A stretch of 53,116 bases of DNA from the NCBI GenBank assembly GCA_001004005.1, contig LCQF01000023.1, forward strand, positions 1-53,116, in the 5' to 3' direction. The translations under genes and the position numbers were made by a program. This document shows positions 1 through 53,116 of this stretch, one piece after another (position 1 is the stretch's first letter; the number at the start of each line of letters is the position of its first letter). This DNA comes from Parcubacteria group bacterium GW2011_GWA2_49_9. Its GTDB lineage: Bacteria > Patescibacteriota > Minisyncoccia > Phycocordibacterales > UBA10002. Under the pieces are notes generated by a model that had not been told where the DNA came from, made no database searches, and saw nothing but the letters and a program-made list of their open reading frames with translations.

Positions 1-2
1 AC

Positions 3-104
3 ACAGTAGCTCCCGGGGCCGATGGAGCAGAAGGCGAGGGAGAGGAAAAGGAACTTGACCCGGATATGATTGAGGATACGTTTGACGACGTAGACCCCCT
101 CTAA
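3..104 (+). CDS. 3' end of an upstream gene; acidic tail ...IEDTFDDVDPL*; 5' part lies outside the window
   Basis: Frame is open from the window edge to TAA at 102-104. A weak CCCC/GGGG hairpin plus T-run follows at ~164-184. Confidence 0.3.
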   Translation, partial: TVAPGADGAEGEGEEKELDPDMIEDTFDDVDPL

Positions 105-201
105 AAGCGCGGATTCTCGCGGATTAAGACGCGGATAGGCGCTGATGGGAACAAAAAACAAAGCCCCGATACGTTGGGGTTTTTGTTATACTTATCCTTA
201 T

Positions 202-783
202 ATGCACTATCTGGTCATTCTCGGCGCGGCGGCAAACATAGTCGGTACAAGTTTCTACATTCGCGACACATTCCGCGGCACAACCAAGCCGAACAGGGTT
301 ACGTGGCTCCTGTGGAGCGTTATACCGTTCATCGCTTTTGCCGCAGAACTTGCGGCGGGAGTTCGTTGGGCGACTCTTCCCGTTTTCGCGGCGGGATTTA
401 CGCCGTTTATGGTTCTCTGCGCTTCCTTTTTCAATAGAAACTCTTACTGGAAACTGGGTACGCTCGACTATCTGTGCGGCCTCCTTTCCATCATCGCTAT
501 CGTACTCTGGCAACTAACCGGCGAGCCTTCGGTCGCTATCGGGTTTGCCATCCTCGCAGACACACTGGCAACAGTTCCCACGTATGTGAAAACATGGAGT
601 TATCCCGAAACTGAATCCTCGGCGACGTACTTTGGCGGAGTGTTCAGCGCGGCAACAGGTATGATTGTCCTTCCCTCTTTCACCTTCAACGGGCTAGCTT
701 TCCTTGTCTATGCGGCAAGCACGTGTCTCATTCTCATCTTCCTTATTTATCGAAAGAGAATCGCTTCGTCCTTTGGGGCTTAA
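202..783 (+). CDS. Multi-pass integral membrane protein, function unknown
   Basis: ORF 145..783 contains several hydrophobic helices. ATG at 202 (MHYLVILGAAAN...) is preferred because 145-201 overlaps the upstream hairpin/T-run. Confidence 0.6.
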   Translation: MHYLVILGAAANIVGTSFYIRDTFRGTTKPNRVTWLLWSVIPFIAFAAELAAGVRWATLPVFAAGFTPFMVLCASFFNRNSYWKLGTLDYLCGLLSIIAIVLWQLTGEPSVAIGFAILADTLATVPTYVKTWSYPETESSATYFGGVFSAATGMIVLPSFTFNGLAFLVYAASTCLILIFLIYRKRIASSFGA

Positions 784-1994
784 CGGAACTCGATAAACCG
801 ATGTTTGCCAATGCGGTACTTACCCGCAGGAAATGACAGAGCAAAGTCTTCGCCTACTTTTGTATCTGAATCAAGACAAGTGACTGCTCCAGCGGCAATA
901 AGACGACGAAGTTCGGTTTTTGACGCCACAATTCCTTTTTCTATAAGTGTTCCCATCGGGTTTCCTTCACGCGAAATTTCTACAAAATCAACAGGTTTCC
1001 CTTCCGTAAACGCCGCGTCAAATGACGCCCGCGCCTTCGTTGCCTCGTCTCCTCCGTGAAGCAAGGAAACAACCGCCTCCGCAAGTTTCATTTTTTCTTC
1101 TTTCGGGTTCCCTCCGGACTCAAGCCGCTTCTTCATTGCCCCTATTTCCTCTTCGGAAAGAAGCGTGCACGATTCGGCGGCGGGGACAATCGCTCCGTCC
1201 GGCCAGCTCATAATCTTCCCGAAGCAATCGGCCGGTGTATCTAAGAAACTCACCATATTCCCTTCGGTCTTCCCCATTTTTTTCCCGCTCGGGTCGGCGA
1301 GGAGCTTCATGGAAATAACAAACTTCTCTTTGCCTTTCAGTTTTTTCAAGAGGTCGCGCCCTACAAGCATATTAAATGTTTGGTCATTCCCTCCCACCTC
1401 CCCATCAACATCCATAGCGACGCTGTCATAGCCCTGCATAAGCGGATAGAGGAATTCGTGCATATAGAGTTCCTTTCCCTCCGCGATGCGTTTCTGGAAC
1501 ATATCGCGCTTTACCATATCGGCGTGCGTAAGGTGGGAGGAGAGCTCTAGCACATCTGCAAAAGAAAGTTTCTCCAGCCATGTTGAATTGTATTTTAGTT
1601 CTGCCGGATTACCACCGGAAAAAGAAAGCATTTTGCTTGCCTGTGTTTTGTACAGTTTCGCATTCTCCAGCACCTCTTCATGGGTAAGTTTCTTGCGGGT
1701 AGCCGCTTTGTCAGTCGGGTCACCGATCATTCCGGTAAAATCCCCGATAAGAAGAATGACTTTGTGTCCCAGCTCCTGAAACTGCCTAAGCTTAAGTATC
1801 GGAATAATATGCCCAAGATGAAGTGAGGGACCTGTCGGGTCAATGCCCAAATAGATAGTCTGCTGTTCCCCGCTTTTGAGTTTCTTTTCCAAAAACTCCG
1901 CGCTGGGGTATACCCTCTCAACTCCTCGGGTAAGAAGCTCCTTGATGTTGGCTCCATCACTGGTTATCTGCGGTGTTTTGGCGAAAAATGACAT
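780..1994 (-). CDS. tyrS: Tyrosyl-tRNA synthetase
   Basis: Class I HIGH motif (PSLHLGHIIP), KMSKS-type motif (KKMGKT), and a C-terminal S4-like segment (ASKTELRRLIAAGAV). Confidence 0.9.
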   Translation of the reverse strand: MSFFAKTPQITSDGANIKELLTRGVERVYPSAEFLEKKLKSGEQQTIYLGIDPTGPSLHLGHIIPILKLRQFQELGHKVILLIGDFTGMIGDPTDKAATRKKLTHEEVLENAKLYKTQASKMLSFSGGNPAELKYNSTWLEKLSFADVLELSSHLTHADMVKRDMFQKRIAEGKELYMHEFLYPLMQGYDSVAMDVDGEVGGNDQTFNMLVGRDLLKKLKGKEKFVISMKLLADPSGKKMGKTEGNMVSFLDTPADCFGKIMSWPDGAIVPAAESCTLLSEEEIGAMKKRLESGGNPKEEKMKLAEAVVSLLHGGDEATKARASFDAAFTEGKPVDFVEISREGNPMGTLIEKGIVASKTELRRLIAAGAVTCLDSDTKVGEDFALSFPAGKYRIGKHRFIEFR

Positions 1995-2043
1995 GGTTAT
2001 TACTTTAGCACAATGGGCGCGAAATCGGAACGAGGTAAATTAC

Positions 2044-2137
2044 CTAATTCACCTAATTGTCTAATTTCTAATAAAAGGCTAAATAATCAAACTTCTGGGC
2101 TTTATCTTGCTTGTTTCGGTTTTATTAGGTGAATTAG
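2044..2137. repeat. Low-complexity CTAATT-theme inverted repeat in the divergent tyrS/PBP intergenic region
   Basis: ctaattcacctaat (2044-2057) is the exact reverse complement of attaggtgaattag (2124-2137). Further ctaat/attag motifs lie on both sides. Confidence 0.7.
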
Positions 2138-2177
2138 AAATTAGATATTAGAAATTCTTTCTGCTACCATTCTTTCC

Positions 2178-4697
2178 ATGACTCACCGCCACCACCGCCG
2201 TCATATCATACGGAGCTTTCTTCTCCTCTCCCTCTCGCTTGGCTTCTTGGGCGCAGGCCTCCTCATGCTTTGGGTGTCCTCGTGGAAGCTCCCCGACCTG
2301 TCGGAGTTCGGCAGCCGTAAAGTAAGTGAATCAACCAAAATCTATGACCGAACCGGTACGATTCTTCTCTACGACCTCCACAAAGGAGCGCGGAGAACTA
2401 TTGTTCCGTACAGCGAGATGTCGCTTAATGTAAAAAATGCCGCGGTGGCAATAGAAGATAGCGAGTTTTGGCAGCACAGCGGCATACGGATTACGGCAAT
2501 CTTCCGCGCCGTGTTCACCAATCTCTTTCAAGGAAATCTTCTTGGCGGACAAGGCGGCTCAACTATTACCCAGCAGGTTGTGAAGAATTCCCTCCTCACG
2601 AACGAAAAAAAGGTTTCAAGGAAACTAAAGGAGTGGCTTCTCGCACTCCGCATTGAGAAGACGTTGGACAAAGAAACTATTCTTTCTTTGTATTTAAATG
2701 AGATTCCGTATGGAGGTACCGTGTACGGTATCGGTGAAGCCTCGCAAACATTTTTCGGAAAAAATCCGCGAGACCTGTCTCTCGCGGAAGCCGCGTATCT
2801 TGCAGCGCTTCCGAACGCCCCCACCTACTACTCCCCTTACGGCAATCACCGAGACAAACTTGAGGAACGTAAGAACTTAGTTCTTCGCCGCATGCAAGAA
2901 GTCGGCTTTATCACGAAGGAAGAGCATGACGCCGCAAAGAAGGAGGAGGTGACCTTCAAACCAAGCAGCGAAACGGGAATTCTCGCTCCTCATTTTGTCA
3001 TGTATATACGCCAGTATCTGGAGGAGAAATATGGCCGTGAAGCGCTTGAACAGGAAGGGTTTAAAGTGATTACGACACTTGATTACGACCTGCAGAAACT
3101 GGCGGAGGATATCGTCAAAAAGTACGCGTTCTTGAATAAAGAGAAGTTTGACGCCGAAAACGCCGCACTGTCCGCGATTGACCCGAAGACCGGACAGATT
3201 CTTGTTATGGTGGGTTCTCGTGATTATTTTGATAAAGAGATAGACGGAAACTTTAACGTGAGCGTAGCCTACCGTCAGCCGGGCTCGGCGTTCAAACCTT
3301 TCGTGTACGCCGAAGCGATTAAAAAGGGGTACACACCGGAAACCGTCGTGTTTGACCTCCCTACCGAGTTTTCTACCGAATGCAACCCTGACGGAACGCC
3401 GATTCTTCCTCAAAATGAGGATAAGTGTTACAAACCTGAAAACTACGACGGAAACTACCGAGGACCTATATCGCTTCGCGATGCCCTCGCGCAATCGGTC
3501 AACGTCCCCGCTATTCAAGTGCTCTATCTTGCCGGCCTTCGCGATTCCCTTCGCCTTGCCAAAGATATGGGGATTACGACACTCGCCGATACCGACCGCT
3601 ACGGCCTCACCTTGGTGCTTGGAGGCGGCGAGGTAAAGCTTTTGGACCTTACCTCGGCCTATGGTGTCTTCGCCGCGGAAGGAGTCCGCAGAGAGCCCAC
3701 AGGTGTCCTCCGCATAGAAACAAAAGACGGCAAGATAGTGGAAGGGTGGAAAAACACCTACGAACAGGTGCTGGAACCTGAAATAACCCGCACCATCAGC
3801 GATATGCTTTCGGACAACAAAGCGCGGACACCGGCGTTCGGTGCAACCTCTCCGTTATATTTCCCGGGAAGAGATGTCGCGGCAAAAACCGGAACGACCA
3901 ATGACTTCCGTGATGCTTGGATAGTCGGCTATGCGCCCAACCTTGTCGTGGGGGCATGGGCCGGAAACAACGATAACCGGCAAATGCACAAGGTAGCGGC
4001 ATATATCGTCGCCCCACTCTGGAATGAATTTATGAAAGAGGCGCTCAAACGTATCCCTGTTGAATCTTTCTCAAAACCCGCCGAGAAGGACACGTCTTCC
4101 CTTCCTCCGGTGCTTCGTGGTATCTGGCAGGGAAACCGTACGTATTTCGTAGACAAATGGTCCGGCAAACTCGCGACTGAATTTACCCCTCCGGAATTTC
4201 GTGTTGAGCGCGCTGTGCGGGAAATACACTCAATCCTCTATTGGATTGACAAGAGTAACCCGACTGTTCCGCGGATGACCCTTCCGCAAACCGCCCCTCA
4301 ATTTGAGCGGTGGGAGTATGCCGTACGTACATGGGCAACCGAGCAAGGCTTTGCGGATGAGACGGCCGCGGTAATCCCAGTTGAAACCGATGACCTCCAC
4401 CGCCCCGAATTCGCCCCCAGTATCTCAATTACCAACCCTCTTCCCGGGTCCATTCTGGATAAAAAAGAGCACGTGGTTCTGCAAGCCGAGATAGCTTCCC
4501 GCTTCCCTGTCTCGCAGGTTCATTTTTTCGTCAACACTCTCTTTATCGGTTCAAGTACAAAAGCTCCTTGGCGTCTCTCTTTCTCTCCTGCCGAGTTGGA
4601 AACCTTTCTTGGTCAAGACAACGAACTTACGGTCGTGGCGTATGATGCTTTCCAAAACAAAGGACAGGCGACGGTTACGTTTGGGGTTGCGGAGTAG
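2178..4697 (+). CDS. Class A penicillin-binding protein (PBP1A family: glycosyltransferase + transpeptidase) with an extra C-terminal domain
   Basis: N-terminal TM. GT51 motifs EDSEFWQHSGI, GGSTITQQ, RKLKEW. Transpeptidase motifs SAFKPF (SxxK), SVN, KTGTT. Confidence 0.9.
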   Translation: MTHRHHRRHIIRSFLLLSLSLGFLGAGLLMLWVSSWKLPDLSEFGSRKVSESTKIYDRTGTILLYDLHKGARRTIVPYSEMSLNVKNAAVAIEDSEFWQHSGIRITAIFRAVFTNLFQGNLLGGQGGSTITQQVVKNSLLTNEKKVSRKLKEWLLALRIEKTLDKETILSLYLNEIPYGGTVYGIGEASQTFFGKNPRDLSLAEAAYLAALPNAPTYYSPYGNHRDKLEERKNLVLRRMQEVGFITKEEHDAAKKEEVTFKPSSETGILAPHFVMYIRQYLEEKYGREALEQEGFKVITTLDYDLQKLAEDIVKKYAFLNKEKFDAENAALSAIDPKTGQILVMVGSRDYFDKEIDGNFNVSVAYRQPGSAFKPFVYAEAIKKGYTPETVVFDLPTEFSTECNPDGTPILPQNEDKCYKPENYDGNYRGPISLRDALAQSVNVPAIQVLYLAGLRDSLRLAKDMGITTLADTDRYGLTLVLGGGEVKLLDLTSAYGVFAAEGVRREPTGVLRIETKDGKIVEGWKNTYEQVLEPEITRTISDMLSDNKARTPAFGATSPLYFPGRDVAAKTGTTNDFRDAWIVGYAPNLVVGAWAGNNDNRQMHKVAAYIVAPLWNEFMKEALKRIPVESFSKPAEKDTSSLPPVLRGIWQGNRTYFVDKWSGKLATEFTPPEFRVERAVREIHSILYWIDKSNPTVPRMTLPQTAPQFERWEYAVRTWATEQGFADETAAVIPVETDDLHRPEFAPSISITNPLPGSILDKKEHVVLQAEIASRFPVSQVHFFVNTLFIGSSTKAPWRLSFSPAELETFLGQDNELTVVAYDAFQNKGQATVTFGVAE

Positions 4698-4726
4698 CTT
4701 AAGCCTTACACGTTTCGCACTTTATC

Positions 4727-4827
4727 TGTCATTCCCTCGAAAGAGGGAATCCAGTTTGTAGCCGTTTAATAAGGCTCTGGATTCCCCTCCCCGCCTCCGC
4801 GAGGACAAGCTTTCAGGGGAATGACAC
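4727..4827. mobile_element. MITE-like palindromic element, TGTCATYCC...GGAATGACA family (copy A)
   Basis: Termini are tgtcattcc and ggaatgaca. Internal ggaatccag / ctggattcc arms. Related copies at 36221-36283, 38050-38155 and 52289-52350, plus a half-copy inside uvrD. Confidence 0.55.
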
Positions 4828-4849
4828 CGATTGTGTAGGTCCTATAGCT

Positions 4850-4879
4850 AAAACCGAGCACTTTAGGAAAAGTGCTCGG
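4850..4879 (-). terminator. Rho-independent terminator downstream of dnaN
   Basis: 10-bp stem ccgagcactt / aagtgctcgg with a 6-nt loop. On the minus strand it is followed by TTTT. Confidence 0.7.
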
Positions 4880-4918
4880 TCGTGAGAAATATGCTCGCCG
4901 AAAACGGCTCGGTATTTC

Positions 4919-6019
4919 TCAACGATTCATCGGCATCACGAGATACCGGAAACTTGCGTCGCCAACCCCGCCAATAAGCAATGGCTTATTTTCTCCACTG
5001 AAACGAAAAGCGACACTGTCCGCACCGAAGGTGTTCAAACAATCCGCGATGTATCGGTGGTTGAAATTACTTGTCAGTATTTCGCCGGTGAGTGCCGCAG
5101 GGAGAGCCGAGTCACTTTCCCCAAATTCACCGCTTTTAGCGGAAAGGGAGAACTGCTTCTTTTTCGGGTCAAGCGAGAGGCGTAACTGGTTAAATCGGTC
5201 GGAGAAGAGGGTGGTGAGCTTGAGGGCCGAGAGTAGGTCTTCTTTCAGCACCACCGCCTCTGTAGCGAATTCTTTCGGCATAATCTGCCGGTAGTCGGGA
5301 AAAGACCCTTCTACGAGCCGTGTGGTGAAGAGAAGCCCTGTTCCTTCAATAGTAAGCTGTCCTTTTCCGAGCGATATCCGGATTTCATCTTTTTCTTCCT
5401 CTAACATCCTTATTATTTCTGCAACATTCTTTATGGGTATCAGTACTGGTTGGAACGAAGCGGATGTTTTCTTAAAAGGTATTTTTTTTTCCGCCAAGCG
5501 GAACGAGTCTGTCGCGACAAAAACAAGCTCCTCTCCTTCTTGGTAAATATACACACTGGAAAGTTCCGGTTTTAGATTACCCACTGCCCCCGCGTAATGT
5601 ACCGCGCGAAGACCCTTAAGGAGGAGTTGTGGGTCCATAGAAAAACTACCTCCTTCCGCCCTCGGAATAGTTGGAAAATCATCGCTTGGTGTCCCGTTAA
5701 TCGTCGCCTTCGCCCCTTGCGCCGAAACAGTAAGTTTCCCCCCATCCTCTTCAAGAAAAACCCCCTTAGCCGCGCCGAGGTTTGACACAAACGAGGTAAA
5801 AACAGCTGCGGGGACGGCTATCGTTCCCTCTTTTTCAACCTTAACCGGAATAGTGTATTCAACCCCCATATCAAGATTGGTGGAACGAATGGTAAGCGCC
5901 CCTCGTTTTGCTATAAGTAGGAGGTGCGACAAGATAGGAAGAGAGGGGTGTTTTCCCGCGAGCCGTGCCGCTTTGTTTACCACATTCTGCAACTTATCTT
6001 TTATAGCTTCTATTTTCAT
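4919..6019 (-). CDS. dnaN: DNA polymerase III beta sliding clamp
   Basis: 366 aa, immediately downstream of dnaA. N-terminus MKIEAIKDKLQNVV...LPILSHLLL and a three-domain length typical of DnaN. Confidence 0.85.
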   Translation of the reverse strand: MKIEAIKDKLQNVVNKAARLAGKHPSLPILSHLLLIAKRGALTIRSTNLDMGVEYTIPVKVEKEGTIAVPAAVFTSFVSNLGAAKGVFLEEDGGKLTVSAQGAKATINGTPSDDFPTIPRAEGGSFSMDPQLLLKGLRAVHYAGAVGNLKPELSSVYIYQEGEELVFVATDSFRLAEKKIPFKKTSASFQPVLIPIKNVAEIIRMLEEEKDEIRISLGKGQLTIEGTGLLFTTRLVEGSFPDYRQIMPKEFATEAVVLKEDLLSALKLTTLFSDRFNQLRLSLDPKKKQFSLSAKSGEFGESDSALPAALTGEILTSNFNHRYIADCLNTFGADSVAFRFSGENKPLLIGGVGDASFRYLVMPMNR

Positions 6020-6408
6020 CCCGTAGTGAAATTTCAGGTCGTTCGCCGAGGCGGACTATTCCGAGATTTCGGTTAAAACAAGAACGAGGTTTTTAATAAT
6101 AAGATGGTGTATACACTTTTTCTATAAACCTGGAATTCTACTACGGGATTCATACCAATATACACAGTCTTAGTAATCTTACATTATTTTTTATATAAGA
6201 AAGATATTATTAAAGAGGGTGTGGATACGTGGATAAGGGGTAAAAAGAGGTATGTAACAACGGGTTTTTGATTCGGTATACACATACGTTTGGGTAAAAA
6301 GGGTGAACACTGTATTTTTATTTTCCTTCGCTATTGTTTTATCAACTTTTTGTACACACAGTACTAGTCTCTTTCCACACCTTTTTCCACAGGATAGCGC
6401 GATGTGAA
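6020..6408. other. Candidate oriC module (dnaA-dnaN intergenic): DnaA-box cluster plus AT-rich stretch
   Basis: tgtggatac (6220-6228) and gtggataag (6229-6237). R2-like boxes atatacaca (6158-6166) and gtatacaca (6276-6284). tttccaca (6372-6379) and ttttccaca (6383-6391). AT-rich tract 6180-6215. Confidence 0.6.
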
Positions 6409-7818
6409 TTACAGCAGTGCTCGAATCTGATTTATTTCCTGAAGGAGGTTTGGGTCCTCCCGAATCTCATTTTTTATCTTGTCGCATGAGTGGATAACGG
6501 TCGTATGGTCTCTTCCTCCAAGTTTTTGCCCAATGAGCGGGAAAGAAACATTACAGTCTTCGCGTAAAATGTACATCACAAGCTGTCGTGGCTTCACCAC
6601 TTCCTTCCTTCTCGTCTTCTCGTAAATATGGTTCTCGTCAATGTTATAAAAGTCAGCTACGACTTTCGTAATATCCTTAATTGACAAGGCTTTTTTGGGC
6701 TTACTGGTGTTCTTGAGTATGGATTTAACCTCCAAGACACCAAGGTCGCGTCCCTTTACCTGTGTCTGCATCATAATGGAATTCAGAATACCTTCAAGTT
6801 CACGGATATTTCCTTCAAGCGCCGCAGCGATATAGTCGGCCACGTCATCTTGCAGCTGGAATTTCATCATCCGAGCCTTGGTTTTTAAGATAGAAACCCT
6901 CGATTCCCTGTCGGGTGGCGGAATATCCACAATCATTCCCGCAGCGAACCGCGACTTCAGGCGTTCCTCCAAATTCTGGATGTAGTTCGGGTGTTTGTCG
7001 GAGGAAAAAATAATTTGTTTGTTGTGGGCATATAAATCGTTAAACAAATGGAAGAGCTCTTCCTGACTCTTCTCTTTGTTGGAAAAGAACTGGATGTCGT
7101 CCATGATAAGAACGTCATACTGTCGGTATTTTTCCTTAAACTGGCTGATGCGGCTTTGCTGCATCGCGGTGACAAAGTCTTGGGAAAACTTTTCCGACGT
7201 AACGTAAAAGACCTTCTGCCCCTGAAAAGCCGCTTTAATGTGATTTCCTACCGCTTGTATAAGGTGTGTCTTGCCGTGCCCCGTAGAGCCGTAGATAAAG
7301 AGCGGGTTATACGTAATCCCCGGGGTCTTGATAATCGCAAGCGCGGCTGCGTGTGCCAGCTCGTTAAAGGGACCCACCACAAACGAGTCAAAGGTATAAC
7401 GAGGGTTAAGATTGCTTTCCTTGTCCACGTAGTAATCTTGTAACGGAAGCTCGTGGGTGAGCGAAGGAGCGGCTCCTTTTGCTCCGGGGAGGTCCCGCTT
7501 TCTCGGGTCGTCCTTGCTGACGATATATTCAAGGGCGCGCACATGCTCGGAGAGATTTCGGAGTGAACGGAGGATGAACTTATGGTATTTATTAAGGAGC
7601 CAGTCCTTTACGAACGTATTGGGAACGGCAAGATACACCACCCCCTCCTCCACTCGGGAGATAGCCGTGTCCTTAAACCACGTAGTGAAATTCGCCTTTG
7701 AGACAGAAAGTTCTATTTCGATAAGAGCACTCTCCCAAAGTTGCTTCGTGTCGCTCATGGTCACGGAACCCATTGTCGCAACGGGATGAGTATATTCTTC
7801 GCTAAACGTATCGGACAT
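6409..7818 (-). CDS. dnaA: Chromosomal replication initiator DnaA
   Basis: AAA+ Walker A GSTGHGKTHL, Walker B LIMDDIQF, C-terminal DNA-binding signature GGRDHTTVIHSCDKI. The true start may be the second MSDT at 7758. Confidence 0.92.
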   Translation of the reverse strand: MSDTFSEEYTHPVATMGSVTMSDTKQLWESALIEIELSVSKANFTTWFKDTAISRVEEGVVYLAVPNTFVKDWLLNKYHKFILRSLRNLSEHVRALEYIVSKDDPRKRDLPGAKGAAPSLTHELPLQDYYVDKESNLNPRYTFDSFVVGPFNELAHAAALAIIKTPGITYNPLFIYGSTGHGKTHLIQAVGNHIKAAFQGQKVFYVTSEKFSQDFVTAMQQSRISQFKEKYRQYDVLIMDDIQFFSNKEKSQEELFHLFNDLYAHNKQIIFSSDKHPNYIQNLEERLKSRFAAGMIVDIPPPDRESRVSILKTKARMMKFQLQDDVADYIAAALEGNIRELEGILNSIMMQTQVKGRDLGVLEVKSILKNTSKPKKALSIKDITKVVADFYNIDENHIYEKTRRKEVVKPRQLVMYILREDCNVSFPLIGQKLGGRDHTTVIHSCDKIKNEIREDPNLLQEINQIRALL

Positions 7819-7868
7819 CGTAATATTGGTTATCTGTTTTTAGATTCGGCGTGAATAAGTAGGTACAC

Positions 7869-8040
7869 GAGTCTGTCGCACTGATAAGCGCCATACTAAA
7901 AGCGGTATTAAACCCTTATATTTCGTCTTCGCTCGGACGCCATTAAACTGCAGAAGTTTTCGCGGCGCTCCTCGCTAGCCGAAATAAAGAAGATTTTTGT
8001 GGCTTGGCTACTGCGGTCCCATTATCAGTGCGACAGGCTC
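7869..8040. repeat. 19-bp inverted repeat (1 mismatch) enclosing ~134 bp, between dnaA and rpmH
   Basis: gagtctgtcgcactgataa (7869-7887) pairs with ttatcagtgcgacaggctc (8022-8040). Confidence 0.7.
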
Positions 8041-8101
8041 TAGTATATACTGATAACGAAAATACAAAACTTGTAAAAAAGGCAGTGGTATGTTAATAAT
8101 G

Positions 8102-8110
8102 TGTGGATAA
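8102..8110. promoter_or_regulatory. Perfect consensus DnaA box (TGTGGATAA = complement of TTATCCACA) upstream of dnaA
   Basis: Exact 9-mer read in the sequence. Confidence 0.7.
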
Positions 8111-8200
8111 ATAGTGCATAACTTTTGACCAGTAACCATTGACTCTTAACAAAGAAGTTTTCTTGTCAAAAGTTAAAAGTTAATAGTCAGCGGTACAATC

Positions 8201-8353
8201 ATGAGCTTCACCTATAAACCAAAAAGGAAAAAGCGAGCGCGAACGCACGGATTTCTCTCGCGTATGACGACACCGGGAGGCCGAAGCGCCCTTTCAAGGC
8301 GGCGCGCTAAGGGGCGAAAAAAGCTTACCGTGAGCAGGAAGAGAAGCTCTTAG
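8201..8353 (+). CDS. rpmH: 50S ribosomal protein L34
   Basis: Not in the ORF track (50 aa). Manual translation: [50 protein letters not shown]. Classical rpmH-rnpA-yidC-jag order. Confidence 0.9.
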
Positions 8354-8420
8354 GTTCTAGGTTCTAGCAAGACCTCTCTTTTTCTAGAAGCTCAAAGCTA
8401 GTAGCTAAAAGCTTTCCTGT
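8351..8420. repeat. CTAGAAS-theme heptamer hairpin filling the rpmH-rnpA gap
   Basis: taggttctaggttctagc ... ctagaagctcaaagctagtagctaaaagc. It runs from the rpmH stop codon to 1 nt before the rnpA ATG. Confidence 0.6.
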
Positions 8421-8762
8421 ATGCTCCCAAAAGCCAAACGTTTTACCACAGAGGATTTTAAGAAAATGCGGAAAATGCAGACCCTGCACGCTCCGCATTT
8501 TTTTATTCGCTACGCTCCGGTTCCGGCTGGAAGCGAAAAAACCGCGGTTATCGTTTCTTCCGGAACGTATAAAAGAGCGGTTGACCGCAACCTTCTTCGG
8601 CGCAGGATGTATAGTCTTGCGGCGAAACACAGCACCCACCTTGGCGGGAAGGCCTTGACGGTAACTCTAAAAAAAGGGGCGCTTGATGTGTCGTTTACCG
8701 AGTTGGAAAAGGAACTTCTGGCGTTGTTTCCCAAAAAAACGGAGCAAGGCGGGCGACCATAG
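8421..8762 (+). CDS. rnpA: Ribonuclease P protein component
   Basis: 113 aa, basic. RNR-like motif KRAVDRNLLRRR. Positioned after rpmH. Confidence 0.85.
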   Translation: MLPKAKRFTTEDFKKMRKMQTLHAPHFFIRYAPVPAGSEKTAVIVSSGTYKRAVDRNLLRRRMYSLAAKHSTHLGGKALTVTLKKGALDVSFTELEKELLALFPKKTEQGGRP

Positions 8763-8819
8763 CGGAGTAAACGGAAAGTTTGTATTTTACCCTCTTTCGT
8801 CTACAATGGGGGCATGTTT

Positions 8820-8960
8820 CCCGTAGTAGTCCGCCTAAGGCGGACAAGTTGCGGGAACTGTTCGCGGAGAGGGCCGCTTTTGCGCCCACCCAAGCCATTA
8901 TTCGCTAGCCGATTGTTTTTAGTTGTTTCCGCTGGAAACGACTTGAAATTTCACTACGGG
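8820..8960 (+). repeat. Long CCCGTAGTAG...TCACTACGGG leader hairpin abutting the yidC start codon
   Basis: Left arm cccgtagtag at 8820. Right arm tgaaatttcactacggg ends at 8960, directly before ATG 8961. The same element in the same gene-relative orientation lies at 6020-6147 before dnaN. Confidence 0.7.
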
Positions 8961-9700
8961 ATGTTTGCGATGCTGAAAGTGATTTTTTATGTCCCGCTCT
9001 ACAACGGGCTTATTTTTTTAATCGGGGTCCTTCCCGGGCACTCGGGGGCATAGCGGTCATTCTGTTCACGGTTCTCATTAAACTCCTCCTCTCCCCTCTT
9101 TCACATAAAGCGGCGAAATTTCAACTTGAAATGAAGGCGCACGAAGCTGACCTTAACCGCATTAAGGAACAATTCAAAAACGACAAGCAAGCACAGGGCA
9201 AGGCAATTATGGATTTTTATAGAGAGAAGAAGATTAATCCGTTCGCGGGAATCGCCCCTCTTTTCATACAAATTCCAATCGTTATCGCCCTCTATTATGT
9301 GTTTTATGGCGGAGGTCTTCCGGTAATAGACACAGCTCTTTTATACTCATTTGTCCCTGTGCCAACTCCCGATATGCATCTGTTTGGTGTGAATATACTG
9401 GAAAAGAGTCTCGTTCTCGCCATCCTTGCCGGTGTCGCCCAGTTTTTTCAAGCGCACTTCGCTATGCCCCCCGCTCCGCCGAAGACCAGTACCCCTTCTA
9501 TTGGCAACGACCTCGCCCGAGGGATGCATATGCAAATGAAGTATTTCCTACCGGTATTTATGGCGTTTGTCGCCTACGCCGTGAGTGGAGCAGTTGCACT
9601 TTATTTTATAACCAGTAGTCTGTTTACCATCGCTCAAGAAGTCCTTGTCCGGAGGTCACTTGCGAAGGGGCACAACCATAATGCAAATACCGCGAATTAA
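8961..9700 (+). CDS. yidC: YidC/Oxa1-family membrane insertase, interrupted by a 1-nt frameshift at a G5 run (9044-9048)
   Basis: Frame 0 gives MFAMLKVIFYVPLYNGLIFLIGVLPGHSGA*. Frame 2 continues IAVILFTVLIKLLLSPLSHKAAKFQ...INPFAGIAPLFIQIPIVIALY (ORF 9131..9700). One extra G would fuse them. Confidence 0.8.
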
Positions 9701-9772
9701 GAATGCAAATACCGCGAATCAGAAGGTTCGTATTGGCAGTATTCGCATTCCCTATCCGAAGTATTCGCATTA
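9677..9772. repeat. AATGCGAAT-theme inverted repeat filling the yidC-jag gap
   Basis: cataatgcaaataccgcgaat...gaatgcaaataccgcgaatcag / cgtattggcagtattcgcattc...gtattcgcatta. It also encodes the YidC tail HNHNANTAN. Confidence 0.65.
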
Positions 9773-9778
9773 ACTATT

Positions 9779-10291
9779 ATGGATTCAGAACACATTAAAC
9801 AACTTATTGAAGGACTCTTGAAGCATATGCAGGTCTCGGTGCAGAGCATAGACGTATCCGAGTCGGATGGCCGACAGCGCTTTTCCGTTGTTACTCCCGA
9901 CTCGCACATTCTTATCGGAACTAAAGGGGCGCACCTTTCCGCTCTTAACCATCTCATTAAGAAGATGGTTGCGACCAAAGAAAACGCAAAGAAAGACCCT
10001 TCCGCTTCCCCGCTCTCGTCCGGAGAGGGAGAACGGGAGAAGACGTTTTTCGTTGATGTAAACGGCTATCAAGAAGCCGCGCTTGAGAGTGTCAAAAATG
10101 TAGCCAAAATTATGGGTGACCGCGCCCGTTCGTTCAAGACAAGCGTTGAGCTTGACCCGATGTCTTCATACGAACGAATGGTCATCCACTCTTTCTTTCA
10201 GGACGCAAAAGACGTCAAGACGGAATCGGTTGGAGAAGGAGAGCGGCGCCGAGTGGTCATAAAATACACAGGAGAAGGTTCTAGTTTTTAG
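9779..10291 (+). CDS. jag: Jag/KhpB-type RNA-binding protein (KH + R3H)
   Basis: C-terminal R3H-like LDPMSSYERMVIHSFF. Located after yidC. Contains a short inserted low-complexity segment. Confidence 0.75.
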   Translation: MDSEHIKQLIEGLLKHMQVSVQSIDVSESDGRQRFSVVTPDSHILIGTKGAHLSALNHLIKKMVATKENAKKDPSASPLSSGEGEREKTFFVDVNGYQEAALESVKNVAKIMGDRARSFKTSVELDPMSSYERMVIHSFFQDAKDVKTESVGEGERRRVVIKYTGEGSSF

Positions 10292-10709
10292 GTTCTAGCT
10301 TCTAGTTTGGAGATAAGGGAATAGAGCATCTTCATTACTTCAGTGAGCAACGACTCCACTGCTCCATATGAAAGCTTTGCGGTTTTTGATATTCGTTTTG
10401 CAATTTCTATTTGCGTCTCCAGTTCCGCGGCTGACCCGAGTGCGATGTGGAGAAAGTGGCAAAAATCCTTTTTGGTGCTGCGACAACGACCTTCCGCGAT
10501 GTTTGATGGTATGGAAACAACGGCTCGGCGCATCTGTGAGGTGAGCGCGTATCGTTCTTCATTCGGGAACCCCTCGGTGAGTTCATAAACGAGCACTGAG
10601 AGGTCTATTCCCTTCTGCCACACAATTAAGTCTTTATACGATTTGGCGACAGGCGCATTCATAATCATTTCCCTCTTACTAAAAGCTAGAACCTAAAACC
10701 TAGAAGCTA
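10278..10709. mobile_element. Inverted-repeat-flanked cassette carrying the four-helix-bundle gene (IVS-like)
   Basis: Arms are 10278-10307 (ggttctagtttttaggttctagcttctagttt) and 10679-10709 (ctaaaagctagaacctaaaacctagaagcta). They share the complementary core ttttaggttctagctt. Confidence 0.45.
10288..10668 (-). CDS. Four-helix-bundle protein (23S rRNA intervening-sequence protein family; Avd-like fold)
   Basis: YKDLIVWQKGIDL...EERYALTSQMRRAVVSIPSNIAEG...FLHIALGSAAELETQ matches the hallmark pattern of this family. Confidence 0.8.
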   Translation of the reverse strand: MIMNAPVAKSYKDLIVWQKGIDLSVLVYELTEGFPNEERYALTSQMRRAVVSIPSNIAEGRCRSTKKDFCHFLHIALGSAAELETQIEIAKRISKTAKLSYGAVESLLTEVMKMLYSLISKLEART

Positions 10710-11909
10710 TTCTTTCATCTGCAAACTCCACAACGTCTCGCTTCCCTTGTCTATAAAAACAAGAAATTTTTCATCGGAGCTAACCATCGGACGAACAAGG
10801 TCAATCGGGGAACCGCGTTTCCCGCTGATGTCGGAGATGCGTTCTGTCGTACCCGAGGAAAGAGTGATGCTCCACACCTCGTCGGTAAACGGGATGACTC
10901 CTTGATACCACGAATCGGGATAACTCCCCTGCGGAATAACTTTGGGGACTCCGCAATAAACACGGTCGCCACTCTTCGCGAAAGCGCATTTTTCCGGAAA
11001 GGTTGTGACGGACAGGTCACGCGGTTGTCCGTTCGCGTTGTTAAACAAATGTAAGCTCAATGTGGAATCGGGGCTGGCGGAATACAAGATTTCCGTCTTA
11101 ACCGGACTCATTAAGGCGGTAAGTCCCGGGATACCCCGCAGAAGAATAGAGGTTCCTCCCTGTATCGGGTCAAGCAGAAGGAGCATTCCGTCGGCAAAGG
11201 CGGAAGGTTTAGAGAGTAAGAGAATCTTGTTCTCCGATGGCCAAGAAACAAGCCATTCCTTCATCGGAGACCCCCAGAGTTTTACCCTGTTTCCTCCCGC
11301 AAGGTCACTTCGTATGCCTCCAATACCGTCACTTTCTTCCTGAAGGTAAAAGAGTGAATTTCCCGCGGGGGAAACGGTCATATCGGGAAGTCCGCGAGGC
11401 AAAAAAGTCCCCAGAAGCTGTCCATCTCCCTCCGTTGCGCTTGGTTTAATTTCTGCCGAGAAAGATTCTATGGTTTCCCCTCCCTCTCTCACATAACGGG
11501 AAACAAGAGCTGTTCCGGATTTACTCCAGAGGGCTTCATATACTTTTGAAACCGTGGTATTGGTGAGGCGAATCTCTTCGTCCCCCGCCGCCCCAATCTC
11601 ATACACATTGCCGACAGACCGTTCCTGATATCGGACAATCGCTTCCCCGCTCTTGGTCCCGAGTACCGCACCGGCCACCGGCACCTTTGATAACTGGCGG
11701 AGAATCGGCTCAAATGCCCCCGAGCTTGAAGGAGGAAGGATGGTCGGTGGTTCTGTCGTTGGCGGCAACTCTTCACCCGGGGGCGGAAACTCCCCATCTC
11801 CCCCCGAAGGAAGGGGTGTTGGGCGGAAAAAGAAGTACAGAACAATACCGAGCGCCGTGAGTATGAGCACAAGACCGAGCGCTATGAGGATTTTGGTTCT
11901 TCGGGACAT
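10707..11909 (-). CDS. Membrane-anchored protein: Pro-rich linker plus probable beta-propeller-like ectodomain
   Basis: N-terminal TM (ILIALGLVLILTALGIVLYFFF), PPxx linker, then beta-rich repeats. Last gene of the T4SS-like block. Confidence 0.55.
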   Translation of the reverse strand: MSRRTKILIALGLVLILTALGIVLYFFFRPTPLPSGGDGEFPPPGEELPPTTEPPTILPPSSSGAFEPILRQLSKVPVAGAVLGTKSGEAIVRYQERSVGNVYEIGAAGDEEIRLTNTTVSKVYEALWSKSGTALVSRYVREGGETIESFSAEIKPSATEGDGQLLGTFLPRGLPDMTVSPAGNSLFYLQEESDGIGGIRSDLAGGNRVKLWGSPMKEWLVSWPSENKILLLSKPSAFADGMLLLLDPIQGGTSILLRGIPGLTALMSPVKTEILYSASPDSTLSLHLFNNANGQPRDLSVTTFPEKCAFAKSGDRVYCGVPKVIPQGSYPDSWYQGVIPFTDEVWSITLSSGTTERISDISGKRGSPIDLVRPMVSSDEKFLVFIDKGSETLWSLQMKE

Positions 11910-11915
11910 ATAAAA

Positions 11916-13016
11916 CTATGGGGGACAGGCTGTGGAAGGATTTTCATACCCCCTTCCCGCCGCATAGGTAGCTTTCGTCTGTGGGCATCGTTTATAAAAC
12001 TCCGCTTCTGTTTGTATGGTTTGCATCCGCTTTTCCAAATCCGCAGCTTCCTCCAAGAGGCCGCTTGCCCGAAGCTTAAGCGCATCTTCCGCAACCTTGC
12101 CTTTGGCGGCCTCGATCATCCTCGTGACCACAGCATTGTTTTCCGTCTGATTTTTATTAGCTACCGTTGCTTGAGCGGCAGGCAATCCACCACTCCAAGT
12201 CCACTTAAGCGGGTTTACTAGGTCTGTCACTCCGGAAGGAAGCGAACAAGCTCCCACCCCCTGCACGCATTGCCGTATCTGCGTTCTCATATTTGTGGAG
12301 AGATAATCAACCGCCCCTTCATAACTTCTCACGGTTGTTTCCGCTACCCTTAACTTATTTATTGATTCATTGATTTGTCCCGCCTCCGCCGCGTCTTTAT
12401 AGTCCCCTTCCTCCATCCGCTTTTCAAGCTGTTCAATAGTGTCTTTTATACTCACCGCTTTTTGACTGATAGTTTGGGCGCGTTTCAAGGCATCATCCAA
12501 AAACTTATTGTATGCTTCCTCATTCGACAATGCGGGAACCACCGTCAGCCCCCTCCCCGTCAGCGCCTTCGGCACACGCTCAAACGCGAGGGAGAGGTCC
12601 AAATCCCGCCCGAGCGACGGACTGATTTGGTTCATAAAGATATAGGACGCATACACAATCACCAGCCCCCCCATCGCGCGGAGAATCATCGCCTTTCCCT
12701 CGCTATGTCCTAATATAGAGTCGGTAAAAAGGAGGGTAAATCCGCCGTTGACGATGGAGAAGACAGCGAACAGGCCGGCAAGAGCGACCCCGACATTGTA
12801 AATCGTGCGGAGATAGCGCGGGAAGCAGGTAGGAGCTCTACAAGAGGAGAATGTACCGCCCTGAAAGTCCGGTGAGGTAAATTCAGAACCCCTCACGTCT
12901 ATGGGAGCAAGCGGGACATAGTCAATACCCGTCGCCATAACGGGAGTGGCCGAAAAAGCCCAACCGGAAAAAATGATGACGGTTATGCAAAGGCTGTAGA
13001 GGGTTCGTGTGAGCAT
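11916..13016 (-). CDS. T4SS-pilin-like (VirB2/TrbC-like) membrane protein with a C-terminal coiled-coil extension
   Basis: Signal peptide, a CxxxxC pair (SSCRAPTC), then two hydrophobic helices (VGVALAGLFAVFSIVNGGFTLLF; AMGGLVIVYASYIFMN) in the pattern of T4SS pilins. Confidence 0.5.
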   Translation of the reverse strand: MLTRTLYSLCITVIIFSGWAFSATPVMATGIDYVPLAPIDVRGSEFTSPDFQGGTFSSCRAPTCFPRYLRTIYNVGVALAGLFAVFSIVNGGFTLLFTDSILGHSEGKAMILRAMGGLVIVYASYIFMNQISPSLGRDLDLSLAFERVPKALTGRGLTVVPALSNEEAYNKFLDDALKRAQTISQKAVSIKDTIEQLEKRMEEGDYKDAAEAGQINESINKLRVAETTVRSYEGAVDYLSTNMRTQIRQCVQGVGACSLPSGVTDLVNPLKWTWSGGLPAAQATVANKNQTENNAVVTRMIEAAKGKVAEDALKLRASGLLEEAADLEKRMQTIQTEAEFYKRCPQTKATYAAGRGYENPSTACPP

Positions 13017-13033
13017 GTGAGTGATTTCTTATT

Positions 13034-13156
13034 CCTCCTTTCCTAAAGGAGGTGCCGAGGTCTTCCGAGGCGGAGGATTTAAACACCCCCCCTAGCCCCC
13101 TTTATTAAGGGGGATAAATCCCTCCCCCTAACGGGTACTCCCTTTATGAAAGGGAG
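13034..13156. repeat. GC-rich two-hairpin repeat units (3 hairpin-1 copies)
   Basis: ctcctttcctaaaggag, ccccctttattaaggggg, ctccctttatgaaagggag, and the variable stem ccgaggtcttccgaggcgg. Confidence 0.75.
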
Positions 13157-13191
13157 AATTCCGACTAATCGCGTATGTCCCAATTATACTA

Positions 13192-14226
13192 TTATTGCGC
13201 GGCTCCCGCTTCCCCGGAGTTAAAGTCATTCTTCGCGGGGAACTCTATGGTTAATTTTCGCTCCGCGGCTTGGAACGACTTATTCTCGTCGGTGCTGTGC
13301 GTTTCCAAAAACAAGTCCGAAAAACCCGCGTCGTTTGTGGAGCGGCGAAGCGTTACCACCGAGGTGCTCTGCCCCGAAAGTGGAGCATAGTTTAATTGCC
13401 AGTCATACACGAGGTCTTTAGTTGTTTTGGTGTCCGTCTCAAAATAGTATGGAATCGCGCTGATGCGCAATTCATCGCCGGAAAGAGTGAAGCCGCCCAG
13501 AAGCGCTTTTCCGAACAGAATACCGTAGAGAGGATGTTCTTCATAAAACATAAGCCGCGGAGAAACAGGAACGACGGTAATCGTGGCATCCGCGCTCATC
13601 GTGTGGTCCGGACTTTCAACGGTGACCGAGATTGTTTTTATGTTGACGGGAATTTCACCGCGGAAGACAAACAGATTCTTCCCTTTTCCCGAAGAGTCAC
13701 CAACAACATTGTCCCCCTCTTTCCATGTGTAAATAAGGGAGCTTGCGGGCATAACTGACGCACCTGTTGTAAATGAAGGAATGGCGGCGACAAGAACAGT
13801 TCCCTGATACGGCATCAGCGCCTTTCCCTTGTAGAAGGGAGGAGTATAGCTCCCCGCTTGCCAGAGAAGATTTACTTCAGCGGGGCGAAGAGTCAAGCCT
13901 GTGGAGTAGGTATTTCCGTTTTCACCAAGAGCAATCACGCGGACATCCATTCGCTCTCCGCCCTTTCCCGCGACGACGGTAATTTTCTTTTCCCCGACAC
14001 CTCGCTTTACCACGTTATCATTCACAAACCACGTCACGTCGGAACGATTGAGGTCAATGTTATAGCTTTCCACTGAAATCACCGTCTGTTCCCCCGGGCG
14101 AGGGTGTTCGGGGAAAATAGCCATAGAAAGTTCGGTGCCGACAGAGCCGGATTGAGCAAAAAGGTCACTGGGGGACACAACGAACAGAAGCGTTAGGAAA
14201 AAGGTTACGGTAAGGATTCTGCGCAT
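13192..14226 (-). CDS. Secreted beta-rich protein (Ig-like repeat modules), function unknown
   Basis: Start at MRRILTVTFFLTLLFVVSPSDLFAQ (signal peptide). The 48 aa upstream in the ORF track overlap repeat units. Confidence 0.6.
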   Translation of the reverse strand: MRRILTVTFFLTLLFVVSPSDLFAQSGSVGTELSMAIFPEHPRPGEQTVISVESYNIDLNRSDVTWFVNDNVVKRGVGEKKITVVAGKGGERMDVRVIALGENGNTYSTGLTLRPAEVNLLWQAGSYTPPFYKGKALMPYQGTVLVAAIPSFTTGASVMPASSLIYTWKEGDNVVGDSSGKGKNLFVFRGEIPVNIKTISVTVESPDHTMSADATITVVPVSPRLMFYEEHPLYGILFGKALLGGFTLSGDELRISAIPYYFETDTKTTKDLVYDWQLNYAPLSGQSTSVVTLRRSTNDAGFSDLFLETHSTDENKSFQAAERKLTIEFPAKNDFNSGEAGAAQ

Positions 14227-14292
14227 ACTCACATTATATAGCAAAACCAACCTATCGGCTGTGCACAGGAAGGAAATGGAGAAGTTTCGTCT

Positions 14293-14413
14293 TATCTCCC
14301 TTACCAAAGGGAGCACTGCGTTCTGACGCAGGAGGGTTGTCTGCCACCGTTTGGGCGAGAGGGGAAACAACCCCCGCCGTATCAGAATACGGCACCCCCT
14401 TTGCTAAGGGGGA
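14293..14413. repeat. GC-rich two-hairpin repeat units (one forward, one reverse)
   Basis: tatctcccttaccaaagggagcactgcgttctgacgcaggagggttgt ... aacaacccccgccgtatcagaatacggcaccccctttgctaagggggat. Confidence 0.75.
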
Positions 14414-14459
14414 TAAAATCCATCGGCATCCATGTTTGTTTCGAGTGATAAGAAATGCT

Positions 14460-14702
14460 ATGCTACGAACTATGACCATCATCACGATACCCAAACATTT
14501 GGCACATAAAGACCTTGTGCTTATTCCGCGGGCGGAATATGAGGAAATGAAGCGAGGATACACCCCACGCGTTTTCAAAGAAGTTGCGATGACCAAAACG
14601 CAAAAACGCGAGCTTGATGTCGCGCGGCGGGATTATGCGCGCGGCGACGTAGTTACCCTTGATGTATTACGACGGGATTTGGAGCGTAGAAATTCGCGGT
14701 AA
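14460..14702 (+). CDS. Putative antitoxin of a RelE/ParE-type TA pair
   Basis: 80 aa (MLRTMTIITIPKHLAHKDLVLIPRAEYEEMK...), overlapping the downstream RelE-like ORF. The upstream part of ORF 14337.. is repeat DNA. Confidence 0.55.
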   Translation: MLRTMTIITIPKHLAHKDLVLIPRAEYEEMKRGYTPRVFKEVAMTKTQKRELDVARRDYARGDVVTLDVLRRDLERRNSR

Positions 14703-14931
14703 AGCGCGTAAAGTGTTGAAGAAAATCCCGGCAAAGAACGCCGAGACCATTTTTGACGTAATTGAAAGTTTCAAAACCGATCCATTTAGCGGCGACATTG
14801 AGAAACTCGGAGGAGAAGTCAACGTATGGAGACGGCGCGTAGGCCCCTATCGGATTTTTTACGAAATCTATCAGCACACGCATTCTGTGTACGTGTATTG
14901 GATTGAACGTCGTGGTTCAAACACCTATTAG
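14662..14931 (+). CDS. RelE/ParE-family toxin
   Basis: WSVEIRGKARKVLKKIPAKNAETIFDVIESFKTDPFSGDIEKL...WRRRVGPYRIFYEI...VYVYWIERRG is a typical RelE/StbE layout. Confidence 0.75.
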   Translation: MYYDGIWSVEIRGKARKVLKKIPAKNAETIFDVIESFKTDPFSGDIEKLGGEVNVWRRRVGPYRIFYEIYQHTHSVYVYWIERRGSNTY

Positions 14932-14980
14932 GGAACGCTGCTGAATTACAAGGTCGGACCTTGTAGACTTTGTATAGTGG

Positions 14981-16024
14981 TCACAGAATCTGTTCTCCCC
15001 TTTTTGCCATATCCTCTTCCATTTCCTTTTGTCGCTCCGCCTTTGCCTCCGCCCGCTTCCTCTGCCCCTCCTCTGTCTTCGGAAGCGTATCTTTTCCTTC
15101 CATTGGTTGCGCAAAACCATGCTCTTTCCTGTACTCATCCCGAACTTCCTTCTGGCGTTTCGCTTTTTCTTCGGGGGTACGCTCACGCGAACCTTCCATA
15201 GGTCGCCCAAAACCCTGTTGTTTCATATGGTCATCCAAAACCTCCTTTTGCCGTTGTTGGAACGCCGGATGTACACCCCCACCTTGTTTCTGTGTATTCT
15301 GTGTCTGCGGAGTCTGGCGGAATACCGGTTGCGCCCCGATATCCCCTTCCGGTTTCCTGGTGTTTTGCGTCCCAGCTGGTGGAGTCCCTGCCCCGCCTGA
15401 AGGTGTCTGTGCGGTAGGCGAACCTTGCCCAAGTTGTCTTTGGGCGACGGTCCCTTCCCCTGTGTCCACCCCTGCCCCCAACGGGCTTTGTTCCTCCTTC
15501 CCTTTGGCTTGCTCTGTTTTTTCCTTTTGCAGTCGTTCTTGCGCTTCCCTCGCCCCCTGCTCCACTTCTTTCGCTTTTTCCGCAACCTCCTTCATTTTTT
15601 GCTTATCAGCCCCCAACTTTCCGGCTACGTTAGCCGCCTTCCCGACCACCTTGGCGCCAAGTTCAGTTTTGGTGAGGAGGTCTTCCGCGCGGACGTTAAG
15701 AAAGATAAAGACAACCGCCGCCGTCCATGCGGGCAATGCTCCGAGAAACGGAACAAGTTTAATGAAAAACGCGACCGGGAAGGTTAGGAGGCGTTTCGGG
15801 CTCTTTATGAATGTTACACCGTGGCGTTGGAACCAAAACCAAAAGGTTAAATAGGCGAAGACCGACACAAGAGCGCTTGCAATAAGCGAGGCGGCGTTGC
15901 CGATGGCCGGAATCATATCCAGAAATTTCGCGGCCGCAATGCCCCCATCAAACAAAAGAGCCACGGCAACCATAAGCGCGAGGGTCACAAACGTGAGGGA
16001 AGGTTTTTTTGTTGCGGAAGGCAT
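14981..16024 (-). CDS. Polytopic membrane protein with a K/E/Q-rich C-terminal tail containing two GF(G/A)xPMEG repeats
   Basis: Four predicted TM helices in the first ~130 aa. Low-complexity charged tail. Lies within the T4SS-like block. Confidence 0.6.
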   Translation of the reverse strand: MPSATKKPSLTFVTLALMVAVALLFDGGIAAAKFLDMIPAIGNAASLIASALVSVFAYLTFWFWFQRHGVTFIKSPKRLLTFPVAFFIKLVPFLGALPAWTAAVVFIFLNVRAEDLLTKTELGAKVVGKAANVAGKLGADKQKMKEVAEKAKEVEQGAREAQERLQKEKTEQAKGKEEQSPLGAGVDTGEGTVAQRQLGQGSPTAQTPSGGAGTPPAGTQNTRKPEGDIGAQPVFRQTPQTQNTQKQGGGVHPAFQQRQKEVLDDHMKQQGFGRPMEGSRERTPEEKAKRQKEVRDEYRKEHGFAQPMEGKDTLPKTEEGQRKRAEAKAERQKEMEEDMAKRGEQIL

Positions 16025-16033
16025 GGAAAGGAG

Positions 16034-16128
16034 GAAGCTTCTAGCTATTAGGTTTTAGGTTCTAGGACAGGCAAATCAAACGCGAGGACACTTCTTACTA
16101 GAAGCTAGCACCTAGAAGCTGAAAGCTA
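16034..16128. repeat. CTAGAAS-theme intercistronic hairpin (empty, no gene in the loop)
   Basis: gaagcttctagctattaggttttaggttctagg / ctagaagctagcacctagaagctgaaagcta. It spans from the VirB4 stop codon to 9 nt before the next ATG. Confidence 0.7.
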
Positions 16129-17946
16129 CTGTTTGCCTTCCGCCGCCTTCAATTCTTCTTTTGCCGCTTTGATGGAGAGCAGTTGCGACGGGTCGGAGGT
16201 AATAATTTGGTCTTCCGTATACGAGGCGATAACCTTTATGGCGACATGTTTTAGTCCCACGAAGAATAGTCCCTCCCCCACGTCGGATTCCAAAAGAAGA
16301 TATTTTTCTTCATCAGTCAGGTTGAAAATGGTCTGAAGCTTGTCTACCACCGTGGGCGATTGCTTCAAGAGCATTTGCATAGAGGAGTTGGTGAGAATCG
16401 GGAGCCCATATTGGGACTTAAGGAAGTCATCTACGTCTTGTGTGATGGTGGAAAGACCGAGATAGTATTTACGGCCGCGTTTCGCGAGGCCAAGGAGGAA
16501 CGAGGCCGTATCATCCGACTTCATCATCCACCATGCTTCATCAATGACCATCAGACGTTTTTTGAGCTCCTTCCTGATGGAGTTCCAGATAAAGTGCATC
16601 ACGATATACATCGCCGCCGATTTCAGTTCGTCCTCCATATCGCGCAAGGAAAAGACGATAAAGTTCGCGTTGATGTCCACATTGGACGGCTGGTTGATGA
16701 AACCAGACCACGTGCCATGCGTGTATTTTGAAAGGCGTTGCACCAGACTCTCCCCTCCCTGCATACCGGCAAGGACCAGCTCAAAGTCGGAAAGAAGCGG
16801 CGGTTCAATTTTGGAGAAATCGGAATCGGGAGTGATGTCCTTCAGCGCGTAGGTTTCGGTTATCGCGCGGTCTATAATCCCGTCTTCCTCGGCAGTGAGT
16901 CCGCCGAGGAGAATTCGGAACAGCCCCACCAAGTTGATAATGTTGGAGCGAAGCACGTCCGCGGACGATTCGTCTTCCCGAGGAGCCGCGAGTTCAAACG
17001 GATTGATATGATGCTCGGAATTAAGTGAGATATTGAAATACTTTCCTCCTGTGGCCTCGGCAAGAAATTCATATTCCCGCTCGGGGTCAATAACGATAAC
17101 TTCGGTTCCGAACATAAGAGAGCGCAAAATCTCAAGCTTCGTCATATACGATTTTCCCGAGCCACTTTTAGCGAGCGTAATTGAGTTATAGTTCTCTAGA
17201 CTGAAACGGTCAAACAAGACAAGGGAAGAGTTATGGCGGTTGACCCCGTACAAAATACCCTTGTTAGAGGTGAGGTCAAACGAGATAAACGGAAACACGC
17301 TTGAAAGCGGCGATGAATTGAGCTTGTTGTGTACCATAAGCTCGTCGTTCCCCAAAGGCGACGTGCTTCGAAAACCTTGTTCTTGCTGAAACAGCGCAGG
17401 TTTGATGATAACCAGTTTACTTTCCAAAATGGATTTGATTTCATTTTCCGTCTTGTCCAGCTCTTCTTCGGTTGCGGCATAGATAGTGAGATAAATCCCG
17501 ACATCAAACAGCTTTTCCTGCGCCTGCAGGAGGTCGTCGCGAAGCCGCTCCAAGTCCTGGTAGGCCGTTTCAAGCATTGGGTCGCGCACCAGCCCTTTTT
17601 TCTCGCGGTCGGCCATCTGGCTCTGCACCTCGGCGACTTTTTTCTGAAATTGCTTCAGCACTTTCGCGGTGTCCACCGGGTGTACGAAAATACTGATATC
17701 AAACACCTTATCCAGATTGATAATGGGAGCAAACCAACCCTCGGTAAGGTAGCGGGGATATGAAATGACGAAAAAGGTACGAGTGAACTTCCCGCTGACA
17801 TTTAAAGATTTTGGCGCGACCTTAAGCGCCGCGGGAGCGATGACGTCCTGCAGTTCAAGCTGACCCGACTGATAAATCTCCTGCGGCAAGAATTCCGACA
17901 AGTCCTTGTCGTTTTTTTTGGGTTTTAGGAAATCAAATAGCCCCAT
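16126..17946 (-). CDS. virB4: VirB4/TrsE/TraE-family type IV secretion ATPase
   Basis: Walker A LAKSGSGKSY, Walker B RLMVIDEAWWMM, LSTITQDVDDF. N-terminal ISYPRYLTEGWFAPIINLD pattern typical of Gram-positive-type VirB4. Confidence 0.85.
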   Translation of the reverse strand: MGLFDFLKPKKNDKDLSEFLPQEIYQSGQLELQDVIAPAALKVAPKSLNVSGKFTRTFFVISYPRYLTEGWFAPIINLDKVFDISIFVHPVDTAKVLKQFQKKVAEVQSQMADREKKGLVRDPMLETAYQDLERLRDDLLQAQEKLFDVGIYLTIYAATEEELDKTENEIKSILESKLVIIKPALFQQEQGFRSTSPLGNDELMVHNKLNSSPLSSVFPFISFDLTSNKGILYGVNRHNSSLVLFDRFSLENYNSITLAKSGSGKSYMTKLEILRSLMFGTEVIVIDPEREYEFLAEATGGKYFNISLNSEHHINPFELAAPREDESSADVLRSNIINLVGLFRILLGGLTAEEDGIIDRAITETYALKDITPDSDFSKIEPPLLSDFELVLAGMQGGESLVQRLSKYTHGTWSGFINQPSNVDINANFIVFSLRDMEDELKSAAMYIVMHFIWNSIRKELKKRLMVIDEAWWMMKSDDTASFLLGLAKRGRKYYLGLSTITQDVDDFLKSQYGLPILTNSSMQMLLKQSPTVVDKLQTIFNLTDEEKYLLLESDVGEGLFFVGLKHVAIKVIASYTEDQIITSDPSQLLSIKAAKEELKAAEGKQ

Positions 17947-17949
17947 AAT

Positions 17950-18430
17950 AAAGTACCAATCAACTAATCAGAACTAATCTACTAATACCTACGAATCAGA
18001 CCAGACGATTTTGCATTAAAGTTCTCTATCCGCACTATGCGATGAGAACGAACGTAAGTACTACCAAAATTAACCAGAATACCCAGTTTAATTCCTGTGG
18101 CCTGAAGATACCTCTGGGTTTGGACAAAGTCACCACTTGGAATAAAACGCTTGGCTTTCAGTTCAAGGATAATCTTGTCCTCTATAAGAAAGTCAACAAT
18201 GTTATTTGTATCCCCAATCCTGTACTCTCTCTTGTAAATAATGCCCGCCTCCTTTAACTTTTGTTCGAGTAGGTCGGCATATTGTTTTTCCCTTGCAAAT
18301 TTTCCCACCTCATTATGGACTTTATAGCAAAGGCCGACTACATCAAACGAAAGGTCAGGATACAGTAGTCCCACCTCTTTTTTCTTATTTGCAGGTATTT
18401 GTAGATTAGTATTCATTTGCAGATTAGTTT
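17950..18430. mobile_element. Inverted-repeat-flanked cassette carrying GxxExxY-like gene 1 (ACTAATC theme)
   Basis: Arm aactaatctactaatacctacgaatcag (17970-17998) versus the complement of atttgcaggtatttgtagattagta (18388-18412). About 22 of 25 positions match by eye. Confidence 0.45.
17982..18416 (-). CDS. GxxExxY-like PD-(D/E)XK nuclease-superfamily protein
   Basis: Start at MNTNLQ.... LLYPDLSFDVVGLCYKVHNEVGKFAREKQYADLLEQKL...IVDFLIEDKIILELKAKR...LGILVNFG. Confidence 0.75.
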   Translation of the reverse strand: MNTNLQIPANKKKEVGLLYPDLSFDVVGLCYKVHNEVGKFAREKQYADLLEQKLKEAGIIYKREYRIGDTNNIVDFLIEDKIILELKAKRFIPSGDFVQTQRYLQATGIKLGILVNFGSTYVRSHRIVRIENFNAKSSGLIRRY

Positions 18431-19080
18431 TAACTTTCTTGCACGGTCTTCTCGGTTTCCCCCGGGTTGAACAATTGATAAAAGACATCAACAACCTCTT
18501 CGGTTCCAAGTTGCGCCACCCGAACACCGGTCCGGATGAGTCCTTGTTCCACGACGCTGACGCGCTGTTCAAGCTGGGTGCGGTTTTCCTCAAAGCCCTT
18601 CGGCCCCTTTTCGGGAGAAGTATTCTTTGCGCCAAATCCCTCTTTTAGTTTCATCGCCACCCCTCCCCCACTTGCGGAAAGTTGGACGATGGCGGGAGAA
18701 TACGGAACGACGATAAAGAATGTTTTATTCATAATATTCGTTCCCTCCGTAAATTTTGTGACGAAGCCGATATATTCACGCGTCTGGAGCTTCAGTAATT
18801 CATTTTTCTGATTCTTCGCGCGTTCTTCCAGAATCGCGATGTATGGTTTGATATCAAACCGTCTGGACTGCACAATAATTTCCACGGAGAAATCAAGCGA
18901 ATTGAGGAAGTTTTGAAACTGCGAAATAATCGCCGCCTGGTTATCCTCGGATTTCAAGGCGAAATTTATGGACGACGCCATAAGTATGGCGCGTAATCCG
19001 CCGTCTTTCAGGATGACAATGCCATCCCGTATTTCACGGATTTTGACGAACTCCTGCGAAGCCTTTGATGCTATGGCCAT
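18430..19080 (-). CDS. Stand-alone VirB4-N-terminal-domain-like protein
   Basis: IREIRDGIVILKDGGLRAILMASSINFALKSEDNQAAIISQFQNFLNSLDFSVEIIVQSRRFD resembles the N-terminal domain of Gram-positive VirB4 homologues (recalled pattern, not searched). Confidence 0.5.
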   Translation of the reverse strand: MAIASKASQEFVKIREIRDGIVILKDGGLRAILMASSINFALKSEDNQAAIISQFQNFLNSLDFSVEIIVQSRRFDIKPYIAILEERAKNQKNELLKLQTREYIGFVTKFTEGTNIMNKTFFIVVPYSPAIVQLSASGGGVAMKLKEGFGAKNTSPEKGPKGFEENRTQLEQRVSVVEQGLIRTGVRVAQLGTEEVVDVFYQLFNPGETEKTVQES

Positions 19081-19110
19081 ATCATTCGAACGCTACAACT
19101 GTTTATAACT

Positions 19111-19578
19111 CATAATGCGAATGCCGCAAATACTGAATGCAAATACTGCGAATTAAGAAACACGTGAATTCAATACCCGTTTTGGATAGAGATTTTGTTG
19201 TTGAAAGTTTACGATAAGACCAAGTTTGAGATTGAGAACCGAAAGGTATCGTTGCATCTGATAGTAATCCTCTCGAGTGACGTGATGTTTGGCCTTTAAG
19301 TCAACAACTATTATACCTTCAATAACGAAATCAGGCACATTGCGCCACGCTTTTTCCCCTACAAACGATGGGGGAAGGCGTACTTCACGCGTATACGATA
19401 AGTTTGCTTTTTTTAGTCCCTCTTCAAAGGCATCGGCGTAGGATTGTTCCGTTCGAAAACGGCCCAAGTCATTGTGGACTTTAAAACAGAGTCCGTTGAT
19501 TTTGTACGATAGTTCTGGATACACCACGCCGTCGTTATTTGCAGCATTCGCATTCTTCATTTGCAGTATTTGCATTAT
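19111..19578. mobile_element. Inverted-repeat-flanked cassette carrying GxxExxY-like gene 2 (AATGCGAAT theme)
   Basis: cataatgcgaatgccgcaaatactgaatgcaaatactgcgaatta (19111-19155) versus the complement of ttatttgcagcattcgcattcttcatttgcagtatttgcattat (19535-19578). About 35 of 44 positions match by eye. Confidence 0.5.
19153..19560 (-). CDS. GxxExxY-like PD-(D/E)XK nuclease-superfamily protein (paralogue of 17982..18416)
   Basis: VVYPELSYKINGLCFKVHNDLGRFRTEQSYADAFEEGL...VPDFVIEGIIVVDLKAKH...LGLIVNF. Start is uncertain (19560 or 19575). Confidence 0.75.
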   Translation of the reverse strand: MKNANAANNDGVVYPELSYKINGLCFKVHNDLGRFRTEQSYADAFEEGLKKANLSYTREVRLPPSFVGEKAWRNVPDFVIEGIIVVDLKAKHHVTREDYYQMQRYLSVLNLKLGLIVNFQQQNLYPKRVLNSRVS

Positions 19579-19618
19579 ATTTATCTTTTGACGTTTTGAT
19601 TTATATCCAGTGCCCACG

Positions 19619-19882
19619 TTAGGTCAAACGATTGGAAAGGACATAGGCAATCGCGGCCTGCATCATAAAGATGAAAGGTTTTCCGTTCGGTTTGTAGAAT
19701 GCCAGTGCGGCCGCGAGGCCGGCAATAGGGGCGATAATGAGTACCGCGAGATAAAAAGGCAGGAAATTATACGCGATATATCCCATGCCTATTCCACCCA
19801 CGATATACACAAATTGCTTGATGCTGAACGGCCCAAGTATCTTGTCCTCTATGTTGATGAATTGTGGAACCTGGAACCTCAT
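19619..19882 (-). CDS. PrgI-family (VirB3-like) small membrane protein
   Basis: 87 aa from MRFQVPQFINIEDKILGPFSIKQFVYIVGG..., with two TM helices. The upstream 67 aa in the ORF track are repeat DNA. Confidence 0.65.
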   Translation of the reverse strand: MRFQVPQFINIEDKILGPFSIKQFVYIVGGIGMGYIAYNFLPFYLAVLIIAPIAGLAAALAFYKPNGKPFIFMMQAAIAYVLSNRLT

Positions 19883-19997
19883 ATATATAATGCGAATACT
19901 ACTAATACCGAATGCGAATACCACGAATGAAACTCCCCAAAAGAGACTTTCTGATTTGCAGTATTCGCATTTTCCATTCGCGGTATTTGCATTATGG
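19883..19997. repeat. AATGCGAAT-theme intercistronic hairpin (empty)
   Basis: ataatgcgaatactactaataccgaatgcgaatacc ... gcagtattcgcattttccattcgcggtatttgcattatgg. It starts 2 nt after the upstream stop and ends 4 nt before the PrgI ATG. Confidence 0.7.
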
Positions 19998-21857
19998 TTA
20001 CTGCAAGGGTTCGCGGTACGGGTCAGTTGAGTAACGCTTTTCTTCCCTCGGAAGCGACATAGGAGCCTGTAGTTTTTGGTCAAGGAAATCCTCTTCCTCT
20101 TCCCCGTTCATTTGAGGGGAGTCCGCCGGCTGGCGGAGAGGTGGGGTATTTGATTCGCTCTGCGGTCGGGTTTTATCCCCATCCCCATCCCCCTTAGCAA
20201 AGGGGGCTGCCTTGGGGGGTTGTCTGGTAAAGGGGGTGCTCCCGTCTGCGGGAGCGGGGGTTGTAATACCCCTCCTGCCGGAGACGGCAGTGCTCCCCTT
20301 ATTAGGGGAGATAGCCTTCCCTTCGGGGGGTGGAATGTTTGGAATTGCCGGCTCAAGTTTATTAATCGGATATTTCGGAAGAGGCGAAGACGACGACCCG
20401 ATAGTGTTTATGGAAGGCTTCCATCCGGTAGGCCCTATGGGGGAAGCTTTTGACTGATAGCCTTTAGCTGTTAGAGAAGAGCTTGGGAGAGTGGGGGCTG
20501 CGATTCTCGGCACAGGGACGATACCTTTAGGATTTTCAATATCCCGAAGTACGTCCGCTCGGCTTAAGGGTTCTTCTTCTCCCCCTCCCCTATCCCCCTT
20601 ACCAAAGGGGGTGCCTCCGTCCGCGGAGGCGGGGGTTGTTTTTCCCATACCAAAGGGGGTGCCAGACAACCCTCCTGCCGAAGACGGCAGTGCTCCCTTT
20701 AGTAAGGGAGATGCGGCGAGACCGGGGGTTGTCCCCACTTGTTTTTTCAGGATATTCTCCCCCATATTCCACTTCGCTCCGGCGGAGTACGGAGTAGAAG
20801 AAGCTGATAGTGGAATAGTCGTAGACTGCTTATAGCTTTTAGCTTCTAGTTTATTCTGACTAGAACCTAAAACCTGAAACCTAGCACCTGTTTCTGGGCT
20901 AGAACCTTGAACCTGAAAGCTAGAAGCTGGCTTCGGCACCACGCTCGGTTTCGGAATTGAAAATGAAGTTCCCGCTTCCAGCCGTGGACCAACTCCTACC
21001 GGAGGAGGCTGCACCACTTCCGCATGCATGCTGCGGAGCGATTCGCGCACCTTCACGAGAATCTGCGAACTCACATCGCGGGCGATTTCTCTCGCTCGCT
21101 CCTCGGGAACGCGGAGGCGGTCGGCAAGGTTCTTGATGAAGTCGGCAGGGTGCGTGAGTCCGAGGAGGACAAGCCCCGTCTCGCTCGCGAGCGCGGCCAT
21201 CTGGTCCACGTGCAAGAGGTACTTCTTGGCGATGGCTTGAATGGCATTCGCGGTATCTACCGAAGAAACCGATTGACGGAGGCCCATCGGCAGGTCTTCA
21301 AACGCATTCCGGAGTTCTTCCTCCGAGTACTTTGTTCCCGCGGCGATACGAATAAGCGCCCGTATGTGATTAGGTTCTAGCTTCAAGCTGTTAGCTTCTA
21401 GTTTATTCTGACTAGAGCCTTGAACCTGAAACCTAGCACCTGTCTCTTGGCTAGAACCTGAAACCTGAAAGCTAGAAGCTGGTTTTATCGGCTCCGGCAC
21501 TCTACCCTCTTTAATCGGATACCCCGCCTGTTTCAAAATCGGAAGAACCGGGTCAAATAGTTTCGTTTGGAGTTCGTAGGCAATCGTGGGGATTTTCGGC
21601 ACATTGTCTTCCTCAATGTTTTTGTCTTGTTGTATGAACGCGACGAGCGTATCCGGTGAGGCCTCCCCTTTCAGAACACGAAGTACTCCTTCACAGAGCG
21701 CTCCGGTTTCAGCGAAGACAAACCCCTGTTCGGCGGCAATAGTCGTTGGGAGAATATGTATTTCCGCCACCCCTTTATCAAGGAGCGCGCTGAATACTTT
21801 CTCCGGAAGCGATTCCAGAAAGAGTGATAGTCTTTCTCTTGCGTCTTGAGGATTCAT
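19998..21857 (-). CDS. Hypothetical protein: ~300-aa structured N-terminal part plus a long tail built largely from repeat-element insertions
   Basis: The ORF stays open through two ~90-bp CTAGAAS modules and many GC-rich units (peptides PLLKGALPSSAGG, GTPFGKGD, APFAKGDGDGD). Ends ...DPYREPLQ. Confidence 0.6.
   Translation of the reverse strand: MNPQDARERLSLFLESLPEKVFSALLDKGVAEIHILPTTIAAEQGFVFAETGALCEGVLRVLKGEASPDTLVAFIQQDKNIEEDNVPKIPTIAYELQTKLFDPVLPILKQAGYPIKEGRVPEPIKPASSFQVSGSSQETGARFQVQGSSQNKLEANSLKLEPNHIRALIRIAAGTKYSEEELRNAFEDLPMGLRQSVSSVDTANAIQAIAKKYLLHVDQMAALASETGLVLLGLTHPADFIKNLADRLRVPEERAREIARDVSSQILVKVRESLRSMHAEVVQPPPVGVGPRLEAGTSFSIPKPSVVPKPASSFQVQGSSPETGARFQVLGSSQNKLEAKSYKQSTTIPLSASSTPYSAGAKWNMGENILKKQVGTTPGLAASPLLKGALPSSAGGLSGTPFGMGKTTPASADGGTPFGKGDRGGGEEEPLSRADVLRDIENPKGIVPVPRIAAPTLPSSSLTAKGYQSKASPIGPTGWKPSINTIGSSSSPLPKYPINKLEPAIPNIPPPEGKAISPNKGSTAVSGRRGITTPAPADGSTPFTRQPPKAAPFAKGDGDGDKTRPQSESNTPPLRQPADSPQMNGEEEEDFLDQKLQAPMSLPREEKRYSTDPYREPLQ
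20841..20930. repeat. ~90-bp CTAGAAS module with AGCTTCTAG/CTAGAAGCT termini (copy 1, in-frame in ORF)
   Basis: Near-identical to 21393-21482 by eye. Encodes PASSFQVQGSSPETGARFQVLGSSQNKLEA. Confidence 0.75.
21393..21482. repeat. ~90-bp CTAGAAS module (copy 2, in-frame in ORF)
   Basis: Same termini and same internal order as 20841-20930. Encodes PASSFQVSGSSQETGARFQVQGSSQNKLEA. Confidence 0.75.
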
Positions 21858-21863
21858 ACCTGT

Positions 21864-23153
21864 TTAAGCGACGATACCATAACGTCCGAACGGCTGGGTC
21901 TTCTCGGTCATTGGGGGAAGACCCTTCTCCGCGCGATATTTGTTAATCTTCTTCATTACTGGAGCCTCCATTGGGTCTTTACCTTTTGCCTCTGCGGCGC
22001 CTGGGCCCGAACCCCCGTATTCGCGCAGACGGCCGTAGATGGAGGGGTGCGAACGAGCGTCAGTACGTCCCACGATAGCTTTGATGATTTCATACCAATC
22101 CTGCAATTCAGGGCTTATTTCGTTGAATGGAATAAAACTTCCACCTGCCATATTTACGAACCAAGAGAAAATGTTCGCGTTCTTTTTGGTCATATCCCGT
22201 TTACCGAGAACGTCGTTCTTAAATTCCCGTATAAAAAACTCCACCATCGGTATTTTCACATCCAAGTCGCGTTTACTGTAGAACTGAAGTTGGTTGACGT
22301 CCAAGTTTCGCATCACTACCCAGAAATTTCTGAACATTCCCGACATTCCCGTGAACTCGTCGTCGGCAAGGTTTTGAGACACTTGGTCGTACATCTTCAG
22401 ACCGGCCTTAAAGCGGATATTATAGGCCTCGTTTTTGTCTACGGTATCGTAGATTGGTTCGTCTTTCGGGTCGGCAAATTTCGTTCTGTGTGTTTCTATG
22501 AGGTCTTGGTACCTCTGTGAGATGCTTTTGTCACTGTCCTTTCCATACGACTCACCATCGTCATCCTTCCACTTCCCCGGCCAGTCCCATGTCGCGAAGA
22601 ACTCCTTCTCCCCCTGTTTCTTCAGCCGCTCGTTGGCATCCTTCCGCAACTTGTCCATAGCCTCTTTCTGGTGTTTCGCGATTTCTTTACACACGTCCGG
22701 ATTAAAGCCCCACGTCAGGTCGGCGCTATCAAGCACGTACTCGCGTTTCTTGGTACGCGCGACGTCCTCCTTAAACCGCATATCAAATTTGTCGCTATTA
22801 CGGACCCGTTTCCACGCCCCATACATCGTTGTTTGGGTAACCGTTTCAACGTCAAAGATGTCCTGTGCGTACCGGTACCAGCTTTCAATTTCCGTGATGT
22901 CCTCCCCCATCGCGCGCAGGGTTTTACGAAGTCCGGGAGCAACTTCACCAAGCCCCGCTTGTTTTGGCACCTCTATCCTGTCCCACTCACCAGACGCATA
23001 TCTCCTTTCACGCTCCTCCCGCTTAGCAGCCTCTATTTCCTCTTTTGTTTTCGCAATTTTTTTCTGCAAGCCGCGGACCTCCTCCTGGATTTCTTGTATC
23101 CGTTTCGTCTTTTCTTCTTCCTGTGTGGGAACTTTAATTGTTTCGGTTGCCAT
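21864..23153 (-). CDS. Hypothetical cytoplasmic protein with an N-terminal coiled coil (T4SS-block member)
   Basis: 429-aa ORF, no TM, no motif I recognise. Tightly packed between T4SS-like genes. Confidence 0.55.
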   Translation of the reverse strand: MATETIKVPTQEEEKTKRIQEIQEEVRGLQKKIAKTKEEIEAAKREERERRYASGEWDRIEVPKQAGLGEVAPGLRKTLRAMGEDITEIESWYRYAQDIFDVETVTQTTMYGAWKRVRNSDKFDMRFKEDVARTKKREYVLDSADLTWGFNPDVCKEIAKHQKEAMDKLRKDANERLKKQGEKEFFATWDWPGKWKDDDGESYGKDSDKSISQRYQDLIETHRTKFADPKDEPIYDTVDKNEAYNIRFKAGLKMYDQVSQNLADDEFTGMSGMFRNFWVVMRNLDVNQLQFYSKRDLDVKIPMVEFFIREFKNDVLGKRDMTKKNANIFSWFVNMAGGSFIPFNEISPELQDWYEIIKAIVGRTDARSHPSIYGRLREYGGSGPGAAEAKGKDPMEAPVMKKINKYRAEKGLPPMTEKTQPFGRYGIVA

Positions 23154-23191
23154 ACGAGTTATTTTATAGTGCTAATGCGGTTACGACCAGA

Positions 23192-24028
23192 CTAGTCTTC
23201 TTTGAGCACCTTCTCCAGTCTTCTAAATAGCTCTTCCAGTGTGGACGTTTGATCTCCAAGCACCTTTTGAAGCGCGGGCGCGATGTTCTCAAGTGCCGCA
23301 GTCTGTTTGTTTTCTAGCTTTTGATACGTAAGCATGTTCTTGCGGTACCGCTCGTTTCTATCGTCAACAAGAAGACCTTTCTGCTTCAGTCGGTGTGTTC
23401 TGTTGTGGAAGAACTCGTGCTTCTCTTCTTCGGTTAAGGCGTGTTCATCATCTCGTATGGCCACCGCGTGGCTTGTCGGCATATATTCGTAATCCACCAT
23501 CGCTCTGTTGTTGAGGAAGTCATTTTTGGGCGTCAGTTCGGCGGCTTCTTTCGGAGTGATGTGCGCCCACGCGTGCGAAATGATTTGCGCGAGCTCGCTC
23601 ATCTCCGTACTGTGGTCTTTGTTGAATGTCGCGAGTAGTTTTTCCGCCTTTGATAACTCTTCTTCCGCCGCCGCCAGCTTCTTGTATTCAGGAGAAAGGG
23701 CTTCTTTTGCCTTAGCGGCCTTTTCTTGCAGGGCGGTGTCGGCCGGGTTCTTGGCAACCTCTTTCTGTACGGCTCGGAACGTTTTCCAGTCTTCGTCCTT
23801 CTTTTTTTGCTCGGGCGTCGGCCCTTTTGCGTCAGAGAGTTTCTTTTCCTCCTCGGTCTTGGAGCGCGCCCCCTGGGTCTTCCTTTGCCTTTCTAATCTT
23901 TTCCTCCAACGCGGGGGCATTGGCCATCTTGACCAAGTCTTTAGAAGCTTTCGCAGCCTCCAGCTCTTTCTCCATCGCCTCAATATCTTTCCCCACTTTC
24001 TCAAGATTTTTCTGCGCTTCGTCAACAT
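23192..24028 (-). CDS. Hypothetical protein; probably the frameshifted C-terminal continuation of the VirB6-like ORF
   Basis: Overlaps 23832..26381 by ~197 nt. Removing one C from the C5 run 23869-23873 reads ...KAKEDPGARSKTEEEKKLSDAKGPTPEQKKK... continuously. Confidence 0.5.
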   Translation of the reverse strand: MLTKRRKILRKWGKILRRWRKSWRLRKLLKTWSRWPMPPRWRKRLERQRKTQGARSKTEEEKKLSDAKGPTPEQKKKDEDWKTFRAVQKEVAKNPADTALQEKAAKAKEALSPEYKKLAAAEEELSKAEKLLATFNKDHSTEMSELAQIISHAWAHITPKEAAELTPKNDFLNNRAMVDYEYMPTSHAVAIRDDEHALTEEEKHEFFHNRTHRLKQKGLLVDDRNERYRKNMLTYQKLENKQTAALENIAPALQKVLGDQTSTLEELFRRLEKVLKED

Positions 24029-26381
24029 TTTTCTGGTCGGCTGGGTCTGGTTTTTTCGCCTTCTCTGCTTCCAGCTTTGTTTGTGCCAACGTCACCGCGT
24101 CTTCTGCCAGCTTTATGGCATTTCGCTGGTCCTGCGTAAGACCCGCTGTCTTGGCGGTCTTCAGCTCATCTTCCGCAGTCTTAATGCGTGCTTGGTGGTC
24201 AGGTTTGATTTCTTCCACCTCCGTAAGCTCTTCCTTTTTCGTCTTGAGCTCTTCCTGCAAGTCCGTCACTTTTTGGGTATTTTCCGGTGTCGGATTATTT
24301 TTTGCGTCCGCCTCCGCTTTCTCAAGGGATTTCTGGCTCTGTGCCACGGCTGCTTTTTTCTCCTCAATCTTTTTCTGCTGGTCCGGCGGGAAAGCCTTCG
24401 CCTCGGCAAGCGCTTTCTCCTTTTCTCGCACGGTCTTCTGTTGTTCAGGCGTTAATCCAGCCTTCGCGCCCTCAATCGCCTCTTTTTGTTTCGCCACCTC
24501 CTTCGTCGCATCTTCCTTTCCCGTTTCAAGATGTTCTTCCTTCTCGTGAAGCGGGTCAAGTTTCGCTCCCGCTTGCCGCGCTTTTGTTATATTACCGATG
24601 ACATGACGTTTCGATGCCCTTTCTTCGTCCTCCTCATAAGCCTCCTCAAGCGACTTCCCTCCGATATTTGCGTGCGCGAGTGCTCCCGTCGTTACTCCAC
24701 GCACCGCCTGCCCGATAAAGGTGTTTCCAAGTTTTGTCTGTCCAAGTCGTTCTTCCATATAGCGAGGGTCCATAAACTGACCTACGGTGCGCACGGCAGT
24801 GAGTTTTTCCTGCGTCTTCTCTCCCGCAGCGTTTATCCCCTTTCCAATTCTCGTATCCTTAAAATTTCCAAAGACTTTGTTATTGAGTAGTCTTGAATTC
24901 ACCAGTTTCTGCATCCCTTTTCCGATATTTCCTCCACCCTCCACTGCTGTTGATGGCAGTTTGATAAGACCCCGTGCGCCGGCGCTCGCAACACCAATGG
25001 CGCCGCCTTTTATCTTCTCCCAGCCAGCCATTGCCATATCGCTTCCTTTCGCGCCGAGGGATTCGGCGACGACAAGACATCCGACCATCAAGCAAATCAG
25101 AATGACGAAATTAAATATTATAGCGATGCTATTCGTCCCCGTGCCGGTAATAGCGGAGGCAAAACCTGCCGTGTTAAAACTCTCTTGAAACGCGGGAGCG
25201 TTGATGGTTTTGACGACGACATAGGCGAGCGCGAGATACAGCGGGGCGAAAAACGCCTGGCTCCAGAGCTTGCTCCACCATTGGTGCGCCATACCCGACG
25301 CCCCCGGCAAAATGAGCCCGACGAAGGCAAGTGGCGAAAGCATCATCAGCATAATGAGCGTAATCGCGCGATAGATAAACATAATCGCCGCGGCGAAAAA
25401 CACCCACGCCGTCACGATGATAAAGAGCGAGCCGAAGAGGCCGATGAGAATGATGTTCGTGAACGAGAGAGGCGTCTTGGTTGCTCCGGAGGCGGCCGCA
25501 CTCTGGAGATAATTGTCAGTGTCAAGCCCCGTCTGCGTCCGGTCATTTGTGTTATAGAGGGTTGAAAGTTTGAGACCATACAGGAACGATTCGGAAAGGC
25601 CACTATCGTAATCCCCTTCTTTCCCCGGCTCCACAATCAGCGAATAGAAGTGGAGCGCGGCGACGTTGGACACATCCACCACCGCTTTGGTGATGAAGAG
25701 CGAAAAGTTCATAAAGAGCGCGACAAGCACCATCTGTGCGAGAAGCCCCCACGCTTTTTTGCCGTTATCGCCGATACCGAGGGTGATGGACATACCGCAC
25801 CAGAGCGCGACGAAGATAAAGACGATATTGGCGAGGTCACGCAGAACTTTCCACCCGATGTCCACGACAGGGAGCCTTTCCAAAAGAGTATTGAGGTTCA
25901 GCGTATAGTGGAGCGTCATATTAAGGAGCACGCCGGCAATCCACAGGGTGCGAGCCGACACCCACATCGCGAAGTTCATCACCTGTGCGACGCATCCGTT
26001 GAAGTTGAAACGAAGCCCTGTCATTCCGCCAAAACAGGTCATTTGAGCCGCTTGGTCATCTTTCAGTTGATTCGCCGCCACGGTTGCCGCGCTTTCTTCC
26101 GTTGCGATTGGCTGGCTTCCCGGAGCTCCTCCGGGAGTAGCGGGAGCAAATACCCCCGACGGGTCATACCCTAAATCGCTCGGCTTATCCGCGGCAGCGG
26201 GTAGCGTTGCTGGACCGCCATAGTTACCAGTTTCGGGGTTAAATTCATATGGGTCAGTAGGAGGATTAAAGGTCGTTGCCTGAAGGATGGCCGGTCCCAC
26301 CAGCATCCACGCGAACCCTCCGATGAAGACGGAGATGAAGAGCGTCGCGATATGAAGTTTTTTGGTTCGGAGGAAGTGCAT
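23832..26381 (-). CDS. VirB6/TrbL-like polytopic membrane protein with a long K/E-rich coiled-coil tail
   Basis: N-terminal TM, ~100-aa ectodomain, about 6-8 TM helices (aa ~130-480), then ~370 aa of charged coiled coil. Confidence 0.6.
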   Translation of the reverse strand: MHFLRTKKLHIATLFISVFIGGFAWMLVGPAILQATTFNPPTDPYEFNPETGNYGGPATLPAAADKPSDLGYDPSGVFAPATPGGAPGSQPIATEESAATVAANQLKDDQAAQMTCFGGMTGLRFNFNGCVAQVMNFAMWVSARTLWIAGVLLNMTLHYTLNLNTLLERLPVVDIGWKVLRDLANIVFIFVALWCGMSITLGIGDNGKKAWGLLAQMVLVALFMNFSLFITKAVVDVSNVAALHFYSLIVEPGKEGDYDSGLSESFLYGLKLSTLYNTNDRTQTGLDTDNYLQSAAASGATKTPLSFTNIILIGLFGSLFIIVTAWVFFAAAIMFIYRAITLIMLMMLSPLAFVGLILPGASGMAHQWWSKLWSQAFFAPLYLALAYVVVKTINAPAFQESFNTAGFASAITGTGTNSIAIIFNFVILICLMVGCLVVAESLGAKGSDMAMAGWEKIKGGAIGVASAGARGLIKLPSTAVEGGGNIGKGMQKLVNSRLLNNKVFGNFKDTRIGKGINAAGEKTQEKLTAVRTVGQFMDPRYMEERLGQTKLGNTFIGQAVRGVTTGALAHANIGGKSLEEAYEEDEERASKRHVIGNITKARQAGAKLDPLHEKEEHLETGKEDATKEVAKQKEAIEGAKAGLTPEQQKTVREKEKALAEAKAFPPDQQKKIEEKKAAVAQSQKSLEKAEADAKNNPTPENTQKVTDLQEELKTKKEELTEVEEIKPDHQARIKTAEDELKTAKTAGLTQDQRNAIKLAEDAVTLAQTKLEAEKAKKPDPADQKNVDEAQKNLEKVGKDIEAMEKELEAAKASKDLVKMANAPALEEKIRKAKEDPGGALQDRGGKETL

Positions 26382-26400
26382 AGTTTCTACTTTTTTGCTT

Positions 26401-26625
26401 TTGTCTTAATCCCCCTTAGCAAAGGGGGTGGCCGAGTCCGCGAGGCCGGGGGTTGTTCTTATTCTCCTAGTCTACGACTACAAGCTTTAGTAAAGGGGGT
26501 GCCCGAGTCGGCGAGGGCGGGGGTTGTTTTTTATCTCCCTCATTACCACACCCCTCCTGCCGAAGACGGCACAGTCTGCGACTATTCCAGTGCTCCCCTT
26601 ACTAGGGGAGATGGGGAGAAGTAAG
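26401..26625. repeat. GC-rich two-hairpin repeat array with an embedded TAGTCTACGACTA module
   Basis: atcccccttagcaaagggggtggccgagtccgcgaggccgggggttgt; ctagtctacgactac; tagtaaagggggtgcccgagtcggcgagggcgggggttgt; cctcctgccgaagacggca; ctccccttactaggggag. Confidence 0.8.
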
Positions 26626-26655
26626 ATTGCGCACATTTTCGTTTTATCTTTCATA

Positions 26656-29307
26656 TCATTGTACCGTGAACTCGGCCGTTGTCGTCCCGACCACTTTTTC
26701 TGTGGCTGTCCCCGCGTCGGTAACCGCGTTAATAACAATCTTGAACGGAAGGTTAGTCGTTGGCGTTCCCTTCACCATCAGCTGTATCGGACGGGTATTT
26801 CGCAGTACCAAGTCCTCCGCGAACAGAAGCTCGGCCAGAGGCTCGGCAGGCGTGGCGTTTAGCGTGGCGTTCAGAGCACGCGCGTCGGCGGTGTAGTCTA
26901 TGCCCTTTTCCGCATCAAACTCAATCATCGTCTCGGCTTTGGACGTGCCGTCAATAGCATAGGTAAAGGTGAGACTGCTAAAGTTACTGAAGAAATCGGT
27001 AGGCGTTTTGTCATACGGCGTCTTGGTGCCTTCTATGTCATTGCAAGCGGTAAACTGTTGTGTGCACCTAAAATACCTCGCGAGGAAGGAAACCTTGTCC
27101 TGCGCCTTATTCGGGAGGAAGGAAATGTTATCCCACGTGAAGGTGTCTCCTTCATATCCGATGGTTAAGGCTGTACTTCTTGCCGTCCAGTCACGTGGCT
27201 GGCTCATAGTTTTCTGCGCGGGAGATACGGTGAACGAGAACGGTACAACCTGTGTCGGAGTGTTGCCCGACGTATCTAAACGCGTCGCCTTGCCGATAAC
27301 CTCCACTTCGGCGATGGCAAGAGTCATTGATGCAGGGTCCCCTGTTTGGGAAATTCTAAGGAAACGTCCTTTGACTGTAGGTGCGGGAAGGGGGACTTTG
27401 AAAACGGATTCCAGTACTCGTCCCCTGTATAGGACGAGAGGGGTTCCACTATCGGCGACAAGCGTTACTTCCACGTTTCCGTCTCGGAGCGAATTGCGAT
27501 ACTCCGATTGAGTCGCATCCCCCCTTGCCCAGTCTCCACTAAGGCGGTATATATTTATTTCGCGTATTTCATTGACAATCCACTCTCTCTTTTTCGTCAC
27601 CCTCTCTGTCTCTAAATCAACCTCCCACCACTCGGATGTGCCCGCTTTGGTACAGGAAAAAGTGCCATAATGGATGCTTCCCGATGACGGATTTCCATCC
27701 ACGGCTTGTTGTGGGAACGAATCAACGGACCTTACTGCTGGCATCCCGCACTCTCCTTGCGATTGTGTGGCAAATTTCCCGGTTGAAATATTTCCTTCAC
27801 TACTTTGAGGTTGAGGCGGTGGCGGCGCACCTGCCCCGGGCGTTACCGGTGTCCCATCGCCCAACACCCCGCGCCCGCCCGCGGCGGCATCGTCAATCAG
27901 CTTATTCCACGCGTTTGCGCACCCCGCCTTGACTGCGGCGAAATAGGCATTCCACGTCGTAAAACCGTCTCTCGTCACGGGAACAAGGTCAGCCACGCCG
28001 ACTTTTCTGTACATTGCCGGCACAAACGGGCTGGTATCTCCCTTAACAACACCAGCCGTTTTACCCACACCAAGGTTGTCCGTCCATACCTGCATACTTG
28101 TCCAGTTTGGGGGAGCGGGTATGCTGTCGTCCGGCTCATAAAATCCGCTTTTTTCAGGCTTTTCTACGGTCGCCGGATAATACCGCAGATGGCAGTCAAT
28201 TCCCTCTGGAGTCTTGGCGTCAACGGCGCCGACTCCCTTAGTCGGGTCGGTGAAAAGCGCGTCTGTGGCACTCTGTCCGCTGTCCGTAATGCTCCCTTTG
28301 CTCGCGCCGAGAAGTCCGCCAACACCGGTCATTGCCTTCACCAAAAGCTGGTTAATGAGTGCGCCGACCACCTCGTCAATCTCGCTCGCGAGTTCCAATT
28401 CGTGGAAGGTGGTGGCGAGTGCGCCGGTCGTCTGGCCTTCAATAATGCTTCCGGGAGTTTTAATCGGACCTTCTTTGATGCAGGGGCCTTTTCGTATCAC
28501 CTTGTTATTTGCGCCTTTGATATCCGGCCCCCACTTTTCACAGCTCCGCCACGATTTGAATCCTTTTCCCCAATCCAAAAGCTTGATTTGTTGGCCGGTC
28601 GCCGTCGTAATACTCGCGCTCATAATACTCGTTGCTCCGATGTAGGCCCCGTATGGATTGTTTGATTGTGTACCGGCGATATGCACCCACCTACTCAAGT
28701 TTCCCGAGCCTACGGTACCCGACACGAAGCTATCATACGCGCCCTGCACGTTGGCAATGACGTCCGAAAGACGGCAGGTAACCGTCTCTCGGGTACGGAG
28801 CGACATATTGAGGCCGAGCGCGAATTTGATGTTGAGCTTAAACGGAGCGCACAAAAGCGGGGAAATGTCCTGAATGATTTTGCCGATAGTCTGGTCGGCG
28901 ACATCCGAGAAGAATCCTTCGGGGTTGGTGATAAATGAGGGCGAGCCTTCAAACCCGGTGTTAATCCAGTTGACGATTGATTGCGTGAAGGTATGTAAAA
29001 GGGTCTTCGCGATAATCTTCGTCAGCGACTTCATAAAACAAGCCGACCACTCGTTGCTTGCCGCCGAACCCGCACCCTGCGTATTAATGATATTACCGCC
29101 CGCGCTGTTCGTACCCACTGATATAACTGCGTTGACTGCGTTGGCAGTTGTCCCGATGCCCGTTGTTACGGCTTTCGCCGAGAAACATTGCGCAAGCGAA
29201 ACCAACGCTTCAGCTTTTTCGGGACGCGCGAAAAGAAGCGCAGGTATAACTAGCGTTATAGCCAAAAACCCGAGGAGCATCTTTTTAGTCGCCTCTCTCA
29301 CGTCCAC
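26656..29307 (-). CDS. Large secreted/surface protein with an F5/8 type C (discoidin)-like domain
   Basis: N-terminal TM/signal. Central segment AVDGNPSSG...TSEWWEVDLETE...INIYRLSG...GRFLRISQ...LAIAEVEVIGK matches the discoidin/fucolectin-like pattern. First gene of the T4SS-like block. Confidence 0.65.
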   Translation of the reverse strand: MDVREATKKMLLGFLAITLVIPALLFARPEKAEALVSLAQCFSAKAVTTGIGTTANAVNAVISVGTNSAGGNIINTQGAGSAASNEWSACFMKSLTKIIAKTLLHTFTQSIVNWINTGFEGSPSFITNPEGFFSDVADQTIGKIIQDISPLLCAPFKLNIKFALGLNMSLRTRETVTCRLSDVIANVQGAYDSFVSGTVGSGNLSRWVHIAGTQSNNPYGAYIGATSIMSASITTATGQQIKLLDWGKGFKSWRSCEKWGPDIKGANNKVIRKGPCIKEGPIKTPGSIIEGQTTGALATTFHELELASEIDEVVGALINQLLVKAMTGVGGLLGASKGSITDSGQSATDALFTDPTKGVGAVDAKTPEGIDCHLRYYPATVEKPEKSGFYEPDDSIPAPPNWTSMQVWTDNLGVGKTAGVVKGDTSPFVPAMYRKVGVADLVPVTRDGFTTWNAYFAAVKAGCANAWNKLIDDAAAGGRGVLGDGTPVTPGAGAPPPPQPQSSEGNISTGKFATQSQGECGMPAVRSVDSFPQQAVDGNPSSGSIHYGTFSCTKAGTSEWWEVDLETERVTKKREWIVNEIREINIYRLSGDWARGDATQSEYRNSLRDGNVEVTLVADSGTPLVLYRGRVLESVFKVPLPAPTVKGRFLRISQTGDPASMTLAIAEVEVIGKATRLDTSGNTPTQVVPFSFTVSPAQKTMSQPRDWTARSTALTIGYEGDTFTWDNISFLPNKAQDKVSFLARYFRCTQQFTACNDIEGTKTPYDKTPTDFFSNFSSLTFTYAIDGTSKAETMIEFDAEKGIDYTADARALNATLNATPAEPLAELLFAEDLVLRNTRPIQLMVKGTPTTNLPFKIVINAVTDAGTATEKVVGTTTAEFTVQ

Positions 29308-29368
29308 GTTAGTATAGCAGAGGAATGGGGATAATCGGTGGAAAAACAGTGGATAGTGCTTTCTTTTT

Positions 29369-29770
29369 TATCTCCCTTACTAAAGGGAGTCACGAATTCT
29401 GATTCGGGGAGGGTTGTTATCCCCCTTAGTAAAGTGAAATAGTCGTAGACTAGGGGTGACCAGCCGTAGTTTGCGGCAAACTACGGCTGGTCGGGGGTTG
29501 TTTACACCCCTCCTCCGACGTGACGTCGGAGTGCTCCCTTTGCTAAGGGAGATTCGGCGGAGGCGGGTGTTGTATCTCCCTTACTAAATGGAGTCCCCGA
29601 GTCTGCGAGGGGGAGGGTTGTTATCCCCCTAGTCTACAGTCTACGACTGCAGGCTGACTACTTCGTTACAAAGGGGGTGACCAGCCGTAGTTTGCGGCAA
29701 ACTACGGCTGGTCGGGGGTTGTATCTCCCTTAGAAAAGGGAGTACCGCCGTCTTCGGTGGGGAGGGTTGT
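29369..29770. repeat. Tandem array of ~7 GC-rich two-hairpin units (mostly forward orientation)
   Basis: Constant parts are tatc[ct]cccttaNtaaaggg[ag]g and gg[ga]gggttgt. They alternate with variable palindromic stems (cacgaattctgattcgg; accagccgtagtttgcggcaaactacggctggt, seen twice; ccccgagtctgcgagggg; accgccgtcttcggtgg). Confidence 0.85.
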
Positions 29771-30118
29771 TCTTTTCTTTATCCACAACTCAATCTCTCG
29801 CAACACACTGTCCAAATTATTTCTTACCTCGCCTTCCGTAAACCGAAGAACAGTAACCCCCAGCTTTTCCAATAGTTGTTGTCGCCTTACGTCCTTTTCA
29901 ATTTTTGCATCATGCGTTATGCCATCTATTTCAATAGCAAGGTTGAGCGGGGCGCAATAAAAATCAACGATATAAGATAGAATCGGCTTTTGCCGCGAGA
30001 ACGGATAGCCAATCTTTTTACCCTTTAGTTCTTTCCACAGCAAGACCTCTCCGAGAGTGCCATTTTTTCGGAGGCCTTGAGATAATTTCTTGAGCTCTTG
30101 GTTGTAGTATATTTTCAT
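29702..30118 (-). CDS. DUF559 (Vsr-like) endonuclease-domain protein
   Basis: LWKELKGKKIGYPFSRQKPILSYIVDFYCAPLNLAIEIDGITHD...LGVTVLRFTEGEV. The C-terminal tail TEDGGTPFSKGDTTPDQP is read from repeat units. Confidence 0.8.
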   Translation of the reverse strand: MKIYYNQELKKLSQGLRKNGTLGEVLLWKELKGKKIGYPFSRQKPILSYIVDFYCAPLNLAIEIDGITHDAKIEKDVRRQQLLEKLGVTVLRFTEGEVRNNLDSVLREIELWIKKRTTLPTEDGGTPFSKGDTTPDQP

Positions 30119-30122
30119 AGGG

Positions 30123-30379
30123 TTATCTCCCCTAGTAAGGGGAGCACTGCCGTCTTCGGCAGGAGGGGTGTGGCAAAGGGAGAGGTTAAGACAACCCCCG
30201 CCGTATCAGAATACGGCACCCCCTTTATTAAGGGGGATACAACCCCCGACCAGCCGTAGTTTGCGGCAAACTACGGCTGGGCAACCCCTTTTCTAAGGGA
30301 GATACAACCCCCCCTCGCCGACGAGAGCACCTCATTTGCTGAACAACCCCCCAAGGCAGCCCCCTTTGTTAAGGGGGAT
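30123..30379. repeat. Array of GC-rich two-hairpin units (mostly reverse orientation), mirror of 29369-29770
   Basis: acaacccccgccgtatcagaatacggcaccccctttattaagggggat; acaacccccgaccagccgtagtttgcggcaaactacggctgggcaaccccttttctaagggagat; acaaccccccaaggcagcccccttt gttaagggggat. Confidence 0.85.
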
Positions 30380-30394
30380 AACCGCCATCGCACT

Positions 30395-31237
30395 TTACTG
30401 CGTCAGTATGTACCCCGCTTCCCCTTTCGCAAACAGTATGTTCTTCATCACAAGGTAATCTGAAATATCAGTAAAGGCGCGTACCAACTTTTCCACCGCG
30501 GCGGGATACGCGGTAGCGGTTGAGAGTGTTTGCACCGGGTCAGTCATAGCCTCGTAGCGCTTTATTCTGTCATCAAGATTGGCAAGGTCTATCCCATCCT
30601 CGTTCTCCAACGCGCGCTCAAAGATGATAAGTTCGCTCTCCCCGCCTTCTTTATGGGCGATAACGACGGCGCCTACGGCGTTCCCATACGCCCAGAGCGA
30701 GACATCGGTATCTTCGTCGGCAAAGACGAGCTCACTCTCGGTATATACCTTACTCGGCTTCGCCTCGGGATAACGCTGGATAAAGTCCTCAAGAAGTTTT
30801 TGCTCTTCTTCCGCGGTAAACGGCTGGCCGGACTGTTTGAGTGCCAGATATTTGGCGAACAATTCTCGGGAAAGGCGGTCGGTTTCGGTCCAATCACCCC
30901 CGCCCGGAACGATTTTTTGTTCAATCGTGCCTTTATCCAGCTCGTCTTCCGGCCCCTCCTTGGTAGGATTTCGGCCAAGCTTTATCTCTTCCCCATCTGT
31001 TGTGGTATCGCCATCGGTATCGGGATTGAGGACATCGGTATGCCACAGTTCTTCCTCCCAATCTTTCAAACCATCGTTATCTTGGTCGCGCGAAAGGACG
31101 GCCACCGCTTTTGAAGCCTGTTCGGGGGTCACGCGGCTGAATGTAATTTCCGAACGGCCGCTGTACATAAACCAAACACCGCCCCCGATAAGGGCGAGGA
31201 GGATGATGCCGATACTAATTTTTGTGCGGAAGGTCAT
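30395..31237 (-). CDS. Membrane-anchored protein with a thrombospondin-type-3-like Ca-binding repeat
   Basis: Start MTFRTKISIGIILLALIGGGVWF. DQDNDGLKDWEEELWHTDVLNPDTDGDTTTDGEE. Paralogue of 31391..32425. Confidence 0.65.
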   Translation of the reverse strand: MTFRTKISIGIILLALIGGGVWFMYSGRSEITFSRVTPEQASKAVAVLSRDQDNDGLKDWEEELWHTDVLNPDTDGDTTTDGEEIKLGRNPTKEGPEDELDKGTIEQKIVPGGGDWTETDRLSRELFAKYLALKQSGQPFTAEEEQKLLEDFIQRYPEAKPSKVYTESELVFADEDTDVSLWAYGNAVGAVVIAHKEGGESELIIFERALENEDGIDLANLDDRIKRYEAMTDPVQTLSTATAYPAAVEKLVRAFTDISDYLVMKNILFAKGEAGYILTQ

Positions 31238-31390
31238 AGTTTTTCTGATTCTCCCTTTCTTAAAGGGAGCACTTGAGTCTTCGAAAGGAGGGATTTTTCT
31301 AAATCCTCCGCCTCGCCGACTCGGCACCTCCTTAGTCTACGACTACAGGTTAACAGGAGGAATTAAGACCAGTATACCAAATTCTTCTCC

Positions 31391-32425
31391 TTACCGCGGA
31401 AACGAGAAAATACTTCCCGGTTCGCCTTGGCTGAAGCCCACACCTTCGTTGTATAAGAAGTCGGAAACGGCCACAAACGCCTTGGCAAGGGCAAGAGAAC
31501 TCTCACTGTACTCGGTTATATCGGGACCGGAAAGATAAGCTCCTGCTTTTGTGCCCGAAATAGTCTGAATACTTCTCGCGTAATTTTGATAGGCACGAAC
31601 AAGTGCCGAATGTACCGAAGAAGCCTTTTCTGGCGACACCACCGCCGCAATGTCCAGAGCAATCTGGTCGTACTTTTTCGCGAGTTTTCCGAAGCCTTGA
31701 AGTAGAGCCTCGGTCATTTTCGTATTTCCCGACGCACTGTTCCAAAAAGCAAGCTCGGCGTCCGAGTCGGTCGCGGCCGTTTGTATGGGGGCACCGAGCG
31801 CGTTCCCGAAACTATGCAGAGGATTTTCAGCCTGTGCCTGTTCCCTCCCCTCCGTTTCTAAGGAGGGGACTTGAGGGGTGGTGGTGTCCCCCTTAGAAAA
31901 GGGGGTGCCTCCGTCTGCGGAGGCGGGGGTTGTAGGAGTTGTAGTTTCTTGTGTTAAAAGGGGAACAACCCTCCCCGCCGAAGACGGCGGTACTCCCTTT
32001 AGTAAGGGAGTAACAACCCCCGTCCTCGCCGACTCGGACACCCCCTTTTCTAAGGGGGATTGCAGAACCATTACGGGAGTTTCCAGAGAATCATTCGGTC
32101 CTCCCTTTCTCGGATTTCTATGTGCCACCACTTCCGCTCCATCCGGCGTTCCGTCGCTGTCGGTGTCGGGTTTTTCGGGGTCCGTACCCCAAAGGGCTTC
32201 TTCCCAATCCGGAAGTCCATCGCTGTCTATGTCAAACGTGGAAAACGCTGGTTGTATCCCCCTTAGTAAAGTGGAATAGTCGTAGACTAGGGGTGCCGTA
32301 TTCCGATACGGCGGGGGTTGTTCGGTTCGACTCTTTGACAAAAACCAAATACCGAGTGCGACAAGAAAAAGGATTCCAATGAGAAGCATAACCTCGGTTA
32401 TGAGAGTACCGATAGATTTTTTCAT
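31391..32425 (-). CDS. Membrane-anchored TSP3-like repeat protein (paralogue) carrying ~70 aa of in-frame repeat-unit insertion
   Basis: DIDSDGLPDWEEALWGTDPEKPDTDSDGTPDGAE. Inserted segment PLEKGVSESARTGVVTPLLKGVPPSSAGRVVPLL...ASADGGTPFSKGD. Confidence 0.65.
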   Translation of the reverse strand: MKKSIGTLITEVMLLIGILFLVALGIWFLSKSRTEQPPPYRNTAPLVYDYSTLLRGIQPAFSTFDIDSDGLPDWEEALWGTDPEKPDTDSDGTPDGAEVVAHRNPRKGGPNDSLETPVMVLQSPLEKGVSESARTGVVTPLLKGVPPSSAGRVVPLLTQETTTPTTPASADGGTPFSKGDTTTPQVPSLETEGREQAQAENPLHSFGNALGAPIQTAATDSDAELAFWNSASGNTKMTEALLQGFGKLAKKYDQIALDIAAVVSPEKASSVHSALVRAYQNYARSIQTISGTKAGAYLSGPDITEYSESSLALAKAFVAVSDFLYNEGVGFSQGEPGSIFSFPR

Positions 32426-32443
32426 GTGTTACCATTGTAGTAT

Positions 32444-32920
32444 ATGTGCGCCTCTTTCGGAAAGAAATTACTAATTTTTTTGGCGATATGTTTACTCGCC
32501 ACTCCTCTTTCCGCATCCGCGATTTTTGACTTTGGCGGGCGGGTGACCAACTTTCCAGGGCTTCCCGGAGGCATTATGAGCGCGTTCGCGCTTCCCGCGT
32601 TTCCACCTCCGGGGGTGTTTAGTTTCTGGTATCCGGTGGGGCCGGGCTGTCTCAACGGCGTACAAGAAGTAAATCAGATACAGGCGGTCGGCGTGCCACA
32701 GCCCCCCATTCTCCTTCAGTTTGTAGGGCAATATACCTTTATGATGGGCCCCGCGATGCATCCGGGCCAGCAGATTCTCGGGAAATATGCTCCTATACCG
32801 ATGGTGTGCATGGCAAACTTCGTCTCTTGGATATATGTCGGATTCTCTCTGGTACCCGTGGTTATCCCGCTCCCGTTCTTCTTCGCCCCGCTCATCATCT
32901 ACAACGGGTCAACCATTTGA
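32444..32920 (+). CDS. Small secreted Pro/Gly-rich protein, function unknown
   Basis: Signal peptide KKLLIFLAICLLATPLSASA. Hydrophobic C-terminus. Confidence 0.5.
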   Translation: MCASFGKKLLIFLAICLLATPLSASAIFDFGGRVTNFPGLPGGIMSAFALPAFPPPGVFSFWYPVGPGCLNGVQEVNQIQAVGVPQPPILLQFVGQYTFMMGPAMHPGQQILGKYAPIPMVCMANFVSWIYVGFSLVPVVIPLPFFFAPLIIYNGSTI

Positions 32921-32943
32921 GATGAATATACGAAAATATGTAT

Positions 32944-32979
32944 CCCGTAGTGAGAAATTCTGATTTCTCTACTACTGGG
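32944..32979. repeat. Short CCCGTAGTGA...CTACTACTGGG hairpin
   Basis: cccgtagtgagaaattctgatttctctactactggg. Confidence 0.7.
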
Positions 32980-33004
32980 ACGAATTATACAAATATACGA
33001 ATGG

Positions 33005-33892
33005 CTACGAATAAGAAAGAAACAAGAAGAGGTGTTTCCAATCCGCGAGAGACAGATTTTCCGGACGCGCTTTCTCCGCGATGTTGCACTCTTTGAGCGT
33101 TGCGGAAGTAACCCCTACATTTGACGCGAGAAGTTTCCTCGGATGAGCGAATCCTTTTTTGAGGAAAGCAAAGAACTCCTGTTCGTTCATTCTCCCTTTC
33201 CTAAAGGGAGTACCGCCTTCCGAGGCGGGGAGGGATTTAAATCCTCCGGCCTCGCCGACTCGGCCACCTCCTTTTGCAAAGGAGGAATAAGAGTCGGTGC
33301 CCGTAAAAAATTCTTTTGAGATATGCTCAATCGCGATAATCGCGGAATCCACGTTCGGTGGCGGAGAAAAGGCTCCCGCCTTTACGGTACCGATATACTT
33401 CGGCGTCCCGTAGGCTTTGACACTTATGGAGAGAATGCTTTCTTTTTTATCGCTGGCGACTATTCTCCGTGCCACTTCTTTTTGTAAGAGCAGGACCATT
33501 GTGTGTGGCGGACACTCTGTCCCTTGGAGAAATTTCCGCAAAAATTGTCCCGTAATGTAATACGGCAAATTCGCCACGATTTTGTAGGGCTTCTTTGAAA
33601 ATTGAAAATTGAAAATTGAAAATTCCAATATGTCGGCATGGATGAGCTCAAACTCTCCTGAAGCGATTTCGGCTGCAAACTTCTGTTCCAACACGGGAAT
33701 AAGCCGGTCGTCTTTTTCAACCGCGATGACTTTTCCCGCTTGCTTGAGCAGTAATTCCGTAAGGACTCCCTCCCCCGGGCCTACCTCAAGCACGGTGTCG
33801 GCAGGCAGAAGCTGTGCCGCCCCCACTATTTTCTGGAGCGCGCCTGCGGAGCGAAGAAAATGTTGACCGAGCGTTTTTTTAGCAAAAACCAT
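33005..33892 (-). CDS. rsmA: 16S rRNA (adenine1518/1519-N6)-dimethyltransferase RsmA/KsgA, with two in-frame repeat insertions
   Basis: KKTLGQHFL, VLEVGPGEGVLT, KIVANLPYYIT. Insertions are gaaaatt x4 (33597-33624) and GC-rich units (33191-33285, SFAKGGGRVGEAGGFKSLPASEGGTPFRKG). Confidence 0.88.
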   Translation of the reverse strand: MVFAKKTLGQHFLRSAGALQKIVGAAQLLPADTVLEVGPGEGVLTELLLKQAGKVIAVEKDDRLIPVLEQKFAAEIASGEFELIHADILEFSIFNFQFSKKPYKIVANLPYYITGQFLRKFLQGTECPPHTMVLLLQKEVARRIVASDKKESILSISVKAYGTPKYIGTVKAGAFSPPPNVDSAIIAIEHISKEFFTGTDSYSSFAKGGGRVGEAGGFKSLPASEGGTPFRKGRMNEQEFFAFLKKGFAHPRKLLASNVGVTSATLKECNIAEKARPENLSLADWKHLFLFLSYS

Positions 33893-33993
33893 AATGCGAA
33901 TCTACGAATAGCTATGCGAATACTGCGAATGCCGATGAAGTCGGAATCTTATTCGTGGTATTCGCATTCTTCATTTGCGGTATTCGCATTATG
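33893..33993. repeat. AATGCGAAT-theme ~100-bp imperfect palindrome exactly filling the uvrD-stop to rsmA-start gap
   Basis: Starts cataatgcgaat... and ends ...attcgcattatg. The rsmA ATG itself pairs with the distal CAT. Confidence 0.8.
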
Positions 33994-36123
33994 TTAATCA
34001 AAAAAGATTATCTTCCCTCCCCCTTCCAGGTAATTTTCAGCCTGCAGGAATTCTTCGTCAATGTCAAAGATGAATTCCGACGGCACCGTTACTTGTCGTG
34101 AGCCGAAAATGGTTCGGACCCCGGCGTATGTCAGGAAGACTTTCTTCTTTGCTCTGGTGACTGCCACATAAAACAGGCGGCGCTCCTCCTCGGCCGCCCC
34201 TTCGTCAAGCGTTTCTCCCATACGTTCGTGCGGGAACAGCCCTTCTTCAAGGCCGGAAATAAATACATAGGTAAATTCAAGTCCTTTTGACGCATGCACC
34301 GTCATAAGCCGTACCGCGGGTTTCTCCTCTTGGAGCTCGTCCTGGTCGCTCTGAAGCGCTACGTCGGAAAGGAATTGATCTACTGCCGCAGTTCTGTCAT
34401 TCCCCTGCTCCCGCCCCTCTCCCTTTCGGGAGCTCCCCTCAAGCAGGGGAGCTGGGGAATCCAGTTCTTTTTGAGTCCCACTCTGGCCCCCCGCATAGTC
34501 TACGACTACTCCGCTCTGCTCCGTCGCGAGGATGACAGACGGCGTGGTTTCAGGGGTCACTGCGTCGTACCTCGTCGCGAAGGTTACGAGTTCCTTGATA
34601 TTTTCCAGACGTTCCTCGTCTTCCGAACCTCCTTTTTTGAGCTCCGCCTCAAGTCCGCTCGCGCTCACAATCCACTTAATAGCCTCCGAAAGCGGCAGAC
34701 TGGAAAGTCTTTGGCGGAATTCCGCTAGCAGTTTTTTAAACGTAGCAAGTTTTTCGCGCATGGCGGGCGGAAGCTCCTTTTCTTTCCCCGCAAAGATTTT
34801 GAGAAGCGTCACCTTGCCAATACCACGCGGAGGAACGTTGATAATCCGTCGCACGTCACCGATACTCTCGGGGTTTTCAGCGGCACGGACATAGGAAAGG
34901 ACATCTTTCACCTCTCTGCGTTCAAAAAAGCGCACTCCAAGAACCTGATACGGCACTTCCTCTCGGAGAAAAGCTTCTTCAAGCGCGCGGCTTTGGAAGT
35001 TCGCCCTGAACAGGACGGCAATAGCGGAGGGGGATGCGCCCTCGGCGATAAGCTGTTTGGAACGCTGTGCGATAAAGGAGGCTTCCTGCACTTCGTCATA
35101 GGCGGTAAACAGTCCCACCTTCTCCCCCTCCCCGTTTTTCGTGAAGAGCGTCTTCTCTCTCCGCATTTTATTTTTCTCAATAATGCGGTTTGCTACCGTG
35201 AGAATGGTCTGGGTAGAGCGGTAATTTTCTTCAAGCAGTACTATCTTTGACTTCGGATAGTCCTTTTCAAAATTCAGAATGTTTTTGATACTCGCTCCCC
35301 GCCAGCTGTAGATGTTCTGGTCAATGTCGCCGACTACCGCGATATTCTTCTCCGCGTCGGCAAGCGATTTCGCGATGATGTATTGCACGTGATTCGTGTC
35401 CTGATACTCGTCAATATGGATATAGCGCCAGCGTTTCTGATAGTGCGCACGCACCATCTCATCTTTCTGCAATAAGACGGCCGTTTTTAACAAAAGGTCG
35501 TCAAAATCAAGCGCCTTTTCTTTGCGGAGAATCGCCTCATACTTTTCCCAGATATCCGCGACTATCGCCGGATAGTAGTCTCCTTCGGAGCGCGCCTTAA
35601 ACTCTTCGCAGGTCACCATCTTCCCTTTCTCACGGCTAATTGACCCGAGAATTTTCCCCGGCTCAAACTGTTTCGGGTCAAGGTCCGTTTCCCTAATCGC
35701 CTCTTTGAGGGCACGTATAGAATCACTACGGTCAAAAATAGTAAACCGTTTGGAAAGACCGAGCCGCTGGCTGTTTTCTCGCAGAATATATACGCCAAGC
35801 GAGTGAAACGTACCGAGCCAAGGGAAGCTGATAGCTTTTAGGTTCTGACTTCTAGGATGTTCCATTCCCTCGGTTTGGCCTAGAAGCTGAAAGCTAGAAC
35901 CTAAAAGCTGGCGGACTCTCTCGCGCATCTCCTTCGCCGCTTTATTCGTAAAAGTGATGGCAAGTATTGACTCTGGAGCGACCCCCTGCTTAATGAGGTG
36001 AAGAATTCGGTGCGTGATTACCCGTGTCTTGCCCGCTCCCGCTCCGGCGACAATAAGAAGGGGGCCCTCGGTATGCTCCACGGCTTCCCGTTGCCGCGCA
36101 TTGAGTCCGAGAAGATAGTCCAT
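33994..36123 (-). CDS. pcrA: UvrD/PcrA-family ATP-dependent DNA helicase, with in-frame repeat insertions
   Basis: Start MDYLLGLNARQREAV. Walker A AGAGAGKTRV. DEYQDTN. VHASKGLEF. Insertions at 35827-35912 (CTAGAAS hairpin) and ~34397-34515 (MITE half-copy plus TAGTCTACGACTA). Confidence 0.9.
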   Translation of the reverse strand: MDYLLGLNARQREAVEHTEGPLLIVAGAGAGKTRVITHRILHLIKQGVAPESILAITFTNKAAKEMRERVRQLLGSSFQLLGQTEGMEHPRSQNLKAISFPWLGTFHSLGVYILRENSQRLGLSKRFTIFDRSDSIRALKEAIRETDLDPKQFEPGKILGSISREKGKMVTCEEFKARSEGDYYPAIVADIWEKYEAILRKEKALDFDDLLLKTAVLLQKDEMVRAHYQKRWRYIHIDEYQDTNHVQYIIAKSLADAEKNIAVVGDIDQNIYSWRGASIKNILNFEKDYPKSKIVLLEENYRSTQTILTVANRIIEKNKMRREKTLFTKNGEGEKVGLFTAYDEVQEASFIAQRSKQLIAEGASPSAIAVLFRANFQSRALEEAFLREEVPYQVLGVRFFERREVKDVLSYVRAAENPESIGDVRRIINVPPRGIGKVTLLKIFAGKEKELPPAMREKLATFKKLLAEFRQRLSSLPLSEAIKWIVSASGLEAELKKGGSEDEERLENIKELVTFATRYDAVTPETTPSVILATEQSGVVVDYAGGQSGTQKELDSPAPLLEGSSRKGEGREQGNDRTAAVDQFLSDVALQSDQDELQEEKPAVRLMTVHASKGLEFTYVFISGLEEGLFPHERMGETLDEGAAEEERRLFYVAVTRAKKKVFLTYAGVRTIFGSRQVTVPSEFIFDIDEEFLQAENYLEGGGKIIFFD

Positions 36124-36220
36124 AGTTGCACCACTATAACAGAAAGAAAAATCCGAAGCACGAACTTGTGAAAAGCACGAAGCACGAAGCACGAAATCCT
36201 AAAGAATTAACATTTCTTAA

Positions 36221-36283
36221 TGTCATCCTCGTGAAAACGGGGGACCAGAGTTTTCTGGATTCCCGCCTTCGCGGGAACGACAG
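36221..36283. mobile_element. MITE-like element, TGTCATYCC family (short copy B)
   Basis: tgtcatcctcgtgaaaacgggggaccagagttttctggattcccgccttcgcgggaacgaca. Confidence 0.5.
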
Positions 36284-36378
36284 AAGACTGTCGTTTGTTT
36301 CGGATTTCGATATTCGGATTTCGAATTTAGATTGAGTTTTTACTCAATCTCCGCTATCCACAGGGTACCGGTTTTCCT

Positions 36379-36407
36379 TTGACATTACACCCCCGTTCAC
36401 CTATAGT
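36379..36407 (+). promoter_or_regulatory. Sigma-70-type promoter (TTGACA - 17 nt - TATAGT)
   Basis: ttgaca 36379-36384, 17-nt spacer, tatagt 36402-36407. It lies ~310 nt upstream of the LysM/M23 gene. Confidence 0.65.
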
Positions 36408-36715
36408 ATAAGGGTCCTGGCAGACTGGGCGATTGATAAAGATGGCCTTGTAAGGCCGTTTTTAACGGAAGGAACGGCAAGAGTGACTACCGAGAGCAGA
36501 GCTTTTAAGCAATCTAATCAGTGCGTACATCATCTTTTCGGGAACCCATGTAATAGCTCGTAGGGTTTTCGCGTTTTTGATAGCACGGTTGGTTTCGGGA
36601 AAGTTCTCCTTTCGGCCTTTCTTTTATAGCGACACTCCCTCACAATTCATTACAACGAACCCATCTCACCTCAGAGGTTCGAAGCGCCACGGCTCACTAT
36701 ATACGCCCTGTAGTA
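36408..36715 (+). ncRNA. Long structured 5' leader; candidate c-di-AMP (ydaO/yuaA-type) riboswitch
   Basis: Segments ACGGAAGGAACGG, GCAAUCUAAUC, CGGGAACCCA and AAUAGCUCGUAGGG resemble recalled ydaO core blocks (ACGGAGGAACC, UAAUC, GGGGACCCA, AGCUAAC..CGUAAG). The downstream gene class fits. Not verified by a covariance model. Confidence 0.35.
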
Positions 36716-37705
36716 GTGTGGCTTTTTGTGTGTTTGGTAGCCTTGGCCCCTTGGGGTGCGCATGCGGGAGTTCTTTCGTTTATCGGAAACCTTTTCGCGA
36801 AAGAAGCCGAGGCTGAAGTCACGTTTTCGCCCGTTAACTCCCAGACTATCGGGCTTCTCGCGCCGGCGCTCAACCCGGACCCGAACCCTGCCAAAGGAGG
36901 CGGAGATATCACGGTAGTTGGAGGAGTCGCGCTTCTTTCTGAAACCGGACCCGCAGGGACGCTTGCAGATATTGAAGAAAACCAGAGTGGTGTTATCAGC
37001 ATTTACGTGGTTCGTGAAGGCGACACGCTTAGTGCTATCGCTAAGATGTTTGGTGTTACCGTGAGTACGATTGCGTGGGCGAACGATATCTCTAGAAGCG
37101 TCATCCGACCGGGACAGACGCTTATTATTTTACCGATTTCCGGCGTCCGGCACACCGTGGTCAAGGGTGACACCATACAGAGTATTGCCAAAAAATATAA
37201 GGCTGACTTGACTGAAATCACGCAATACAATCATTTTGGCGAAAATACGAAGCTCGCCATAGGCGATATTGTACTTGTACCCGATGGTGAAATCGCTCCT
37301 CCGCCTTCAAATGTGGCCAGTCGTCCGGCAATCCTCCGTGGCGCGGGCGGTCCGAGCTATGACGGCTACTATCTTCGCCCCCTTATTGGCGGACGAAAGA
37401 CGCAGGGTCTTCACGGTTACAATGGTGTGGATATTGCAAGCTATCTTGGCGCCCCGATTCTCGCTTCAGCAGCCGGCACTGTCATTATTGCCAGAACATC
37501 AGGTTGGAATGGAGGATATGGAAACTATATCGTCATTGCGCACCCGAACGGTACGCAAACGCTCTACAGCCACCTTTCAAGCCTCGCCGTCACGGCGGGT
37601 GAATCGGTTACCCGCGGCGAAATCATCGGCTATATGGGTTCTACGGGACGTTCTACTGGCACACACCTCCACTTTGAAGTCCGCGGAGCTAAAAACCCCT
37701 TTTAG
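36716..37705 (+). CDS. LysM-domain M23-family peptidoglycan metalloendopeptidase
   Basis: Two LysM repeats (YVVREGDTLSAIAKMFGV...; HTVVKGDTIQSIAKKYKA...). M23 motifs HGYNGVD and GSTGRSTGTHLHFE. GTG start. Confidence 0.88.
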   Translation: MWLFVCLVALAPWGAHAGVLSFIGNLFAKEAEAEVTFSPVNSQTIGLLAPALNPDPNPAKGGGDITVVGGVALLSETGPAGTLADIEENQSGVISIYVVREGDTLSAIAKMFGVTVSTIAWANDISRSVIRPGQTLIILPISGVRHTVVKGDTIQSIAKKYKADLTEITQYNHFGENTKLAIGDIVLVPDGEIAPPPSNVASRPAILRGAGGPSYDGYYLRPLIGGRKTQGLHGYNGVDIASYLGAPILASAAGTVIIARTSGWNGGYGNYIVIAHPNGTQTLYSHLSSLAVTAGESVTRGEIIGYMGSTGRSTGTHLHFEVRGAKNPF

Positions 37706-37775
37706 CCTCACATGCCCCCCTCCCCCTTTCTAAGGGGGAGAATTGAAGAGGGGGTTGTGACTCTCAATGGAGCAG

Positions 37776-37796
37776 ACCGCGGAAACGCGGTTTTTT
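37776..37796 (+). terminator. Rho-independent terminator after the M23 gene
   Basis: accgcg-gaaa-cgcggt followed by TTTTTT. Confidence 0.75.
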
Positions 37797-38049
37797 CGTT
37801 CTCGCTCTTCCTCCCCTCCTCAGTTGAGGTGAGAAGCGAATACGTGAAGCTTCGCAAGACCTTGAGCGCTCCGTCTTCGGAGAGAGCGAAAGGTGTATAG
37901 TTTCTGTAAGAAAGGGAATTAAAAGGGGTGGTGGTGTTATCCCCCTTAGTAAAGGGGGTGCCGCATTCGATGTGGCGGGGGTTGTTTCTTTTTCTTTCAA
38001 GGCGCTACGCAGTCCTATATACAGAGGACTTACGCATTTCGTGCGTTTT

Positions 38050-38155
38050 TGTCATTCCAGCGACGGAGCAGTAGCGGAGTAGTCGTAGACTAAGCTGGAA
38101 TCCAGTATAGGGCTGTTTTTTAGGCTCTGGATTCCACTTTTCAGTGGAATGACAC
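38050..38155. mobile_element. MITE-like element, TGTCATYCC family (copy C), with an embedded TAGTCGTAGACTA module
   Basis: tgtcattccagcgacgg...gtagtcgtagactaagctggaatccag...ctctggattccacttttcagtggaatgacac. The right flank resembles the right flank of copy A. Confidence 0.55.
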
Positions 38156-38176
38156 TGATTGCGTATGTCCTAATAC

Positions 38177-38206
38177 AAAAAACCGAGGTCTGCACCAGCG
38201 CAGACC
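38177..38206 (-). terminator. Rho-independent terminator (minus strand) after the small basic ORF
   Basis: ggtctgc-N6-gcagacc followed on the minus strand by tcggTTTTTT. Confidence 0.65.
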
Positions 38207-38230
38207 CCATAACACATTTCGACAGTCGCT

Positions 38231-38623
38231 TCACTCCCCTACGCGAGTGAACCAACCCCTCCTCCCCGCTCTCCCGAGGCTATCTAGCATACAGCCGATT
38301 TTCTTTCGGACCGTTTTTACTAGTTCACCATTTTCGTGAGAAGCGTTTCGGCATTGCCACCGTTCGTCAACGCGTAATTCCTTTCCCCCTTTTTTTGTTC
38401 GGGGTGGAGTGTAATCAAGGCGGTCAACGCGGAGCCTGCGTTTATTATGCACGACGCGGAAATGACAGTGTTTTTCTTTAGTTGGGGCAGAAGTGCGTTT
38501 GGTCCCGAACGGAATTTCTCGGAAGACAAACAGTTCTCTGCCGACGCGGAAACTTTTGCCGTCCAGTTTGCCTACAGTGCACCCGAACACGCCGATTCTA
38601 ATTTCAGTTTTTTTGTTCTTCAC
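38231..38623 (-). CDS. Small, very basic protein of unknown function
   Basis: Strong SD AAGGAGG 5 nt before an in-frame GTG at 38623. 130 aa. Terminator downstream. No family recognised. Confidence 0.45.
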   Translation of the reverse strand: MKNKKTEIRIGVFGCTVGKLDGKSFRVGRELFVFREIPFGTKRTSAPTKEKHCHFRVVHNKRRLRVDRLDYTPPRTKKGGKELRVDERWQCRNASHENGELVKTVRKKIGCMLDSLGRAGRRGWFTRVGE

Positions 38624-38745
38624 CGACTCCTCCTTGGTTGGTTGTGAGCTGTTGTTTGCAAGTAGCATACTCCTTTTTTCCGATATGCAAACCGGAAGGC
38701 ACGACTTTTCGCAAGAAACTTGACATACAATCAATTGCCGCGGCC

Positions 38746-39443
38746 CTAAAAGCTGTGGCGATTTTCTTTGTAAATGCGAAAACCTATTTTACTTGAGGGG
38801 GTTGTTGGAGGGGTAAGTAGTCTTTTGATGGCATCAAACACGATTTTAAACTGCTGGTCGTATTTATTTTCCATTTTCTCAATTTTTATGCGCAGTTCTC
38901 GGTTAGAGGCGATAAGTTCTCGGAGCTTGGTGAAAGTTCTAATGATTTGGATGTTAACCTGAACCGCTCGCTTGCTGTTCAGGACACTTGAAAGCATCGC
39001 GACGCCTTGCTCGGTGAAGGCATAAGGTAGTTTTCTTCGCCCACCATAACTTGAAGTCGCAATTTGCGACTTCAAGTTATGTCTATTCAAGGTCGCAATT
39101 TGCGACCTTGAAAAAGCATCTGATTCAAATTTAGTAAGAGCCTATCCACTATCTAATGCCTAGGCGAAATGTTCAAAATTCGTTGCGAAAATTGAGGATT
39201 TTGAGGAAGCATATCGAGATATGCTGACGAAATGCGGTTAGATAGTGGATAGGCTCTAAGTTGAAACATAAAATCAATCGGAAATCTTTCGCTGTTTCTT
39301 CGCACAGCTTCATTGAGCCTTCGCGTCTCCACTCCATATAATTCCGCCAAGTCGCGGTCCAACATGACTTTCTTCCCACGGATAAAAAATATCTTGCTCT
39401 CTATCTTGTCTGGTATCACAGTCAGCATTTGTATGCGATTCAT
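38746..39443 (-). pseudogene. ORF6N-domain (KilA-N/Rha-like) protein gene split by a 120-bp MITE
   Basis: N-part is ...IFFIRGKKVMLDRDLAELYGVETRRLNEAVRRNSERFPIDFMFQL. C-part is ...SQIATSSYGGRRKLPYAFTEQGVAMLSSVLNSKRAVQVNIQIIRTF. Deleting 122 bp restores one frame. Confidence 0.85.
39137..39256. mobile_element. 120-bp MITE with ~19-20-bp terminal inverted repeats and a putative TA target duplication
   Basis: agagcctatccactatctaa (39137-39156) pairs with ttagatagtggataggctc(t) (39238-39257). TA at 39135-39136 and at 39257-39258. Confidence 0.75.
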
Positions 39444-39479
39444 TTTCTTTTCTGTAAGCTAACAGCTAGAACCTAAAAG

Positions 39480-41057
39480 CTATAAGCTATTCCCCAACTG
39501 CTTCGGCCGATACTGCAACGCTTCCATTAGGTCGCCGGTCTGTACATCGTCGTGCCCCTCAAGGTCGGCGACGGTGCGGGCAAGCTTGATAAGGCGATGG
39601 TAGGAACGGGCAGAAAGGTCGTGCTTCTTGGCGGCGAGATTGAGAGCTTGTTTAACATCATCGGAAAGAGGAATTGCGACAGCGATGTCCCGCGGGCCAA
39701 CATCACTGTTGGTTTTGAACGGCAGTTTTAATTTTTTATACCGTTCCTCGGCTCGCGCACGAGCGACCGATACTTTTTTGCGTACCGCTTCACTTGTTTC
39801 TTCACTTCCCCGCCCCTCGGTGAGCTTCTCATGCTCTACGATGGACACTTCGGTCCACAAGTCAATGCGGTCTACAATCGGGCCGGAAATTTTTCGCTTG
39901 TAGCGGTCAATCTGGTGCTGTCCGCAACTGCACACTTTTCCTTTCACCCCGTTATTCCCGCAGGGACAGGGATTCATGGCGGTAATCAATGTGAAATGCG
40001 CGGGAAATTGCGCCGAACCTTTGACGCGAGCGACGGAAACAACACGGTCTTCAAGCGGTTGGCGGAGTGCGTCAATCACCCTTCGTTCAAATTCGGGAAA
40101 TTCATCCAAGAAAAGCACTCCTCGGTGCGCGAGGGTGATTTCTCCCGGCTTGGGAATGGAACCACCACCCACAAGCGCGATATATGAGGCAGTATGATGC
40201 GGCGCGCGAAATGGCGGATAGGTGATAAGAGGTTCTTGAAGTGCTCCCGCGACCGAATGAATGCCGGTCACTTCAAGAGCCTGTTCAATATCCAGCGGGG
40301 GCAATATGGAAATAAAAGCTTTGGCGAGAAGTGTCTTCCCTGTGCCCGGTGGTCCCCACATCGCGATGTTATGTCCACCCGCCGCGGCGATTTCAAGTCC
40401 GCGTTTCGCCGTTCTCTGTCCCTTCACGTCGGCAAAATCCACCTGATACTCCCGCGTTCCCACTTCAAATGTGGTTAGTGGAACCGGTTTCATTTTCCGC
40501 TTCTGAATAAACGGGCGCTCATCATCGGGGAGGATATCCTTCTCTGTAAGGTGTGCGGAGAGGTCCCAAAGATTTTTCACTCCATAGACGTCAATACCAT
40601 CAATAAGCGCCGCCTCTTTCGCGTTTTCAAGCGGGACATACACTTCTTTAAAACCGGAACGTTTCGCTTCGCGGACAATCGGCAAGACTCCATCTATTCC
40701 CTGCACCATACCGTCAAGTGAAAGTTCTCCGACAAACAATTTTCCCTTCACGTCCGCGGGAAGGCATTTGGAGGCGATTAAGTAGCCGACCGCCATCGGA
40801 AGGTCAAAGCTCGGCCCCTCTTTCTTCGTGTCCGCGGGAGCGAGCGAAATGACGATTTTGTGATTTTTCTGTTTCGGCGACTTAAATCCGGTATTTTTTA
40901 TCGCCGCGCTGATGCGGTCTTTCGCTTCTTCCACCGCTTTGTCGGGGAGGCCCACTATGGAAAACGCGTTGAGGCCCTTAGAGAGGTCAACCTCAACGCG
41001 TACCAGAGAAGTCTTCAGGAGATGGACTTGAGCGGAACTGACAGTTGCGAAACTCAT
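39480..41057 (-). CDS. comM: YifB/ComM-family Mg-chelatase-like AAA+ ATPase
   Basis: N-terminal Lon-protease-like domain, Walker A GPPGTGKTLLAKAF, Walker B VLFLDEFPEF. Start at MSFATVSSAQV. Confidence 0.88.
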   Translation of the reverse strand: MSFATVSSAQVHLLKTSLVRVEVDLSKGLNAFSIVGLPDKAVEEAKDRISAAIKNTGFKSPKQKNHKIVISLAPADTKKEGPSFDLPMAVGYLIASKCLPADVKGKLFVGELSLDGMVQGIDGVLPIVREAKRSGFKEVYVPLENAKEAALIDGIDVYGVKNLWDLSAHLTEKDILPDDERPFIQKRKMKPVPLTTFEVGTREYQVDFADVKGQRTAKRGLEIAAAGGHNIAMWGPPGTGKTLLAKAFISILPPLDIEQALEVTGIHSVAGALQEPLITYPPFRAPHHTASYIALVGGGSIPKPGEITLAHRGVLFLDEFPEFERRVIDALRQPLEDRVVSVARVKGSAQFPAHFTLITAMNPCPCGNNGVKGKVCSCGQHQIDRYKRKISGPIVDRIDLWTEVSIVEHEKLTEGRGSEETSEAVRKKVSVARARAEERYKKLKLPFKTNSDVGPRDIAVAIPLSDDVKQALNLAAKKHDLSARSYHRLIKLARTVADLEGHDDVQTGDLMEALQYRPKQLGNSL

Positions 41058-41065
41058 ATAGAAAG

Positions 41066-41165
41066 TACTAATCAACTAATTTGGGTACTAATCTACAAAT
41101 GCTTACTAATCCGAAGAGTCTTATTCGTAAGCATTAGCAGATTCGTCTCATTCGCAGATTGGTAC
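41066..41165. repeat. ACTAATC-theme ~100-bp imperfect palindrome filling the dksA-stop to comM-start gap
   Basis: gtactaatcaactaatttgggtactaatctacaaatgcttactaatccgaag / cttattcgtaagcattagcagattcgtctcattcgcagattggtac. Confidence 0.75.
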
Positions 41166-41528
41166 TTACTTTCCCATATGCGCCTTGCATGTCGTCGCCG
41201 CGGGATTTGCCGAAAGTCGGTCAGCTTCAATTTCTTTCTCGCAGACGGCGCAGTGCCCGTAGCTTCCGTTTTCTACGCGCTCAAGAGCGTCTTTTACCTC
41301 ACCGAGACGTGATTCCAGCTGGCGCACGATCGCGGTGTTTTCTTCAAACGATTCAATCTTTTCCGCCGCTTCATCCCTGTCGGGTGAAGCACTGTCGCGG
41401 TCGGAGGCAACCGGCTCCCAATCACCGACTGTACCGGGGCTTCGCCTTCCCACGGTGCCGAGCTCTTTCTCAACAAGGTCTTTCTCCGTAAGGAGTTTCT
41501 TTTTGAATGTAGTGGTGTCTAGGGTCAT
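41166..41528 (-). CDS. DksA/TraR-family zinc-finger protein
   Basis: Start MTLDTTTFKKKLL. Coiled-coil region. C-terminal HCAVCEKEIEADRLSANPAATTCKAH. Confidence 0.75.
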   Translation of the reverse strand: MTLDTTTFKKKLLTEKDLVEKELGTVGRRSPGTVGDWEPVASDRDSASPDRDEAAEKIESFEENTAIVRQLESRLGEVKDALERVENGSYGHCAVCEKEIEADRLSANPAATTCKAHMGK

Positions 41529-41687
41529 AACGACATGATACCATACGGTATCAAAATACGAAATTCTAATATCGAAATCCGAAACAAATTCCAATTTCTA
41601 AATTTCAAGATCTGAAACAAGGCTCGTTTACGTTTTCTTATTTGAGATTTAGATATTGTCTAGAATCTCGGATTTCGTGCTTCGGAT

Positions 41688-42653
41688 TTATTTCAACCGT
41701 CCTCCCCCTGCTTTGCCAATAAGGGTTTTCAGTGTTTCCTCATTCGTCGTGAGGACAAGCGTTTGTTTATCAATAAATGAATAGAGAAAGACAATCGCAT
41801 CTTGCGGTCCAAACGCGGCACGCGCGTCTTTGTTTCGTATCACGACGTCTTTGAAGATAAGTTGGTTTTGGAGCGCCTCGGCAGTTGTGCTTCCCACATT
41901 CGCCAGAAGTTCACGTGGATTCACCCCAAACAGCGGGCCAATATCATCCAAGAGCGTTGTTTCAAAGGAAAGCATCGCAGGAAACGCGTTATCGTATGAA
42001 GAAACGCTAAAGAGGAGAAACGGTTGCCCTCCTTGGAACCCGTGGAGACCAAACACAGGAGTGTTTCCTAGCGCTCTCGTAAGTGCGGATGGAGCAGTCG
42101 CTTGAAGCAAGCTAAACAAATTCGGTGTCGTTAGGGTGGCTCCGCCGATTGTCACGGGAATCGCGCGCAGCTCATTTTGTGGAACCGAAATTGCCTCTAT
42201 GCTTTTACGCAAGAGGGTTATAGCTCCCGCCCTCGTTTCTTTTCCTTGGAGCGCAATCGCGGTTGTCGCTTTGGGAGTTACTTGCGTGACGGGTGCTGTT
42301 ATGGGAGGCGGCGTAGTCCGGAAAAAGAAATAAGCCCCGATTCCGATTCCGACGCCGATTCCGACGACGACAAAAAGAATAAGCCGCCAGTTCCAATGAG
42401 CTTGAATCGGGAGAGCATTTCCAATACTGAATATTTTGGTCGGAGAAGAGGATTCAACCTGTTCCTCTTGTTGCCTCGCCCGCTCACCTTCAGCGAGCGC
42501 GATGGTGGTTTTTGAGACATGCTGTTTCTGCATCATTTCTTCCACGTCGCTCTGGTACGTCCGAATACGCGGAAGTTCATCCGAAGTGTTCGGCTGTGGA
42601 GGAAGTTCATTGTTTGGGTCCGATGCCGGTTGTCGAAATTGTTCTGGAGGCAT
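41688..42653 (-). CDS. Single-pass membrane protein, function unknown
   Basis: Disordered N-terminus, TM LILFVVVGIGVGIGIGAYFFF, ~200-aa ectodomain. Confidence 0.55.
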   Translation of the reverse strand: MPPEQFRQPASDPNNELPPQPNTSDELPRIRTYQSDVEEMMQKQHVSKTTIALAEGERARQQEEQVESSSPTKIFSIGNALPIQAHWNWRLILFVVVGIGVGIGIGAYFFFRTTPPPITAPVTQVTPKATTAIALQGKETRAGAITLLRKSIEAISVPQNELRAIPVTIGGATLTTPNLFSLLQATAPSALTRALGNTPVFGLHGFQGGQPFLLFSVSSYDNAFPAMLSFETTLLDDIGPLFGVNPRELLANVGSTTAEALQNQLIFKDVVIRNKDARAAFGPQDAIVFLYSFIDKQTLVLTTNEETLKTLIGKAGGGRLK

Positions 42654-42762
42654 ATCTGTATTGTCGCAATAAATACATCTCGAATCAAACTCTCGTTCAA
42701 ATACGAATCATCCCGAAACTAATTCGGGATGATTCGGGCGACTATTCTGGACTAACTGGCTC

Positions 42763-44928
42763 TTAGACCTTTGGTGTCGGCTTCTTGATGAAGTTCGGGT
42801 CGGCGTCCTTGATGGAGAGCTTGATGCGGCCACGTTCCTTGTCAATTTCTTTGACGACGACTGGCACCTTGTCCCCCACTTTGAGTACGGACTCTACTCG
42901 GTCAATACGGAATGGGGCGATTTCGGAAACGTGTACCATTCCATCGGTGTTATCATTCAGTTCCACGAAAGCTCCGAACTCGGCGATTTTCACCACGGTG
43001 CCCGTGAGACGGTCACCCGGGGAGAATTCGTGCGTAAGCTCTTCTATCATCTTCGCCGCTTTGCCCGCGCTCCCTTCTTTGCCGGAAATAAATATCGTGC
43101 CATCCTCTTCAATATCAATCGCGTCAACGCCGGTCTTCTCCTTGATACCGTTAATCGTCTTGCCTCCCCCGCCGATCACGAGGCCAATCTGGTCTTTCTT
43201 TACCTTGATGATGATAATTTTCGGAGCAAGCGGAGAAATATCAGGCCGAGGTGAAGCGATTTCACGCGTAATTACTTCCAGAATCTTGTACCGTGCCTGC
43301 TTCGCTTTCTCAAACGCTTCAGTGAGAATCGGAAGTGGAATGCCGTTTACCTTCACGTCCATCTGCACGGCGGTCACTCCCGCTTTCGTTCCGGCGACTT
43401 TGAAGTCCATATCGCCATGATGGTCTTCCGGCCCCTGAATGTCGGTCAGCACTTTGTATTCCTTCGAATTTCGCATCATCAGTCCCGACGCTATTCCAGC
43501 AACCGGCGCGGTAATCGGTACCCCGCCGTCCATAAGAGCAAGTGTTGAGCCACAAACCGAACCCATTGAGGTGGAACCGTTTGAGGCGAGAGCTTCAGAC
43601 ACAAGACGAATCGTGTAGGGGAATTTCTCCATAGCGGGGATAACCGGAAGAAGGGCTTTCTCCGCGAGCGCGCCGTGGCCAATCATACGGCGGTTGGTTG
43701 AGCCGATGCGTCCTGTCTCGCCCGTTGAGAACGGTGGGAAGTTGTAGTGGTGCAAAAATCGCTTCTTGGAGTCGTGGATTTCCATGTTGTCGATAATTTG
43801 CGCGTCACCCGGACCTCCGAGTGTGAGTACCGACAGTACGTGTGTCTGTCCGCGGTAGAAAATACCGGAACCGTGAAGCATTTTTGAAACACCTCCCGCT
43901 TTTGCGTAGAGAGTACGCACTTCGTCCATACCGCGCCCGTCCGGACGGCGGTTATTATCAATCGCTTCATCGTGAATGAGATTGTTGACCTCGTCCTCAT
44001 AGAGGTTGTCAAAGACACTCGGCTTCGTGTCGGGGAATCGTTCTTTTGCGATAGCCATCCACTCACCTTTCAGTTCATAGATACGTGCGTTTCCCGCTTG
44101 GCCGAAAACGTACTCCTTCATCCGAGTTGCGATTTTTTCCGCAAAAAGTTCCTTGAGGGTTACCGGTGTTTCAGGAAGCGCGACAGTCTGCTTCTTCTTA
44201 CCGATTTCGGAAACAATCTGTTTCTGCCACGTCTGGATTTTTTCAATTTCTCCCGATGCCTCCTCAAGTCCGGCGACAATGACTCCTTCCTGAACCTCCT
44301 TCCCTCCCACTTCTATCATATTCACGAGGCCGTCTTTCCCACAGGCCACCAGGTCCATTTCAAATTCGGGATTTTCGGCACGGTCTTTGTAAGCAGGATT
44401 AATAATGAAGAATTTTTTTCCATCTGCGTTTATCTGCGTTTCTTCATATCCGCGTTTATCCGCGAGTAGCCCGATACGGACTGCGGAAACAGGGCCGTTC
44501 CACGGAATGTCAGACACTCCGAGTGCGAGACTGGCTCCGATAACGGCGAGAATATCCGGGTCATCTTCGGCAATAGAAAGAATCGTAATCACCACCTGCA
44601 CGTCGCGACGCATCCGCTGGTCAAACAGCGGGCGGATGGTACGGTCTACGATGCGTCCAGAAAGTACCGCCTCATCGGTCGGACGTCCTTCACGGCGGAT
44701 AAAGCGTGAGCCGAGGATTTCTCCCGCGGCGTAGAAGCGTTCTTCGTAATCAACCGTGAGCGGGAAGAAGTCCATATCCTTCTCTCCTTTGGACATCGTC
44801 GCGGTCACAAGTGCCGTCGTGTCGCCGTACTTCATAATCACCGAGCCGTTCGCCTGTTCGGCAAGGTCGGTAAACTCGGCGGTCAATTTCTTTCCGCCGA
44901 CTTCTATAGAAAACTCTTTCTTTTGCAT
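42763..44928 (-). CDS. pnp: Polyribonucleotide nucleotidyltransferase (PNPase)
   Basis: Two RNase PH domains, a KH domain (GKTINGIKEKTG) and an S1 domain (GTVVKIAEFGAFVEL). Start at MQKKEFSIEVGGKKL. Confidence 0.92.
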   Translation of the reverse strand: MQKKEFSIEVGGKKLTAEFTDLAEQANGSVIMKYGDTTALVTATMSKGEKDMDFFPLTVDYEERFYAAGEILGSRFIRREGRPTDEAVLSGRIVDRTIRPLFDQRMRRDVQVVITILSIAEDDPDILAVIGASLALGVSDIPWNGPVSAVRIGLLADKRGYEETQINADGKKFFIINPAYKDRAENPEFEMDLVACGKDGLVNMIEVGGKEVQEGVIVAGLEEASGEIEKIQTWQKQIVSEIGKKKQTVALPETPVTLKELFAEKIATRMKEYVFGQAGNARIYELKGEWMAIAKERFPDTKPSVFDNLYEDEVNNLIHDEAIDNNRRPDGRGMDEVRTLYAKAGGVSKMLHGSGIFYRGQTHVLSVLTLGGPGDAQIIDNMEIHDSKKRFLHHYNFPPFSTGETGRIGSTNRRMIGHGALAEKALLPVIPAMEKFPYTIRLVSEALASNGSTSMGSVCGSTLALMDGGVPITAPVAGIASGLMMRNSKEYKVLTDIQGPEDHHGDMDFKVAGTKAGVTAVQMDVKVNGIPLPILTEAFEKAKQARYKILEVITREIASPRPDISPLAPKIIIIKVKKDQIGLVIGGGGKTINGIKEKTGVDAIDIEEDGTIFISGKEGSAGKAAKMIEELTHEFSPGDRLTGTVVKIAEFGAFVELNDNTDGMVHVSEIAPFRIDRVESVLKVGDKVPVVVKEIDKERGRIKLSIKDADPNFIKKPTPKV

Positions 44929-44934
44929 AAAAGA

Positions 44935-45095
44935 CCACGGAAGCGACACGGAAGGAAGAACACGGAAGCGACACGGAACCTTCCTATTCCCCCTTTATAA
45001 AAGGGAGCACTGCCGTCTTCGGCAGGAGGGATTTAGTTCCGATTCTGTTCCGCGTTGCTTTGGTTCTGTGTCAGTTCTGCGTATTGAGGCTGACC
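44935..45095. repeat. CACGGAA-theme inverted repeat with a GC-rich two-hairpin unit in its loop
   Basis: cacggaagcgacacggaaggaagaacacggaagcgacacggaacc ... ccccctttataaaagggagcactgccgtcttcggcaggaggg ... gttccgattctgttccgcgttgctttggttctgtg. Confidence 0.65.
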
Positions 45096-45232
45096 TCTAG
45101 ATTGGAGACTTGAACGCACTGTTCAGGTCTGTGTATCCAGAGACCAACCGTTACTGATAATTGACGTCAGTCTAGCACAGTTTTCCCCCTTGTAATATTT
45201 GACAACGTCGCCATCTACTTGTAATTTAAACA

Positions 45233-45607
45233 ATGGAGTCGGACACTTCTGACATCCTCGACAACAACAATCAGCGAGAAAATAGTATGATTCATCCAAA
45301 AAAGACTTCCAGCGAAGTAACTTTGCTGGATATTGGAGCAACCGTCCTTACTGCTGGCGTGTTCGCCTTAGTCGCAGTGGGAATTGCGGGGATAGCAGGT
45401 GCTGTCCTGTCTGGCGGACGGGAGAGAGAAGGAGAAGACCCTATCAATCCTTCCGACTCTAAAATCCCAGAGCCGGAAAGCCAACCCATACAACCACCAC
45501 CAGGAAAACCCGTCCGGGTTGCGGGCATTGTGAGCTTTGCCACCCGCGGAATGGTGATTTTTGTCCGGAGTGCGGTTACGATAACGACTAAGGTCAGACG
45601 GCCTTAG
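45233..45607 (+). CDS. Small single-TM protein; a CxxC...CxxC zinc ribbon is encoded in another frame at its 3' end
   Basis: TM ATVLTAGVFALVAVGIAGIAGAVL. Alternate frame 45520-45591 reads CGHCELCHPRNGDFCPECGYDND*. Confidence 0.45.
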   Translation: MESDTSDILDNNNQRENSMIHPKKTSSEVTLLDIGATVLTAGVFALVAVGIAGIAGAVLSGGREREGEDPINPSDSKIPEPESQPIQPPPGKPVRVAGIVSFATRGMVIFVRSAVTITTKVRRP

Positions 45608-45694
45608 CCATACGCAATTTTTTTAGAGCGGTACACCTCGTGTATCGCTTTTTCTTACCTAAAAGCTAGAACCTAAAAGCTAAAAGCCGTTTTT

Positions 45695-46207
45695 TTACCT
45701 CCTGCTCCCCAAGAGATACTTCCTCGGATTTTCGTCCAAGTCCAAAAAGTCGTCGCAGACTTCAAGAAGTTTGCCTGATGTTGATTTGCCAAACGCGGCA
45801 ACTTCCACCTGACACCCCTGCATCTTGAGATATTCCACAAGCGGGACAAAGTCTCCGTCGCCGGCAACAATAATCACGACATCTAGTTTTGGTGCAAGTT
45901 TTACCGCGTCAATCGCGATTCCGACGTCCCAATCGGCCTTTTTTGCTCCACTACCGAAGATTTGAAGCGGCTTTGACTTCGTTTCAATACCGACTTTCTC
46001 CAAAGCTTCAAAAAACCCTTTCTCTTCGCCACTTTCCGTCGTAATGAGGTATGCGATTGCGCGGACCAGAATACGGTCCCCCACCACATCCTTGAGGACT
46101 TGGCCGAAGTTTACGTTTGCGTGATAAAGATTCTTCGCGCTGTGATACAAATTTTGCGTGTCAATAAAAACACCGACTCGCTGCTCTACATGTTTGATAA
46201 CTGCCAT
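45695..46207 (-). CDS. NYN-domain (LabA/DUF88-like) protein
   Basis: VGVFIDTQNLYHSAK...ADWDVGIAIDAV...VVIIVAGDGDFVPLVEYL. Start at MAVIKHVEQRV. Confidence 0.75.
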   Translation of the reverse strand: MAVIKHVEQRVGVFIDTQNLYHSAKNLYHANVNFGQVLKDVVGDRILVRAIAYLITTESGEEKGFFEALEKVGIETKSKPLQIFGSGAKKADWDVGIAIDAVKLAPKLDVVIIVAGDGDFVPLVEYLKMQGCQVEVAAFGKSTSGKLLEVCDDFLDLDENPRKYLLGSRR

Positions 46208-46256
46208 GGCTGATTTGTAAGGAGCATAGCGACTATACAAATCGCCATCCAGCCGT

Positions 46257-46352
46257 AGTTTTTTCACAGAATGTGAATCCTAAGACTGAACATCTCCCGA
46301 CGATTAAACGTATTAAAAAATAGAACTAACTTATTAAAAACTACGGCTGGAT
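46257..46352. repeat. 17-bp perfect inverted repeat with a 62-nt loop between rpsO and the NYN gene
   Basis: atccagccgtagttttt (46257-46273) pairs with aaaaactacggctggat (46336-46352). The arms match the CCAGCCGTAGTTT variable stem of the GC-rich units at 29461 and 29681. Confidence 0.75.
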
Positions 46353-46407
46353 AATGTTTGGCGGTGATATTTTATAGAGCTTCGCTCATAACATATCAGC
46401 CAAGCCA

Positions 46408-46674
46408 TTACTTCTTTAAATCCATCTTCTTCAAGATGGCGTTGTAACGACGGGTATTCTTCTTCTGAAGATAGCGGAGGTGTGATTGTCTATCTGCAAC
46501 CATTGAGAGAAGACCGCGTCGCGAATGCGTGTCCTTCTTGTGCTCTTTAAGGTGTTTGGAGAGTTCGTCAATGCGTTTTGTGAGCACAGCAATCTGAACT
46601 TCCGGTGACCCCGTATCCTTATCGTGAATGGCTACTTCCTTTATGATTTTTTGCTTGCGGTTTTTCGTTAACAT
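46408..46674 (-). CDS. rpsO: 30S ribosomal protein S15
   Basis: GSPEVQIAVLTKRIDELSKHLKEHKKDTHSRRGLLSMV. Upstream of pnp, in the classical rpsO...pnp neighbourhood. Confidence 0.9.
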   Translation of the reverse strand: MLTKNRKQKIIKEVAIHDKDTGSPEVQIAVLTKRIDELSKHLKEHKKDTHSRRGLLSMVADRQSHLRYLQKKNTRRYNAILKKMDLKK

Positions 46675-46787
46675 GGTGCAATGAGAATAGCATAAAAGGC
46701 TTTATATTGCAAGCTGTTTAGCTTTATTGCTGGGTAAAATGACTCAAAACAGCAACAATAACCTCCTCAAATAAGCTGAAACAAGCG

Positions 46788-46834
46788 TATAAAGGACAGT
46801 TATCCACATGGTGTCCTTTACGCTGTCCTTTATA
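46788..46834. promoter_or_regulatory. ATAAAGGACA / TGTCCTTTA motif triad (1 forward + 2 reverse) enclosing a perfect DnaA box
   Basis: tataaaggacag 46788-46799; TTATCCACA 46800-46808; tgtccttta 46812-46820; tgtcctttata 46824-46834. TATACT follows at 46841. Confidence 0.5.
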
Positions 46835-46849
46835 AAGAGCTATACTAGT

Positions 46850-47168
46850 GGCAGTCGGGGGAATGTGTAGATTGCATTGCCCTGAAACGCGGTTCTTTGA
46901 AAGAGGATTCAACTCTCTCTTATCGGAAGAAAAATTCCAAAAGCTAGATTCTTGGGAAATGTTTTCACATTTTTCTTAATTCGGGAACCACTTTCCCGGG
47001 CTGGCTATCATCAGTCTTTTCTTTCCGATTCTCCTAGGTCGGTTCGACGATTGTCGGACTTAGGCCTTTGCCAAATCTCACACCGTGAGATTCGGCACAA
47101 GCCGTCCCTACAGGTTAAACCTTCTTTCAAGAAACCAAAGAAGGCCGCCCTGTTCGGGCGGCTTTTCT
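46850..47168 (+). ncRNA. Candidate unannotated structured transcript (class unknown)
   Basis: ~320-nt gap without a convincing ORF. -10-like TATACT at 46841. Local hairpins (aatctcac/gtgagatt 47072-47092; cggga/tcccg). GC-rich hairpin plus T-run at 47144-47168. Confidence 0.25.
47144..47168. terminator. Probable bidirectional Rho-independent terminator (downstream of cca on minus; end of candidate transcript on plus)
   Basis: gccgccc-tgttc-gggcggc, with a T-run on plus and a T-rich tract on minus. Confidence 0.6.
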
Positions 47169-47271
47169 TATCAGTTGTTAGATTTAGGATTAAAGATTTA
47201 AGTAAGACAACACTGGGGCTTCGGCTTCTCTCCTCTTCCTAAAACCTAGAAGCTAACAGCTAAAACCTTCT

Positions 47272-48744
47272 TCAAGATACCCAATGCTTCTTTCGTATCT
47301 CTTTTAGGGTCATTTCCTCCTCTTTTTCCTTGGTTTGCTTCGCCTTTTCTCCTACCGCCGCAAGCTCACTTTCCGGTAAGGCGGCAAGCTCCAAGGCTCT
47401 TTTTTCAAGATATTCCTCGGTATTCCTCGTTGGGTCATCCAAAACCTCCTCTAGCAGTACATGCAGTATGTTCCCTATCGAAGGCCCGGGGACTAGTTTG
47501 GTAATCTCTAGGATTCTTCCACCGTTTATCTTCAGCATCCCGACGGAGAGCGGGTCCCTCATTACCTCATCAACCATAGAATGATATTTACGGAGCCTAT
47601 AGGGGCTTTCTTTCGGTCTTCCGGTACCGATACGGTCGCATGTCCTAACATCCATCAGGTCCCAGATATGTTCCTTTCCCACCCGTGTGACGATTCTTCG
47701 TACCGCAGAATGTGTAATTTGCTCGGTATCGGAAAAGAACATATGCCACCTCACCAGTGTTGTTACGGTTTCAATCATTTTCTTCGGAAAAGCGAGGCGA
47801 GCCATAATTTTCGCCGCCATTTTTGCCCCCATCATATCGTGGCCATAGAACGTCCAGTCCTTTTTCTCTTCCGACCAGCGTCTTGTAGCCGGTTTCCCTA
47901 TGTCATGAAAGAGGGCCGCGAGGCGTGTTTCAAGTGAAAAGCCCTTTTTCGCGGCGTGTTCAACTGTTCGCAGTGTATGCTCAAACACATCAAACGAATG
48001 TGCCTTGTTCTGCGCAACCCCGATACCCTCTTCAAGCTCCGGAGCAATATGCTTCAGAATTCCTAATTTCTGGCTTAAGATAAGGCCAATCTGTGGTCGT
48101 GGAGACATGACAATTCGTATGAATTCCTCACGAATTCGCTCCCCCGCCATCAGTTTAATGTGTTTTGCGTTCGTGGCGATGGCATTCTGGGTCGCAGGGT
48201 CAATCGTAAAATCAAGTTCCACGGCTATTCGTATCGCCCGTAGCATTCGGAGCGCATCCTCATTAAATCGTGCTTCCGGCTCCCCTACCGTACGGATAGT
48301 TTTCTTTTTTAGGTCAGTCTGTCCGTCAAAGAGGTCCACAATCTTTCCCGAAAGCGTTAAGGCGATGGCGTTAATCGTGAAATCACGACGCTTGAGGTCA
48401 TCTTCGAGCTTGGAGCTCCACACGACCGAATCAGGCCGCCGCTTGTCCGTATATCCCCCCTCAAGGCGGTATGGGGTTACCTCCACGACTTTCAAGGTCT
48501 CGTCCTCTACTCCATCGTTCACTACTCCCACAGTGCCATATTCATTCTCATAGAAGGTATTGGTAAACAATGTGGCGATTTGTTCAGGTGTGGCGTTGGT
48601 TGTGATATCCCAATCCTTCGGTTTCCGAGAAATAAGCAGGTCCCGTACGCATCCCCCGATAAGATACGCTTCAAAACCCTTGTTTTCCAAGGTTTTTGCA
48701 ACTTGAGCGATTTCTTTGGGAATAAGAATTTTTTCAATCCTCAT
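47272..48744 (-). CDS. cca: CCA-adding tRNA nucleotidyltransferase with HD domain
   Basis: GGCVRDLL, KDWDITT, HD motif FHDIGK. Start at MRIEKILIPKE; the longer track ORF runs into the tRNA. Confidence 0.88.
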   Translation of the reverse strand: MRIEKILIPKEIAQVAKTLENKGFEAYLIGGCVRDLLISRKPKDWDITTNATPEQIATLFTNTFYENEYGTVGVVNDGVEDETLKVVEVTPYRLEGGYTDKRRPDSVVWSSKLEDDLKRRDFTINAIALTLSGKIVDLFDGQTDLKKKTIRTVGEPEARFNEDALRMLRAIRIAVELDFTIDPATQNAIATNAKHIKLMAGERIREEFIRIVMSPRPQIGLILSQKLGILKHIAPELEEGIGVAQNKAHSFDVFEHTLRTVEHAAKKGFSLETRLAALFHDIGKPATRRWSEEKKDWTFYGHDMMGAKMAAKIMARLAFPKKMIETVTTLVRWHMFFSDTEQITHSAVRRIVTRVGKEHIWDLMDVRTCDRIGTGRPKESPYRLRKYHSMVDEVMRDPLSVGMLKINGGRILEITKLVPGPSIGNILHVLLEEVLDDPTRNTEEYLEKRALELAALPESELAAVGEKAKQTKEKEEEMTLKEIRKKHWVS

Positions 48745-48754
48745 AAACTTTTTT

Positions 48755-48827
48755 TGCGCCCGGCAGGACTCGAACCTGCAACCCCTTGGTTCGAAGCCAA
48801 GTACTCTATCCTTTGAGCTACGGGCGC
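48755..48827 (-). tRNA. tRNA-Arg (anticodon UCG), no encoded CCA
   Basis: Acceptor GCGCCCG/CGGGCGC, anticodon stem CTTGG/CCAAG with loop CTTCGAA, T arm GCAGG-TTCGAGT-CCTGC. Confidence 0.9.
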
Positions 48828-48908
48828 GCAGATTAATCATAATCTATTTGGTCAAAAATTGTTAGTTTTCCACACCGAACCCGCAATTTGTACTGTACAA
48901 TTAGTATT

Positions 48909-49586
48909 ATGCGGTTTGATAAAGAAAAAGCCTTTGAGTTGAGGCGAGCCGGAAAGAGCTACAAGGCGATAAAGGCAGAATTAGGTATGTCGCTAGCAAC
49001 TCTTTCGGATTGGTTTAGAAATGAGGAATGGTCGAAAGATATCAAATCCAGGCTTTCTTCCGAATCTTCAACTAAGAACTCTTATAAGTTAGATTTGATG
49101 CGTAGGGCCAGAAGAAAACAACTCGATTTACTTTATGAAAGGGCTCAAAAAGAAGCCTTTGAAGAGTATCAGACACATCAAAATAACCCCGTTTTTATCG
49201 CCGGACTTATGATTTATTGGGGCGAAGGGGACAAACTATCTAAATATCGCTCGGGGATAGCGAACACAGAACCCCTTATGATCAAGGTATTTTTGCGTTT
49301 TTTGCTGGAAATCTGCCGGATCCAAAAGGAAAAGATACGAATATGGCTACTACTTTACCCTGATTTAGACGAATTACTTTGCAAAAAGTACTGGATGCAG
49401 TACACAGGACTGCAAGATGACAATTTCTTCCAGAGTATTCGGATAGAAGGCAAAAGTCGAGTACGCAGGTTGAACTATGGAGTCTGTAATGTGAGCATCA
49501 GCAATAGATATTTCAAAGAGAAGATGCTAATATGGCTCACGTTAGCGTCAAAGCATTTTGCCAATTCTGAAGCGGGTATAGTTTAA
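48909..49586 (+). CDS. HTH plus LAGLIDADG-like (homing-endonuclease-like) protein
   Basis: N-terminal resolvase-type HTH (SYKAIKAELGMSLATLSDWF). VFIAGLMIYWGEGDK resembles a LAGLIDADG motif. The 3' end overlaps tRNA-Gly by 15 nt. Lower-GC DNA. Confidence 0.45.
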   Translation: MRFDKEKAFELRRAGKSYKAIKAELGMSLATLSDWFRNEEWSKDIKSRLSSESSTKNSYKLDLMRRARRKQLDLLYERAQKEAFEEYQTHQNNPVFIAGLMIYWGEGDKLSKYRSGIANTEPLMIKVFLRFLLEICRIQKEKIRIWLLLYPDLDELLCKKYWMQYTGLQDDNFFQSIRIEGKSRVRRLNYGVCNVSISNRYFKEKMLIWLTLASKHFANSEAGIV

Positions 49587-49642
49587 TGGCAGGACGGCTC
49601 CTTGCCAAGGAGCAGGCGGGAGTTCGATTCTCCCTACCCGCA
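49572..49642 (+). tRNA. tRNA-Gly (anticodon GCC), no encoded CCA
   Basis: Acceptor GCGGGTA/TACCCGC, anticodon stem GCTCC/GGAGC with loop TTGCCAA, T arm GGGAG-TTCGATT-CTCCC. Confidence 0.9.
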
Positions 49643-49668
49643 CAGCAGTCTTTTAACAAAAAAGCGAG

Positions 49669-49758
49669 AATACTCTTTGAACGGGGCTTGCGAACGCGAC
49701 GGCGGAGCACTTGAGGAGTTTTTCAGCAGAAAAACTCCGTACCCGTTCAAAGAGTATT
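49669..49758. repeat. 90-nt nested hairpin immediately downstream of tRNA-Gly
   Basis: Outer 17-bp perfect stem aatactctttgaacggg / cccgttcaaagagtatt. Inner 9-bp stem ggagttttt / aaaaactcc. Confidence 0.7.
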
Positions 49759-49924
49759 TGAGCGGCCACCTGTGGATAAGACAGGGGATATGTGTATAAA
49801 GGACACACTCACGGTTCACATGAAATGAGTGAAAACGGCTAATAACAAGACTTAATTGAAAAAGACAGGTCAAACAAAGTCTTTTAATGTTTCACATGAA
49901 ACATATATAATTTGAGAATTAAAA

Positions 49925-50338
49925 ATGGAAAAGTCAATAGTTTTACAAGTAGGAGTTAAGATTTTTCTAAAGAATGAATTTGGCAAGTATTTGCTTTTGA
50001 AAAGGTCACCTGTCCGTTATCCGAATATAAAAAATTTCTGGGACATCCCAGGCGGAAGAATCTTCCCAGGGACACCACTTTTGGAAAATATAAAAAGGGA
50101 AGTCTTTGAGGAGACAAAACTTTCAGTTGCTGGCGACCTGAAATTAATAGGCGCACAGGACATTATCCGGTTACCCGAGAAACATATCGTGCGTTTAACT
50201 TTTTCGGCGGCAACCTCCGGTGAACCTGTCCTTAATGAGGAGCATTTGGAATTCAAATGGCTGACATTGGAGGAAATGAAAAACATAAAAGAGCTTGATG
50301 AGTTTACGCGTGAAATTTTAGAGAAGAATCTTATTTGA
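49925..50338 (+). CDS. NUDIX hydrolase
   Basis: Nudix box GGRIFPGTPLLENIKREVFEETKL. Confidence 0.85.
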   Translation: MEKSIVLQVGVKIFLKNEFGKYLLLKRSPVRYPNIKNFWDIPGGRIFPGTPLLENIKREVFEETKLSVAGDLKLIGAQDIIRLPEKHIVRLTFSAATSGEPVLNEEHLEFKWLTLEEMKNIKELDEFTREILEKNLI

Positions 50339-50343
50339 TAAAA

Positions 50344-50377
50344 ATATTTGTCCGCCCGAGGTAGACAAATATTTTTT
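50344..50377 (+). terminator. Rho-independent terminator after the NUDIX gene
   Basis: atatttgtc / gacaaatat 9-bp stem, 11-nt loop, T-run. Confidence 0.7.
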
Positions 50378-50388
50378 GCTTTACAAAA

Positions 50389-50880
50389 GTGGGGAAGACA
50401 CAGAAAACTGGTTCGCTCGGTGAAGAACTTGTAACAATGTTTCTTATGAAACGAGGGTACACGATTCTTCATCGGAATTATAGAAGGCCGTGGGGTGAGT
50501 TGGATGTCGTTGCTGTGAAGAAAAATAAAATTCACTTTGTTGAGGTGAAAGCGATGTCACGGGGGTTTGTTTCAGATGAAACCCGCTTGCCCCGTAGTGA
50601 ACCGAGTCCGCGAGGTTCTACTACTGGGGTTTCATCAGAAACATCCGGTCGTGAAAAGGCGTTGGCATACGTGCACTCTGGGATAAAGAAAGATCGCTTC
50701 AGGGCGGAGGATAATGTGAATGCTGTAAAAATGAAGCGATTAGGCCGTATAATACAGACCTATTTGGGTGCGGAACATGTTTCATCTGAAACAAACTGGC
50801 AGTTTGATGTGGCAACGGTATATATAGACGGTACACAGAAGAAAGCAAAAATAAATTTTATGGAGGACCTCATTTTGTGA
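50389..50880 (+). CDS. YraN/UPF0102-family endonuclease-like protein with an in-frame palindromic insertion
   Basis: GSLGEELVTMFLMKRGYTILHRNYRRPWGELDVVA...IHFVEVKA...QFDVATVYI. Insertion ~50569-50642 (VSDETRLPRSEPSPRGSTTGVSSET). GTG start. Confidence 0.7.
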   Translation: MGKTQKTGSLGEELVTMFLMKRGYTILHRNYRRPWGELDVVAVKKNKIHFVEVKAMSRGFVSDETRLPRSEPSPRGSTTGVSSETSGREKALAYVHSGIKKDRFRAEDNVNAVKMKRLGRIIQTYLGAEHVSSETNWQFDVATVYIDGTQKKAKINFMEDLIL

Positions 50881-50883
50881 ATT

Positions 50884-50930
50884 CATAAAGGACATAGCAT
50901 ATTTGATATGTCCTTTATGAATGTCCTTTA
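50884..50930. promoter_or_regulatory. Second ATAAAGGACA / TGTCCTTTA motif triad (same 1 forward + 2 reverse architecture), upstream of tRNA-Pro
   Basis: cataaaggaca 50884-50894; tgtcctttatg 50909-50919; tgtccttta 50922-50930. Confidence 0.5.
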
Positions 50931-50971
50931 GAAAAATAGTGAGGGTCGTGTTAGTATCAAAGAGTTTTAAT

Positions 50972-51042
50972 CGGGGTATGGTGTAACGGTAGCATACTTG
51001 CTTTGGGAGCAAGCAGTCCCAGTTCAAATCTGGGTACCCCGA
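50972..51042 (+). tRNA. tRNA-Pro (anticodon UGG), no encoded CCA
   Basis: Acceptor CGGGGTA/TACCCCG, anticodon stem CTTGC/GCAAG with loop TTTGGGA, T arm CCCAG-TTCAAAT-CTGGG. Confidence 0.88.
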
Positions 51043-51064
51043 ATTGGTAATTGAGTCCGACGCG

Positions 51065-51104
51065 CCCCGTAGTGAATCGAGTCTTCAAGATTCTACTACT
51101 GGGG
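51065..51104. repeat. Short CCCCGTAGTGA...CTACTACTGGGG hairpin
   Basis: ccccgtagtgaatcgagtcttcaagattctactactgggg. Near-identical arms to the copy inside the YraN gene (50590-50629). Confidence 0.75.
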
Positions 51105-51138
51105 TTCTCGGCTCCCCGAAAATATTTCTTTTTGAGCT

Positions 51139-51543
51139 ATGAGAAAAAAAATTGTCTACAATCAACCGCTGGAAAAACAGATTGGTTTTTCACGAGCTGT
51201 GCGGGTAGGAAATATCATCGCGGTTAGTGGAACGGCTCCGATTGCCGTTGATGGTTCTGTGACAACCCCGGGGGATGTGTATGGACAAACGAAACGTTGT
51301 TTGGAGATTATCAAAGATGTGATTGAGAAAACGGGCGGGAACATTACAGACGTGATTCGCACCCGGATTTTCCTTACCGACATTGAAGAGTGGAAAAAGG
51401 CTGCAGAAGCGCACGGGGAATATTTCTCTGAAACCCAGCCAGCCTGTACCTTCGTGGAGGTATCGCGTTTTATACATCCAGAGTGGCTTATAGAGATTGA
51501 GGCTGATGCGGTAATCAGTCCCGACAATGAAGATCATCATTAA
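51139..51543 (+). CDS. RidA/YjgF-family (Rid) protein
   Basis: RVGNIIAVSGTAPI...VYGQTKRCLEIIKDVIEKTGGNITDVIRTRIFLTDI...IEIEADAVI. Confidence 0.8.
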   Translation: MRKKIVYNQPLEKQIGFSRAVRVGNIIAVSGTAPIAVDGSVTTPGDVYGQTKRCLEIIKDVIEKTGGNITDVIRTRIFLTDIEEWKKAAEAHGEYFSETQPACTFVEVSRFIHPEWLIEIEADAVISPDNEDHH

Positions 51544-52285
51544 CAACCTGGCGGTTGAGTATGAAGACGCCGGCAAAGGACCGGTGATGCTCCTTTTACA
51601 CGGTTGGATGACCAGTTTGCATACCTTTGATGGGGTAACCCCGCTTCTTTCAGGTACTTTCCGGATGGTACGGCTTGATTTGCCGGGGTTTGGTGGGAGT
51701 GAAGCGCCGAAAGAGTCTTGGGGGGTGGGGGACTATGTTCAGTTTGTAAAGTCTTTCTGCGGCAAACTCGGTATTCAGCCCGACGTACTGGTCGGTCATT
51801 CATTCGGAGGACGCGTGATTCTGAAAGGAGTATCGGAGGGGGCACTTACCGCACAAAAACTGGTGCTTATTGCATCAGCGGGACTGAAAACGCACAAGAG
51901 TAAGGCGAAATTGTTTTTGGTAGCCTCAAAAATAGGGAAAATGGGTCTCGTCTTCTTACCCAACGGTATTCAAGAGCGGCTTCGCCGGAAGCTGTATGGG
52001 ATGGCTGGGAGTACCGATTATCTGGATATTTCCTCGCCGGTCATGAAAGAAACCTTTCTCCGGTCTACGAAAGAGGATTTAGCTGACTCGGCACAGAGGA
52101 TACAGTCCCCGACCCTGCTTATCTGGGGGCGAAACGACATAGTTACTCCGCTTTCAGATGGAAAACGCTTGCAAGCATTGATTTTCGGTTCCAAACTTGA
52201 GGTTATAGACGATGCGGCGCACTTTGTGCATGAGGAAAATCCGGAGGAAGTGGCAGATTTAATTAAAAAGTTCATTCTTAGGTAA
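51527..52285 (+). CDS. Alpha/beta-fold hydrolase
   Basis: LLLHGW, nucleophile elbow GHSFGG, C-terminal ...DAAHFVHEENPEE. Confidence 0.8.
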   Translation: MKIIINNLAVEYEDAGKGPVMLLLHGWMTSLHTFDGVTPLLSGTFRMVRLDLPGFGGSEAPKESWGVGDYVQFVKSFCGKLGIQPDVLVGHSFGGRVILKGVSEGALTAQKLVLIASAGLKTHKSKAKLFLVASKIGKMGLVFLPNGIQERLRRKLYGMAGSTDYLDISSPVMKETFLRSTKEDLADSAQRIQSPTLLIWGRNDIVTPLSDGKRLQALIFGSKLEVIDDAAHFVHEENPEEVADLIKKFILR

Positions 52286-52288
52286 GTC

Positions 52289-52350
52289 TGTCATCCTCGC
52301 GAACGCGGGGATCCAGGAGAACTGGATTCCAATTTTCATTGGAATGACAC
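52289..52350. mobile_element. MITE-like element, TGTCATYCC family (short copy D)
   Basis: tgtcatcctcgcgaacgcggggatccaggagaactggattccaattttcattggaatgacac. Confidence 0.55.
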
Positions 52351-52356
52351 AACTAC

Positions 52357-53116
52357 ATGCAGACCACCCTCAAAAATTTCATTTCTCGCTACCACCCGCG
52401 CTCTATCCGCTCGCTCGTCTATATGGCACAGCAGAGCGAATACCACCCGCGGGAATTTTTGAAGTGGCTCTGGCGCACCGGCGATTTTCTGCGTGTTGAA
52501 CAGCGCAAAACGCTCGTCAAGACGCCAAAAGCACTACTCTTTCTCGCCGCCCTCTATCTTTTCGCGATTCTTTGGTTTGCGTTCACTCTTTGGGTGCTTT
52601 TGGTGGGAGTGGTATGGTGGAAGTATCTTGTCTTTCTTCTCATACTAGCACCAATACAAGATACAACAATGTTACTTATCACATTAGGAATACTCTTTGC
52701 TCTTAATCACACTTACTCATTCATAAAAAATTCTGTTGAAGATGGTTATATGAGTGCTAAAGCTGAAAAGGAATATTACCATATCATTGAAGAAACTGCT
52801 GATGGTCTTGGTAGAAATCCTAGGCGTTCAGTAAGGTGGTTAGAAAGATTAATTGTTCACTTTGATACTACCCCTGAAATTCAACATCAAAGACAAATAG
52901 AAAGAGGAGATTCATTAGAAAAAGTAATTCCTATAAAATATCTTACTGCATTAAATAAACTTAATGAAAATTATGTTTTTGCAACTGATTCAGCGTATAA
53001 TGATCGTGGTGAGCTTTTGCCTAAATCAGAAAGAATTGATGTGTATAAAGAATTTAATTTAATACCTCCAGCAGTTATGAGATTGCCTAGTGGTGTTCAT
53101 TTTGGTGATTCGCCTA
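52357..53116 (+). CDS. Partial ORF running off the window. The N-terminal ~95 aa resemble the membrane N-extension of CPR Mur-ligase-like proteins; the remainder is low-GC sequence of unknown type
   Basis: ATG 52357. Manual translation MQTTLKNFISRYHPRSIRSLVYMAQQSEYHPREFLKWLWRTGDFLRVEQRKTL..., two TM helices, no stop up to 53116. GC falls sharply after ~52640. Confidence 0.5.
   Translation, partial: MQTTLKNFISRYHPRSIRSLVYMAQQSEYHPREFLKWLWRTGDFLRVEQRKTLVKTPKALLFLAALYLFAILWFAFTLWVLLVGVVWWKYLVFLLILAPIQDTTMLLITLGILFALNHTYSFIKNSVEDGYMSAKAEKEYYHIIEETADGLGRNPRRSVRWLERLIVHFDTTPEIQHQRQIERGDSLEKVIPIKYLTALNKLNENYVFATDSAYNDRGELLPKSERIDVYKEFNLIPPAVMRLPSGVHFGDSP

Follow-up and report, generated by a model that had tools for sequence, protein, structure and literature searches.

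BoxC, PIT and TMECO repeats have been known since the 1990s and occur in hundreds of genomes, and to our knowledge neither a protein partner nor a means of spread has been described for them. DUF559 is among the commonest uncharacterised nuclease domains. The TMECO/BoxC repeats were surveyed by Holder et al. 2015 (PMC4666352), where the earlier work of Bergler 1992 and of Hoyne & Maher 2000 is cited; that survey reports no mobility genes near TMECO, and ycjD and DUF559 are unmentioned in it. EDxHD Vsr-like homing endonucleases, such as I-Bth0305I, have been grouped with Vsr and DUF559 (PMC3424549). A search of the literature returned no publication that pairs DUF559 with BoxC/triplex-type repeats.

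Here, we describe a DUF559 gene that lies within an array of folded repeat units, in a window (the whole stretch of DNA that was analysed) of 53,116 nucleotides. We tentatively read this interval, with a confidence just short of even, as a nested and partly decayed BoxC/PIT-type array around a mobile DUF559 cassette.

Results

Layout of the array

Between positions 29370 and 30379 of the window, the sequence together with a repeat finder revealed seven repeat units on the left of the DUF559 gene, all but one of them in forward orientation, and five on its right, where one is forward and the other four are reverse. Apart from the reverse unit on the left, this agrees with the original prediction of about 7 forward-oriented units on one side and about 5 mostly reverse-oriented ones on the other. 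The long stem expected on both sides is likewise present, as a palindrome of 31-35 nt, CCAGCCGTAGTTTGCGGCAAACTACGGCTGG, found by the repeat finder in three copies (29458/29461, 29679/29681 and 30250). The gene had been placed in the loop of a composite inverted repeat, and such a repeat of 101 nt was indeed found (29670-29770 against 30191-30291), with arms that are 82% complementary and separated by 420 nt. The individual features, in the order of their coordinates, are as follows.

29370..29417, + strand: U1, T-type unit with hairpin 1 (CTCCCTT/AAGGGAG), hairpin 2 and the mirror tail GGAGGGTTGT
29419..29501, + strand: U2, C-type unit with long stem; an 18-nt mini-insert, TGAAATAGTCGTAGACTA, interrupts hairpin 1, and hairpin 2 is the 35-nt palindrome GACCAGCCGTAGTTTGCGGCAAACTACGGCTGGTC
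29504..29553, - strand: U3, the sole reverse unit of the left array, forming a tail-to-tail pair with U2
29554..29573, + strand: unit fragment, read by eye, with the 3' part of hairpin 2 and the tail GGGTGTTGT
29574..29621, + strand: U5, T-type unit
29623..29722, + strand: U6, C-type unit with long stem; hairpin 1 has about 40 nt of extra sequence in its loop, and the 35-nt palindrome forms hairpin 2
29702..30118, - strand: DUF559 gene, Vsr-fold PD-(D/E)XK, 138 aa, with its domain at 29786-30097
29723..29770, + strand: U7, T-type unit that abuts the DUF559 domain and encodes the tail residues TTLPTEDGGTPFSKGD
30125..30171, + strand: V1, T2-type unit, 6 nt from the DUF559 ATG
30191..30238, - strand: V2, C-type unit, tail-to-tail with V1
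30239..30303, - strand: V3, long-stem unit whose hairpin 2 is the long palindrome; it mirrors U6
30304..30342, - strand: V4, degenerate unit with a decayed hairpin 1
30343..30379, - strand: V5, short form that lacks hairpin 2 and has CTGCCTT as its loop 2, nearest to the canonical TMECO layout

The DUF559 ORF draws its end and its stop codon from the last 21 nt of U6, and V1 carries a Shine-Dalgarno-like GGGGAG 8-13 nt upstream of the DUF559 start. The ORF and the units overlap by 69 nt, and therefore 22 residues plus the stop codon are unit-encoded; a unit-derived C-terminal tail had been predicted correctly, its size of 18 aa had not.

An identical array was found in two further assemblies from the same population. 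The sole difference among these assemblies is a 114-nt in-frame indel in a neighbouring gene, unrelated to the units. The presence of one orientation only in all three assemblies argues against reading the locus as a programmed inversion, in which recombination between the inverted units would turn the DUF559 segment around. No invertase is adjacent either, and we consider this reading highly improbable, even though DUF559 domain-containing proteins are 14-fold enriched among predicted programmed-inversion targets (PMC9881135), an enrichment that is expected for any gene between inverted repeats. The copy described here has a reversed unit beside the DUF559 ATG and direct-oriented innermost units, and the latter could be the trace of an inversion. 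At some other loci (L009-L011), the units face outward.

Nature of the repeat units

The original prediction described each unit as two hairpins, which captured part of the structure and missed the BoxC/PIT-type triplex motif. The purine-triplet mirror rule holds at 7/7 positions in 93 of 99 units, whereas in controls with shuffled tails it does so in a mean of 34 and a maximum of 44 units. Furthermore, the units show three-way covariation at two variable positions: among the 99 units, the base triples at (4,19,41) are C-G*G in 49, T-A*A in 47 and other in 3, and those at (8,15,45) are T-A*T in 65, C-G*G in 25 and other in 9. Hairpin covariation, derived from a length-homogeneous unit alignment with explicit structure, gave 89% of cells paired, a value reached in 0 of 500 shuffles. 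Generic triplex motifs number 353 in the genome versus 1 in a shuffled genome. As far as sequence can tell, the units are BoxC/PIT/TMECO-type intrastrand-triplex motifs and not plain hairpins, with loop 2 filled by a variable hairpin; the strict TMECO consensus, CCCTCNCCC-N3-6-GGGNGAGGG-N3-GGGNGAGGG, has 0 matches in the genome under study (G000).

The 910-kb genome contains 207 units in 141 clusters. According to a crude gene caller, 106 of the 207 lie within called ORFs, and clear in-frame units are found in the DUF559 tail, in a 344-aa gene and also in ORF 19998..21857. Neighbouring units are arranged in +- orientation in 43 cases versus 3 in -+ orientation, and tight tail-to-tail pairs are heterotypic in 13/13 (C-type with T- or T2-type). 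Units that enclose no gene also build heterotypic tail-to-tail pairs, as well as '++--' arrays. The host of the units is a CPR-type groundwater bacterium. Since the unit model (R1) was tuned to the subtypes of this genome and under-counts in distant ones, a model-free triplex-motif finder was used in its place across genomes.

The DUF559 gene and its protein

The ORF at 29702..30118 (- strand) matches Pfam DUF559 (PF04480) with E=6e-29 over aa 8-111 (100.5 bits versus a cut-off of 20.6), and the protein matches PDB 3HRL with E=1e-13; the fold is settled because of these two sequence matches. All family-invariant residues are present (E24, W28, F40, R42, Q43, V51, D52, F53, C55, E63, D65, G66, H69, D76 and R79), and D52, E63, D65 and H69, which make up the D...ExD...H active site, are invariant across 29 sequences. 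A domain search revealed no intron or intein domains at the cassette. PADLOC returned a weak match to a methyl-directed restriction enzyme. The copies in G000 share 58% aa identity with one another, which makes them old; any move of the gene itself is therefore not recent.

Purifying selection on the DUF559 gene is strong (dN/dS 0.05-0.14, with dS saturated). Such selection on an accessory gene would also be consistent with a role as a structure-specific nuclease, one that clears away or resolves the triplexes or cruciforms which the units form and which stall replication. DUF559 would then be co-selected and co-transferred because it lowers the cost of the units, and it would not move them. 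In E. coli, TMECO-type motifs are markers of unstable loci, and the triplexes that they form are stable (PMC4666352); the unit-richest genomes all carry DUF559. However, unit-bearing genomes without DUF559 exist, and a nuclease of this kind leaves unexplained why the gene lies exactly at pair centres, or in frame in other genes with its own ends. We regard this explanation as quite improbable.

Census of flanking units

Flanking by units could be a coincidence if a high density of repeats placed every small gene between them, and the original prediction had named such a density as what would refute it. Half of the units lie within called ORFs and many intergenic gaps contain units, which would fit a coincidence. 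Nevertheless, the arrays proved too sparse: a unit is present at 6.6% of gene ends and at both ends in 14 of 928 genes (1.5%), whereas all three DUF559 copies in G000 are flanked at both ends (P roughly 3e-6), and the pattern is kept in relatives and in other phyla. The census refutes coincidence, to which we assign next to no probability.

The distance between gene and unit is 0-16 nt at both ends of the DUF559 loci. On contig C1, the DUF559 gene splits GGAGGGATTT|AAATCCTCC exactly, and an uninterrupted unit pair lies 1 kb from the split copy.

The expected association of small genes with flanking repeats holds in this census for DUF559 (3/3), while the GxxExxY and four-helix-bundle genes of the genome have no flanks from the BoxC-type unit family. 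The further small-gene cassettes that had been predicted in the window are nevertheless there, namely a four-helix-bundle gene and two GxxExxY genes, all enclosed by inverted repeats with a spacing of 370-400 nt, and the repeat family is a different one for each. Three RAYT-like Y1_Tnp genes were found in the genome (on C8, C35 and C6), none of them bracketed by or adjoining units. A RAYT-driven REPtron was set aside because these genes do not adjoin units.

Pairing in other bacteria

A pairing of DUF559 with repeats across bacteria had been missed by the original prediction. Around 57 DUF559 genes, generic triplex motifs reach 5.5 per kb within 200 nt versus 0.34 farther away, a 16-fold local enrichment, and at least one motif is present at 49 of these 57 loci. 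The GC-hairpin profile agrees with this enrichment, and the inverted-repeat score at DUF559 loci has a median of 16 versus 8.5. In other phyla, the DUF559 cassette lies in frame within LeuRS, HsdR, HsdS, type ISP and N6-methylase genes, and in E. coli ycjD (DUF559) adjoins a canonical TMECO copy. By these comparisons of sequences, the DUF559-repeat pairing is pan-bacterial.

Genomes with only the C23-like DUF559 clade contain TTGT-type and ATTT-type units in ratios of 59/7, 19/3 and 9/2, and those with only the C1-like clade in ratios of 9/19, 3/14 and 1/3. The subtype is concordant in 6/6 of these single-clade genomes, which are related and represent perhaps 2-3 independent contrasts. In G000 and G014, each DUF559 clade is linked to its own unit subtype within one genome. 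Units without DUF559 were found in G008 (21 units) and G015 (35 units), and G004 has 24 TTGT-type units and DUF559 only as a distant, stop-containing copy. Within the genus, unit count and DUF559 presence show a weak link, with medians of about 22 and 12 in genomes that are related.

Position of the cassette in relatives

In relatives, a minimal unit-DUF559-unit cassette of ~450 nt lies in another intergenic gap or is missing, which bears out the proposed link between the GC-rich unit family and the cassette. In the G000/G010 lineage, the cassette is located between genes of 310 aa and 883 aa, and in G009, G013 and G014 it is located one gap upstream; among the 18 genus members searched, the others lack it in both gaps. 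Sites A and B are each filled or empty among these 18 members, a presence/absence polymorphism that provides the anticipated empty-site alleles. This comparison shows that the module entered the 310-aa/883-aa gap in the G000/G010 lineage. In the window, the upstream site is occupied by units without a gene.

31248..31363, - strand: gene-less heterotypic pair, ATTT/AAAT subtype, in the next intergenic gap, which is the DUF559-cassette site in G009, G013 and G014

The 310-aa gene has this pair between its ATG and the -10 box TGGTATACT. Neither a target-site duplication nor a defined cut site was seen at the cassette junctions, and no transposase in the cassette; the empty site-A sequences are too diverged to place the insertion point at base level. 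The same intergenic gaps also gather other cassettes (the four-helix-bundle gene and CTAG palindromes), and contigs of relatives break at these arrays.

The gathering of unrelated cassettes in the same gaps is compatible with DUF559 being a passenger. The units would then spread by other means, either with the help in trans of a RAYT-like Y1 enzyme or through replication or repair errors at folded DNA, and DUF559 would be an accessory gene trapped between units and carried by recombination and horizontal transfer, with a product of unrelated role, e.g. Vsr-type mismatch repair or restriction-like defence. The three Y1_Tnp genes, the PADLOC match, the units of G008 and G015, and gene copies that are old next to units that are many and alike all fit such a passenger. 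Against it stand the bracketing of DUF559 by the same repeat class in many phyla with its local enrichment, the close abutment of gene and unit at both ends, and the possession by each gene clade of its own subtype inside one genome. In addition, the Y1 genes do not adjoin units, and neither the GxxExxY genes nor the four-helix-bundle genes of this genome have this unit family at their flanks. We regard a passenger role as somewhat unlikely.

Discussion

The best reading of the locus is a mobile nuclease-plus-repeat cassette that is REPIN/RAYT-like with an unrelated enzyme, and for which we infer a mechanism. In the basic module of ~450 nt, a unit (head ATC..., G-rich tail last) is followed by the ATG, the DUF559 gene and an inverted unit, with the upstream unit giving the Shine-Dalgarno-like GGAG(G) and the downstream unit giving the C-terminal tail and stop codon. 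The Vsr-fold nuclease would nick or cut unit pairs at their tail-to-tail junction, which it would recognise by its folded or palindromic form. Repair may then use the unit arms as homology and copy in a pair from a different locus, whether or not that pair bears the gene, so that copying would be homing-like and would act in trans on gene-less pairs, like RAYT on REPINs. Such a mechanism would account for the position of both new pairs and the gene at pair centres, and for the growth of the arrays as concentric palindromes. Several observations count against this reading: the units in G008 and G015, where no DUF559 was found, and the TTGT-type units of G004 beside a distant, stop-containing copy; the age of the gene copies in G000; the reversed unit beside the ATG of the present copy and the outward-facing units of L009-L011; junctions at which neither a target-site duplication nor a defined cut site was seen; a subtype concordance among related genomes; and the three Y1_Tnp genes, which are possible alternative drivers.

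More broadly, DUF559 may be the missing protein partner of BoxC/PIT/TMECO repeats throughout bacteria, with clade-specific recognition of junctions and with cutting that copies pairs, with or without the gene, to new sites, including sites in frame in essential genes, a proposal that we consider doubtful and rather unlikely. In this proposal, each clade would recognise the folded junction of its own heterotypic pair, and such a pair, once extruded, would expose T:G and A:C mismatches at fixed positions, the substrate type nicked by a Vsr-fold enzyme. If this holds, the RAYT/REPIN lifestyle would have been invented a second time, independently. If DUF559 and the repeats belong together, a very large orphan gene family would gain a function and a class of orphan repeats a mechanism, and some in-frame inserts in essential genes would be explained. 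Since contigs of relatives break at the arrays, the fragmented assemblies of small-genome uncultured bacteria would then also be partly explained.

Comparison with known systems

Inverted ends, as in IS elements and MITEs, are present at this locus, while a target-site duplication and a transposase are not. ORF-bearing 23S rRNA intervening sequences and the four-helix-bundle and GxxExxY cassettes of the window share with it a gene of ~110-130 aa and inverted repeats ~400 nt apart; the latter cassettes are also wedged between genes, and in relatives they occupy the same intergenic hot spots. However, all of these involve other gene families and other repeat families. Homing endonucleases of the I-Bth0305I type belong to the same fold group and are likewise selfish-looking small genes with presence/absence at conserved sites. 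The cassette described here differs in that it comes without an intron, an intein or an extra DNA-binding domain, and in that the gene has repeat units at its borders and is open to in-frame read-through.

Rickettsia palindromic elements are similarly palindromic repeats tolerated in frame in protein-coding genes; their sequence is unrelated as far as seen, and the units here are of triplex type and tied to a nuclease gene. With BoxC, PIT and TMECO, the units have in common the order of C-rich arm, loop, G-rich arm, second loop and G-rich mirror copy, the last capable of forming a third strand. Both occur in many dispersed copies, with numbers that differ markedly between close relatives, and both frequently form inverted pairs in which two different types are always joined. 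In contrast, the stems are 7 nt here versus 9, loop 2 is mostly a hairpin of 16-35 nt here versus 3 nt, and roughly one copy in two is located within an ORF here, whereas BoxC/PIT/TMECO repeats are taken to be always intergenic; the host here is a CPR-type bacterium.

As at this locus, REPIN/RAYT systems have a small nuclease gene between inverted copies of a repeat that folds, and further inverted pairs, without a gene, are scattered over the genome. In those systems, enzyme clades go with repeat subtypes, and a similar match may exist here, where the concordance comes from few related genomes. Nevertheless, the enzyme here is a PD-(D/E)XK Vsr-fold DUF559 nuclease and not an HUH Y1 transposase, and the units are of triplex type, with many of them in frame inside genes.

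A DUF559 gene enclosed by inverted repeat arrays

The genome holding the window comprises 0.91 Mb in 44 contigs, and the window is the whole of the 53-kb contig C23; groundwater metagenomes are the source of further assemblies of this sequence. A 1010-nt block made up of one ORF and twelve repeat units separates two larger genes.

26656..29307, minus strand: 883-aa gene
29370-30379: repeat/gene block, 1010 nt
29702..30118, minus strand: DUF559 ORF, 138 aa
30395..31327, minus strand: 310-aa gene

The ORF matches DUF559, a Vsr-fold PD-(D/E)XK nuclease family (Pfam, E=6e-29 over aa 8-111), as well as a YcjD-type NCBIfam model (E=1e-19) and PDB 3HRL (E=1e-13). Seven units lie to its left, six forward (one of them a fragment) and one reverse, and five to its right, four reverse and one forward. 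A 35-nt palindrome occurs three times within the block, and the gene is enclosed by a 101-nt inverted repeat with 82% complementary arms, made up of the innermost units. The original prediction had placed the gene in the loop of a composite inverted repeat, between arrays of mostly opposite orientation with a long stem on both sides, and these counts bear out its description. Its repeat-translated C-terminal tail is likewise present, with a different length: the ORF extends 69 nt into the units, so that 22 residues and the stop codon are repeat-encoded, rather than 18 residues.

Among five orthologues from the genus, dN/dS lies between 0.05 and 0.14 with synonymous sites saturated. Furthermore, E24, W28, R42, Q43, D52, E63, D65, H69, D76 and R79 are invariant in 29 DUF559 sequences from many phyla and all present in the window's copy, so the protein is being kept functional.

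Two features of the neighboring genes were also observed. Upstream of the 883-aa gene (29307-29360), two or three TTATCCAC(A)-like (DnaA-box-like) motifs precede TGCTATA(C/A)T, an arrangement kept in all genus members (orthologous promoters at loci L016, L020, L022 and L024). As the listed GTG start of this ORF overlaps the -10 box, translation probably begins nine codons further downstream, at an ATG. In another assembly of the same population (locus L117, 2405-2518), the 310-aa gene carries 114 extra nt in frame (38 aa, LSEFMAIPTPKGV...) relative to window position 30544/30545, so that the window either has a deletion here, in frame, or represents an assembly variant; this difference is unrelated to the units.

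Architecture of the repeat units

Throughout the genome, the oriented units share a common plan: ATC is followed by a hairpin of 7 bp, in which a C/T arm and a purine arm enclose a loop of 4 nt, and 1-3 nt further on come a second hairpin, variable in sequence, and a G-rich tail ending in TGT. Hairpin covariation is strong, with 89% of cells paired (0 of 500 shuffles as high) and five of six pairs of hairpin 2 changing on both sides, although the few subtypes in this genome mean that covariation counts lineages rather than events. Most exceptions are tandem G·A mismatches. The tail mirrors the purine arm, and the two co-vary: positions (4,19,41) read C-G*G in 49 units, T-A*A in 47 and other in 3, and positions (8,15,45) read T-A*T in 65, C-G*G in 25 and other in 9. 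The purine-motif triplet rule holds at all seven positions in 93 of 99 units, against a mean of 34 and a maximum of 44 with shuffled tails. Variants from other genomes follow the same rule (CCCCTCC/GGAGGGG/GGGGTGG; CCTCCTTT/AAAGGAGG/GGAGGATTT; others). Judged by these patterns, the units have the predicted "intrastrand triplex" architecture of BoxC/PIT/TMECO repeats (PMC4666352). In those repeats the second loop has 3 nt, whereas here a hairpin takes its place; short units lacking the second hairpin also occur (e.g. 30343-30379), and the strict TMECO consensus has no match in this genome.

Neighboring units are nearly always tail-to-tail (+- 43 versus -+ 3), arrays read ++--, and all 13 tight pairs combine a C-type with a T-type or T2-type unit. 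Units flanking the gene in orthologous cassettes (unit, gene, inverted unit) are still canonical though subtype and hairpin 2 differ, and are either constrained or continually renewed.

Other repeats accompany the units. One is a 12-mer, TAGTCGTAGACT, that has the form of a tiny hairpin (TAGTC-GTA-GACTA) and 69 exact copies in 0.91 Mb (e.g. window 29435-29452, 29631-29650 and 26560-26575); often inserted in triplex units, it has the look of a nested second mini-repeat. Some C-type/T2-type pairs are enclosed in turn by a longer inverted repeat, GTAACCCCTCACACTC..., with 19 hits in the genome, to give a MITE-like element of ~150 nt (e.g. C6:34156-34301, C25:30170-30480, C16:6170-6320). About half of all units lie inside ORFs by a crude longest-ORF gene call, some in frame within long ORFs like Rickettsia palindromic elements:

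20187-20312 and 20592-20712: units in ORF 19998-21857
31887-32060 and 32256-32320: units in ORF 31391-32425
33202-33283: further in-frame case

Flanking of genes across the genome

The genome contains 207 units (nhmmer, E<=0.01) and 353 generic triplex motifs, versus 1 in a shuffled genome. With genes called by the same crude method, a unit lies within 120 nt of 6.6% of gene ends and at both ends of 14 of 928 genes (1.5%). All three DUF559 copies, namely the window's, C1:4332-4715 and an internally deleted one on C7, have units at both ends (~P = 3e-6). The census proposed as a refuting test thus favors the finding, since flanking at both ends is rare, and mere coincidence is extremely improbable. 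That the gene forms part of an invertible switch is also very unlikely: predicted inversion targets do include an excess of DUF559 (PMC9881135), but this is expected for any gene with flanking inverted repeats.

The other small genes of the window were said to share this topology. Each does lie between inverted repeats ~370-400 nt apart, but these belong to families different from the triplex units (31-nt CTAG-rich at 90% complementarity; AT-rich of 46 nt and 24-28 nt), and the genome census found no GxxExxY or four-helix-bundle gene flanked by the triplex-unit family.

10276-10708: four-helix-bundle (23S-IVS-type) cassette
17955-18428: GxxExxY cassette
19114-19576: GxxExxY cassette

Three RAYT/IS200-like Y1 genes (HUH motif HFHLL; C8:32100-32858, C35:11927-12535, C6:41838-42539) are present in the genome, none adjoining triplex units.

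Site occupancy and mobility in the genus

The order of the 344-aa, 310-aa and 883-aa genes is kept across the genus, and both gaps between them are filled in some members and unfilled in others. DUF559 with units fills the 310/883 gap in two genomes (G000, which holds the window, and G010) and the 344/310 gap in three (G009, G013, G014), and is in neither gap in the remaining members with readable sites. Where unfilled, the gaps measure ~200 nt and 20-170 nt and lack units. In G014 a minimal unit-DUF559-unit form, ~450 nt in all, separates the -10 box from the ATG that follows it, the site at which G000 has a gene-less pair (31248-31363). Other insertions occupy these gaps too: G020 (310/883; L020 2460-3192) and G010 (344/310; L014 2244-2761) have a cassette with a four-helix-bundle gene between AAACACAAAACACAG.../...TGTGTTTTGTGT inverted repeats, and G008, G005 and G001 have CTAG-rich palindromes. 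Both gaps are insertion hot spots for several cassette families.

Many contigs of relatives stop no more than a few hundred bases from this locus, with units at the contig ends (starts of G013:C6, G014:C3, G008:C17, G005:C16, G001:C37, G006:C42 and G007:C43). The arrays probably break assemblies, so cassettes may be under-counted.

On C1 the DUF559 gene splits a palindromic pair exactly (...GGAGGGATTT / C ATG ... AAAG / AAATCCTCC...), and 1 kb upstream is a GGAGGGATTTAAATCCTCC pair that nothing interrupts. Two DUF559 clades occur in the genus, each linked to its own tail subtype, C23-like with ...TTGT/ACAA... and C1-like with ...ATTT/AAAT..., also within single genomes (G000, G014).

TTGT-type/ATTT-type units in genomes with one clade (patterns tuned to G000; because the genomes are related, the concordance represents at most a few contrasts)
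Three genomes with the C23-like clade alone: 59/7, 19/3, 9/2
Three genomes with the C1-like clade alone: 9/19, 3/14, 1/3

No DUF559 was detected in G008 (21 units) or G015 (35 units, both counted with patterns tuned to G000), and G003 holds a remnant only; these genomes speak against strict dependence of the units on the gene. Among 20 genomes of the order outside the genus, 18 have neither, one has both, and one has the gene without units visible to the G000-based model. A caretaker nuclease is an improbable role for DUF559, while its being a passenger between units is a more serious possibility, albeit an unlikely one.

The gene and its ends are inherited and relocated as one module, which is located at pair centers and is accompanied by numerous pairs of its own subtype that lack the gene; its Shine-Dalgarno-like ribosome-binding site and stop, as predicted from sequence, come from the repeat. 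We tentatively favor, at somewhat below an even chance, a model in which the Vsr-fold nuclease would act at the junction of a unit pair, folded or palindromic, and repair would copy a pair from another site, whether that pair carries the gene or not. Cutting and copying would yield homing-like spread and concentric arrays.

Distribution beyond the genus and comparison with known repeats

We compared 80 DUF559 loci from Bacteroidota, Ignavibacteria, Cyanobacteria, Proteobacteria, Firmicutes, Nitrospinota, Poribacteria, Spirochaetes and CPR, in which units of the kind described above occur at both ends. Across the gene, the median inverted-repeat score is 16, versus 8.5 at displaced positions; GC-rich hairpins are ~10-fold enriched within 150 nt, and generic triplex motifs reach 5.5 per kb near the gene versus 0.34 per kb further out, with at least one at 49 of 57 loci. 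The canonical layout, a forward unit upstream and a reverse unit downstream, occurs at 25 loci. At several of the loci compared, the entire cassette lies in frame within LeuRS, HsdR, HsdS, a type ISP enzyme or an N6-methylase.

BoxC/PIT/TMECO repeats (PMC4666352) and the fold group of DUF559 (PMC3424549) were already known. Holder et al. report finding no mobility functions near TMECO and leave ycjD unmentioned (PMC4666352), and our literature search found no paper connecting DUF559 with repeats of this type. What is added here for this genus is the concordance of clade with subtype, the occupancy of two sites and the rule that pairs are heterotypic. In E. coli, TMECO pairs likewise are heterotypic, joining type A with type B, and ycjD adjoins a canonical TMECO copy.

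Follow-up and report, generated by a model that had tools for sequence, protein, structure and literature searches.

Hairpin-bearing repeats of predicted intrastrand-triplex design and their linkage to a DUF559 nuclease gene in a Parcubacteria genome

A family of short structured repeats is scattered over a 53,116-nt stretch of the genome of Parcubacteria group bacterium GW2011_GWA2_49_9 (the window). The unit is built from a pyrimidine/purine hairpin (hairpin 1), a linker, and a G/T-rich third strand that mirrors the hairpin-1 purine arm, and in most of the window units the linker is itself a closed hairpin (hairpin 2). The third strand covaries with hairpin 1, the two sides of hairpin 2 covary with each other, and inverted units bracket a gene for a DUF559 nuclease in the window and in loci from other phyla. 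With moderate confidence, we read the family as a REP/RAYT-like system of repeat and nuclease that acts on DNA, in which the units would be intrastrand triplex motifs tied to DUF559.

Anatomy of the repeat units

The units have been counted with a strict detector, which requires a pyrimidine/purine hairpin of 6 bp or more, free of mismatches, and a perfect mirror third strand within 50 nt, so that the counts are lower bounds. Since the length of the linker varies, this rule-based detector was preferred over a covariance model. In the window it finds 26 perfect units, compared with a mean of 0.11 and a maximum of 2 in 100 dinucleotide-preserving shuffles. About 12 further copies are imperfect or truncated, or have small inserts that interrupt them. 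The initial annotation had described a dispersed, partly arrayed family of structured repeats, and this family is real and strongly non-random. All 25 hairpin-1 sites (pattern C[CT]CCC[CT]T-N3-7-A[AG]GGG[GA]G), all 25 closing motifs (G[GA]GGGTTGT) and all copies of a 13-mer, TAGTCTACGACTA, fall at the kilobase positions given there. The 13-mer occurs 6 times exactly and 7 times with up to one mismatch, which agrees with the earlier count; its placement inside hairpin 1 holds for only four of the seven copies, the other three lying in other sequence contexts.

The units are intergenic or reach into the ends of mechanical ORFs (Table 1), and nested, truncated and tandem units are all present. 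In the array at 29369-29770 the unit length is ~48 nt. Loop 1 has 3-5 nt, and the flanks show AAT on the 5' side of the pyrimidine (Y) arm and G/T followed by T on the 3' side of the third strand. Several window ORFs run through units and gain repeat-encoded tails in this way.

Table 1. Coordinates of the repeat units and of the DUF559 gene in the window (hp1, hp2: hairpins 1 and 2; Y, R: pyrimidine and purine arms of hp1)
Feature	Position	Strand	Remarks
Cluster of three units	13034-13156
Unit	13034-13081	+	arms CCTCCTTT/AAAGGAGG, third strand GGAGGATT
Unit	13085-13113	-	short linker, 1 mismatch
Unit	13117-13156	-	third strand GAGGGATT
Convergent pair	14296-14340 / 14367-14412	+ / -	third strands face each other across a 26-nt spacer
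Two clusters	20189-20732		all within the 3' part of mechanical ORF 19998-21857
First cluster, unit	20189-20223	+
First cluster, unit	20226-20264	+	5'-truncated
First cluster, unit	20266-20310	-
Second cluster, unit	20594-20639	+
Second cluster, remnant	20640-20665
Second cluster, unit	20666-20710	-
Second cluster, extra third strand	20724-20732
Region of three units	26411-26610
Unit	26411-26456	+
Unit	26462-26527	+	13-mer insert in Y arm
Unit	26548-26610	-	arms CTCCCCT/AGGGGAG, third strand GAGGGGT
Array A	29369-29772	+	8 head-to-tail units, 7 on + and 1 inverted; 2 with insert-interrupted hp1
Array A unit	29372-29417	+
Array A unit	29421-29501	+	13-mer insert in R arm, long hp2
Array A unit	29504-29551	-	inverted
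Array A degenerate copy	ends 29572		hairpin common to the inverted unit 29504-29551
Array A unit	29575-29621	+	1 mismatch in hp1
Array A unit	29625-29722	+	~40-nt insert in hp1, long hp2
Array A last unit	29725-29770	+	third strand (29762-29768) adjoins the DUF559 3' end
DUF559 gene	29777-30118	-	Vsr/EDxHD-like PD-(D/E)XK endonuclease; 114-aa conserved core, Pfam PF04480
Array B	30124-30379	-	upstream of DUF559 start; one + unit, four - units
Array B unit	30127-30171	+
Array B unit	30193-30236	-	third strand toward the DUF559 gene
Array B unit	30241-30300	-	long hp2
Array B unit	30306-30342	-	degenerate hp1
Array B unit	30345-30377	-	short linker
Convergent pair	31251-31366
Left unit	31251-31296	+	third strand GAGGGATT
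Right unit	31301-31366	-	13-mer insert in hp1
Region of five units	31846-32321
Unit	31846-31881	+	different arms TCCCCTCC/GGAGGGGA, 4-nt linker, third strand AGGGGTGG
Unit	31888-31933	+
Unit	31965-32010	-
Unit	32013-32058	-
Unit	32255-32321	+	13-mer insert in R arm
Abutting convergent pair	33192-33238 / 33240-33285	+ / -	junction is GGAGGGATTTAAATCCTCC
Unit	37720-37758	+	9-bp arms, 7-nt linker
Unit	37941-37985	+
Single unit	44989-45034	+	1 mismatch in hp1 (CCCCCTTT/AAAGGGAG); third strand GAGGGATT fits the purine arm

The closing GGGGGTTGT had been taken for a fixed tag at the end of each unit. Instead, it changes together with hairpin 1 and is the mirror image of the purine arm, with G answered by G, and A by A or T. 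The rule holds for all 470 perfect units, with 64 different purine arms among them, in the window and the other loci searched, and 458 distinct units contain 2270 G/G, 381 A/A and 643 A/T positions. Typical arms and their third strands are AAGGGGG with GGGGGTT or GGGGGAT, AGAGGGG with GGGGTGT, GAGGGG with GGGGTG, and AAAGGAAG with GAAGGATT. In the window, the arms CCCCCTT/AAGGGGG are followed by GGGGGTT(GT), CTCCCTT/AAGGGAG by GAGGGTT(GT), CTCCCCT/AGGGGAG by GAGGGGT(GT), CTCCCTTT/AAAGGGAG by GAGGGATT, CCTCCTTT/AAAGGAGG by GGAGGATT, and TCCCCTCC/GGAGGGGA by AGGGGTGG. Among the hairpins of DUF559 loci that were selected without regard to repeats, 185 of 376 orientations have a perfect mirror downstream, which amounts to ~98% of the hairpins because each palindromic hairpin is counted on both strands. 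The controls from the same loci give 37 mirrors upstream, 97 direct copies downstream and 49 direct copies upstream.

Judged by its base order, this layout is that of an antiparallel purine-motif (class II) intrastrand triplex. The case for a triplex fold comes from covariation, since ViennaRNA cannot model triplexes. Two other structures have been considered for the closing motif and rejected. Watson-Crick pairing with the 5' arm works only for all-G arms or where extra Gs happen to precede the motif, and it fails for arms such as CTCCCCT and CCCCTCT, while the mirror rule fits all 64 arm types. A G-quadruplex would have only two G runs per unit to draw on, and it would make the mirrored A/T positions needless; for the E. 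coli TMECO motif, the G-quadruplex has been excluded by NMR (PMC4666352).

The linkers that join the purine arm to the third strand have a bimodal length distribution, with 3-5 nt in 208 of 471 units and 12-31 nt in most of the others. In most window units this second loop measures 17-31 nt and is a closed hairpin that leaves about one base free. Long linkers typically begin with a T, followed by a G-stem-loop-stem-C that extends up to the third strand. With DNA parameters, the mean folding energy of 211 distinct long linkers is -4.2 kcal/mol, compared with -1.3 kcal/mol in shuffles. The initial annotation had held that hairpin 2 conserves its pairing rather than its sequence and had called for a covariation test. 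An alignment of all 41 distinct 19-nt linkers, made without any selection for pairing, bears this out. Here, 77% of the cells are paired against 49% in shuffles, and double-sided changes number 76 against 25, with none of 500 shuffles reaching the observed values. The covariation score is strong at 0.597, compared with 0.16 in shuffles (again reached by none of 500) and 0.09-0.19 in slid controls. The unpaired cells mostly belong to a recurrent ..CGAG-TCNG-CGAG.. type, which by its sequence could close through tandem G.A pairs.

When seven representative units are folded as single-stranded DNA, they form hairpins 1 and 2 and leave the third strand free, with z scores of -3.5 to -7.9. The simplest reading of hairpin 2 is that of a self-closing insert in loop 2 of the triplex, whose pairing would be selected because it keeps the third strand beside hairpin 1. 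The 13-mer inserts in the arms of hairpin 1 are likewise self-folding and do not break the continuity of the arm, as seen in the DNA fold of one unit; they would be tolerated for this reason.

The DUF559 gene and its linkage to the units

The gene between arrays A and B encodes a protein that scores 100.5 bits against PF04480, for which the cut-off is 20.6. Its ORF continues beyond the conserved core to a stop at 29702, and the last unit of array A thereby encodes a tail of 24 amino acids. Residues E63, D65, G66, H69, D76 and Q80 are invariant. The protein profile matches two PDB entries, 3HRL (1e-26), an endonuclease-like protein of N. gonorrhoeae, and 3R3P (5e-4), the homing endonuclease I-Bth0305I. 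The fold family and the E-x-D ... H ... D ... Q signature are shared with the EDxHD/Vsr-like nucleases, that is, Vsr, I-Bth0305I, 3HRL and E. coli YcjD, the last of which is 40% identical to the window protein. Vsr nicks T:G mismatches at Dcm sites, and I-Bth0305I is located in a phage intron and has extra DNA-binding domains. In contrast, the window protein is a putative nuclease consisting of a bare 114-aa domain between triplex repeats. A search of a representative library with the window protein as the only query returns 19,455 cluster representatives at E ≤ 1e-3 and 5,869 at E ≤ 1e-10. Carriage by phages was considered and set aside, as only 5 relatives are found among the 2.9 million viral contigs of IMG/VR. 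Relatives on IMG/VR contigs with 40-51% identity have the same bracket of units.

The DUF559 gene is syntenic in five related genomes, and its dN/dS against four syntenic orthologues is 0.04-0.19. It is under purifying selection and looks vertically inherited in the clade. The unit arrays that flank it differ between the window and a related locus, and the number of units also differs between orthologous regions of related genomes. Neither a recent insertion of DUF559 nor a target-site duplication or a clean empty site was seen in the clade compared. Of the traits of a MITE, neither a duplication nor a parent IS was observed, and the orthologous regions offer no clean empty/filled junction. 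Two loci more than 99.9% identical to the window, which represent the same genome, were discarded as a source of repeat polymorphism; they differ from it only by assembly gaps inside genes.

The canonical units nearest to the gene, 29725-29770 and 30193-30236, are inverted with respect to each other and direct their third strands toward it. In a reverse test, 80 metagenome loci were picked by DUF559 protein similarity alone. They are the best 80 of 571 relatives of proteins originally found beside units, so that the association is shown for a subfamily at 36-75% identity rather than for DUF559 proteins at large. Within this best 80 of 571, a + unit lies at most 150 nt upstream of DUF559 in 59 of 79 loci, a - unit lies downstream in 45 of 78, and a unit of any kind is present in 71 of 77. 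On the upstream side the median gap between third strand and gene is 28 nt, and on the downstream side it is 20 nt. The density of units in the DUF559 loci is 6.55 per kb in the flanks of the gene, compared with 0.19 elsewhere and 0.93 in other non-ORF DNA, and their orientation is biased on both sides (p = 6e-7 upstream, p = 5e-4 downstream).

The same gene emerges when the search starts from the units. A scan for ATCCCCCTTNNNNAAGGGGGTG in one genome per species gives at least 108 stretches, against ~17 expected by chance according to our own estimate. The listed matches come from Patescibacteria, Planctomycetota (Brocadia, Scalindua), Bacteroidota, Gemmatimonadota, Nitrospinota, Ignavibacteria, Acidobacteria and others, and most of them have a mirror third strand 1-35 nt downstream. 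Hairpin-bearing units also occur in Gemmatimonadales, Ignavibacteria, Balneolaceae, Bacteroidota and one gammaproteobacterial MAG. When the 365 ORFs located up to 300 nt from units in the 108 listed loci are clustered all against all, DUF559 is the only family that recurs near units across unrelated genomes. A DUF559 homologue is found in 9 of these 108 listed loci, in several phyla, and 7 of the 9 lie within 500 nt of a unit. In loci of the Brocadia type, the genes downstream of units are unrelated to one another.

Among the genes of the window itself are dnaA, dnaN, type-IV-secretion-like genes and those for PBP1, TyrRS, PNPase and a UvrD-type helicase. Patescibacteria/Parcubacteria MAGs such as GW2011_GWC2_48_17 are colinear with the window at a nucleotide identity of 67-80%, and the window proteins are also found on metagenome contigs from groundwater of the Rifle aquifer.

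The linkage extends to E. coli K-12, in which TMECO no. 9 of Table 1 in PMC4666352 lies 168 bp from ycjD. The ycjD stop codon falls within a degenerate TMECO whose third-strand side points toward the gene. No paper linking DUF559 or YcjD to triplex repeats was found in the literature searched, and the bracketing of DUF559 by inverted units across phyla appears to be new. The linkage could instead reflect regulation or a preference of insertion rather than an enzyme and its substrate.

One alternative is that DUF559 is a free-standing selfish gene of the homing type, which enters the spacers of pre-existing convergent pairs and uses them as target and homology arms. The units themselves would then arise and multiply independently of the gene, for instance through replication slippage or recombination at non-B DNA. 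The profile match to I-Bth0305I is consistent with this alternative. So is a Cyclobacteriaceae locus in which the DUF559 gene stands precisely in place of the 52-nt spacer of one +/- pair, a pair that sits inside a tandem 210-nt composite repeat, and so are the gene-free convergent pairs that are common in the window (14296-14412, 31251-31366 and 33192-33285). On the other hand, the conserved synteny of the gene in five diverged genomes and the purifying selection on it are unlike the cycle of gain, decay and loss that is typical of homing genes, and relatives in viral contigs are very few. Arm class also tracks protein similarity, as DUF559 proteins of the same arm class are 59.8% identical compared with 54.4% otherwise (0 of 2000 permutations), a difference that is confounded by host phylogeny. 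We regard homing as unlikely.

Relation to known repeat classes

The mirror-strand design places the units in the class of repeats known as BoxC, PIT or TM (Holder et al. 2015). BoxC repeats were found again, first under the name of "potential intrastrand triplex" (PIT) elements and then as TM or TMECO motifs, which Holder et al. surveyed in 5246 genomes (PMC4666352). The E. coli TMECO consensus is CCCTCNCCC-N3-6-GGGNGAGGG-N3-GGGNGAGGG. Isolated TMECO/BoxC strands form a very stable class II triplex in vitro, as shown by CD and NMR, and in-vivo DMS footprinting did not detect the triplex, with which the duplex competes. TM motifs are intergenic and occur in both orientations and frequently as inverted pairs, PIT elements showed neither promoter nor terminator activity, and transposases or integrases were "never found" near TM motifs (all PMC4666352).

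The likeness to the window family lies in the order of the blocks (C-rich arm, loop, G-rich arm, loop, mirror G/T-rich third strand), in the class II triads, and in a multicopy, intergenic occurrence in both orientations and in inverted pairs without a transposase nearby. The differences are several. The arms here are CCCCCTT/AAGGGGG and relatives, compared with CCCTCNCCC/GGGNGAGGG in E. coli, and the strict TMECO consensus is not matched by window arms of the form C[CT]CCC(C)T(T)(T) or CCTCCTTT. The stems comprise 6-9 triads. Loop 2 is mostly a self-pairing hairpin of 12-31 nt instead of 3 nt, so that most window units fall outside the short-loop definition; in the wider set, 208 of 471 units have linkers of 3-5 nt. 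Direct arrays of up to 8 units, the CPR host, and the link to DUF559/YcjD, which is absent from PMC4666352, complete the list. Judged by sequence layout, the window family is thus probably a hairpin-expanded variant of the known intrastrand-triplex repeats and a different sequence family. The published searches limited the loops to 1-6 nt (ITxF) or 0-10 nt (the PIT search of Hoyne et al.; PMC4666352) and would therefore miss the form with a hairpin in loop 2. The initial annotation had recognised no described class. This holds for REP/BIME, Correia, RPE and ERIC, and there is no match in Rfam, but the known BoxC/PIT/TM layout does fit.

A comparison with H-DNA is also instructive. Purine-tract mirror symmetry and the same Hoogsteen triad rules are shared. 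In contrast, H-DNA is one long duplex mirror repeat under supercoiling, and the units are three short blocks on one strand that is folded back twice; two fold-backs of one strand would mean that the structure needs a single strand.

Since TM loci are tied to higher local variability and no mobility genes have been found there (PMC4666352), the units might also be structural DNA elements of the host, involved in replication pausing or in local recombination and plasticity as proposed for TMECO. DUF559 would then be a structure-specific repair or processing nuclease with no role in their multiplication. Its likeness to Vsr, a repair nickase, is in keeping with such a role, and so are purifying selection and vertical inheritance. 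However, this explanation accounts neither for the bracketing of DUF559 by inverted units with inward third strands in most loci across phyla, nor for the nested and truncated units and direct arrays, which resemble repeated local duplication. We consider it rather improbable.

The resemblance to REP, BIME and REPIN repeats is one of organisation, in that short structured repeats occur in arrays, inverted doublets and many orphan copies, and that one vertically inherited enzyme gene under purifying selection is bracketed by inverted repeats. The enzyme here, however, is a PD-(D/E)XK hydrolase (DUF559) and not a Y1 HUH transposase, the units have a mirror third strand, and the GT[AG]G head is missing, the flanks being AAT and G/T-T. 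The window system is not a member of the REP/RAYT family. A related possibility is that the units are REP-like and are moved by a RAYT or an IS200/IS605-type tyrosine transposase encoded elsewhere, with the DUF559 link being incidental. The GC-rich palindromic units, arrays and inverted doublets would suit this possibility. A RAYT had indeed been suggested in the initial annotation, but a Pfam scan of 30 window ORFs finds no Y1 transposase (Y1_Tnp), and the gene that proves to be linked is the DUF559 nuclease. No transposase family recurs near units in the 108 listed loci, and neither does the mirror third strand have a counterpart in REPs, which makes movement by such a transposase very unlikely.

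An action as RNA, in the form of terminators, stabilisers or small RNAs, is hardly credible, although strong hairpins between genes might suggest it. The perfect units lie in both orientations about equally (15 + and 10 -) among genes that are nearly all on the - strand, intrinsic terminators are not enriched in the window (14 sites against 11.1 ± 3.4) with no T tract after the hairpins, RNA does not form purine-motif triplexes, and PIT elements, as cited above, showed no promoter or terminator activity. Rfam finds only 3 tRNAs in the window at gathering scores, and between 29300 and 30420 only chance-level matches (E 0.13-0.58) when E values up to 1 are admitted. A full-text literature search for the motif strings returned only chance matches to primers. 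The family acts at the level of DNA.

Proposed mechanism and implications

The reading we prefer is a repeat and nuclease system that works on folded DNA. When the G-rich strand is single-stranded, it may fold into a hairpin-triplex. The pyrimidine and purine arms would pair as hairpin 1, and the strand would fold back so that the G/T-rich third strand runs antiparallel along the purine arm in G.G-C, A.A-T and T.A-T triads. The stem of hairpin 2, which extends from one base after the purine arm to the third strand, would return the third strand to hairpin 1 by its pairing. The DUF559 nuclease may recognise the folded unit, or nick or cut it. Repair or copy-choice at such nicks might then duplicate units beside existing ones and between inverted pairs, giving rise to the arrays and convergent pairs. 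We know of no transposition chemistry among PD-(D/E)XK hydrolases, so any spread of the units would have to proceed through host repair or recombination.

A broader proposal, which we put forward only tentatively, is that DUF559 nucleases, including YcjD, are the missing partner enzymes of BoxC/PIT/TM repeats throughout bacteria and that they recognise the folded single-stranded hairpin-triplex, nick it, and so generate and maintain the repeats. To our knowledge, these repeats, known from hundreds of bacterial genomes and catalogued since the 1990s, have been assigned no enzyme, origin or function. DUF559 would be the first candidate for a partner enzyme of the class, and the presence of a small, conserved nuclease gene flanked by inverted units at most of the loci examined makes this long-standing BoxC/PIT question testable.

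The class now extends to the CPR and many other phyla, and it has been under-counted because the hairpin-in-loop variant escapes the published search definitions. For annotation, it is relevant that ORFs running through units carry tails encoded by the repeat. If the nuclease does read a DNA triplex, it would be a rare natural system of triplex recognition by a protein, and possibly a tool.

Units and repeat modules within genes

Several repeat units of the window are read through by ORFs (29702-29776, 19998-20740 and 31846-32321). At the first of these sites a unit-encoded tail of 24 aa is added to the ORF of DUF559, the small Vsr/EDxHD-like nuclease gene. A 619-aa ORF (19998-21857) spans seven units and a 344-aa ORF (31391-32425) spans five, and both are annotated genes on the public contig. 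The ends of such unit-spanning ORFs are probably not genuine protein sequence.

Compared with its orthologue in the syntenic locus L070 (70% identity), the UvrD/PcrA-type helicase has ~49 additional aa, inserted in frame. G/C hairpins and the 13-mer TAGTCTACGACTA give the extra DNA a repeat-like character, and the insertion resembles the in-frame insertions of the Rickettsia palindromic elements.

The 13-mer is an independent module, present beyond the arms of hairpin 1. The second hairpin of a unit in another comparison locus (L013, 6912) contains it, and together with the next five bases it acts like an 18-nt insert, TAGTCTACGACTATTYCA, at which a target duplication is not visible. A longer second repeat, common to several Patescibacteria genomes, also includes it: ctggattcc.gc-TAGTCTACGACTA-ctccgctactgctccg.cgc.gggaatgaca.

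Coordinates of modules, insertions, repeats and differences in the window and comparison loci
Feature	Locus	Positions	Context
13-mer module	window	38055-38110 (-); 34470-34540 (+); 20816-20850 (-)	
13-mer module	L004	3582	
13-mer module	L055	30 and 140	
Helicase insertion	window	34390-34560	inside ORF 33994-36192, - strand
ORF6N/KilA-N-type gene, split into two ORFs	window	38746-39090 + 39153-39443	within segment 37706-39484
Short intergenic direct repeats unrelated to units	window	36155-36197; 44940-44985; 39455-39495	
114-bp difference	L001 vs window	2405-2518 vs 30544/30545	inside coding region
94-bp difference, run of N at end	L001 vs window	9208-9301 vs 23856/23857	inside coding region
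Duplicated ycjD 3'-end fragment	L191	2323-2370 vs 2428-2467	between fabI and ycjD

Wider organization of the window

The 1.8-kb segment at 37706-39484 has a counterpart of only ~110 nt in L070. Two units lie at its start and it holds a split ORF6N/KilA-N-type gene; the segment may be an island that was inserted or is decaying. Further short intergenic direct repeats (cacgaagcacgaagcacgaa, ggaagcgacacggaa, agctagaacctaaaagctataagcta) are not related to the units, and L070 has analogous gtagaaagtag repeats at matching positions.

L001, the public contig of 47 kb from the same genome, differs from the window by two stretches, of 114 bp and 94 bp. Both lie in coding regions and represent assembly differences rather than repeat polymorphism.

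The lowest point of the cumulative GC skew lies near 48-49 kb (region 48000-50000), where the gene strand switches and tRNA genes adjoin. This minimum is ~41 kb from dnaA and dnaN (4919-7818), and the replication origin therefore may not adjoin dnaA.

Composite repeats and rearrangement in other genomes

In five loci from Brocadia and other Planctomycetota (L012, L030, L090, L095 and L108), the sequence after short-linker units is conserved over ~50 nt, aaaaaacttgctaa...gtttttacagggtaatattataat, and the genes downstream of it are mutually unrelated. The unit and this stretch look like a lineage-specific composite repeat, which possibly carries a promoter. A tandem composite repeat of ~210 nt, with one + and one - unit per copy, occurs in a Cyclobacteriaceae locus (L103, 6150-7350), and in one copy the 52-nt spacer is replaced by a DUF559 gene.

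In E. coli K-12 (L191), a copy of the 3'-end fragment of ycjD, which encodes the DUF559 homologue, is located between ycjD and TMECO no. 9, the E. coli version of such repeats. This duplication suggests a past rearrangement at the fabI-ycjD locus.

Follow-up and report, generated by a model that had tools for sequence, protein, structure and literature searches.

Our analysis shows that several distinct families of short, hairpin-forming repeats have spread through a Parcubacteria lineage, both within and between genes. The DNA analysed (the window, 53,116 nucleotides) is a contig of Parcubacteria bacterium GW2011_GWA2_49_9, a tiny groundwater member of the Patescibacteria, or Candidate Phyla Radiation, and its sequence comes from a metagenome-assembled genome. 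We consider it probable, at about 80%, that the repeat families occupy genes as well as intergenic DNA, that in-frame copies persist at permissive sites in hosts that stay functional, and that doublets of one family, named R1, are non-autonomous derivatives of a cassette carrying a DUF559 gene. According to this reading, a copy inside a gene would persist only if its net length preserves the reading frame, if the phase used is stop-free and encodes a flexible peptide in which Gly, Pro, Ser, Thr and Lys are frequent (P-[L/F]-x-K-G), and if the site is structurally permissive, as in a domain linker or a surface loop. The host enzyme would remain functional, the insert being translated into a disordered loop, and this would be why different families accumulate at shared permissive positions across lineages. 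An earlier note on this DNA had likened in-frame repeats in conserved enzymes to the Rickettsia palindromic elements (RPEs), and all of the refutation tests that were run favour that likeness.

The R1 unit is a double hairpin of ~50 nt. Its first hairpin is a conserved stem-loop (YCCCC-TTAnnAAA-GGGGR), which encodes P-[L/F]-x-K-G when read either way, the second hairpin has a conserved TCYK loop and a stem that varies freely by compensatory substitutions, and the unit has the tail GGGGGTTGT. The usual form is a doublet of ~100 nt, in which two units stand tail to tail. About 30 copies were found in the 53-kb window (~32 covariance-model matches, E<1e-4), in both orientations, with about half of them intergenic. 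Double changes were seen at 6 of 6 pairs of the second stem (38 cells versus 13.5 after shuffling, with 0 of 500 shuffles as high), and stem variants occurred by the dozen with a loop common to all. The consensus of 22 aligned units had no conserved GTAG or CGTC head, CGTC being present in some loop variants only. Other repeats were also abundant: TAGTCTACGACTA matched 7 times in the window versus 0.02 expected, and the CTAGAAS-type arm 20 times versus 0.05 expected, so that the repeats of the window are far above chance level. The intergenic and upstream copies of R1, all defined by covariance-model matches, are as follows.

13031-13159, unstranded: intergenic R1 cluster
14292-14416, unstranded: intergenic R1 doublet
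26407-26614, unstranded: intergenic R1 cluster
31248-31364, unstranded: R1 doublet 5′ of a 310-aa gene
37689-37988, unstranded: intergenic R1 units 3′ of an M23/LysM peptidase gene
44986-45038, plus strand: lone R1 unit 5′ of the PNPase gene

A coding assignment of the units at 14292-14416 was rejected, as they are intergenic. A longer N terminus for the 310-aa ORF, reaching across its R1 doublet, was rejected as well, since the orthologue in a syntenic relative (L003) has no such extension, which makes this copy 5′ non-coding. Pre-adaptation of R1 to coding DNA through depletion of stop codons was ruled out, with 3.56 of 6 frames open per unit versus 3.48 of 6 for random genomic 53-mers. Small genes of the 23S-IVP/bAvd-like and PDDEXK_3 types were also observed in the window, nested in other palindromes.

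The clearest view of an in-gene copy is given by the gene for the rRNA methyltransferase RsmA/KsgA.

33005-33892, minus strand: RsmA/KsgA gene (295 aa), which carries the insert (Pfam RrnaAD, 2.7e-48)
33186-33290, minus strand: in-frame palindromic insert of 105 nt, or 35 codons, encoding SYSSFAKGGGRVGEAGGFKSLPASEGGTPFRKGRM (covariance model, codon alignment)
33597-33624, unstranded: tandem (GAAAATT)x4, length-neutral, within RsmA and coding for FSIFNFQFS

The earlier note had reported a GC-rich repeat at 33191-33285 in this gene. It is an in-frame R1 doublet, tail to tail, consisting of units at 33189-33241 (+, E 1e-19) and 33236-33288 (-, E 2e-17), and its extent of 33186-33290 was set by codon alignment with three syntenic orthologues (L001, L003 and L005). 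The insert folds at -46.5 kcal/mol (z -2.8), and its predicted junction peptides are EFFTGTDSYSSFAK and SLPASEGGTPFR. As it stands, the protein matches only profile positions 4-200 of 263 of RrnaAD; with the 35 residues removed in silico, the match extends over 4-261 of 263 (175.5 bits). The insert is common to L001, is missing from L005, and is replaced by a different element in L003, and the linker has a short form of 22 residues in 46 of 110 orthologues. On the structure of B. subtilis KsgA (6ifs) it maps between residues 208 and 220, which is the inter-domain linker, and the AlphaFold2 model gave it a pLDDT of 46-49 versus >90 in both domains, so that it is modelled as a disordered loop. 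The gaaaatt tract, which had been taken as part of the same insertion phenomenon, did not hold up. It is the sole tract of its kind in the window, it has nucleotide-level matches in L001 and L003 with other strings of equal length elsewhere, and its third-position identity is raised (0.71-0.74). Because the tract is single, and because the segment has the same length in orthologues and is common to L001 and L003, an inserted dispersed repeat was rejected as its origin.

Two elements of other families interrupt the neighbouring helicase gene, the product of which matches KKW10986.1 of Parcubacteria bacterium GW2011_GWA2_49_9 at 100% identity.

33994-36123, minus strand: PcrA/UvrD helicase gene, 709 aa as annotated, with the ORF extending to 36192 (Pfam UvrD-helicase, UvrD_C)
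34396-34537, minus strand: complete MITE-like element of 142 nt, in frame in PcrA (terminal repeats TGTCATCC...GGAATGACA)
35827-35912, minus strand: long hairpin of the CTAGAAS type, in frame in PcrA and flanked by ERVRQLLG and WLGTFHS (-32.2 kcal/mol, z -3.6)

The first of these had been described as a half-copy at ~34397-34515; an element is indeed present there, but it is complete, with both terminal repeats and a nested TAGTCTACGACTA palindrome. It lies directly before the FLSDVALQSD block, at the junction of domains 2B and 2A (between residues 527 and 531 of 1pjr), and has intergenic relatives at 4728-4827 and 36229-36290. It was missing in all of the 27 aligned orthologues (65-87% identity) and, at the DNA level, in L001, L003 and L005. 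The CTAGAAS hairpin, present as the earlier note had it, maps between residues 80 and 88 of 1pjr. It is common to L001 and L003, missing in L005, and older than the window-specific 142-nt element; in L001, further GC hairpins are nested in it. The two inserts are the lowest-confidence segments (pLDDT 25-38, with 25-27 for the 142-nt element) of a moderate model (mean pLDDT 68.7). Orthologue alignment thus identified the segments in RsmA and PcrA as lineage-specific, and structure mapping placed them in an inter-domain linker and in low-confidence loops, both as expected if they are tolerated insertions.

Since the window is metagenome-assembled and repeats can give chimeric joins, the inserts might be assembly artefacts, or their hosts pseudogenes. 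We regard this as very improbable. The ORFs are intact with the invariant catalytic and motif columns all kept, and the RsmA genes of the window and L001 bear a signature of purifying selection, with third positions (54% identity) diverging much more than amino acids (76% identity). The RsmA and PcrA inserts were identical in another assembly (P0241, P0244), and the RsmA insert was found in two independent samples of one relative (L001, L002), in which 74% of aligned RsmA residues are identical to those of the window. No presence/absence polymorphism was found among cluster members of the window proteins, all of which carry the same inserts.

Three further genes that the earlier note had listed as behaving in the same way do carry in-frame repeats.

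31884-32062, minus strand: three in-frame R1 units within the central linker of a TSP3-like gene at 31391-32425 (covariance-model matches)
20207-20735, minus strand: five R1 units, in frame in a 619-aa ORF at 19998-21857 (homologue alignment)
50569-50642, plus strand: nested hairpin element (repeat family D20), in frame in the YraN/UPF0102 gene at 50389-50880 (Pfam excision test)

The TSP3-like gene has a fourth, interrupted R1 unit at 32259-32322, and its product has ~45 more residues than the L001 and L003 orthologues. The 619-aa ORF encodes a conserved Taylorbacteria-type protein with 43 homologues; its inserts are missing in 11 aligned homologues, which have R1-type peptides elsewhere. For YraN the in-frame insertion was confirmed, as in-silico excision extended the UPF0102 match from 1-43 to 1-80 of 80 profile positions, but the element belongs to a family different from R1, while sharing the loop motif GAGTCCGCGAGG. 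A second copy of it follows tRNA-Pro at 51064-51106.

Insertion points of this kind are naturally variable loops, and in the majority of RsmA and PcrA orthologues they hold some additional residues, so the segments might be native, lineage-specific linkers that are alike through low complexity. This we find scarcely credible. The ~50-nt unit also occurs between genes and in both orientations, even within the single TSP3-like gene (31884, +; 31962, -), R1 recurs in unrelated proteins of other genomes, close orthologues are without the inserts, and excision restores the domain matches of RsmA and YraN. Because the same sequences are found intergenically and in both orientations, the inserts are DNA repeats and not protein motifs.

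A census of related DNA (1.1 Mb) gave 274 non-redundant R1 units; most of the loci had been retrieved by means of the R1 pattern, and some insertions may be orthologous rather than independent. Of these units, 52% lay in ORFs that stay open for 60 codons or more on both sides, compared with 47% of random 53-mers; R1 is as frequent in long ORFs as random positions are, and is not depleted from coding DNA. Nearly all of the 20 longest host ORFs (19/20) encode housekeeping enzymes, and the hosts include GyrB, DnaE, UvrA, SecA, PNPase, PheT, a class II aminoacyl-tRNA synthetase, RecJ, an RNase J-like protein, GuaA and UvrC. R1 has two stop-free phases, one used by 65 host ORFs and the other by 7. 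Because a single reading phase dominates, and the frames are open, this implies that R1 copies within genes are probably translated. The earlier note had also proposed checking whether insert lengths are multiples of 3, and here we found a weak trend only, with 14 of 20 doublets in one length class modulo 3 inside ORFs versus 8 of 20 outside. The exact R1 pattern was present in 8 genomes among 185,579 species representatives, all of them Patescibacteria. Groundwater samples account for at least a part of the 96 metagenome stretches that also contain it. No copy of the pattern was found in viral contigs.

When the window and L001 are compared, third codon positions are 82% identical in the RsmA insert versus 54% in the rest of the gene. 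This value points to possible constraint at the nucleic-acid level, to gene conversion or to recent exchange, and is unlike that of neutral junk. Hairpins could accordingly be kept for a function, such as translation pausing at domain boundaries, mRNA protection, a recombination or replication signal, or recruitment of their peptides, and this would be in line with the covarying stem and conserved loop, with the phase bias of 65 to 7, and with the presence of some hairpin at the RsmA linker in more than half of the 110 orthologues. We nevertheless consider a function unlikely to be what keeps them. R1 is sense to transcription in 64 cases and antisense in 78, which argues against a single RNA-level role, four or more reading frames are represented, and many orthologues are without any insert. 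No Rfam family was matched either: searches at the gathering threshold, and also at E<=1 over 29.3-36.3 kb, returned tRNAs and chance microRNA-like matches only. Covariation, moreover, is equally expected if the hairpin serves mobility only.

Many of the small hairpins at such hot spots might instead have arisen in place, by template switching or hairpin-primed repair in unconstrained loops. The class of RsmA linkers with 15 additional residues holds hairpins of 7-11 bp that differ among lineages, the hairpins nested within a hairpin in the PcrA of L001 would fit such an origin, and no second copy of the small linker hairpins of three relatives was found by exact 14-mers in their own loci of 11-21 kb, although this search covered short stretches of each relative's genome only. 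We judge this explanation quite unlikely, as it leaves R1, the TGTCATYCC element and the CTAGAAS arms unexplained, all of which have many dispersed copies, at most 93% identical at distant loci of the window, and as the stem variants of hairpin B are identical across genomes.

With spread of dispersed repeats as the preferred reading, a possible source of R1 doublets is seen in a small cassette.

29670-30291, minus strand: R1-DUF559-R1 cassette (inverted repeat I2; arms of 101 nt at 29670-29770 and 30191-30291)

The sole gene of this cassette (29702-30118) encodes a DUF559 (Vsr-like) endonuclease, with the Pfam match covering residues 8-111 of 138 and a match to PDB 3hrl. The right-hand R1 unit (29721-29773) forms the last 25 codons of the gene; the earlier note was right to see a repeat in the DUF559 tail, but it is the gene's own terminal repeat and not an insertion into it. 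The cassette is missing in the syntenic L003 and L005. Five other contigs have the same architecture (six in total), and covariance-model matches to R1 lie at most 32 nt from the DUF559 gene on both sides in 4 of the 6 and on one side in 2 of the 6; in L044, one of these two, an upstream R1-type repeat was recognised by eye only. Two of the six contigs had been chosen other than through R1, and the cassette junctions are conserved. Among neighbouring inverted R1 units, 46 pairs are tail to tail and two are head to head, and solo doublets have the geometry of the cassette minus its gene. That the GC-rich units are doublets of this geometry had escaped the earlier note.

These features would be explained if R1 doublets were non-autonomous derivatives of the cassette of two inverted R1 units and DUF559, the less certain part of our main reading, and if the DUF559 nuclease, or another hairpin-recognising factor, mobilised them. 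A more far-reaching proposal, which we offer tentatively as possible rather than probable, is that the doublets are the gene-less form of an undescribed mobile element of Patescibacteria. In such an element, a DUF559 nuclease would sit between inverted double-hairpin ends in a REPIN/RAYT-like arrangement with a different enzyme, hairpin shape would be recognised over sequence, and the element would be adapted to the essential genes of small, gene-dense genomes. With the 23S-IVP/bAvd-like and PDDEXK_3 genes nested in other palindromes, it would then be one case of a wider habit. Alternatively, DUF559, which is not among the known transposases, could be a passenger that lands in the centre of R1 doublets. 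No transposases, including Y1, were found among the 35 window ORFs scanned with Pfam.

If the main reading is correct, this is a second, independent case of in-frame palindromic colonisation of essential genes, which has so far been treated as a peculiarity of Rickettsia. The case in the Candidate Phyla Radiation is more pervasive, reaching GyrB, DnaE, SecA, UvrA, PheT, RsmA and PcrA, and looks like a general survival route for selfish DNA where intergenic space is scarce. The in-gene repeats are a source of new loop peptides and provide a natural map of permissive sites, at which 16-50 extra residues are tolerated in essential enzymes. In practice, the inserts split domain matches, as in RsmA and YraN, make proteins longer, and are a probable cause of fragmented assemblies for genomes of this type. 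The link to the DUF559 cassette is a concrete and testable hypothesis for how the element moves.

Our search of a literature collection found no paper on in-frame hairpin repeats of this kind, and several known systems share part of their properties. As in REPINs, the spreading unit appears to be a doublet of inverted short palindromes (PMC3116915), hairpin structure outweighs stem sequence, and a single small gene stands between inverted repeats, as RAYT does between REPs in a REPtron. In R1, however, the flanked gene encodes a Vsr-like PD-(D/E)XK endonuclease (DUF559) instead of an HUH/Y1 transposase, the conserved GTAG or CGTC head (PMC3733652) is absent, and copies are as common in genes as outside, whereas REPs and REPINs are extragenic. 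Bacterial MITEs (ERIC/RU, Correia, BOX and cyanobacterial elements) are small, non-coding alone and bounded by terminal inverted repeats, and occasionally fuse in frame with host ORFs (PMC10969869, PMC2759123). R1 doublets and the TGTCATYCC...GGAATGACA element are likewise short (under ~300 bp), with no coding capacity of their own and with terminal inverted repeats, and the latter fits the MITE description through its terminal repeats. They differ in that intragenic copies are the rule and that the hosts are essential enzymes. No target-site duplications were seen for any family, and inspection showed no direct repeats at the RsmA and PcrA junctions or at intergenic copies, all with provisional exact ends.

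PARCELs are coding repeats with dyad symmetry, both strands of which give similar peptides (PMC2996958), as the R1 stem-loop does with P-[L/F]-x-K-G, but they form tandem domains of 25 residues in functionally uncharacterised surface or membrane ORFs, neither dispersed in housekeeping genes nor intergenic. The DUF559 gene recalls a free-standing homing endonuclease, as a small nuclease gene present or absent between conserved neighbours, and a group I intron homing endonuclease belongs to the Vsr/DUF559 clade (PMC3424549). There is, however, no intron or intein context here, and homing leaves the gene-less doublets at unrelated sites unexplained. R1 also resembles the mitochondrial double-hairpin elements. 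Mitochondrial GC-rich hairpin elements, which comprise these and the repetitive hairpin-forming elements, are short modules that spread in compact genomes, sometimes inside rRNA or protein genes at length-variable sites (PMC2800124); they differ in being organellar, with no nuclease gene reported and with rarer insertion into protein genes.

The RPEs (RPE-1 to RPE-10) are comparable in that they are palindromic interspersed repeats of several families with lineage-specific proliferation, found between genes and in frame in conserved functional genes where the protein fold tolerates them, with some copies old and common to relatives and with PheT as a host in both systems (PMC10969869, PMC1779305). 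Their size of 100-150 bp exceeds the ~50-nt R1 unit and compares with the doublet of ~100 nt; the RsmA doublet (105 nt) and the PcrA element (142 nt) are in the RPE range. RPE hosts are intracellular Alphaproteobacteria (Rickettsiales), whereas R1 is found in Patescibacteria with small, gene-dense genomes. R1 is distinguished from RPEs by a stem that covaries freely around a conserved loop, by the nuclease-gene cassette and by the lack of depletion from coding DNA; the two are alike in behaviour, with sequences that may be unrelated.

The window carries direct and inverted repeats of many families, found by repeat search, among genes for dnaA, dnaN, a class I aaRS, PBP1, YidC, a TraG-like ATPase with large unknown proteins, RsmA, PcrA, an M23/LysM peptidase, ComM, PNPase and the CCA-adding enzyme. 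The earlier note described repeat DNA lying in frame inside conserved enzymes. That observation is real, its interpretation as in-frame repeat insertion resembling that of Rickettsia palindromic elements (RPE) is supported, and the phenomenon reaches well beyond the window. The repeat types named there are abundant far beyond chance, with 20 window matches to the CTAGAAS arm against 0.05 expected, and 7 to the 13-nt palindrome TAGTCTACGACTA against 0.02 (20816, 26468, 29440, 31333, 32277, 34496 and 38080). TAGTCTACGACTA, read in frame as VVDY or LVYDY, is often nested in other elements, such as between the two hairpins of a unit of the main family, R1, at 32259-32322, and inside a PcrA element.

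Alignment of 22 copies of the GC-rich unit gave an R1 consensus consisting, in order, of a conserved stem-loop (YCCCC-TTAnnAAA-GGGGR), a second hairpin and GGGGGTTGT. All 6 of 6 base pairs of the second hairpin showed both-sided changes, and double-change cells numbered 38 versus 13.5 in shuffles, 0 of 500 shuffles being as high; the signal was lost when partner columns were slid. The covariance model found about 32 copies in the window (E<1e-4) on both strands, clustered between 13 and 38 kb; 0 copies lie in the first 13 kb and one in the last part, 38-53 kb. Roughly half of them are non-coding:

13031-13159, non-coding R1
14292-14416, non-coding R1
26407-26614, non-coding R1
29368-29624, non-coding R1
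30123-30381, non-coding R1
31248-31364, non-coding R1
37689-37988, non-coding R1
44986-45038, non-coding R1

The syntenic loci of three relatives hold one copy (L003), none (L005) and only a doublet in RsmA (L001), and thus R1 has expanded in the window lineage. The R1-rich 13-38 kb region includes a TraG-like/PrgI gene cluster and large proteins of unknown function.

The following belong to two neighbouring enzyme genes or, in the last line, to related DNA between genes:

33005-33892, minus strand, RsmA gene
33189-33241 (+) and 33236-33288 (-), R1 units in RsmA, by covariance model
33597-33624, (TTTTCAA)x4 on the coding strand, RsmA residues ~91-99
33994-36123, minus strand, PcrA gene
35827-35912, CTAGAAS hairpin at PcrA site 1, -32.2 kcal/mol, z -3.6
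34396-34537, complete element at PcrA site 2, ends TGTCATCC...GGAATGACA, nested TAGTCTACGACTA palindrome
4728-4827 and 36229-36290, intergenic relatives of the PcrA site 2 element

RsmA, whose closest named relatives are labelled Candidatus Taylorbacteria, matched its Pfam profile only over positions 4-200 of 263. Against B. subtilis KsgA (6ifs), residues 5-188 aligned with 23-208 and residues 236-285 with 220-280, a gap that places about 36 extra residues in the linker from the methyltransferase domain to the C-terminal domain. Codon alignment with the three syntenic relatives defined the insert as 35 codons (33186-33290). The repeat DNA reported between conserved blocks has no counterpart in L005 (GCA_009694955.1); L001 has the same R1 doublet and L003 another element at the same spot, with ends TGTCATTCC...GGAATGACA. 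Nor is the insert native to the family: many orthologues join ISKxFF directly to E..FFxxLKKGF (alignment of 39), and of 110 orthologues 46 have the minimal linker of 22 residues, the other 64 having 2 to 63 residues more, of widely differing sequence. With the 35 residues removed in silico, the Pfam match covered 4-261 of 263 positions and scored 175.5 bits instead of 164.8. No invariant column of the family is lost, the SAM-binding and NxPY motifs included. The AlphaFold2 model is confident for both domains (mean pLDDT 88.4), with pLDDT 46-49 and no secondary structure at residues 201-230. The insert folds into a single hairpin, long and imperfect (-46.5 kcal/mol, z -2.8). Outside it, window and L001 RsmA share 76% of amino acids and 54% of third codon positions, a pattern that would be expected under purifying selection. 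Third-position identity reaches 82% in the shared insert versus 54% in the rest of the gene, and this higher conservation does not fit neatly with the insertion picture. Some short hairpins in the RsmA linkers of other relatives had no second copy detected within their loci, and may have arisen locally. At least six orthologues (P0003, P0032, P0035, P0039, P0080, P0087) have in this linker a TGTCATYCC...GGAATGACA element, also seen at 36229-36290 and in the N-terminal extension of P0123; its peptides are recognisable in several frames (LDSRLRGND, WIPAFAGMT, CHPRE.GDP).

The gaaaatt x4 tract noted in RsmA exists, the only such tract in the window, and its reading as an insertion was rejected: other orthologues have different strings of equal length there (LDTKRFTLNAK, PTNYSLLTT, PSAYSLEPR and others), which makes it a length-neutral replaceable segment. 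At the nucleotide level the tract is conserved between the window and both L001 and L003, and third-position identity is raised there (0.71-0.74). Some of the equal-length strings also resemble short-period repeats.

The window's PcrA is 100% identical to KKW10986.1 from Parcubacteria group bacterium GW2011_GWA2_49_9. The CTAGAAS hairpin claimed between ERVRQLLG and WLGTFHS was found in the loop after ERVRQLLG (site 1), which is variable throughout the 28-sequence alignment; the window shares the hairpin with L001 and L003, L005 is without it, and in L001 further GC-rich hairpins are nested in it. At site 2, before FLSDVALQSD, about 48 residues in the window occur in 0 of the 27 other aligned sequences. 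The element described there as a half-copy is present and complete, with both ends. On structure 1pjr, site 1 maps between residues 80 and 88 and site 2 between 527 and 531; in a model of moderate quality (mean pLDDT 68.7) they are the weakest stretches (pLDDT 25-38). Another assembly of this strain contains an identical PcrA save one substitution (P0241), and an RsmA fragment with the insert (P0244). Inteins (PF14890) occur in some relatives' PcrA of about 1030 aa (P0137, P0140, P0149, P0158, P0166, P0218) and in a GyrB (L022:4161-7745) that also has an R1 unit.

Three further proteins named for the same behaviour bear it out. In the TSP3-like protein, three R1 units add about 45 residues to the central linker relative to the L001 and L003 orthologues. 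For the 619-aa ORF, a member of a conserved family, there are 43 homologues; 11 that were aligned lack both of its R1-derived stretches, and several of these have R1-type peptides at other positions, indicating independent insertions. YraN (50389-50880) is split by a nested hairpin of a kind other than R1, and its excision in silico made the UPF0102 match complete (1-80 of 80). This hairpin (50589-50631) has a second copy, 88% identical, at 51064-51106, immediately after tRNA-Pro; the motif of its loop, GAGTCCGCGAGG or GAGTCTTCAAG, recurs in the loop of the R1 variable hairpin, which suggests a module shared between families. The L003 orthologue (L003:12653-13630) of a 310-aa protein (30395-31327) has a 38-residue stretch, LSELLTIPAPRGVATMHVDLLNAVEALRAGTAGMALAF, that the window protein lacks.

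Of 185,579 species representatives, only 8, all of them Patescibacteria genomes, have the exact R1 pattern (38 stretches); in metagenomes it matched 96 stretches, of which several are visibly Hainich groundwater samples, and it matched zero viral contigs. An nhmmer census over 1.1 Mb of related DNA gave 274 non-redundant units, 52% of them in ORFs that stay open for 60 codons or more to either side, versus 47% of random 53-mers; R1 is therefore not excluded from genes. Of the 20 longest host ORFs, 19 are recognisable housekeeping enzymes, namely PheT (4), GyrB, DnaE, UvrA, class II aaRS and RecJ (2 each), and SecA, PNPase, an RNase J-like nuclease, GuaA and UvrC (1 each). R1 also occurs head to tail, in arrays whose period is 48 nt (16 codons), at L033 1451-1599, L119 1289-1899, in L053, L069, L105 and others; some of these arrays are inside long ORFs and encode repeats such as ETTPAVSEYGTPFGKG.

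Because the conserved stem-loop is palindromic, the same two phases are stop-free in both orientations, the third being closed by TAG or TAA; 64 units lie sense and 78 antisense to the host gene. R1 units show no unusual scarcity of stop codons, and one length class modulo 3 is only weakly enriched inside ORFs, another point that fits poorly. The phase P-[L/F]-x-K-G (GTPFSKGD or SPLxKGVP) is the sole phase in 65 host ORFs and the other phase in 7, a count that includes orthologous, non-independent hosts and so overstates significance. Since both phases leave the ORF open, such a bias has no easy explanation unless the peptide is produced and under selection.

The following genes lie between inverted repeats:

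29702-30118, DUF559 gene (Pfam 6e-29; PDB 3hrl 1e-13)
10288-10668, 23S-rRNA-IVP/bAvd-like gene
17982-18635 and 19153-19617, PDDEXK_3 genes

The DUF559 gene is flanked by 101-nt inverted arms built of R1 units and is missing from L003 and L005. Its closest homologues, on five other contigs (62-81% identity), have the same arrangement: one R1 unit stops no more than about 30 nt from the ATG, and an inverted unit begins directly past the final conserved codons (...WIKK / ACAACCCCC...). This right junction is conserved base for base, and the sequence beyond it differs. Covariance-model matches placed R1 within 32 nt on both sides in 4 of 6 contigs and on one side in 2; the upstream repeat of L044, a contig chosen, like the window, independently of the R1 pattern, was recognised by eye only. 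The DUF559 tail, earlier taken for an insertion, is therefore the gene reading into its own terminal repeat. Elsewhere, neighbouring inverted units lie tail to tail in 46 cases and head to head in 2; tail to tail is the geometry of the cassette minus its gene and of the RsmA insert, and R1 doublets would correspond to cassettes from which the DUF559 gene was removed. DUF559 may drive R1 spread or may itself be a passenger. No target-site duplications were found, which also fits the picture poorly.

IVP and PDDEXK_3 genes of the same loci do not adjoin R1. Of the 13 IVP and PDDEXK_3 cases that could be tested, 9 gave flank-to-flank inverted matches of at least 28 bits (control 95th percentile 20.3 bits). 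Small genes lie directly between short inverted repeats at 10269-10720, 17973-18410 and 19111-19617, and in L040, L134, L029, L036 and L100. The IVP/PDDEXK_3 arms are built from degenerate tandem units of 7-8 nt, of the CTAGAAS and GCGAATAC types, and the same types form empty intergenic hairpins (33893-33993, 8338-8425, 16029-16139, 21365-21485) and occur inside PcrA.

A search of a literature library for such elements in Patescibacteria found no report. The R1 doublet-plus-gene arrangement resembles REPIN/RAYT systems (PMC3116915); however, the R1 cassette gene is a Vsr-like PD-(D/E)XK nuclease, RAYT being absent, and R1 has no GTAG or CGTC head and is not extragenic. The Vsr-like PD-(D/E)XK clade includes a homing endonuclease (PMC3424549). 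RPE are palindromes of 100-150 bp, interspersed both between and within genes, with in-frame fusions in unrelated metabolic genes, lineage-specific proliferation and an old insert in PheT (PMC10969869, PMC1779305). The host lineage is another, and we claim a likeness of behaviour, not RPE membership: the behaviour of the window repeats matches this published description.

Follow-up and report, generated by a model that had tools for sequence, protein, structure and literature searches.

Family-1 palindromes between host genes

The window analyzed here covers positions 1-53,116 of contig LCQF01000023.1 of Parcubacteria group bacterium GW2011_GWA2_49_9, a Parcubacteria/Taylorbacteria-like CPR genome from groundwater. 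Its 101-nt gap between uvrD/pcrA and rsmA (33893-33993) consists of a single long imperfect hairpin. The AATGCGAAT theme of this hairpin identifies it as a member of a sequence family, hereafter family 1 (ATAATGCRAAT...ATTYGCATTAT). The element starts 1 nt past the uvrD TAA and its terminal AT supplies part of the rsmA ATG; as a first-pass annotation of the sequence had noticed, the CAT directly after the TAA pairs with this start codon. The window carries three such empty copies and one copy whose arms enclose a nuclease gene:

33891-33992, minus strand: cargo-less family-1 palindrome at the uvrD-to-rsmA junction (folding z -4.1 sense, -6.5 antisense; covariance model score 72.5 bits)
33994-36123, minus strand: uvrD/pcrA helicase, the gene upstream of this element
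33005-33892, minus strand: rsmA, 16S rRNA dimethyltransferase, the gene downstream of this element
19887-19995, minus strand: cargo-less family-1 element at junction J1, from a 619-aa gene to PrgI (80.4 bits)
9678-9773, plus strand: cargo-less family-1 element between yidC and jag/khpB (77.8 bits)
19112-19580, minus strand: family-1 arms around a GxxExxY (PF13366/TIGR04256) nuclease gene at junction J2

The J1 element lies 2 nt past the upstream stop and 4 nt ahead of the PrgI ATG, in agreement with the spacing first noted for the hairpin at 19883-19997. At 9678-9773, the yidC reading frame terminates at a TAA within the left arm. The left arm of the J2 cassette, which is located about 300 nt from the empty J1 copy, encodes the N-terminus of the GxxExxY protein.

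Each family-1 arm contains four GCRAAT motifs at 11-nt intervals, giving an 11/22-nt periodicity, and represents a direct 2 x 22-nt repeat of AATGCRAATRCYRCRAAT without internal hairpin and without GTAG. Elements measure 93-131 nt; in an alignment of 12 copies (93-109 nt, mostly 93-96 nt), the arms of about 42 nt were 80.8% complementary. A pattern search recovered 16 copies with unrelated flanks, and a covariance model extended this to 27 loci, again with unrelated flanks, confined to the window, one related bin, Hainich groundwater contigs and the loci L105 and L106. The same model yielded no match in ten other CPR loci or in nine non-CPR controls. Three of 13 copies were inverted. Since the element ends (AT-AATGC...GCATT-AT) are themselves palindromic (AT or TA), a possible 2-nt AT/TA target-site duplication is indistinguishable from the palindrome, and the flanks contain no longer direct repeat.

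Further families and themes

Additional palindromes with other arm motifs are distributed across the window, several of them around small genes:

17947-18429, minus strand: family-2 arms (ACTAATC / CCAATCTGCGAAT) around a second GxxExxY gene, junction J3
41058-41165, minus strand: cargo-less family-2 element across the dksA-to-comM junction
16025-16125, minus strand: cargo-less CTAGAAS hairpin (7-nt period) at junction J4, after the VirB4-like ATPase gene
10278-10709, minus strand: CTAGAAS-type arms around a PF05635/TIGR02436 four-helix-bundle ('23S rRNA intervening sequence protein') gene
41529-41687, minus strand: AAATCCGAAGCACGAA-theme hairpin, from a 321-aa gene to dksA (z -3.8)
36160-36335, no strand: low-complexity arms (CACGAAG / GGATTTCG) around small GC-rich hairpins in the divergent uvrD/LysM gap
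44935-45095, no strand: CACGGAA-theme arms around two GC-rich hairpins in the divergent gap upstream of the PNPase gene
2044-2137, no strand: CTAATT-theme palindrome in a divergent gap (z -3.8 / -5.5)
8351-8420, plus strand: CTAGAAS-type repeats upstream of rnpA (z 0.2)
46247-46352, no strand: perfect inverted repeat of 17 nt (CCAGCCGTAGTTT) at the termini, its arms separated by 72 nt (z about 0.4-0.9)

Family 2 and the CTAGAAS theme thus each occur in the window both empty (41058 and 16025) and with cargo (GxxExxY at 17947-18429, flanked by a TraC-like gene and the VirB4-like ATPase; PF05635 at 10278-10709). The PF05635 gene itself spans 10288-10668 (PF05635 match, E 1.6e-37). At J4, the stop codon TAG runs into the first repeat unit, and the 41529-41687 hairpin is likewise flush with the upstream stop, leaving about 46 nt ahead of the dksA start. 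The CACGGAA theme also bounds a GxxExxY cassette at J3 of L108. In groundwater metagenomes, the arms of 36160-36335 are hugely over-represented: they reached a depth of about 10,000 versus about 5 in the flanks, and other loop contents were found between the same arms. The repeat at 46247-46352 belongs to a separate GC-rich family rather than to the low-complexity hairpins; this family also flanks a DUF559 gene at 29702-30118. CTAGAAS-type repeats were further observed in frame inside uvrD (35826-35909) and inside the 619-aa gene.

The short-motif, often heptamer-like periodicity initially described for the arms is genuine, with periods of 7 nt in four themes (CTAGAAS, GGATTTC, CTAATTT and ACGCTAA) and of 11/22 nt in GCRAAT. 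The themes are not locus-specific, as had been assumed, but represent dispersed sequence families.

Folding and prevalence of inverted repeats

Comparing each of the 11 originally listed loci with 200 dinucleotide shuffles, nine folded better than their shuffles on at least one strand (z <= -2.4), eight of them with z <= -3.6. Folding was no better than in shuffles at 46257-46352 (z 0.4-0.9) and at 8351-8420 (z 0.2), where a weak hairpin emerged only once the flanks were included. The initial statement that the elements occupy same-strand junctions has to be restricted, as 2044-2137, 36160-36335 and 44935-45095 lie in divergent gaps. Rfam 15, applied to the whole window at gathering score, returned three tRNAs only, and a permissive search of 33850-34040 gave nothing but chance-level miRNA/snoRNA matches (all E >= 0.14).

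On a broader scale, unbranched stem length from MFE folds did not separate real gaps from shuffles. We therefore used a Watson-Crick inverted-repeat alignment score with a cut-off of z > 4 in gaps of 50-300 nt. Gaps above this cut-off made up 48% in the window, 47% in loci of the same lineage, 33% in other CPR loci and 14% in non-CPR loci, compared to about 1% in coding controls.

Orthologous junctions reveal insertion at stop codons

The elements are insertions that belong to dispersed families, and the upstream stop codon is their anchor point. The uvrD-rsmA junction illustrates this: it measures 33 nt and is element-free in L101, whereas the window, L102, L103 and L104 carry four different families at this position. 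Junctions of 3-8 nt in L103 correspond to hairpin gaps of 60-290 nt elsewhere. In L109 and L110, J2/J3 are element-free and measure 19, 2 and 17 nt, and the upstream gene ends at the same stop position as it does where these junctions are occupied. Overall, unoccupied orthologous junctions in relatives spanned 2-33 nt.

Within a conserved secretion operon compared across eight genomes, 28 of 31 junctions were occupied, either by an empty hairpin, a GxxExxY cassette or a PF05635 cassette. The left arm began between -6 and +9 nt from the upstream stop in 27 of the 28 occupied junctions, and the right end lay within 12 nt of the start codon in 19 of 28. The precise stop-to-start boundaries reported before were hence confirmed at the stop codon, but are looser at the start codon. 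As tight operon junctions extend over just 2-19 nt when unoccupied, an inserted element seems to span the whole distance between stop and start. One and the same junction accommodates unrelated sequences of 87-640 nt in either orientation.

DNA reads over 32900-36400 contained no usable hairpin-less allele, the contigs being short, of low depth and swamped by repeats of other organisms. The window and its strain variant L001 differ by a 60-nt indel and a scaffold gap, neither of which involves the hairpins. We also suspected that the family-2 cassette at J3 had split a VirB4 gene, since the ORFs on either side match neighbouring portions of VirB4 models. The 120 closest homologues of the C-terminal part, however, are all 586-620 aa long (nearly all about 600), and a separate TraC-like gene precedes the VirB4-like ATPase in every relative compared. 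The two-gene state is thus ancestral, and gene splitting was rejected.

Empty and gene-bearing forms share their arms

The empty and the cargo-bearing forms within each genome have common arms. This supports the initial suggestion that the hairpins might be the empty form of gene-bearing cassettes: arms, ends and mostly also orientation are common to the hairpins and the GxxExxY/PF05635 cassettes of the same genome, and one orthologous junction can hold an empty hairpin in one genome and a cargo-bearing element in another. L105, for instance, carries family 3 at J1 (two copies), J2 (with cargo) and J3 (empty), while L107 carries the GAATTATGAAT theme at J1 (with PF05635 cargo) and J3 (empty). 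PF05635 cargo was found at J1-J4 in relatives.

Arms diverge along with their cargo. The J2 GxxExxY genes fall into two pairs: those of the window and L106, with family-1 arms and 77% protein identity, and those of L105 and L107, with family-3 arms and 82% protein identity. From one pair to the other, protein identity drops to 60-67%, and the arms are related yet distinct. Cargo also moves between slots. The PF05635 protein at J2 of L108 is 77% identical to the one adjoining jag in L107, whereas the PF05635 genes of the window and L107 in this jag-adjoining slot are unrelated (28% identity) and L105 has a GIY-YIG gene there. DUF559 or GIY-YIG genes occur in similar slots. Themes are not strictly specific for one type of cargo, given that PF05635 arms are built from CTAGAAS in the window, from CACAAAAC/CCAAAAA in L101 and from GAATTATGAAT in L107.

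Together, these observations make it probable that the hairpins are cargo-less, non-autonomous, MITE-like members of palindrome-bounded selfish cassettes of Parcubacteria-type CPR.

Host function, growth in place and termination as alternatives

The hairpins could instead be intercistronic RNA elements selected by the host, serving either as RNase III sites that separate cistrons or as aids to re-initiation from stop to start, with the cargo genes as mere passengers. CPR/Patescibacteria genomes are among the smallest known, and such genomes should shed useless DNA, so that the high occupancy of the secretion operon junctions and the flush placement against the stop codon would be readily explained by a benefit to the host. 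The start codon is positioned within the stem base at rsmA, L096, L084 and L085, and SD motifs precede only six of 49 starts; a buried start would accordingly need help. This SD scarcity, which the first-pass annotation had noted at the junctions, is correct but a trait of the genome in general rather than of the junctions. In the same line, the core of the dksA-comM element is about 90% identical to its orthologous copy in L102, compared to 52% identity at comM third codon positions, and the J4 heptamers of the window and L107 differ by matching changes on both arms (AGCTTCT/AGAAGCT versus AGGCTCT/AGAGCCT), which indicates either maintained pairing or homogenized arms. All copies possess a short reading frame, which begins at the terminal ATG and in most of them traverses the element. 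Its end, however, falls anywhere from the loop to 60 nt beyond the element, and this variability does not support a translational relay through the mini-ORF as a conserved feature. Across the 12 aligned copies of family 1 we found no compensatory covariation (80.8% of cells paired versus 83.1% in shuffles), the invariant columns correspond to the motifs AATGC.AAT and C..C.AAT, and where columns vary, a change on one arm is not matched on the other. Sequence is conserved here, not pairing. RNAalifold slid to another register, because the arm motif recurs every 11 nt, and reported no compensatory pairs. Moreover, in 19 of 23 elements it is the antisense strand rather than the mRNA that gives the better fold, J2/J3 are element-free in L109 and L110, and a given junction may hold unrelated sequences of very different length in both orientations. 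For the mRNA roles proposed at the outset, namely processing, start-codon occlusion, translational coupling and segmental stability, the testable evidence leans against a selected stem, and we consider host-selected RNA elements unlikely. Still, the near-saturated occupancy (28/31) and the dksA-comM conservation would likewise be consistent with a host function instead of pure selfishness.

A different scenario dispenses with mobility altogether: slippage would expand a motif next to the stop codon, and template switching (quasi-palindrome correction) would then copy the other arm. Growth in place would account for arms made of short motifs in tandem at a 7- or 11-nt period, for themes that often echo the adjoining stop (TAG followed by CTTCTAG, TGA by ATTA..TGAATTA, TAA by CTGTAAC), for different themes at one junction in different genomes and for repeat units changing in concert on both arms. 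It cannot, however, yield dispersed families. Near-identical 95-nt elements with conserved asymmetries of arms and loops recur in several genomes, at 27 loci whose flanks are unrelated, the same arms also bound cargo genes, and a single family occupies three junctions of one operon in L105. We thus regard growth in place as quite improbable as an origin, although it may contribute to arm turnover. Least credible of all are ordinary transcription terminators or attenuators between genes. Hairpins do follow directly after stops, and some right flanks are T-rich (ATTTTTATG, ACTTTTATG), but intrinsic terminators combine a GC-rich stem with a T-run, whereas the stems here comprise 40-45 imperfect base pairs with an AT-rich base. 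A terminator scan of 30000-47000 called no full hairpin on the minus (gene) strand, both orientations occur, and the hairpins are located inside conserved operons, ahead of genes that require expression.

A model of palindrome-bounded cassettes

According to the selfish-cassette reading, a full element would comprise a left arm, a small cargo gene and a right arm, the cargo being a GxxExxY PD-(D/E)XK nuclease or a PF05635 four-helix-bundle '23S rRNA IVS protein'. The empty form would retain the two arms and a short loop, that is, an imperfect palindrome of 90-120 nt. Arms would consist of a short motif at a fixed period (GCRAAT per 11 nt or a heptamer such as CTAGAAS), and these periodic motifs give rise to the observed themes, which would be inherited as the mark of a family and diverge in step with the cargo. 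Elements would insert, or replace one another, directly behind the upstream stop at tight operon junctions, with nuclease-driven homing, gene conversion or mobilization in trans as candidate modes of movement. To our knowledge, GxxExxY and PF05635 proteins are not among the known transposases. Elements are probably co-transcribed with the host operon, and may be tolerated because the upstream stop and the short native leader or ATG are left intact. RNase III cleavage of the stem, as in rRNA intervening sequences, or a ribosome relay across it might further mitigate their cost.

A bolder reading, which we put forward tentatively and consider doubtful, is that the elements form a new class of mobile DNA, which would integrate right behind stop codons at operon junctions and freely swap arms and cargo in a slot already filled. 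They would escape the host at the RNA or translation level, their stem being excised from the polycistronic mRNA or crossed by ribosomes so that the operon is still expressed. GxxExxY and PF05635 proteins would be the long-sought activities that move and service them, with the arm motifs as binding sites.

We did not find a description of such elements in CPR in the literature searched. If they are selfish cassettes, they would represent a major, apparently undescribed part of CPR genomes: in the secretion operon compared here, nearly every junction carries a palindromic insert of 90-640 nt, with a turnover much faster than that of the host genes. Annotation errors would follow, including false long ORFs and wrong start codons. 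GxxExxY and PF05635, two very common 'hypothetical' families, would gain a tie to a concrete genetic element, and the cassettes would be linked to rRNA intervening sequences, which still lack an explanation. Should the stems be processed or bypassed in mRNA, they would add a new layer of operon expression in genomes that hardly use SD sequences.

Comparison with known repeat elements

The elements resemble several known systems in structure and placement. Their closest structural relatives include the ORF-containing 23S rRNA intervening sequences of the Leptospira/Coxiella type, which encode the PF05635 'S23p' protein and whose inverted repeats form a stem within a longer transcript. The likeness, a PF05635 gene inside an inverted-repeat stem, holds for cargo-bearing forms only. 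Unlike these intervening sequences, all copies lie between or within protein-coding genes rather than in rRNA helices, the window holds no rRNA, and most elements are empty or bear a nuclease gene.

Palindromic repeats are likewise tolerated in the very small genomes of Rickettsia, where such elements (RPE) are defined by in-frame insertion into genes. The in-frame CTAGAAS-type copies in uvrD and the 619-aa gene recall this, whereas the elements described here are intergenic and have cargo-bearing relatives. Cyanobacterial short tandemly repeated repetitive (STRR) sequences are arrays of 7-nt units between genes, and their lineage is also rich in GxxExxY and four-helix-bundle genes. Unlike STRR, arrays here are paired inversely into one hairpin, end flush to stops and have cargo-bearing counterparts. 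Among cyanobacteria, heptamer repeats are mentioned for Nostoc (PMC4692102).

Like MITEs, the elements are small and non-coding with terminal inverted repeats and occur in dispersed copies with unrelated flanks. The Correia elements of Neisseria, intercistronic MITEs that RNase III binds and can cut (PMC2649163; reviewed in PMC10969869 and PMC2229807), share with them a length of about 100 nt, inverted-repeat ends, many dispersed intergenic copies and presence/absence differences between related genomes, a likeness drawn from structure and placement rather than from sequence relatedness. As the elements here are presumably co-transcribed, they would form long RNA hairpins as Correia elements do, and by analogy RNase III cleavage would be the obvious model for any RNA-level effect. 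In contrast to Correia elements and MITEs, we found no transposase-encoding parent with the same ends; the cargo-bearing relatives encode GxxExxY PD-(D/E)XK nucleases or PF05635 four-helix-bundle proteins. Periodic short-motif arms, the many unrelated families replacing each other at one junction and the anchoring at stop codons further set the elements apart from Correia elements.

TIGR arrays consist of tandem stem-loop or dual-repeat units beside a Tas gene (TIGR-Tas, PMC12045711). This identity was rejected, as the hairpins occur singly, scattered among housekeeping genes, and no Tas-type gene was present among the scanned subset of window proteins. REP sequences and REPINs are short palindromic extragenic repeats, non-autonomous and thought to be served by a single-copy, repeat-flanked RAYT gene (PMC3116915). 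The elements described here would similarly behave as non-autonomous mobile DNA in the form of short palindromic extragenic repeats, but family-1 and family-2 arms are not small hairpins and lack a GTAG-type head, and the genes found with them, of PD-(D/E)XK or four-helix-bundle type, occur in multiple copies. REPs may have a nearer counterpart in the GC-rich CCAGCCGTAGTTT hairpins of this genome.

Long palindromes at the gene junctions of a Parcubacterial genome

The 101-nt spacer between uvrD/pcrA and rsmA is a single long imperfect hairpin, reading TAA-C-ATAATGCGAATACC...GATTCGCATTAT-G in gene sense, with the rsmA start codon within its outermost CAT/ATG pair. The flanking genes are as follows.

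33994-36123, minus strand: uvrD/pcrA, upstream of rsmA
33005-33892, minus strand: rsmA, downstream of uvrD/pcrA

The first-pass annotation had reported such low-complexity palindromes at 11 loci, and its observation proved real, except at two loci and in calling the themes locus-specific. Compared with 200 dinucleotide shuffles, nine of the 11 loci folded significantly better, the exceptions being 8351-8420 and 46257-46352; three of the loci, described as same-strand junctions, lie in divergent gaps. When inverted-repeat alignments in gaps of 50-300 nt were scored against shuffles (cut-off z > 4), the share of gaps above the cut-off was 48% for the window, 47% for same-lineage loci, 33% for other CPR loci and 14% for non-CPR loci, as compared to roughly 1% for coding controls. 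The absence of Shine-Dalgarno sequences, reported for starts at hairpin junctions, is not special to them, since such motifs are rare at every start (6 of 49 candidate starts in the whole window, several of the 49 stemming from doubtful ORFs); translation in this organism seems to start largely without Shine-Dalgarno pairing.

The comparative data set comprised the window (53 kb, GC ~50%) and 111 fetched loci, labelled with L numbers. Contigs 99.9% identical to the window come from Rifle-type groundwater metagenomes, and the nearest relatives of its RsmA, UvrD and VirB4 are Parcubacteria/Paceibacterota, several labelled Candidatus Taylorbacteria. Within the rsmA coding region, a heptamer is also repeated perfectly in tandem, (TTGAAAA) x 4.3 (33595-33624), and its word depth in metagenomes is very high.

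The themes are dispersed repeat families

Rather than being locus-specific, the themes represent dispersed families. At the AATGCGAAT loci (family 1), each arm carries two AATGCRAATRC copies exactly 22 nt apart, so that GCRAAT recurs at every 11 nt. Scanning public metagenome contigs for the exact pattern returned 17 stretches, none overlapping the window, which together with the window copies yielded 16 elements that share their ends (ATAATGC...GCATTAT), their canonical length (93-96 nt) and their left/right-arm asymmetries, but have unrelated flanks. Twelve copies served to build a covariance model, which matched 27 loci, all in the window, one related bin (Ga0075991), Hainich groundwater contigs, L105 and L106, with no matches in 10 other CPR loci, L101-L104, L107-L111 or nine non-CPR controls. 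The ACTAATC theme (family 2) occupies the dksA-comM junction in both the window and L102, the uvrD-rsmA junction of L104, the first junction (J1) of a type IV secretion operon in L106, and a different context in L096. More distant CPR loci also contain low-complexity palindromes, with other themes. The CACGAAG / GGATTTCG theme of window 36176-36400 is extremely widespread, as indicated by an arm word depth of ~10,000, against ~5 for flanking unique sequence, in four groundwater or soil metagenomes (~2000-fold over-representation in groundwater metagenomes) and by numerous different loop contents between the arms.

Individual loci showed further arrangements. In L088, a 116-aa gene (895-1245) has a family-1 hairpin on either side (803-898 and 1244-1337), both directly abutting the respective stop or start, and a third copy at 4903-5005 makes three in 7.9 kb. 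L097 (315-420) and L093 (797-900) carry, within long open reading frames, the left arm of a family-1 element and a small GC-rich hairpin; if the downstream peptide in L097 (...KVTDDIESLKFNT), which we take to resemble leucyl-tRNA synthetase, is that enzyme, 315-420 would, on reading the sequence, be an in-frame half-element.

Empty hairpins and gene-bearing cassettes share arms

The suggestion that the hairpins are the empty form of gene-bearing cassettes was supported by empty and cargo forms with common arms, represented in the window by the following features.

19887-19995, minus strand: empty family-1 hairpin, with a cargo-bearing copy 300 nt further on
17947-18429: second GxxExxY gene, inside family-2 arms
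10278-10709: PF05635 four-helix-bundle gene, inside CTAGAAS arms

The cargo-bearing family-1 copy encloses a GxxExxY (PF13366/TIGR04256) nuclease gene; its arms are, by eye, ~85-90% identical to those of the empty neighbour, and its left arm encodes the N-terminus of the protein. Similarly, successive junctions (J1-J3) of the secretion operon in L105 carry family-3 arms as two tandem copies (J1, filled by these hairpins at 2947-3182), as cargo plus an extra empty copy (J2) and as an empty copy (J3), and the GAATTATGAAT arms of L107 hold PF05635 cargo at J1 and are empty at J3.

The hairpins are insertions anchored at stop codons

The surroundings of uvrD-rsmA are syntenic in four relatives (L101-L104), with differing junctions.

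State of the uvrD-rsmA junction in the window and four relatives
L101: 33 nt, no element
Window: 101 nt, family 1
L102: 125 nt, CTAATTT theme
L103: 247 nt, ACGCTAA arms with GC-rich interior
L104: 91 nt, family 2

At junctions where the L103 spacers measure 3-8 nt, the other genomes have hairpin gaps of 60-290 nt. The L104 UvrD orthologue (4069-7176, 1035 aa) contains Hint/intein domains, indicating an intein that the window's UvrD lacks.

Complementarily, we compared the secretion operon (large gene - J1 - PrgI - J2 - TraC-like - J3 - VirB4-like ATPase - J4) across eight genomes with ATPases 84-96% identical. Empty hairpins or cassettes, the latter with a GxxExxY or a PF05635 gene, occupied 28 of 31 junction states; the only bare junctions were J2 (19 nt) and J3 (2 nt) of L109 and J3 (17 nt) of L110, where the upstream stop codon falls at the same residue as in occupied genomes. 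Among the 28 occupied junctions, 27 had the outer left-arm end at -6 to +9 nt relative to the stop, and 19 had the right end no more than 12 nt from the start; a short pyrimidine-rich native leader often remained in this last interval. The hairpins are thus insertions anchored at the stop codon. The earlier claim that they fill gaps from stop to start accordingly holds on the stop side and more loosely on the start side, and such filling mostly results from elements inserting immediately after the stop, where the original junction was only a few nucleotides long.

The bare J2 spacer of L109 (GTCTGATATACTATGCCAT, 977-995) resembles collapsed family-3 termini (ATAC..ATGC / CAT..ATG) and may be what an excised element left behind; judged by ATPase identity, L109 is nested among genomes bearing a J2 cassette. 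The window's PrgI (19581-19660, minus strand) has 87 aa, as compared to 132-137 aa in seven relatives, and shows an internal deletion with a frameshift; the conserved C-terminus ...LTWALDINQNVKR* is readable in another frame and stops 2 nt before the J2 cassette.

Selfish cassettes or host-selected RNA structures

The hairpins are best explained, with reasonable though not full confidence, as derivatives, devoid of cargo, of selfish cassettes that are bounded by palindromes and insert behind stop codons. The main rival, a host-selected RNA role, draws on the near-saturated occupancy, the flush position of the elements and the J4 heptamer unit, whose two arms show matching differences when the window is compared with L107. 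Template-switch correction of quasi-palindromes can alter both arms alike, however, and offers another cause for this difference. Moreover, family-1 arms lack compensatory change: three cells were altered on both sides versus 8.9 expected, pairing did not exceed column shuffles (80.8% versus 83.1%), and the invariant columns are sequence motifs, with variable columns altering independently on either arm. Selection for an mRNA stem also predicts better folding of the mRNA strand, but the antisense strand folded better in 10 of the 13 copies of family 1 and in 9 of 10 additional hairpins at junctions, giving 19 of 23 cargo-less elements (including those at window 9678, 16025 and 33891 and in L084-L110), in which mismatches take the form A.C in the mRNA strand and G.U in the antisense strand. 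Three of the 13 family-1 copies run opposite to the genes, and a short reading frame with a variable end point runs from the terminal ATG in every copy. Taking both sides together, we consider a host-selected RNA role unlikely.

In their behaviour the elements resemble MITEs, for example Correia elements (PMC2649163; PMC10969869; PMC2229807), yet they fall outside the strict definition because their cargo-bearing relatives have no transposase and no target duplication is resolvable. The cargo forms are similar to ORF-containing 23S rRNA intervening sequences, but lie outside rRNA. REPINs (PMC3116915), TIGR arrays (PMC12045711) and intrinsic terminators were rejected as identities; none of the hairpins looks like a terminator, and none matched an Rfam family. 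Our literature searches retrieved no account of elements of this kind from CPR.

Descent and turnover of the cassettes

The J2 GxxExxY proteins form an orthologous set, 77% identical between the window and L106 (both with family-1 arms), 82% between L105 and L107 (both with family-3 arms) and 60-67% between the two groups, whose arms differ despite being related. The arms therefore evolve in step with their cargo, and both change much more quickly than the host ATPase. Cassette replacement also happens: L108 carries at J2 a PF05635 gene 77% identical to the jag-adjoining one of L107, and at J3 an unrelated GxxExxY gene (35% identity, CACGGAA arms). The jag/R3H-adjoining slot holds the PF05635 gene at 10278-10709 in the window, an unrelated PF05635 gene in L107 (11229-11591, 28% identity) and a GIY-YIG nuclease gene in L105 (11201-11482). 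Finally, the core of the dksA-comM family-2 hairpin is ~90% identical between the window and L102, as against 52% at comM third codon positions, indicating that this sequence is either constrained or recently spread.
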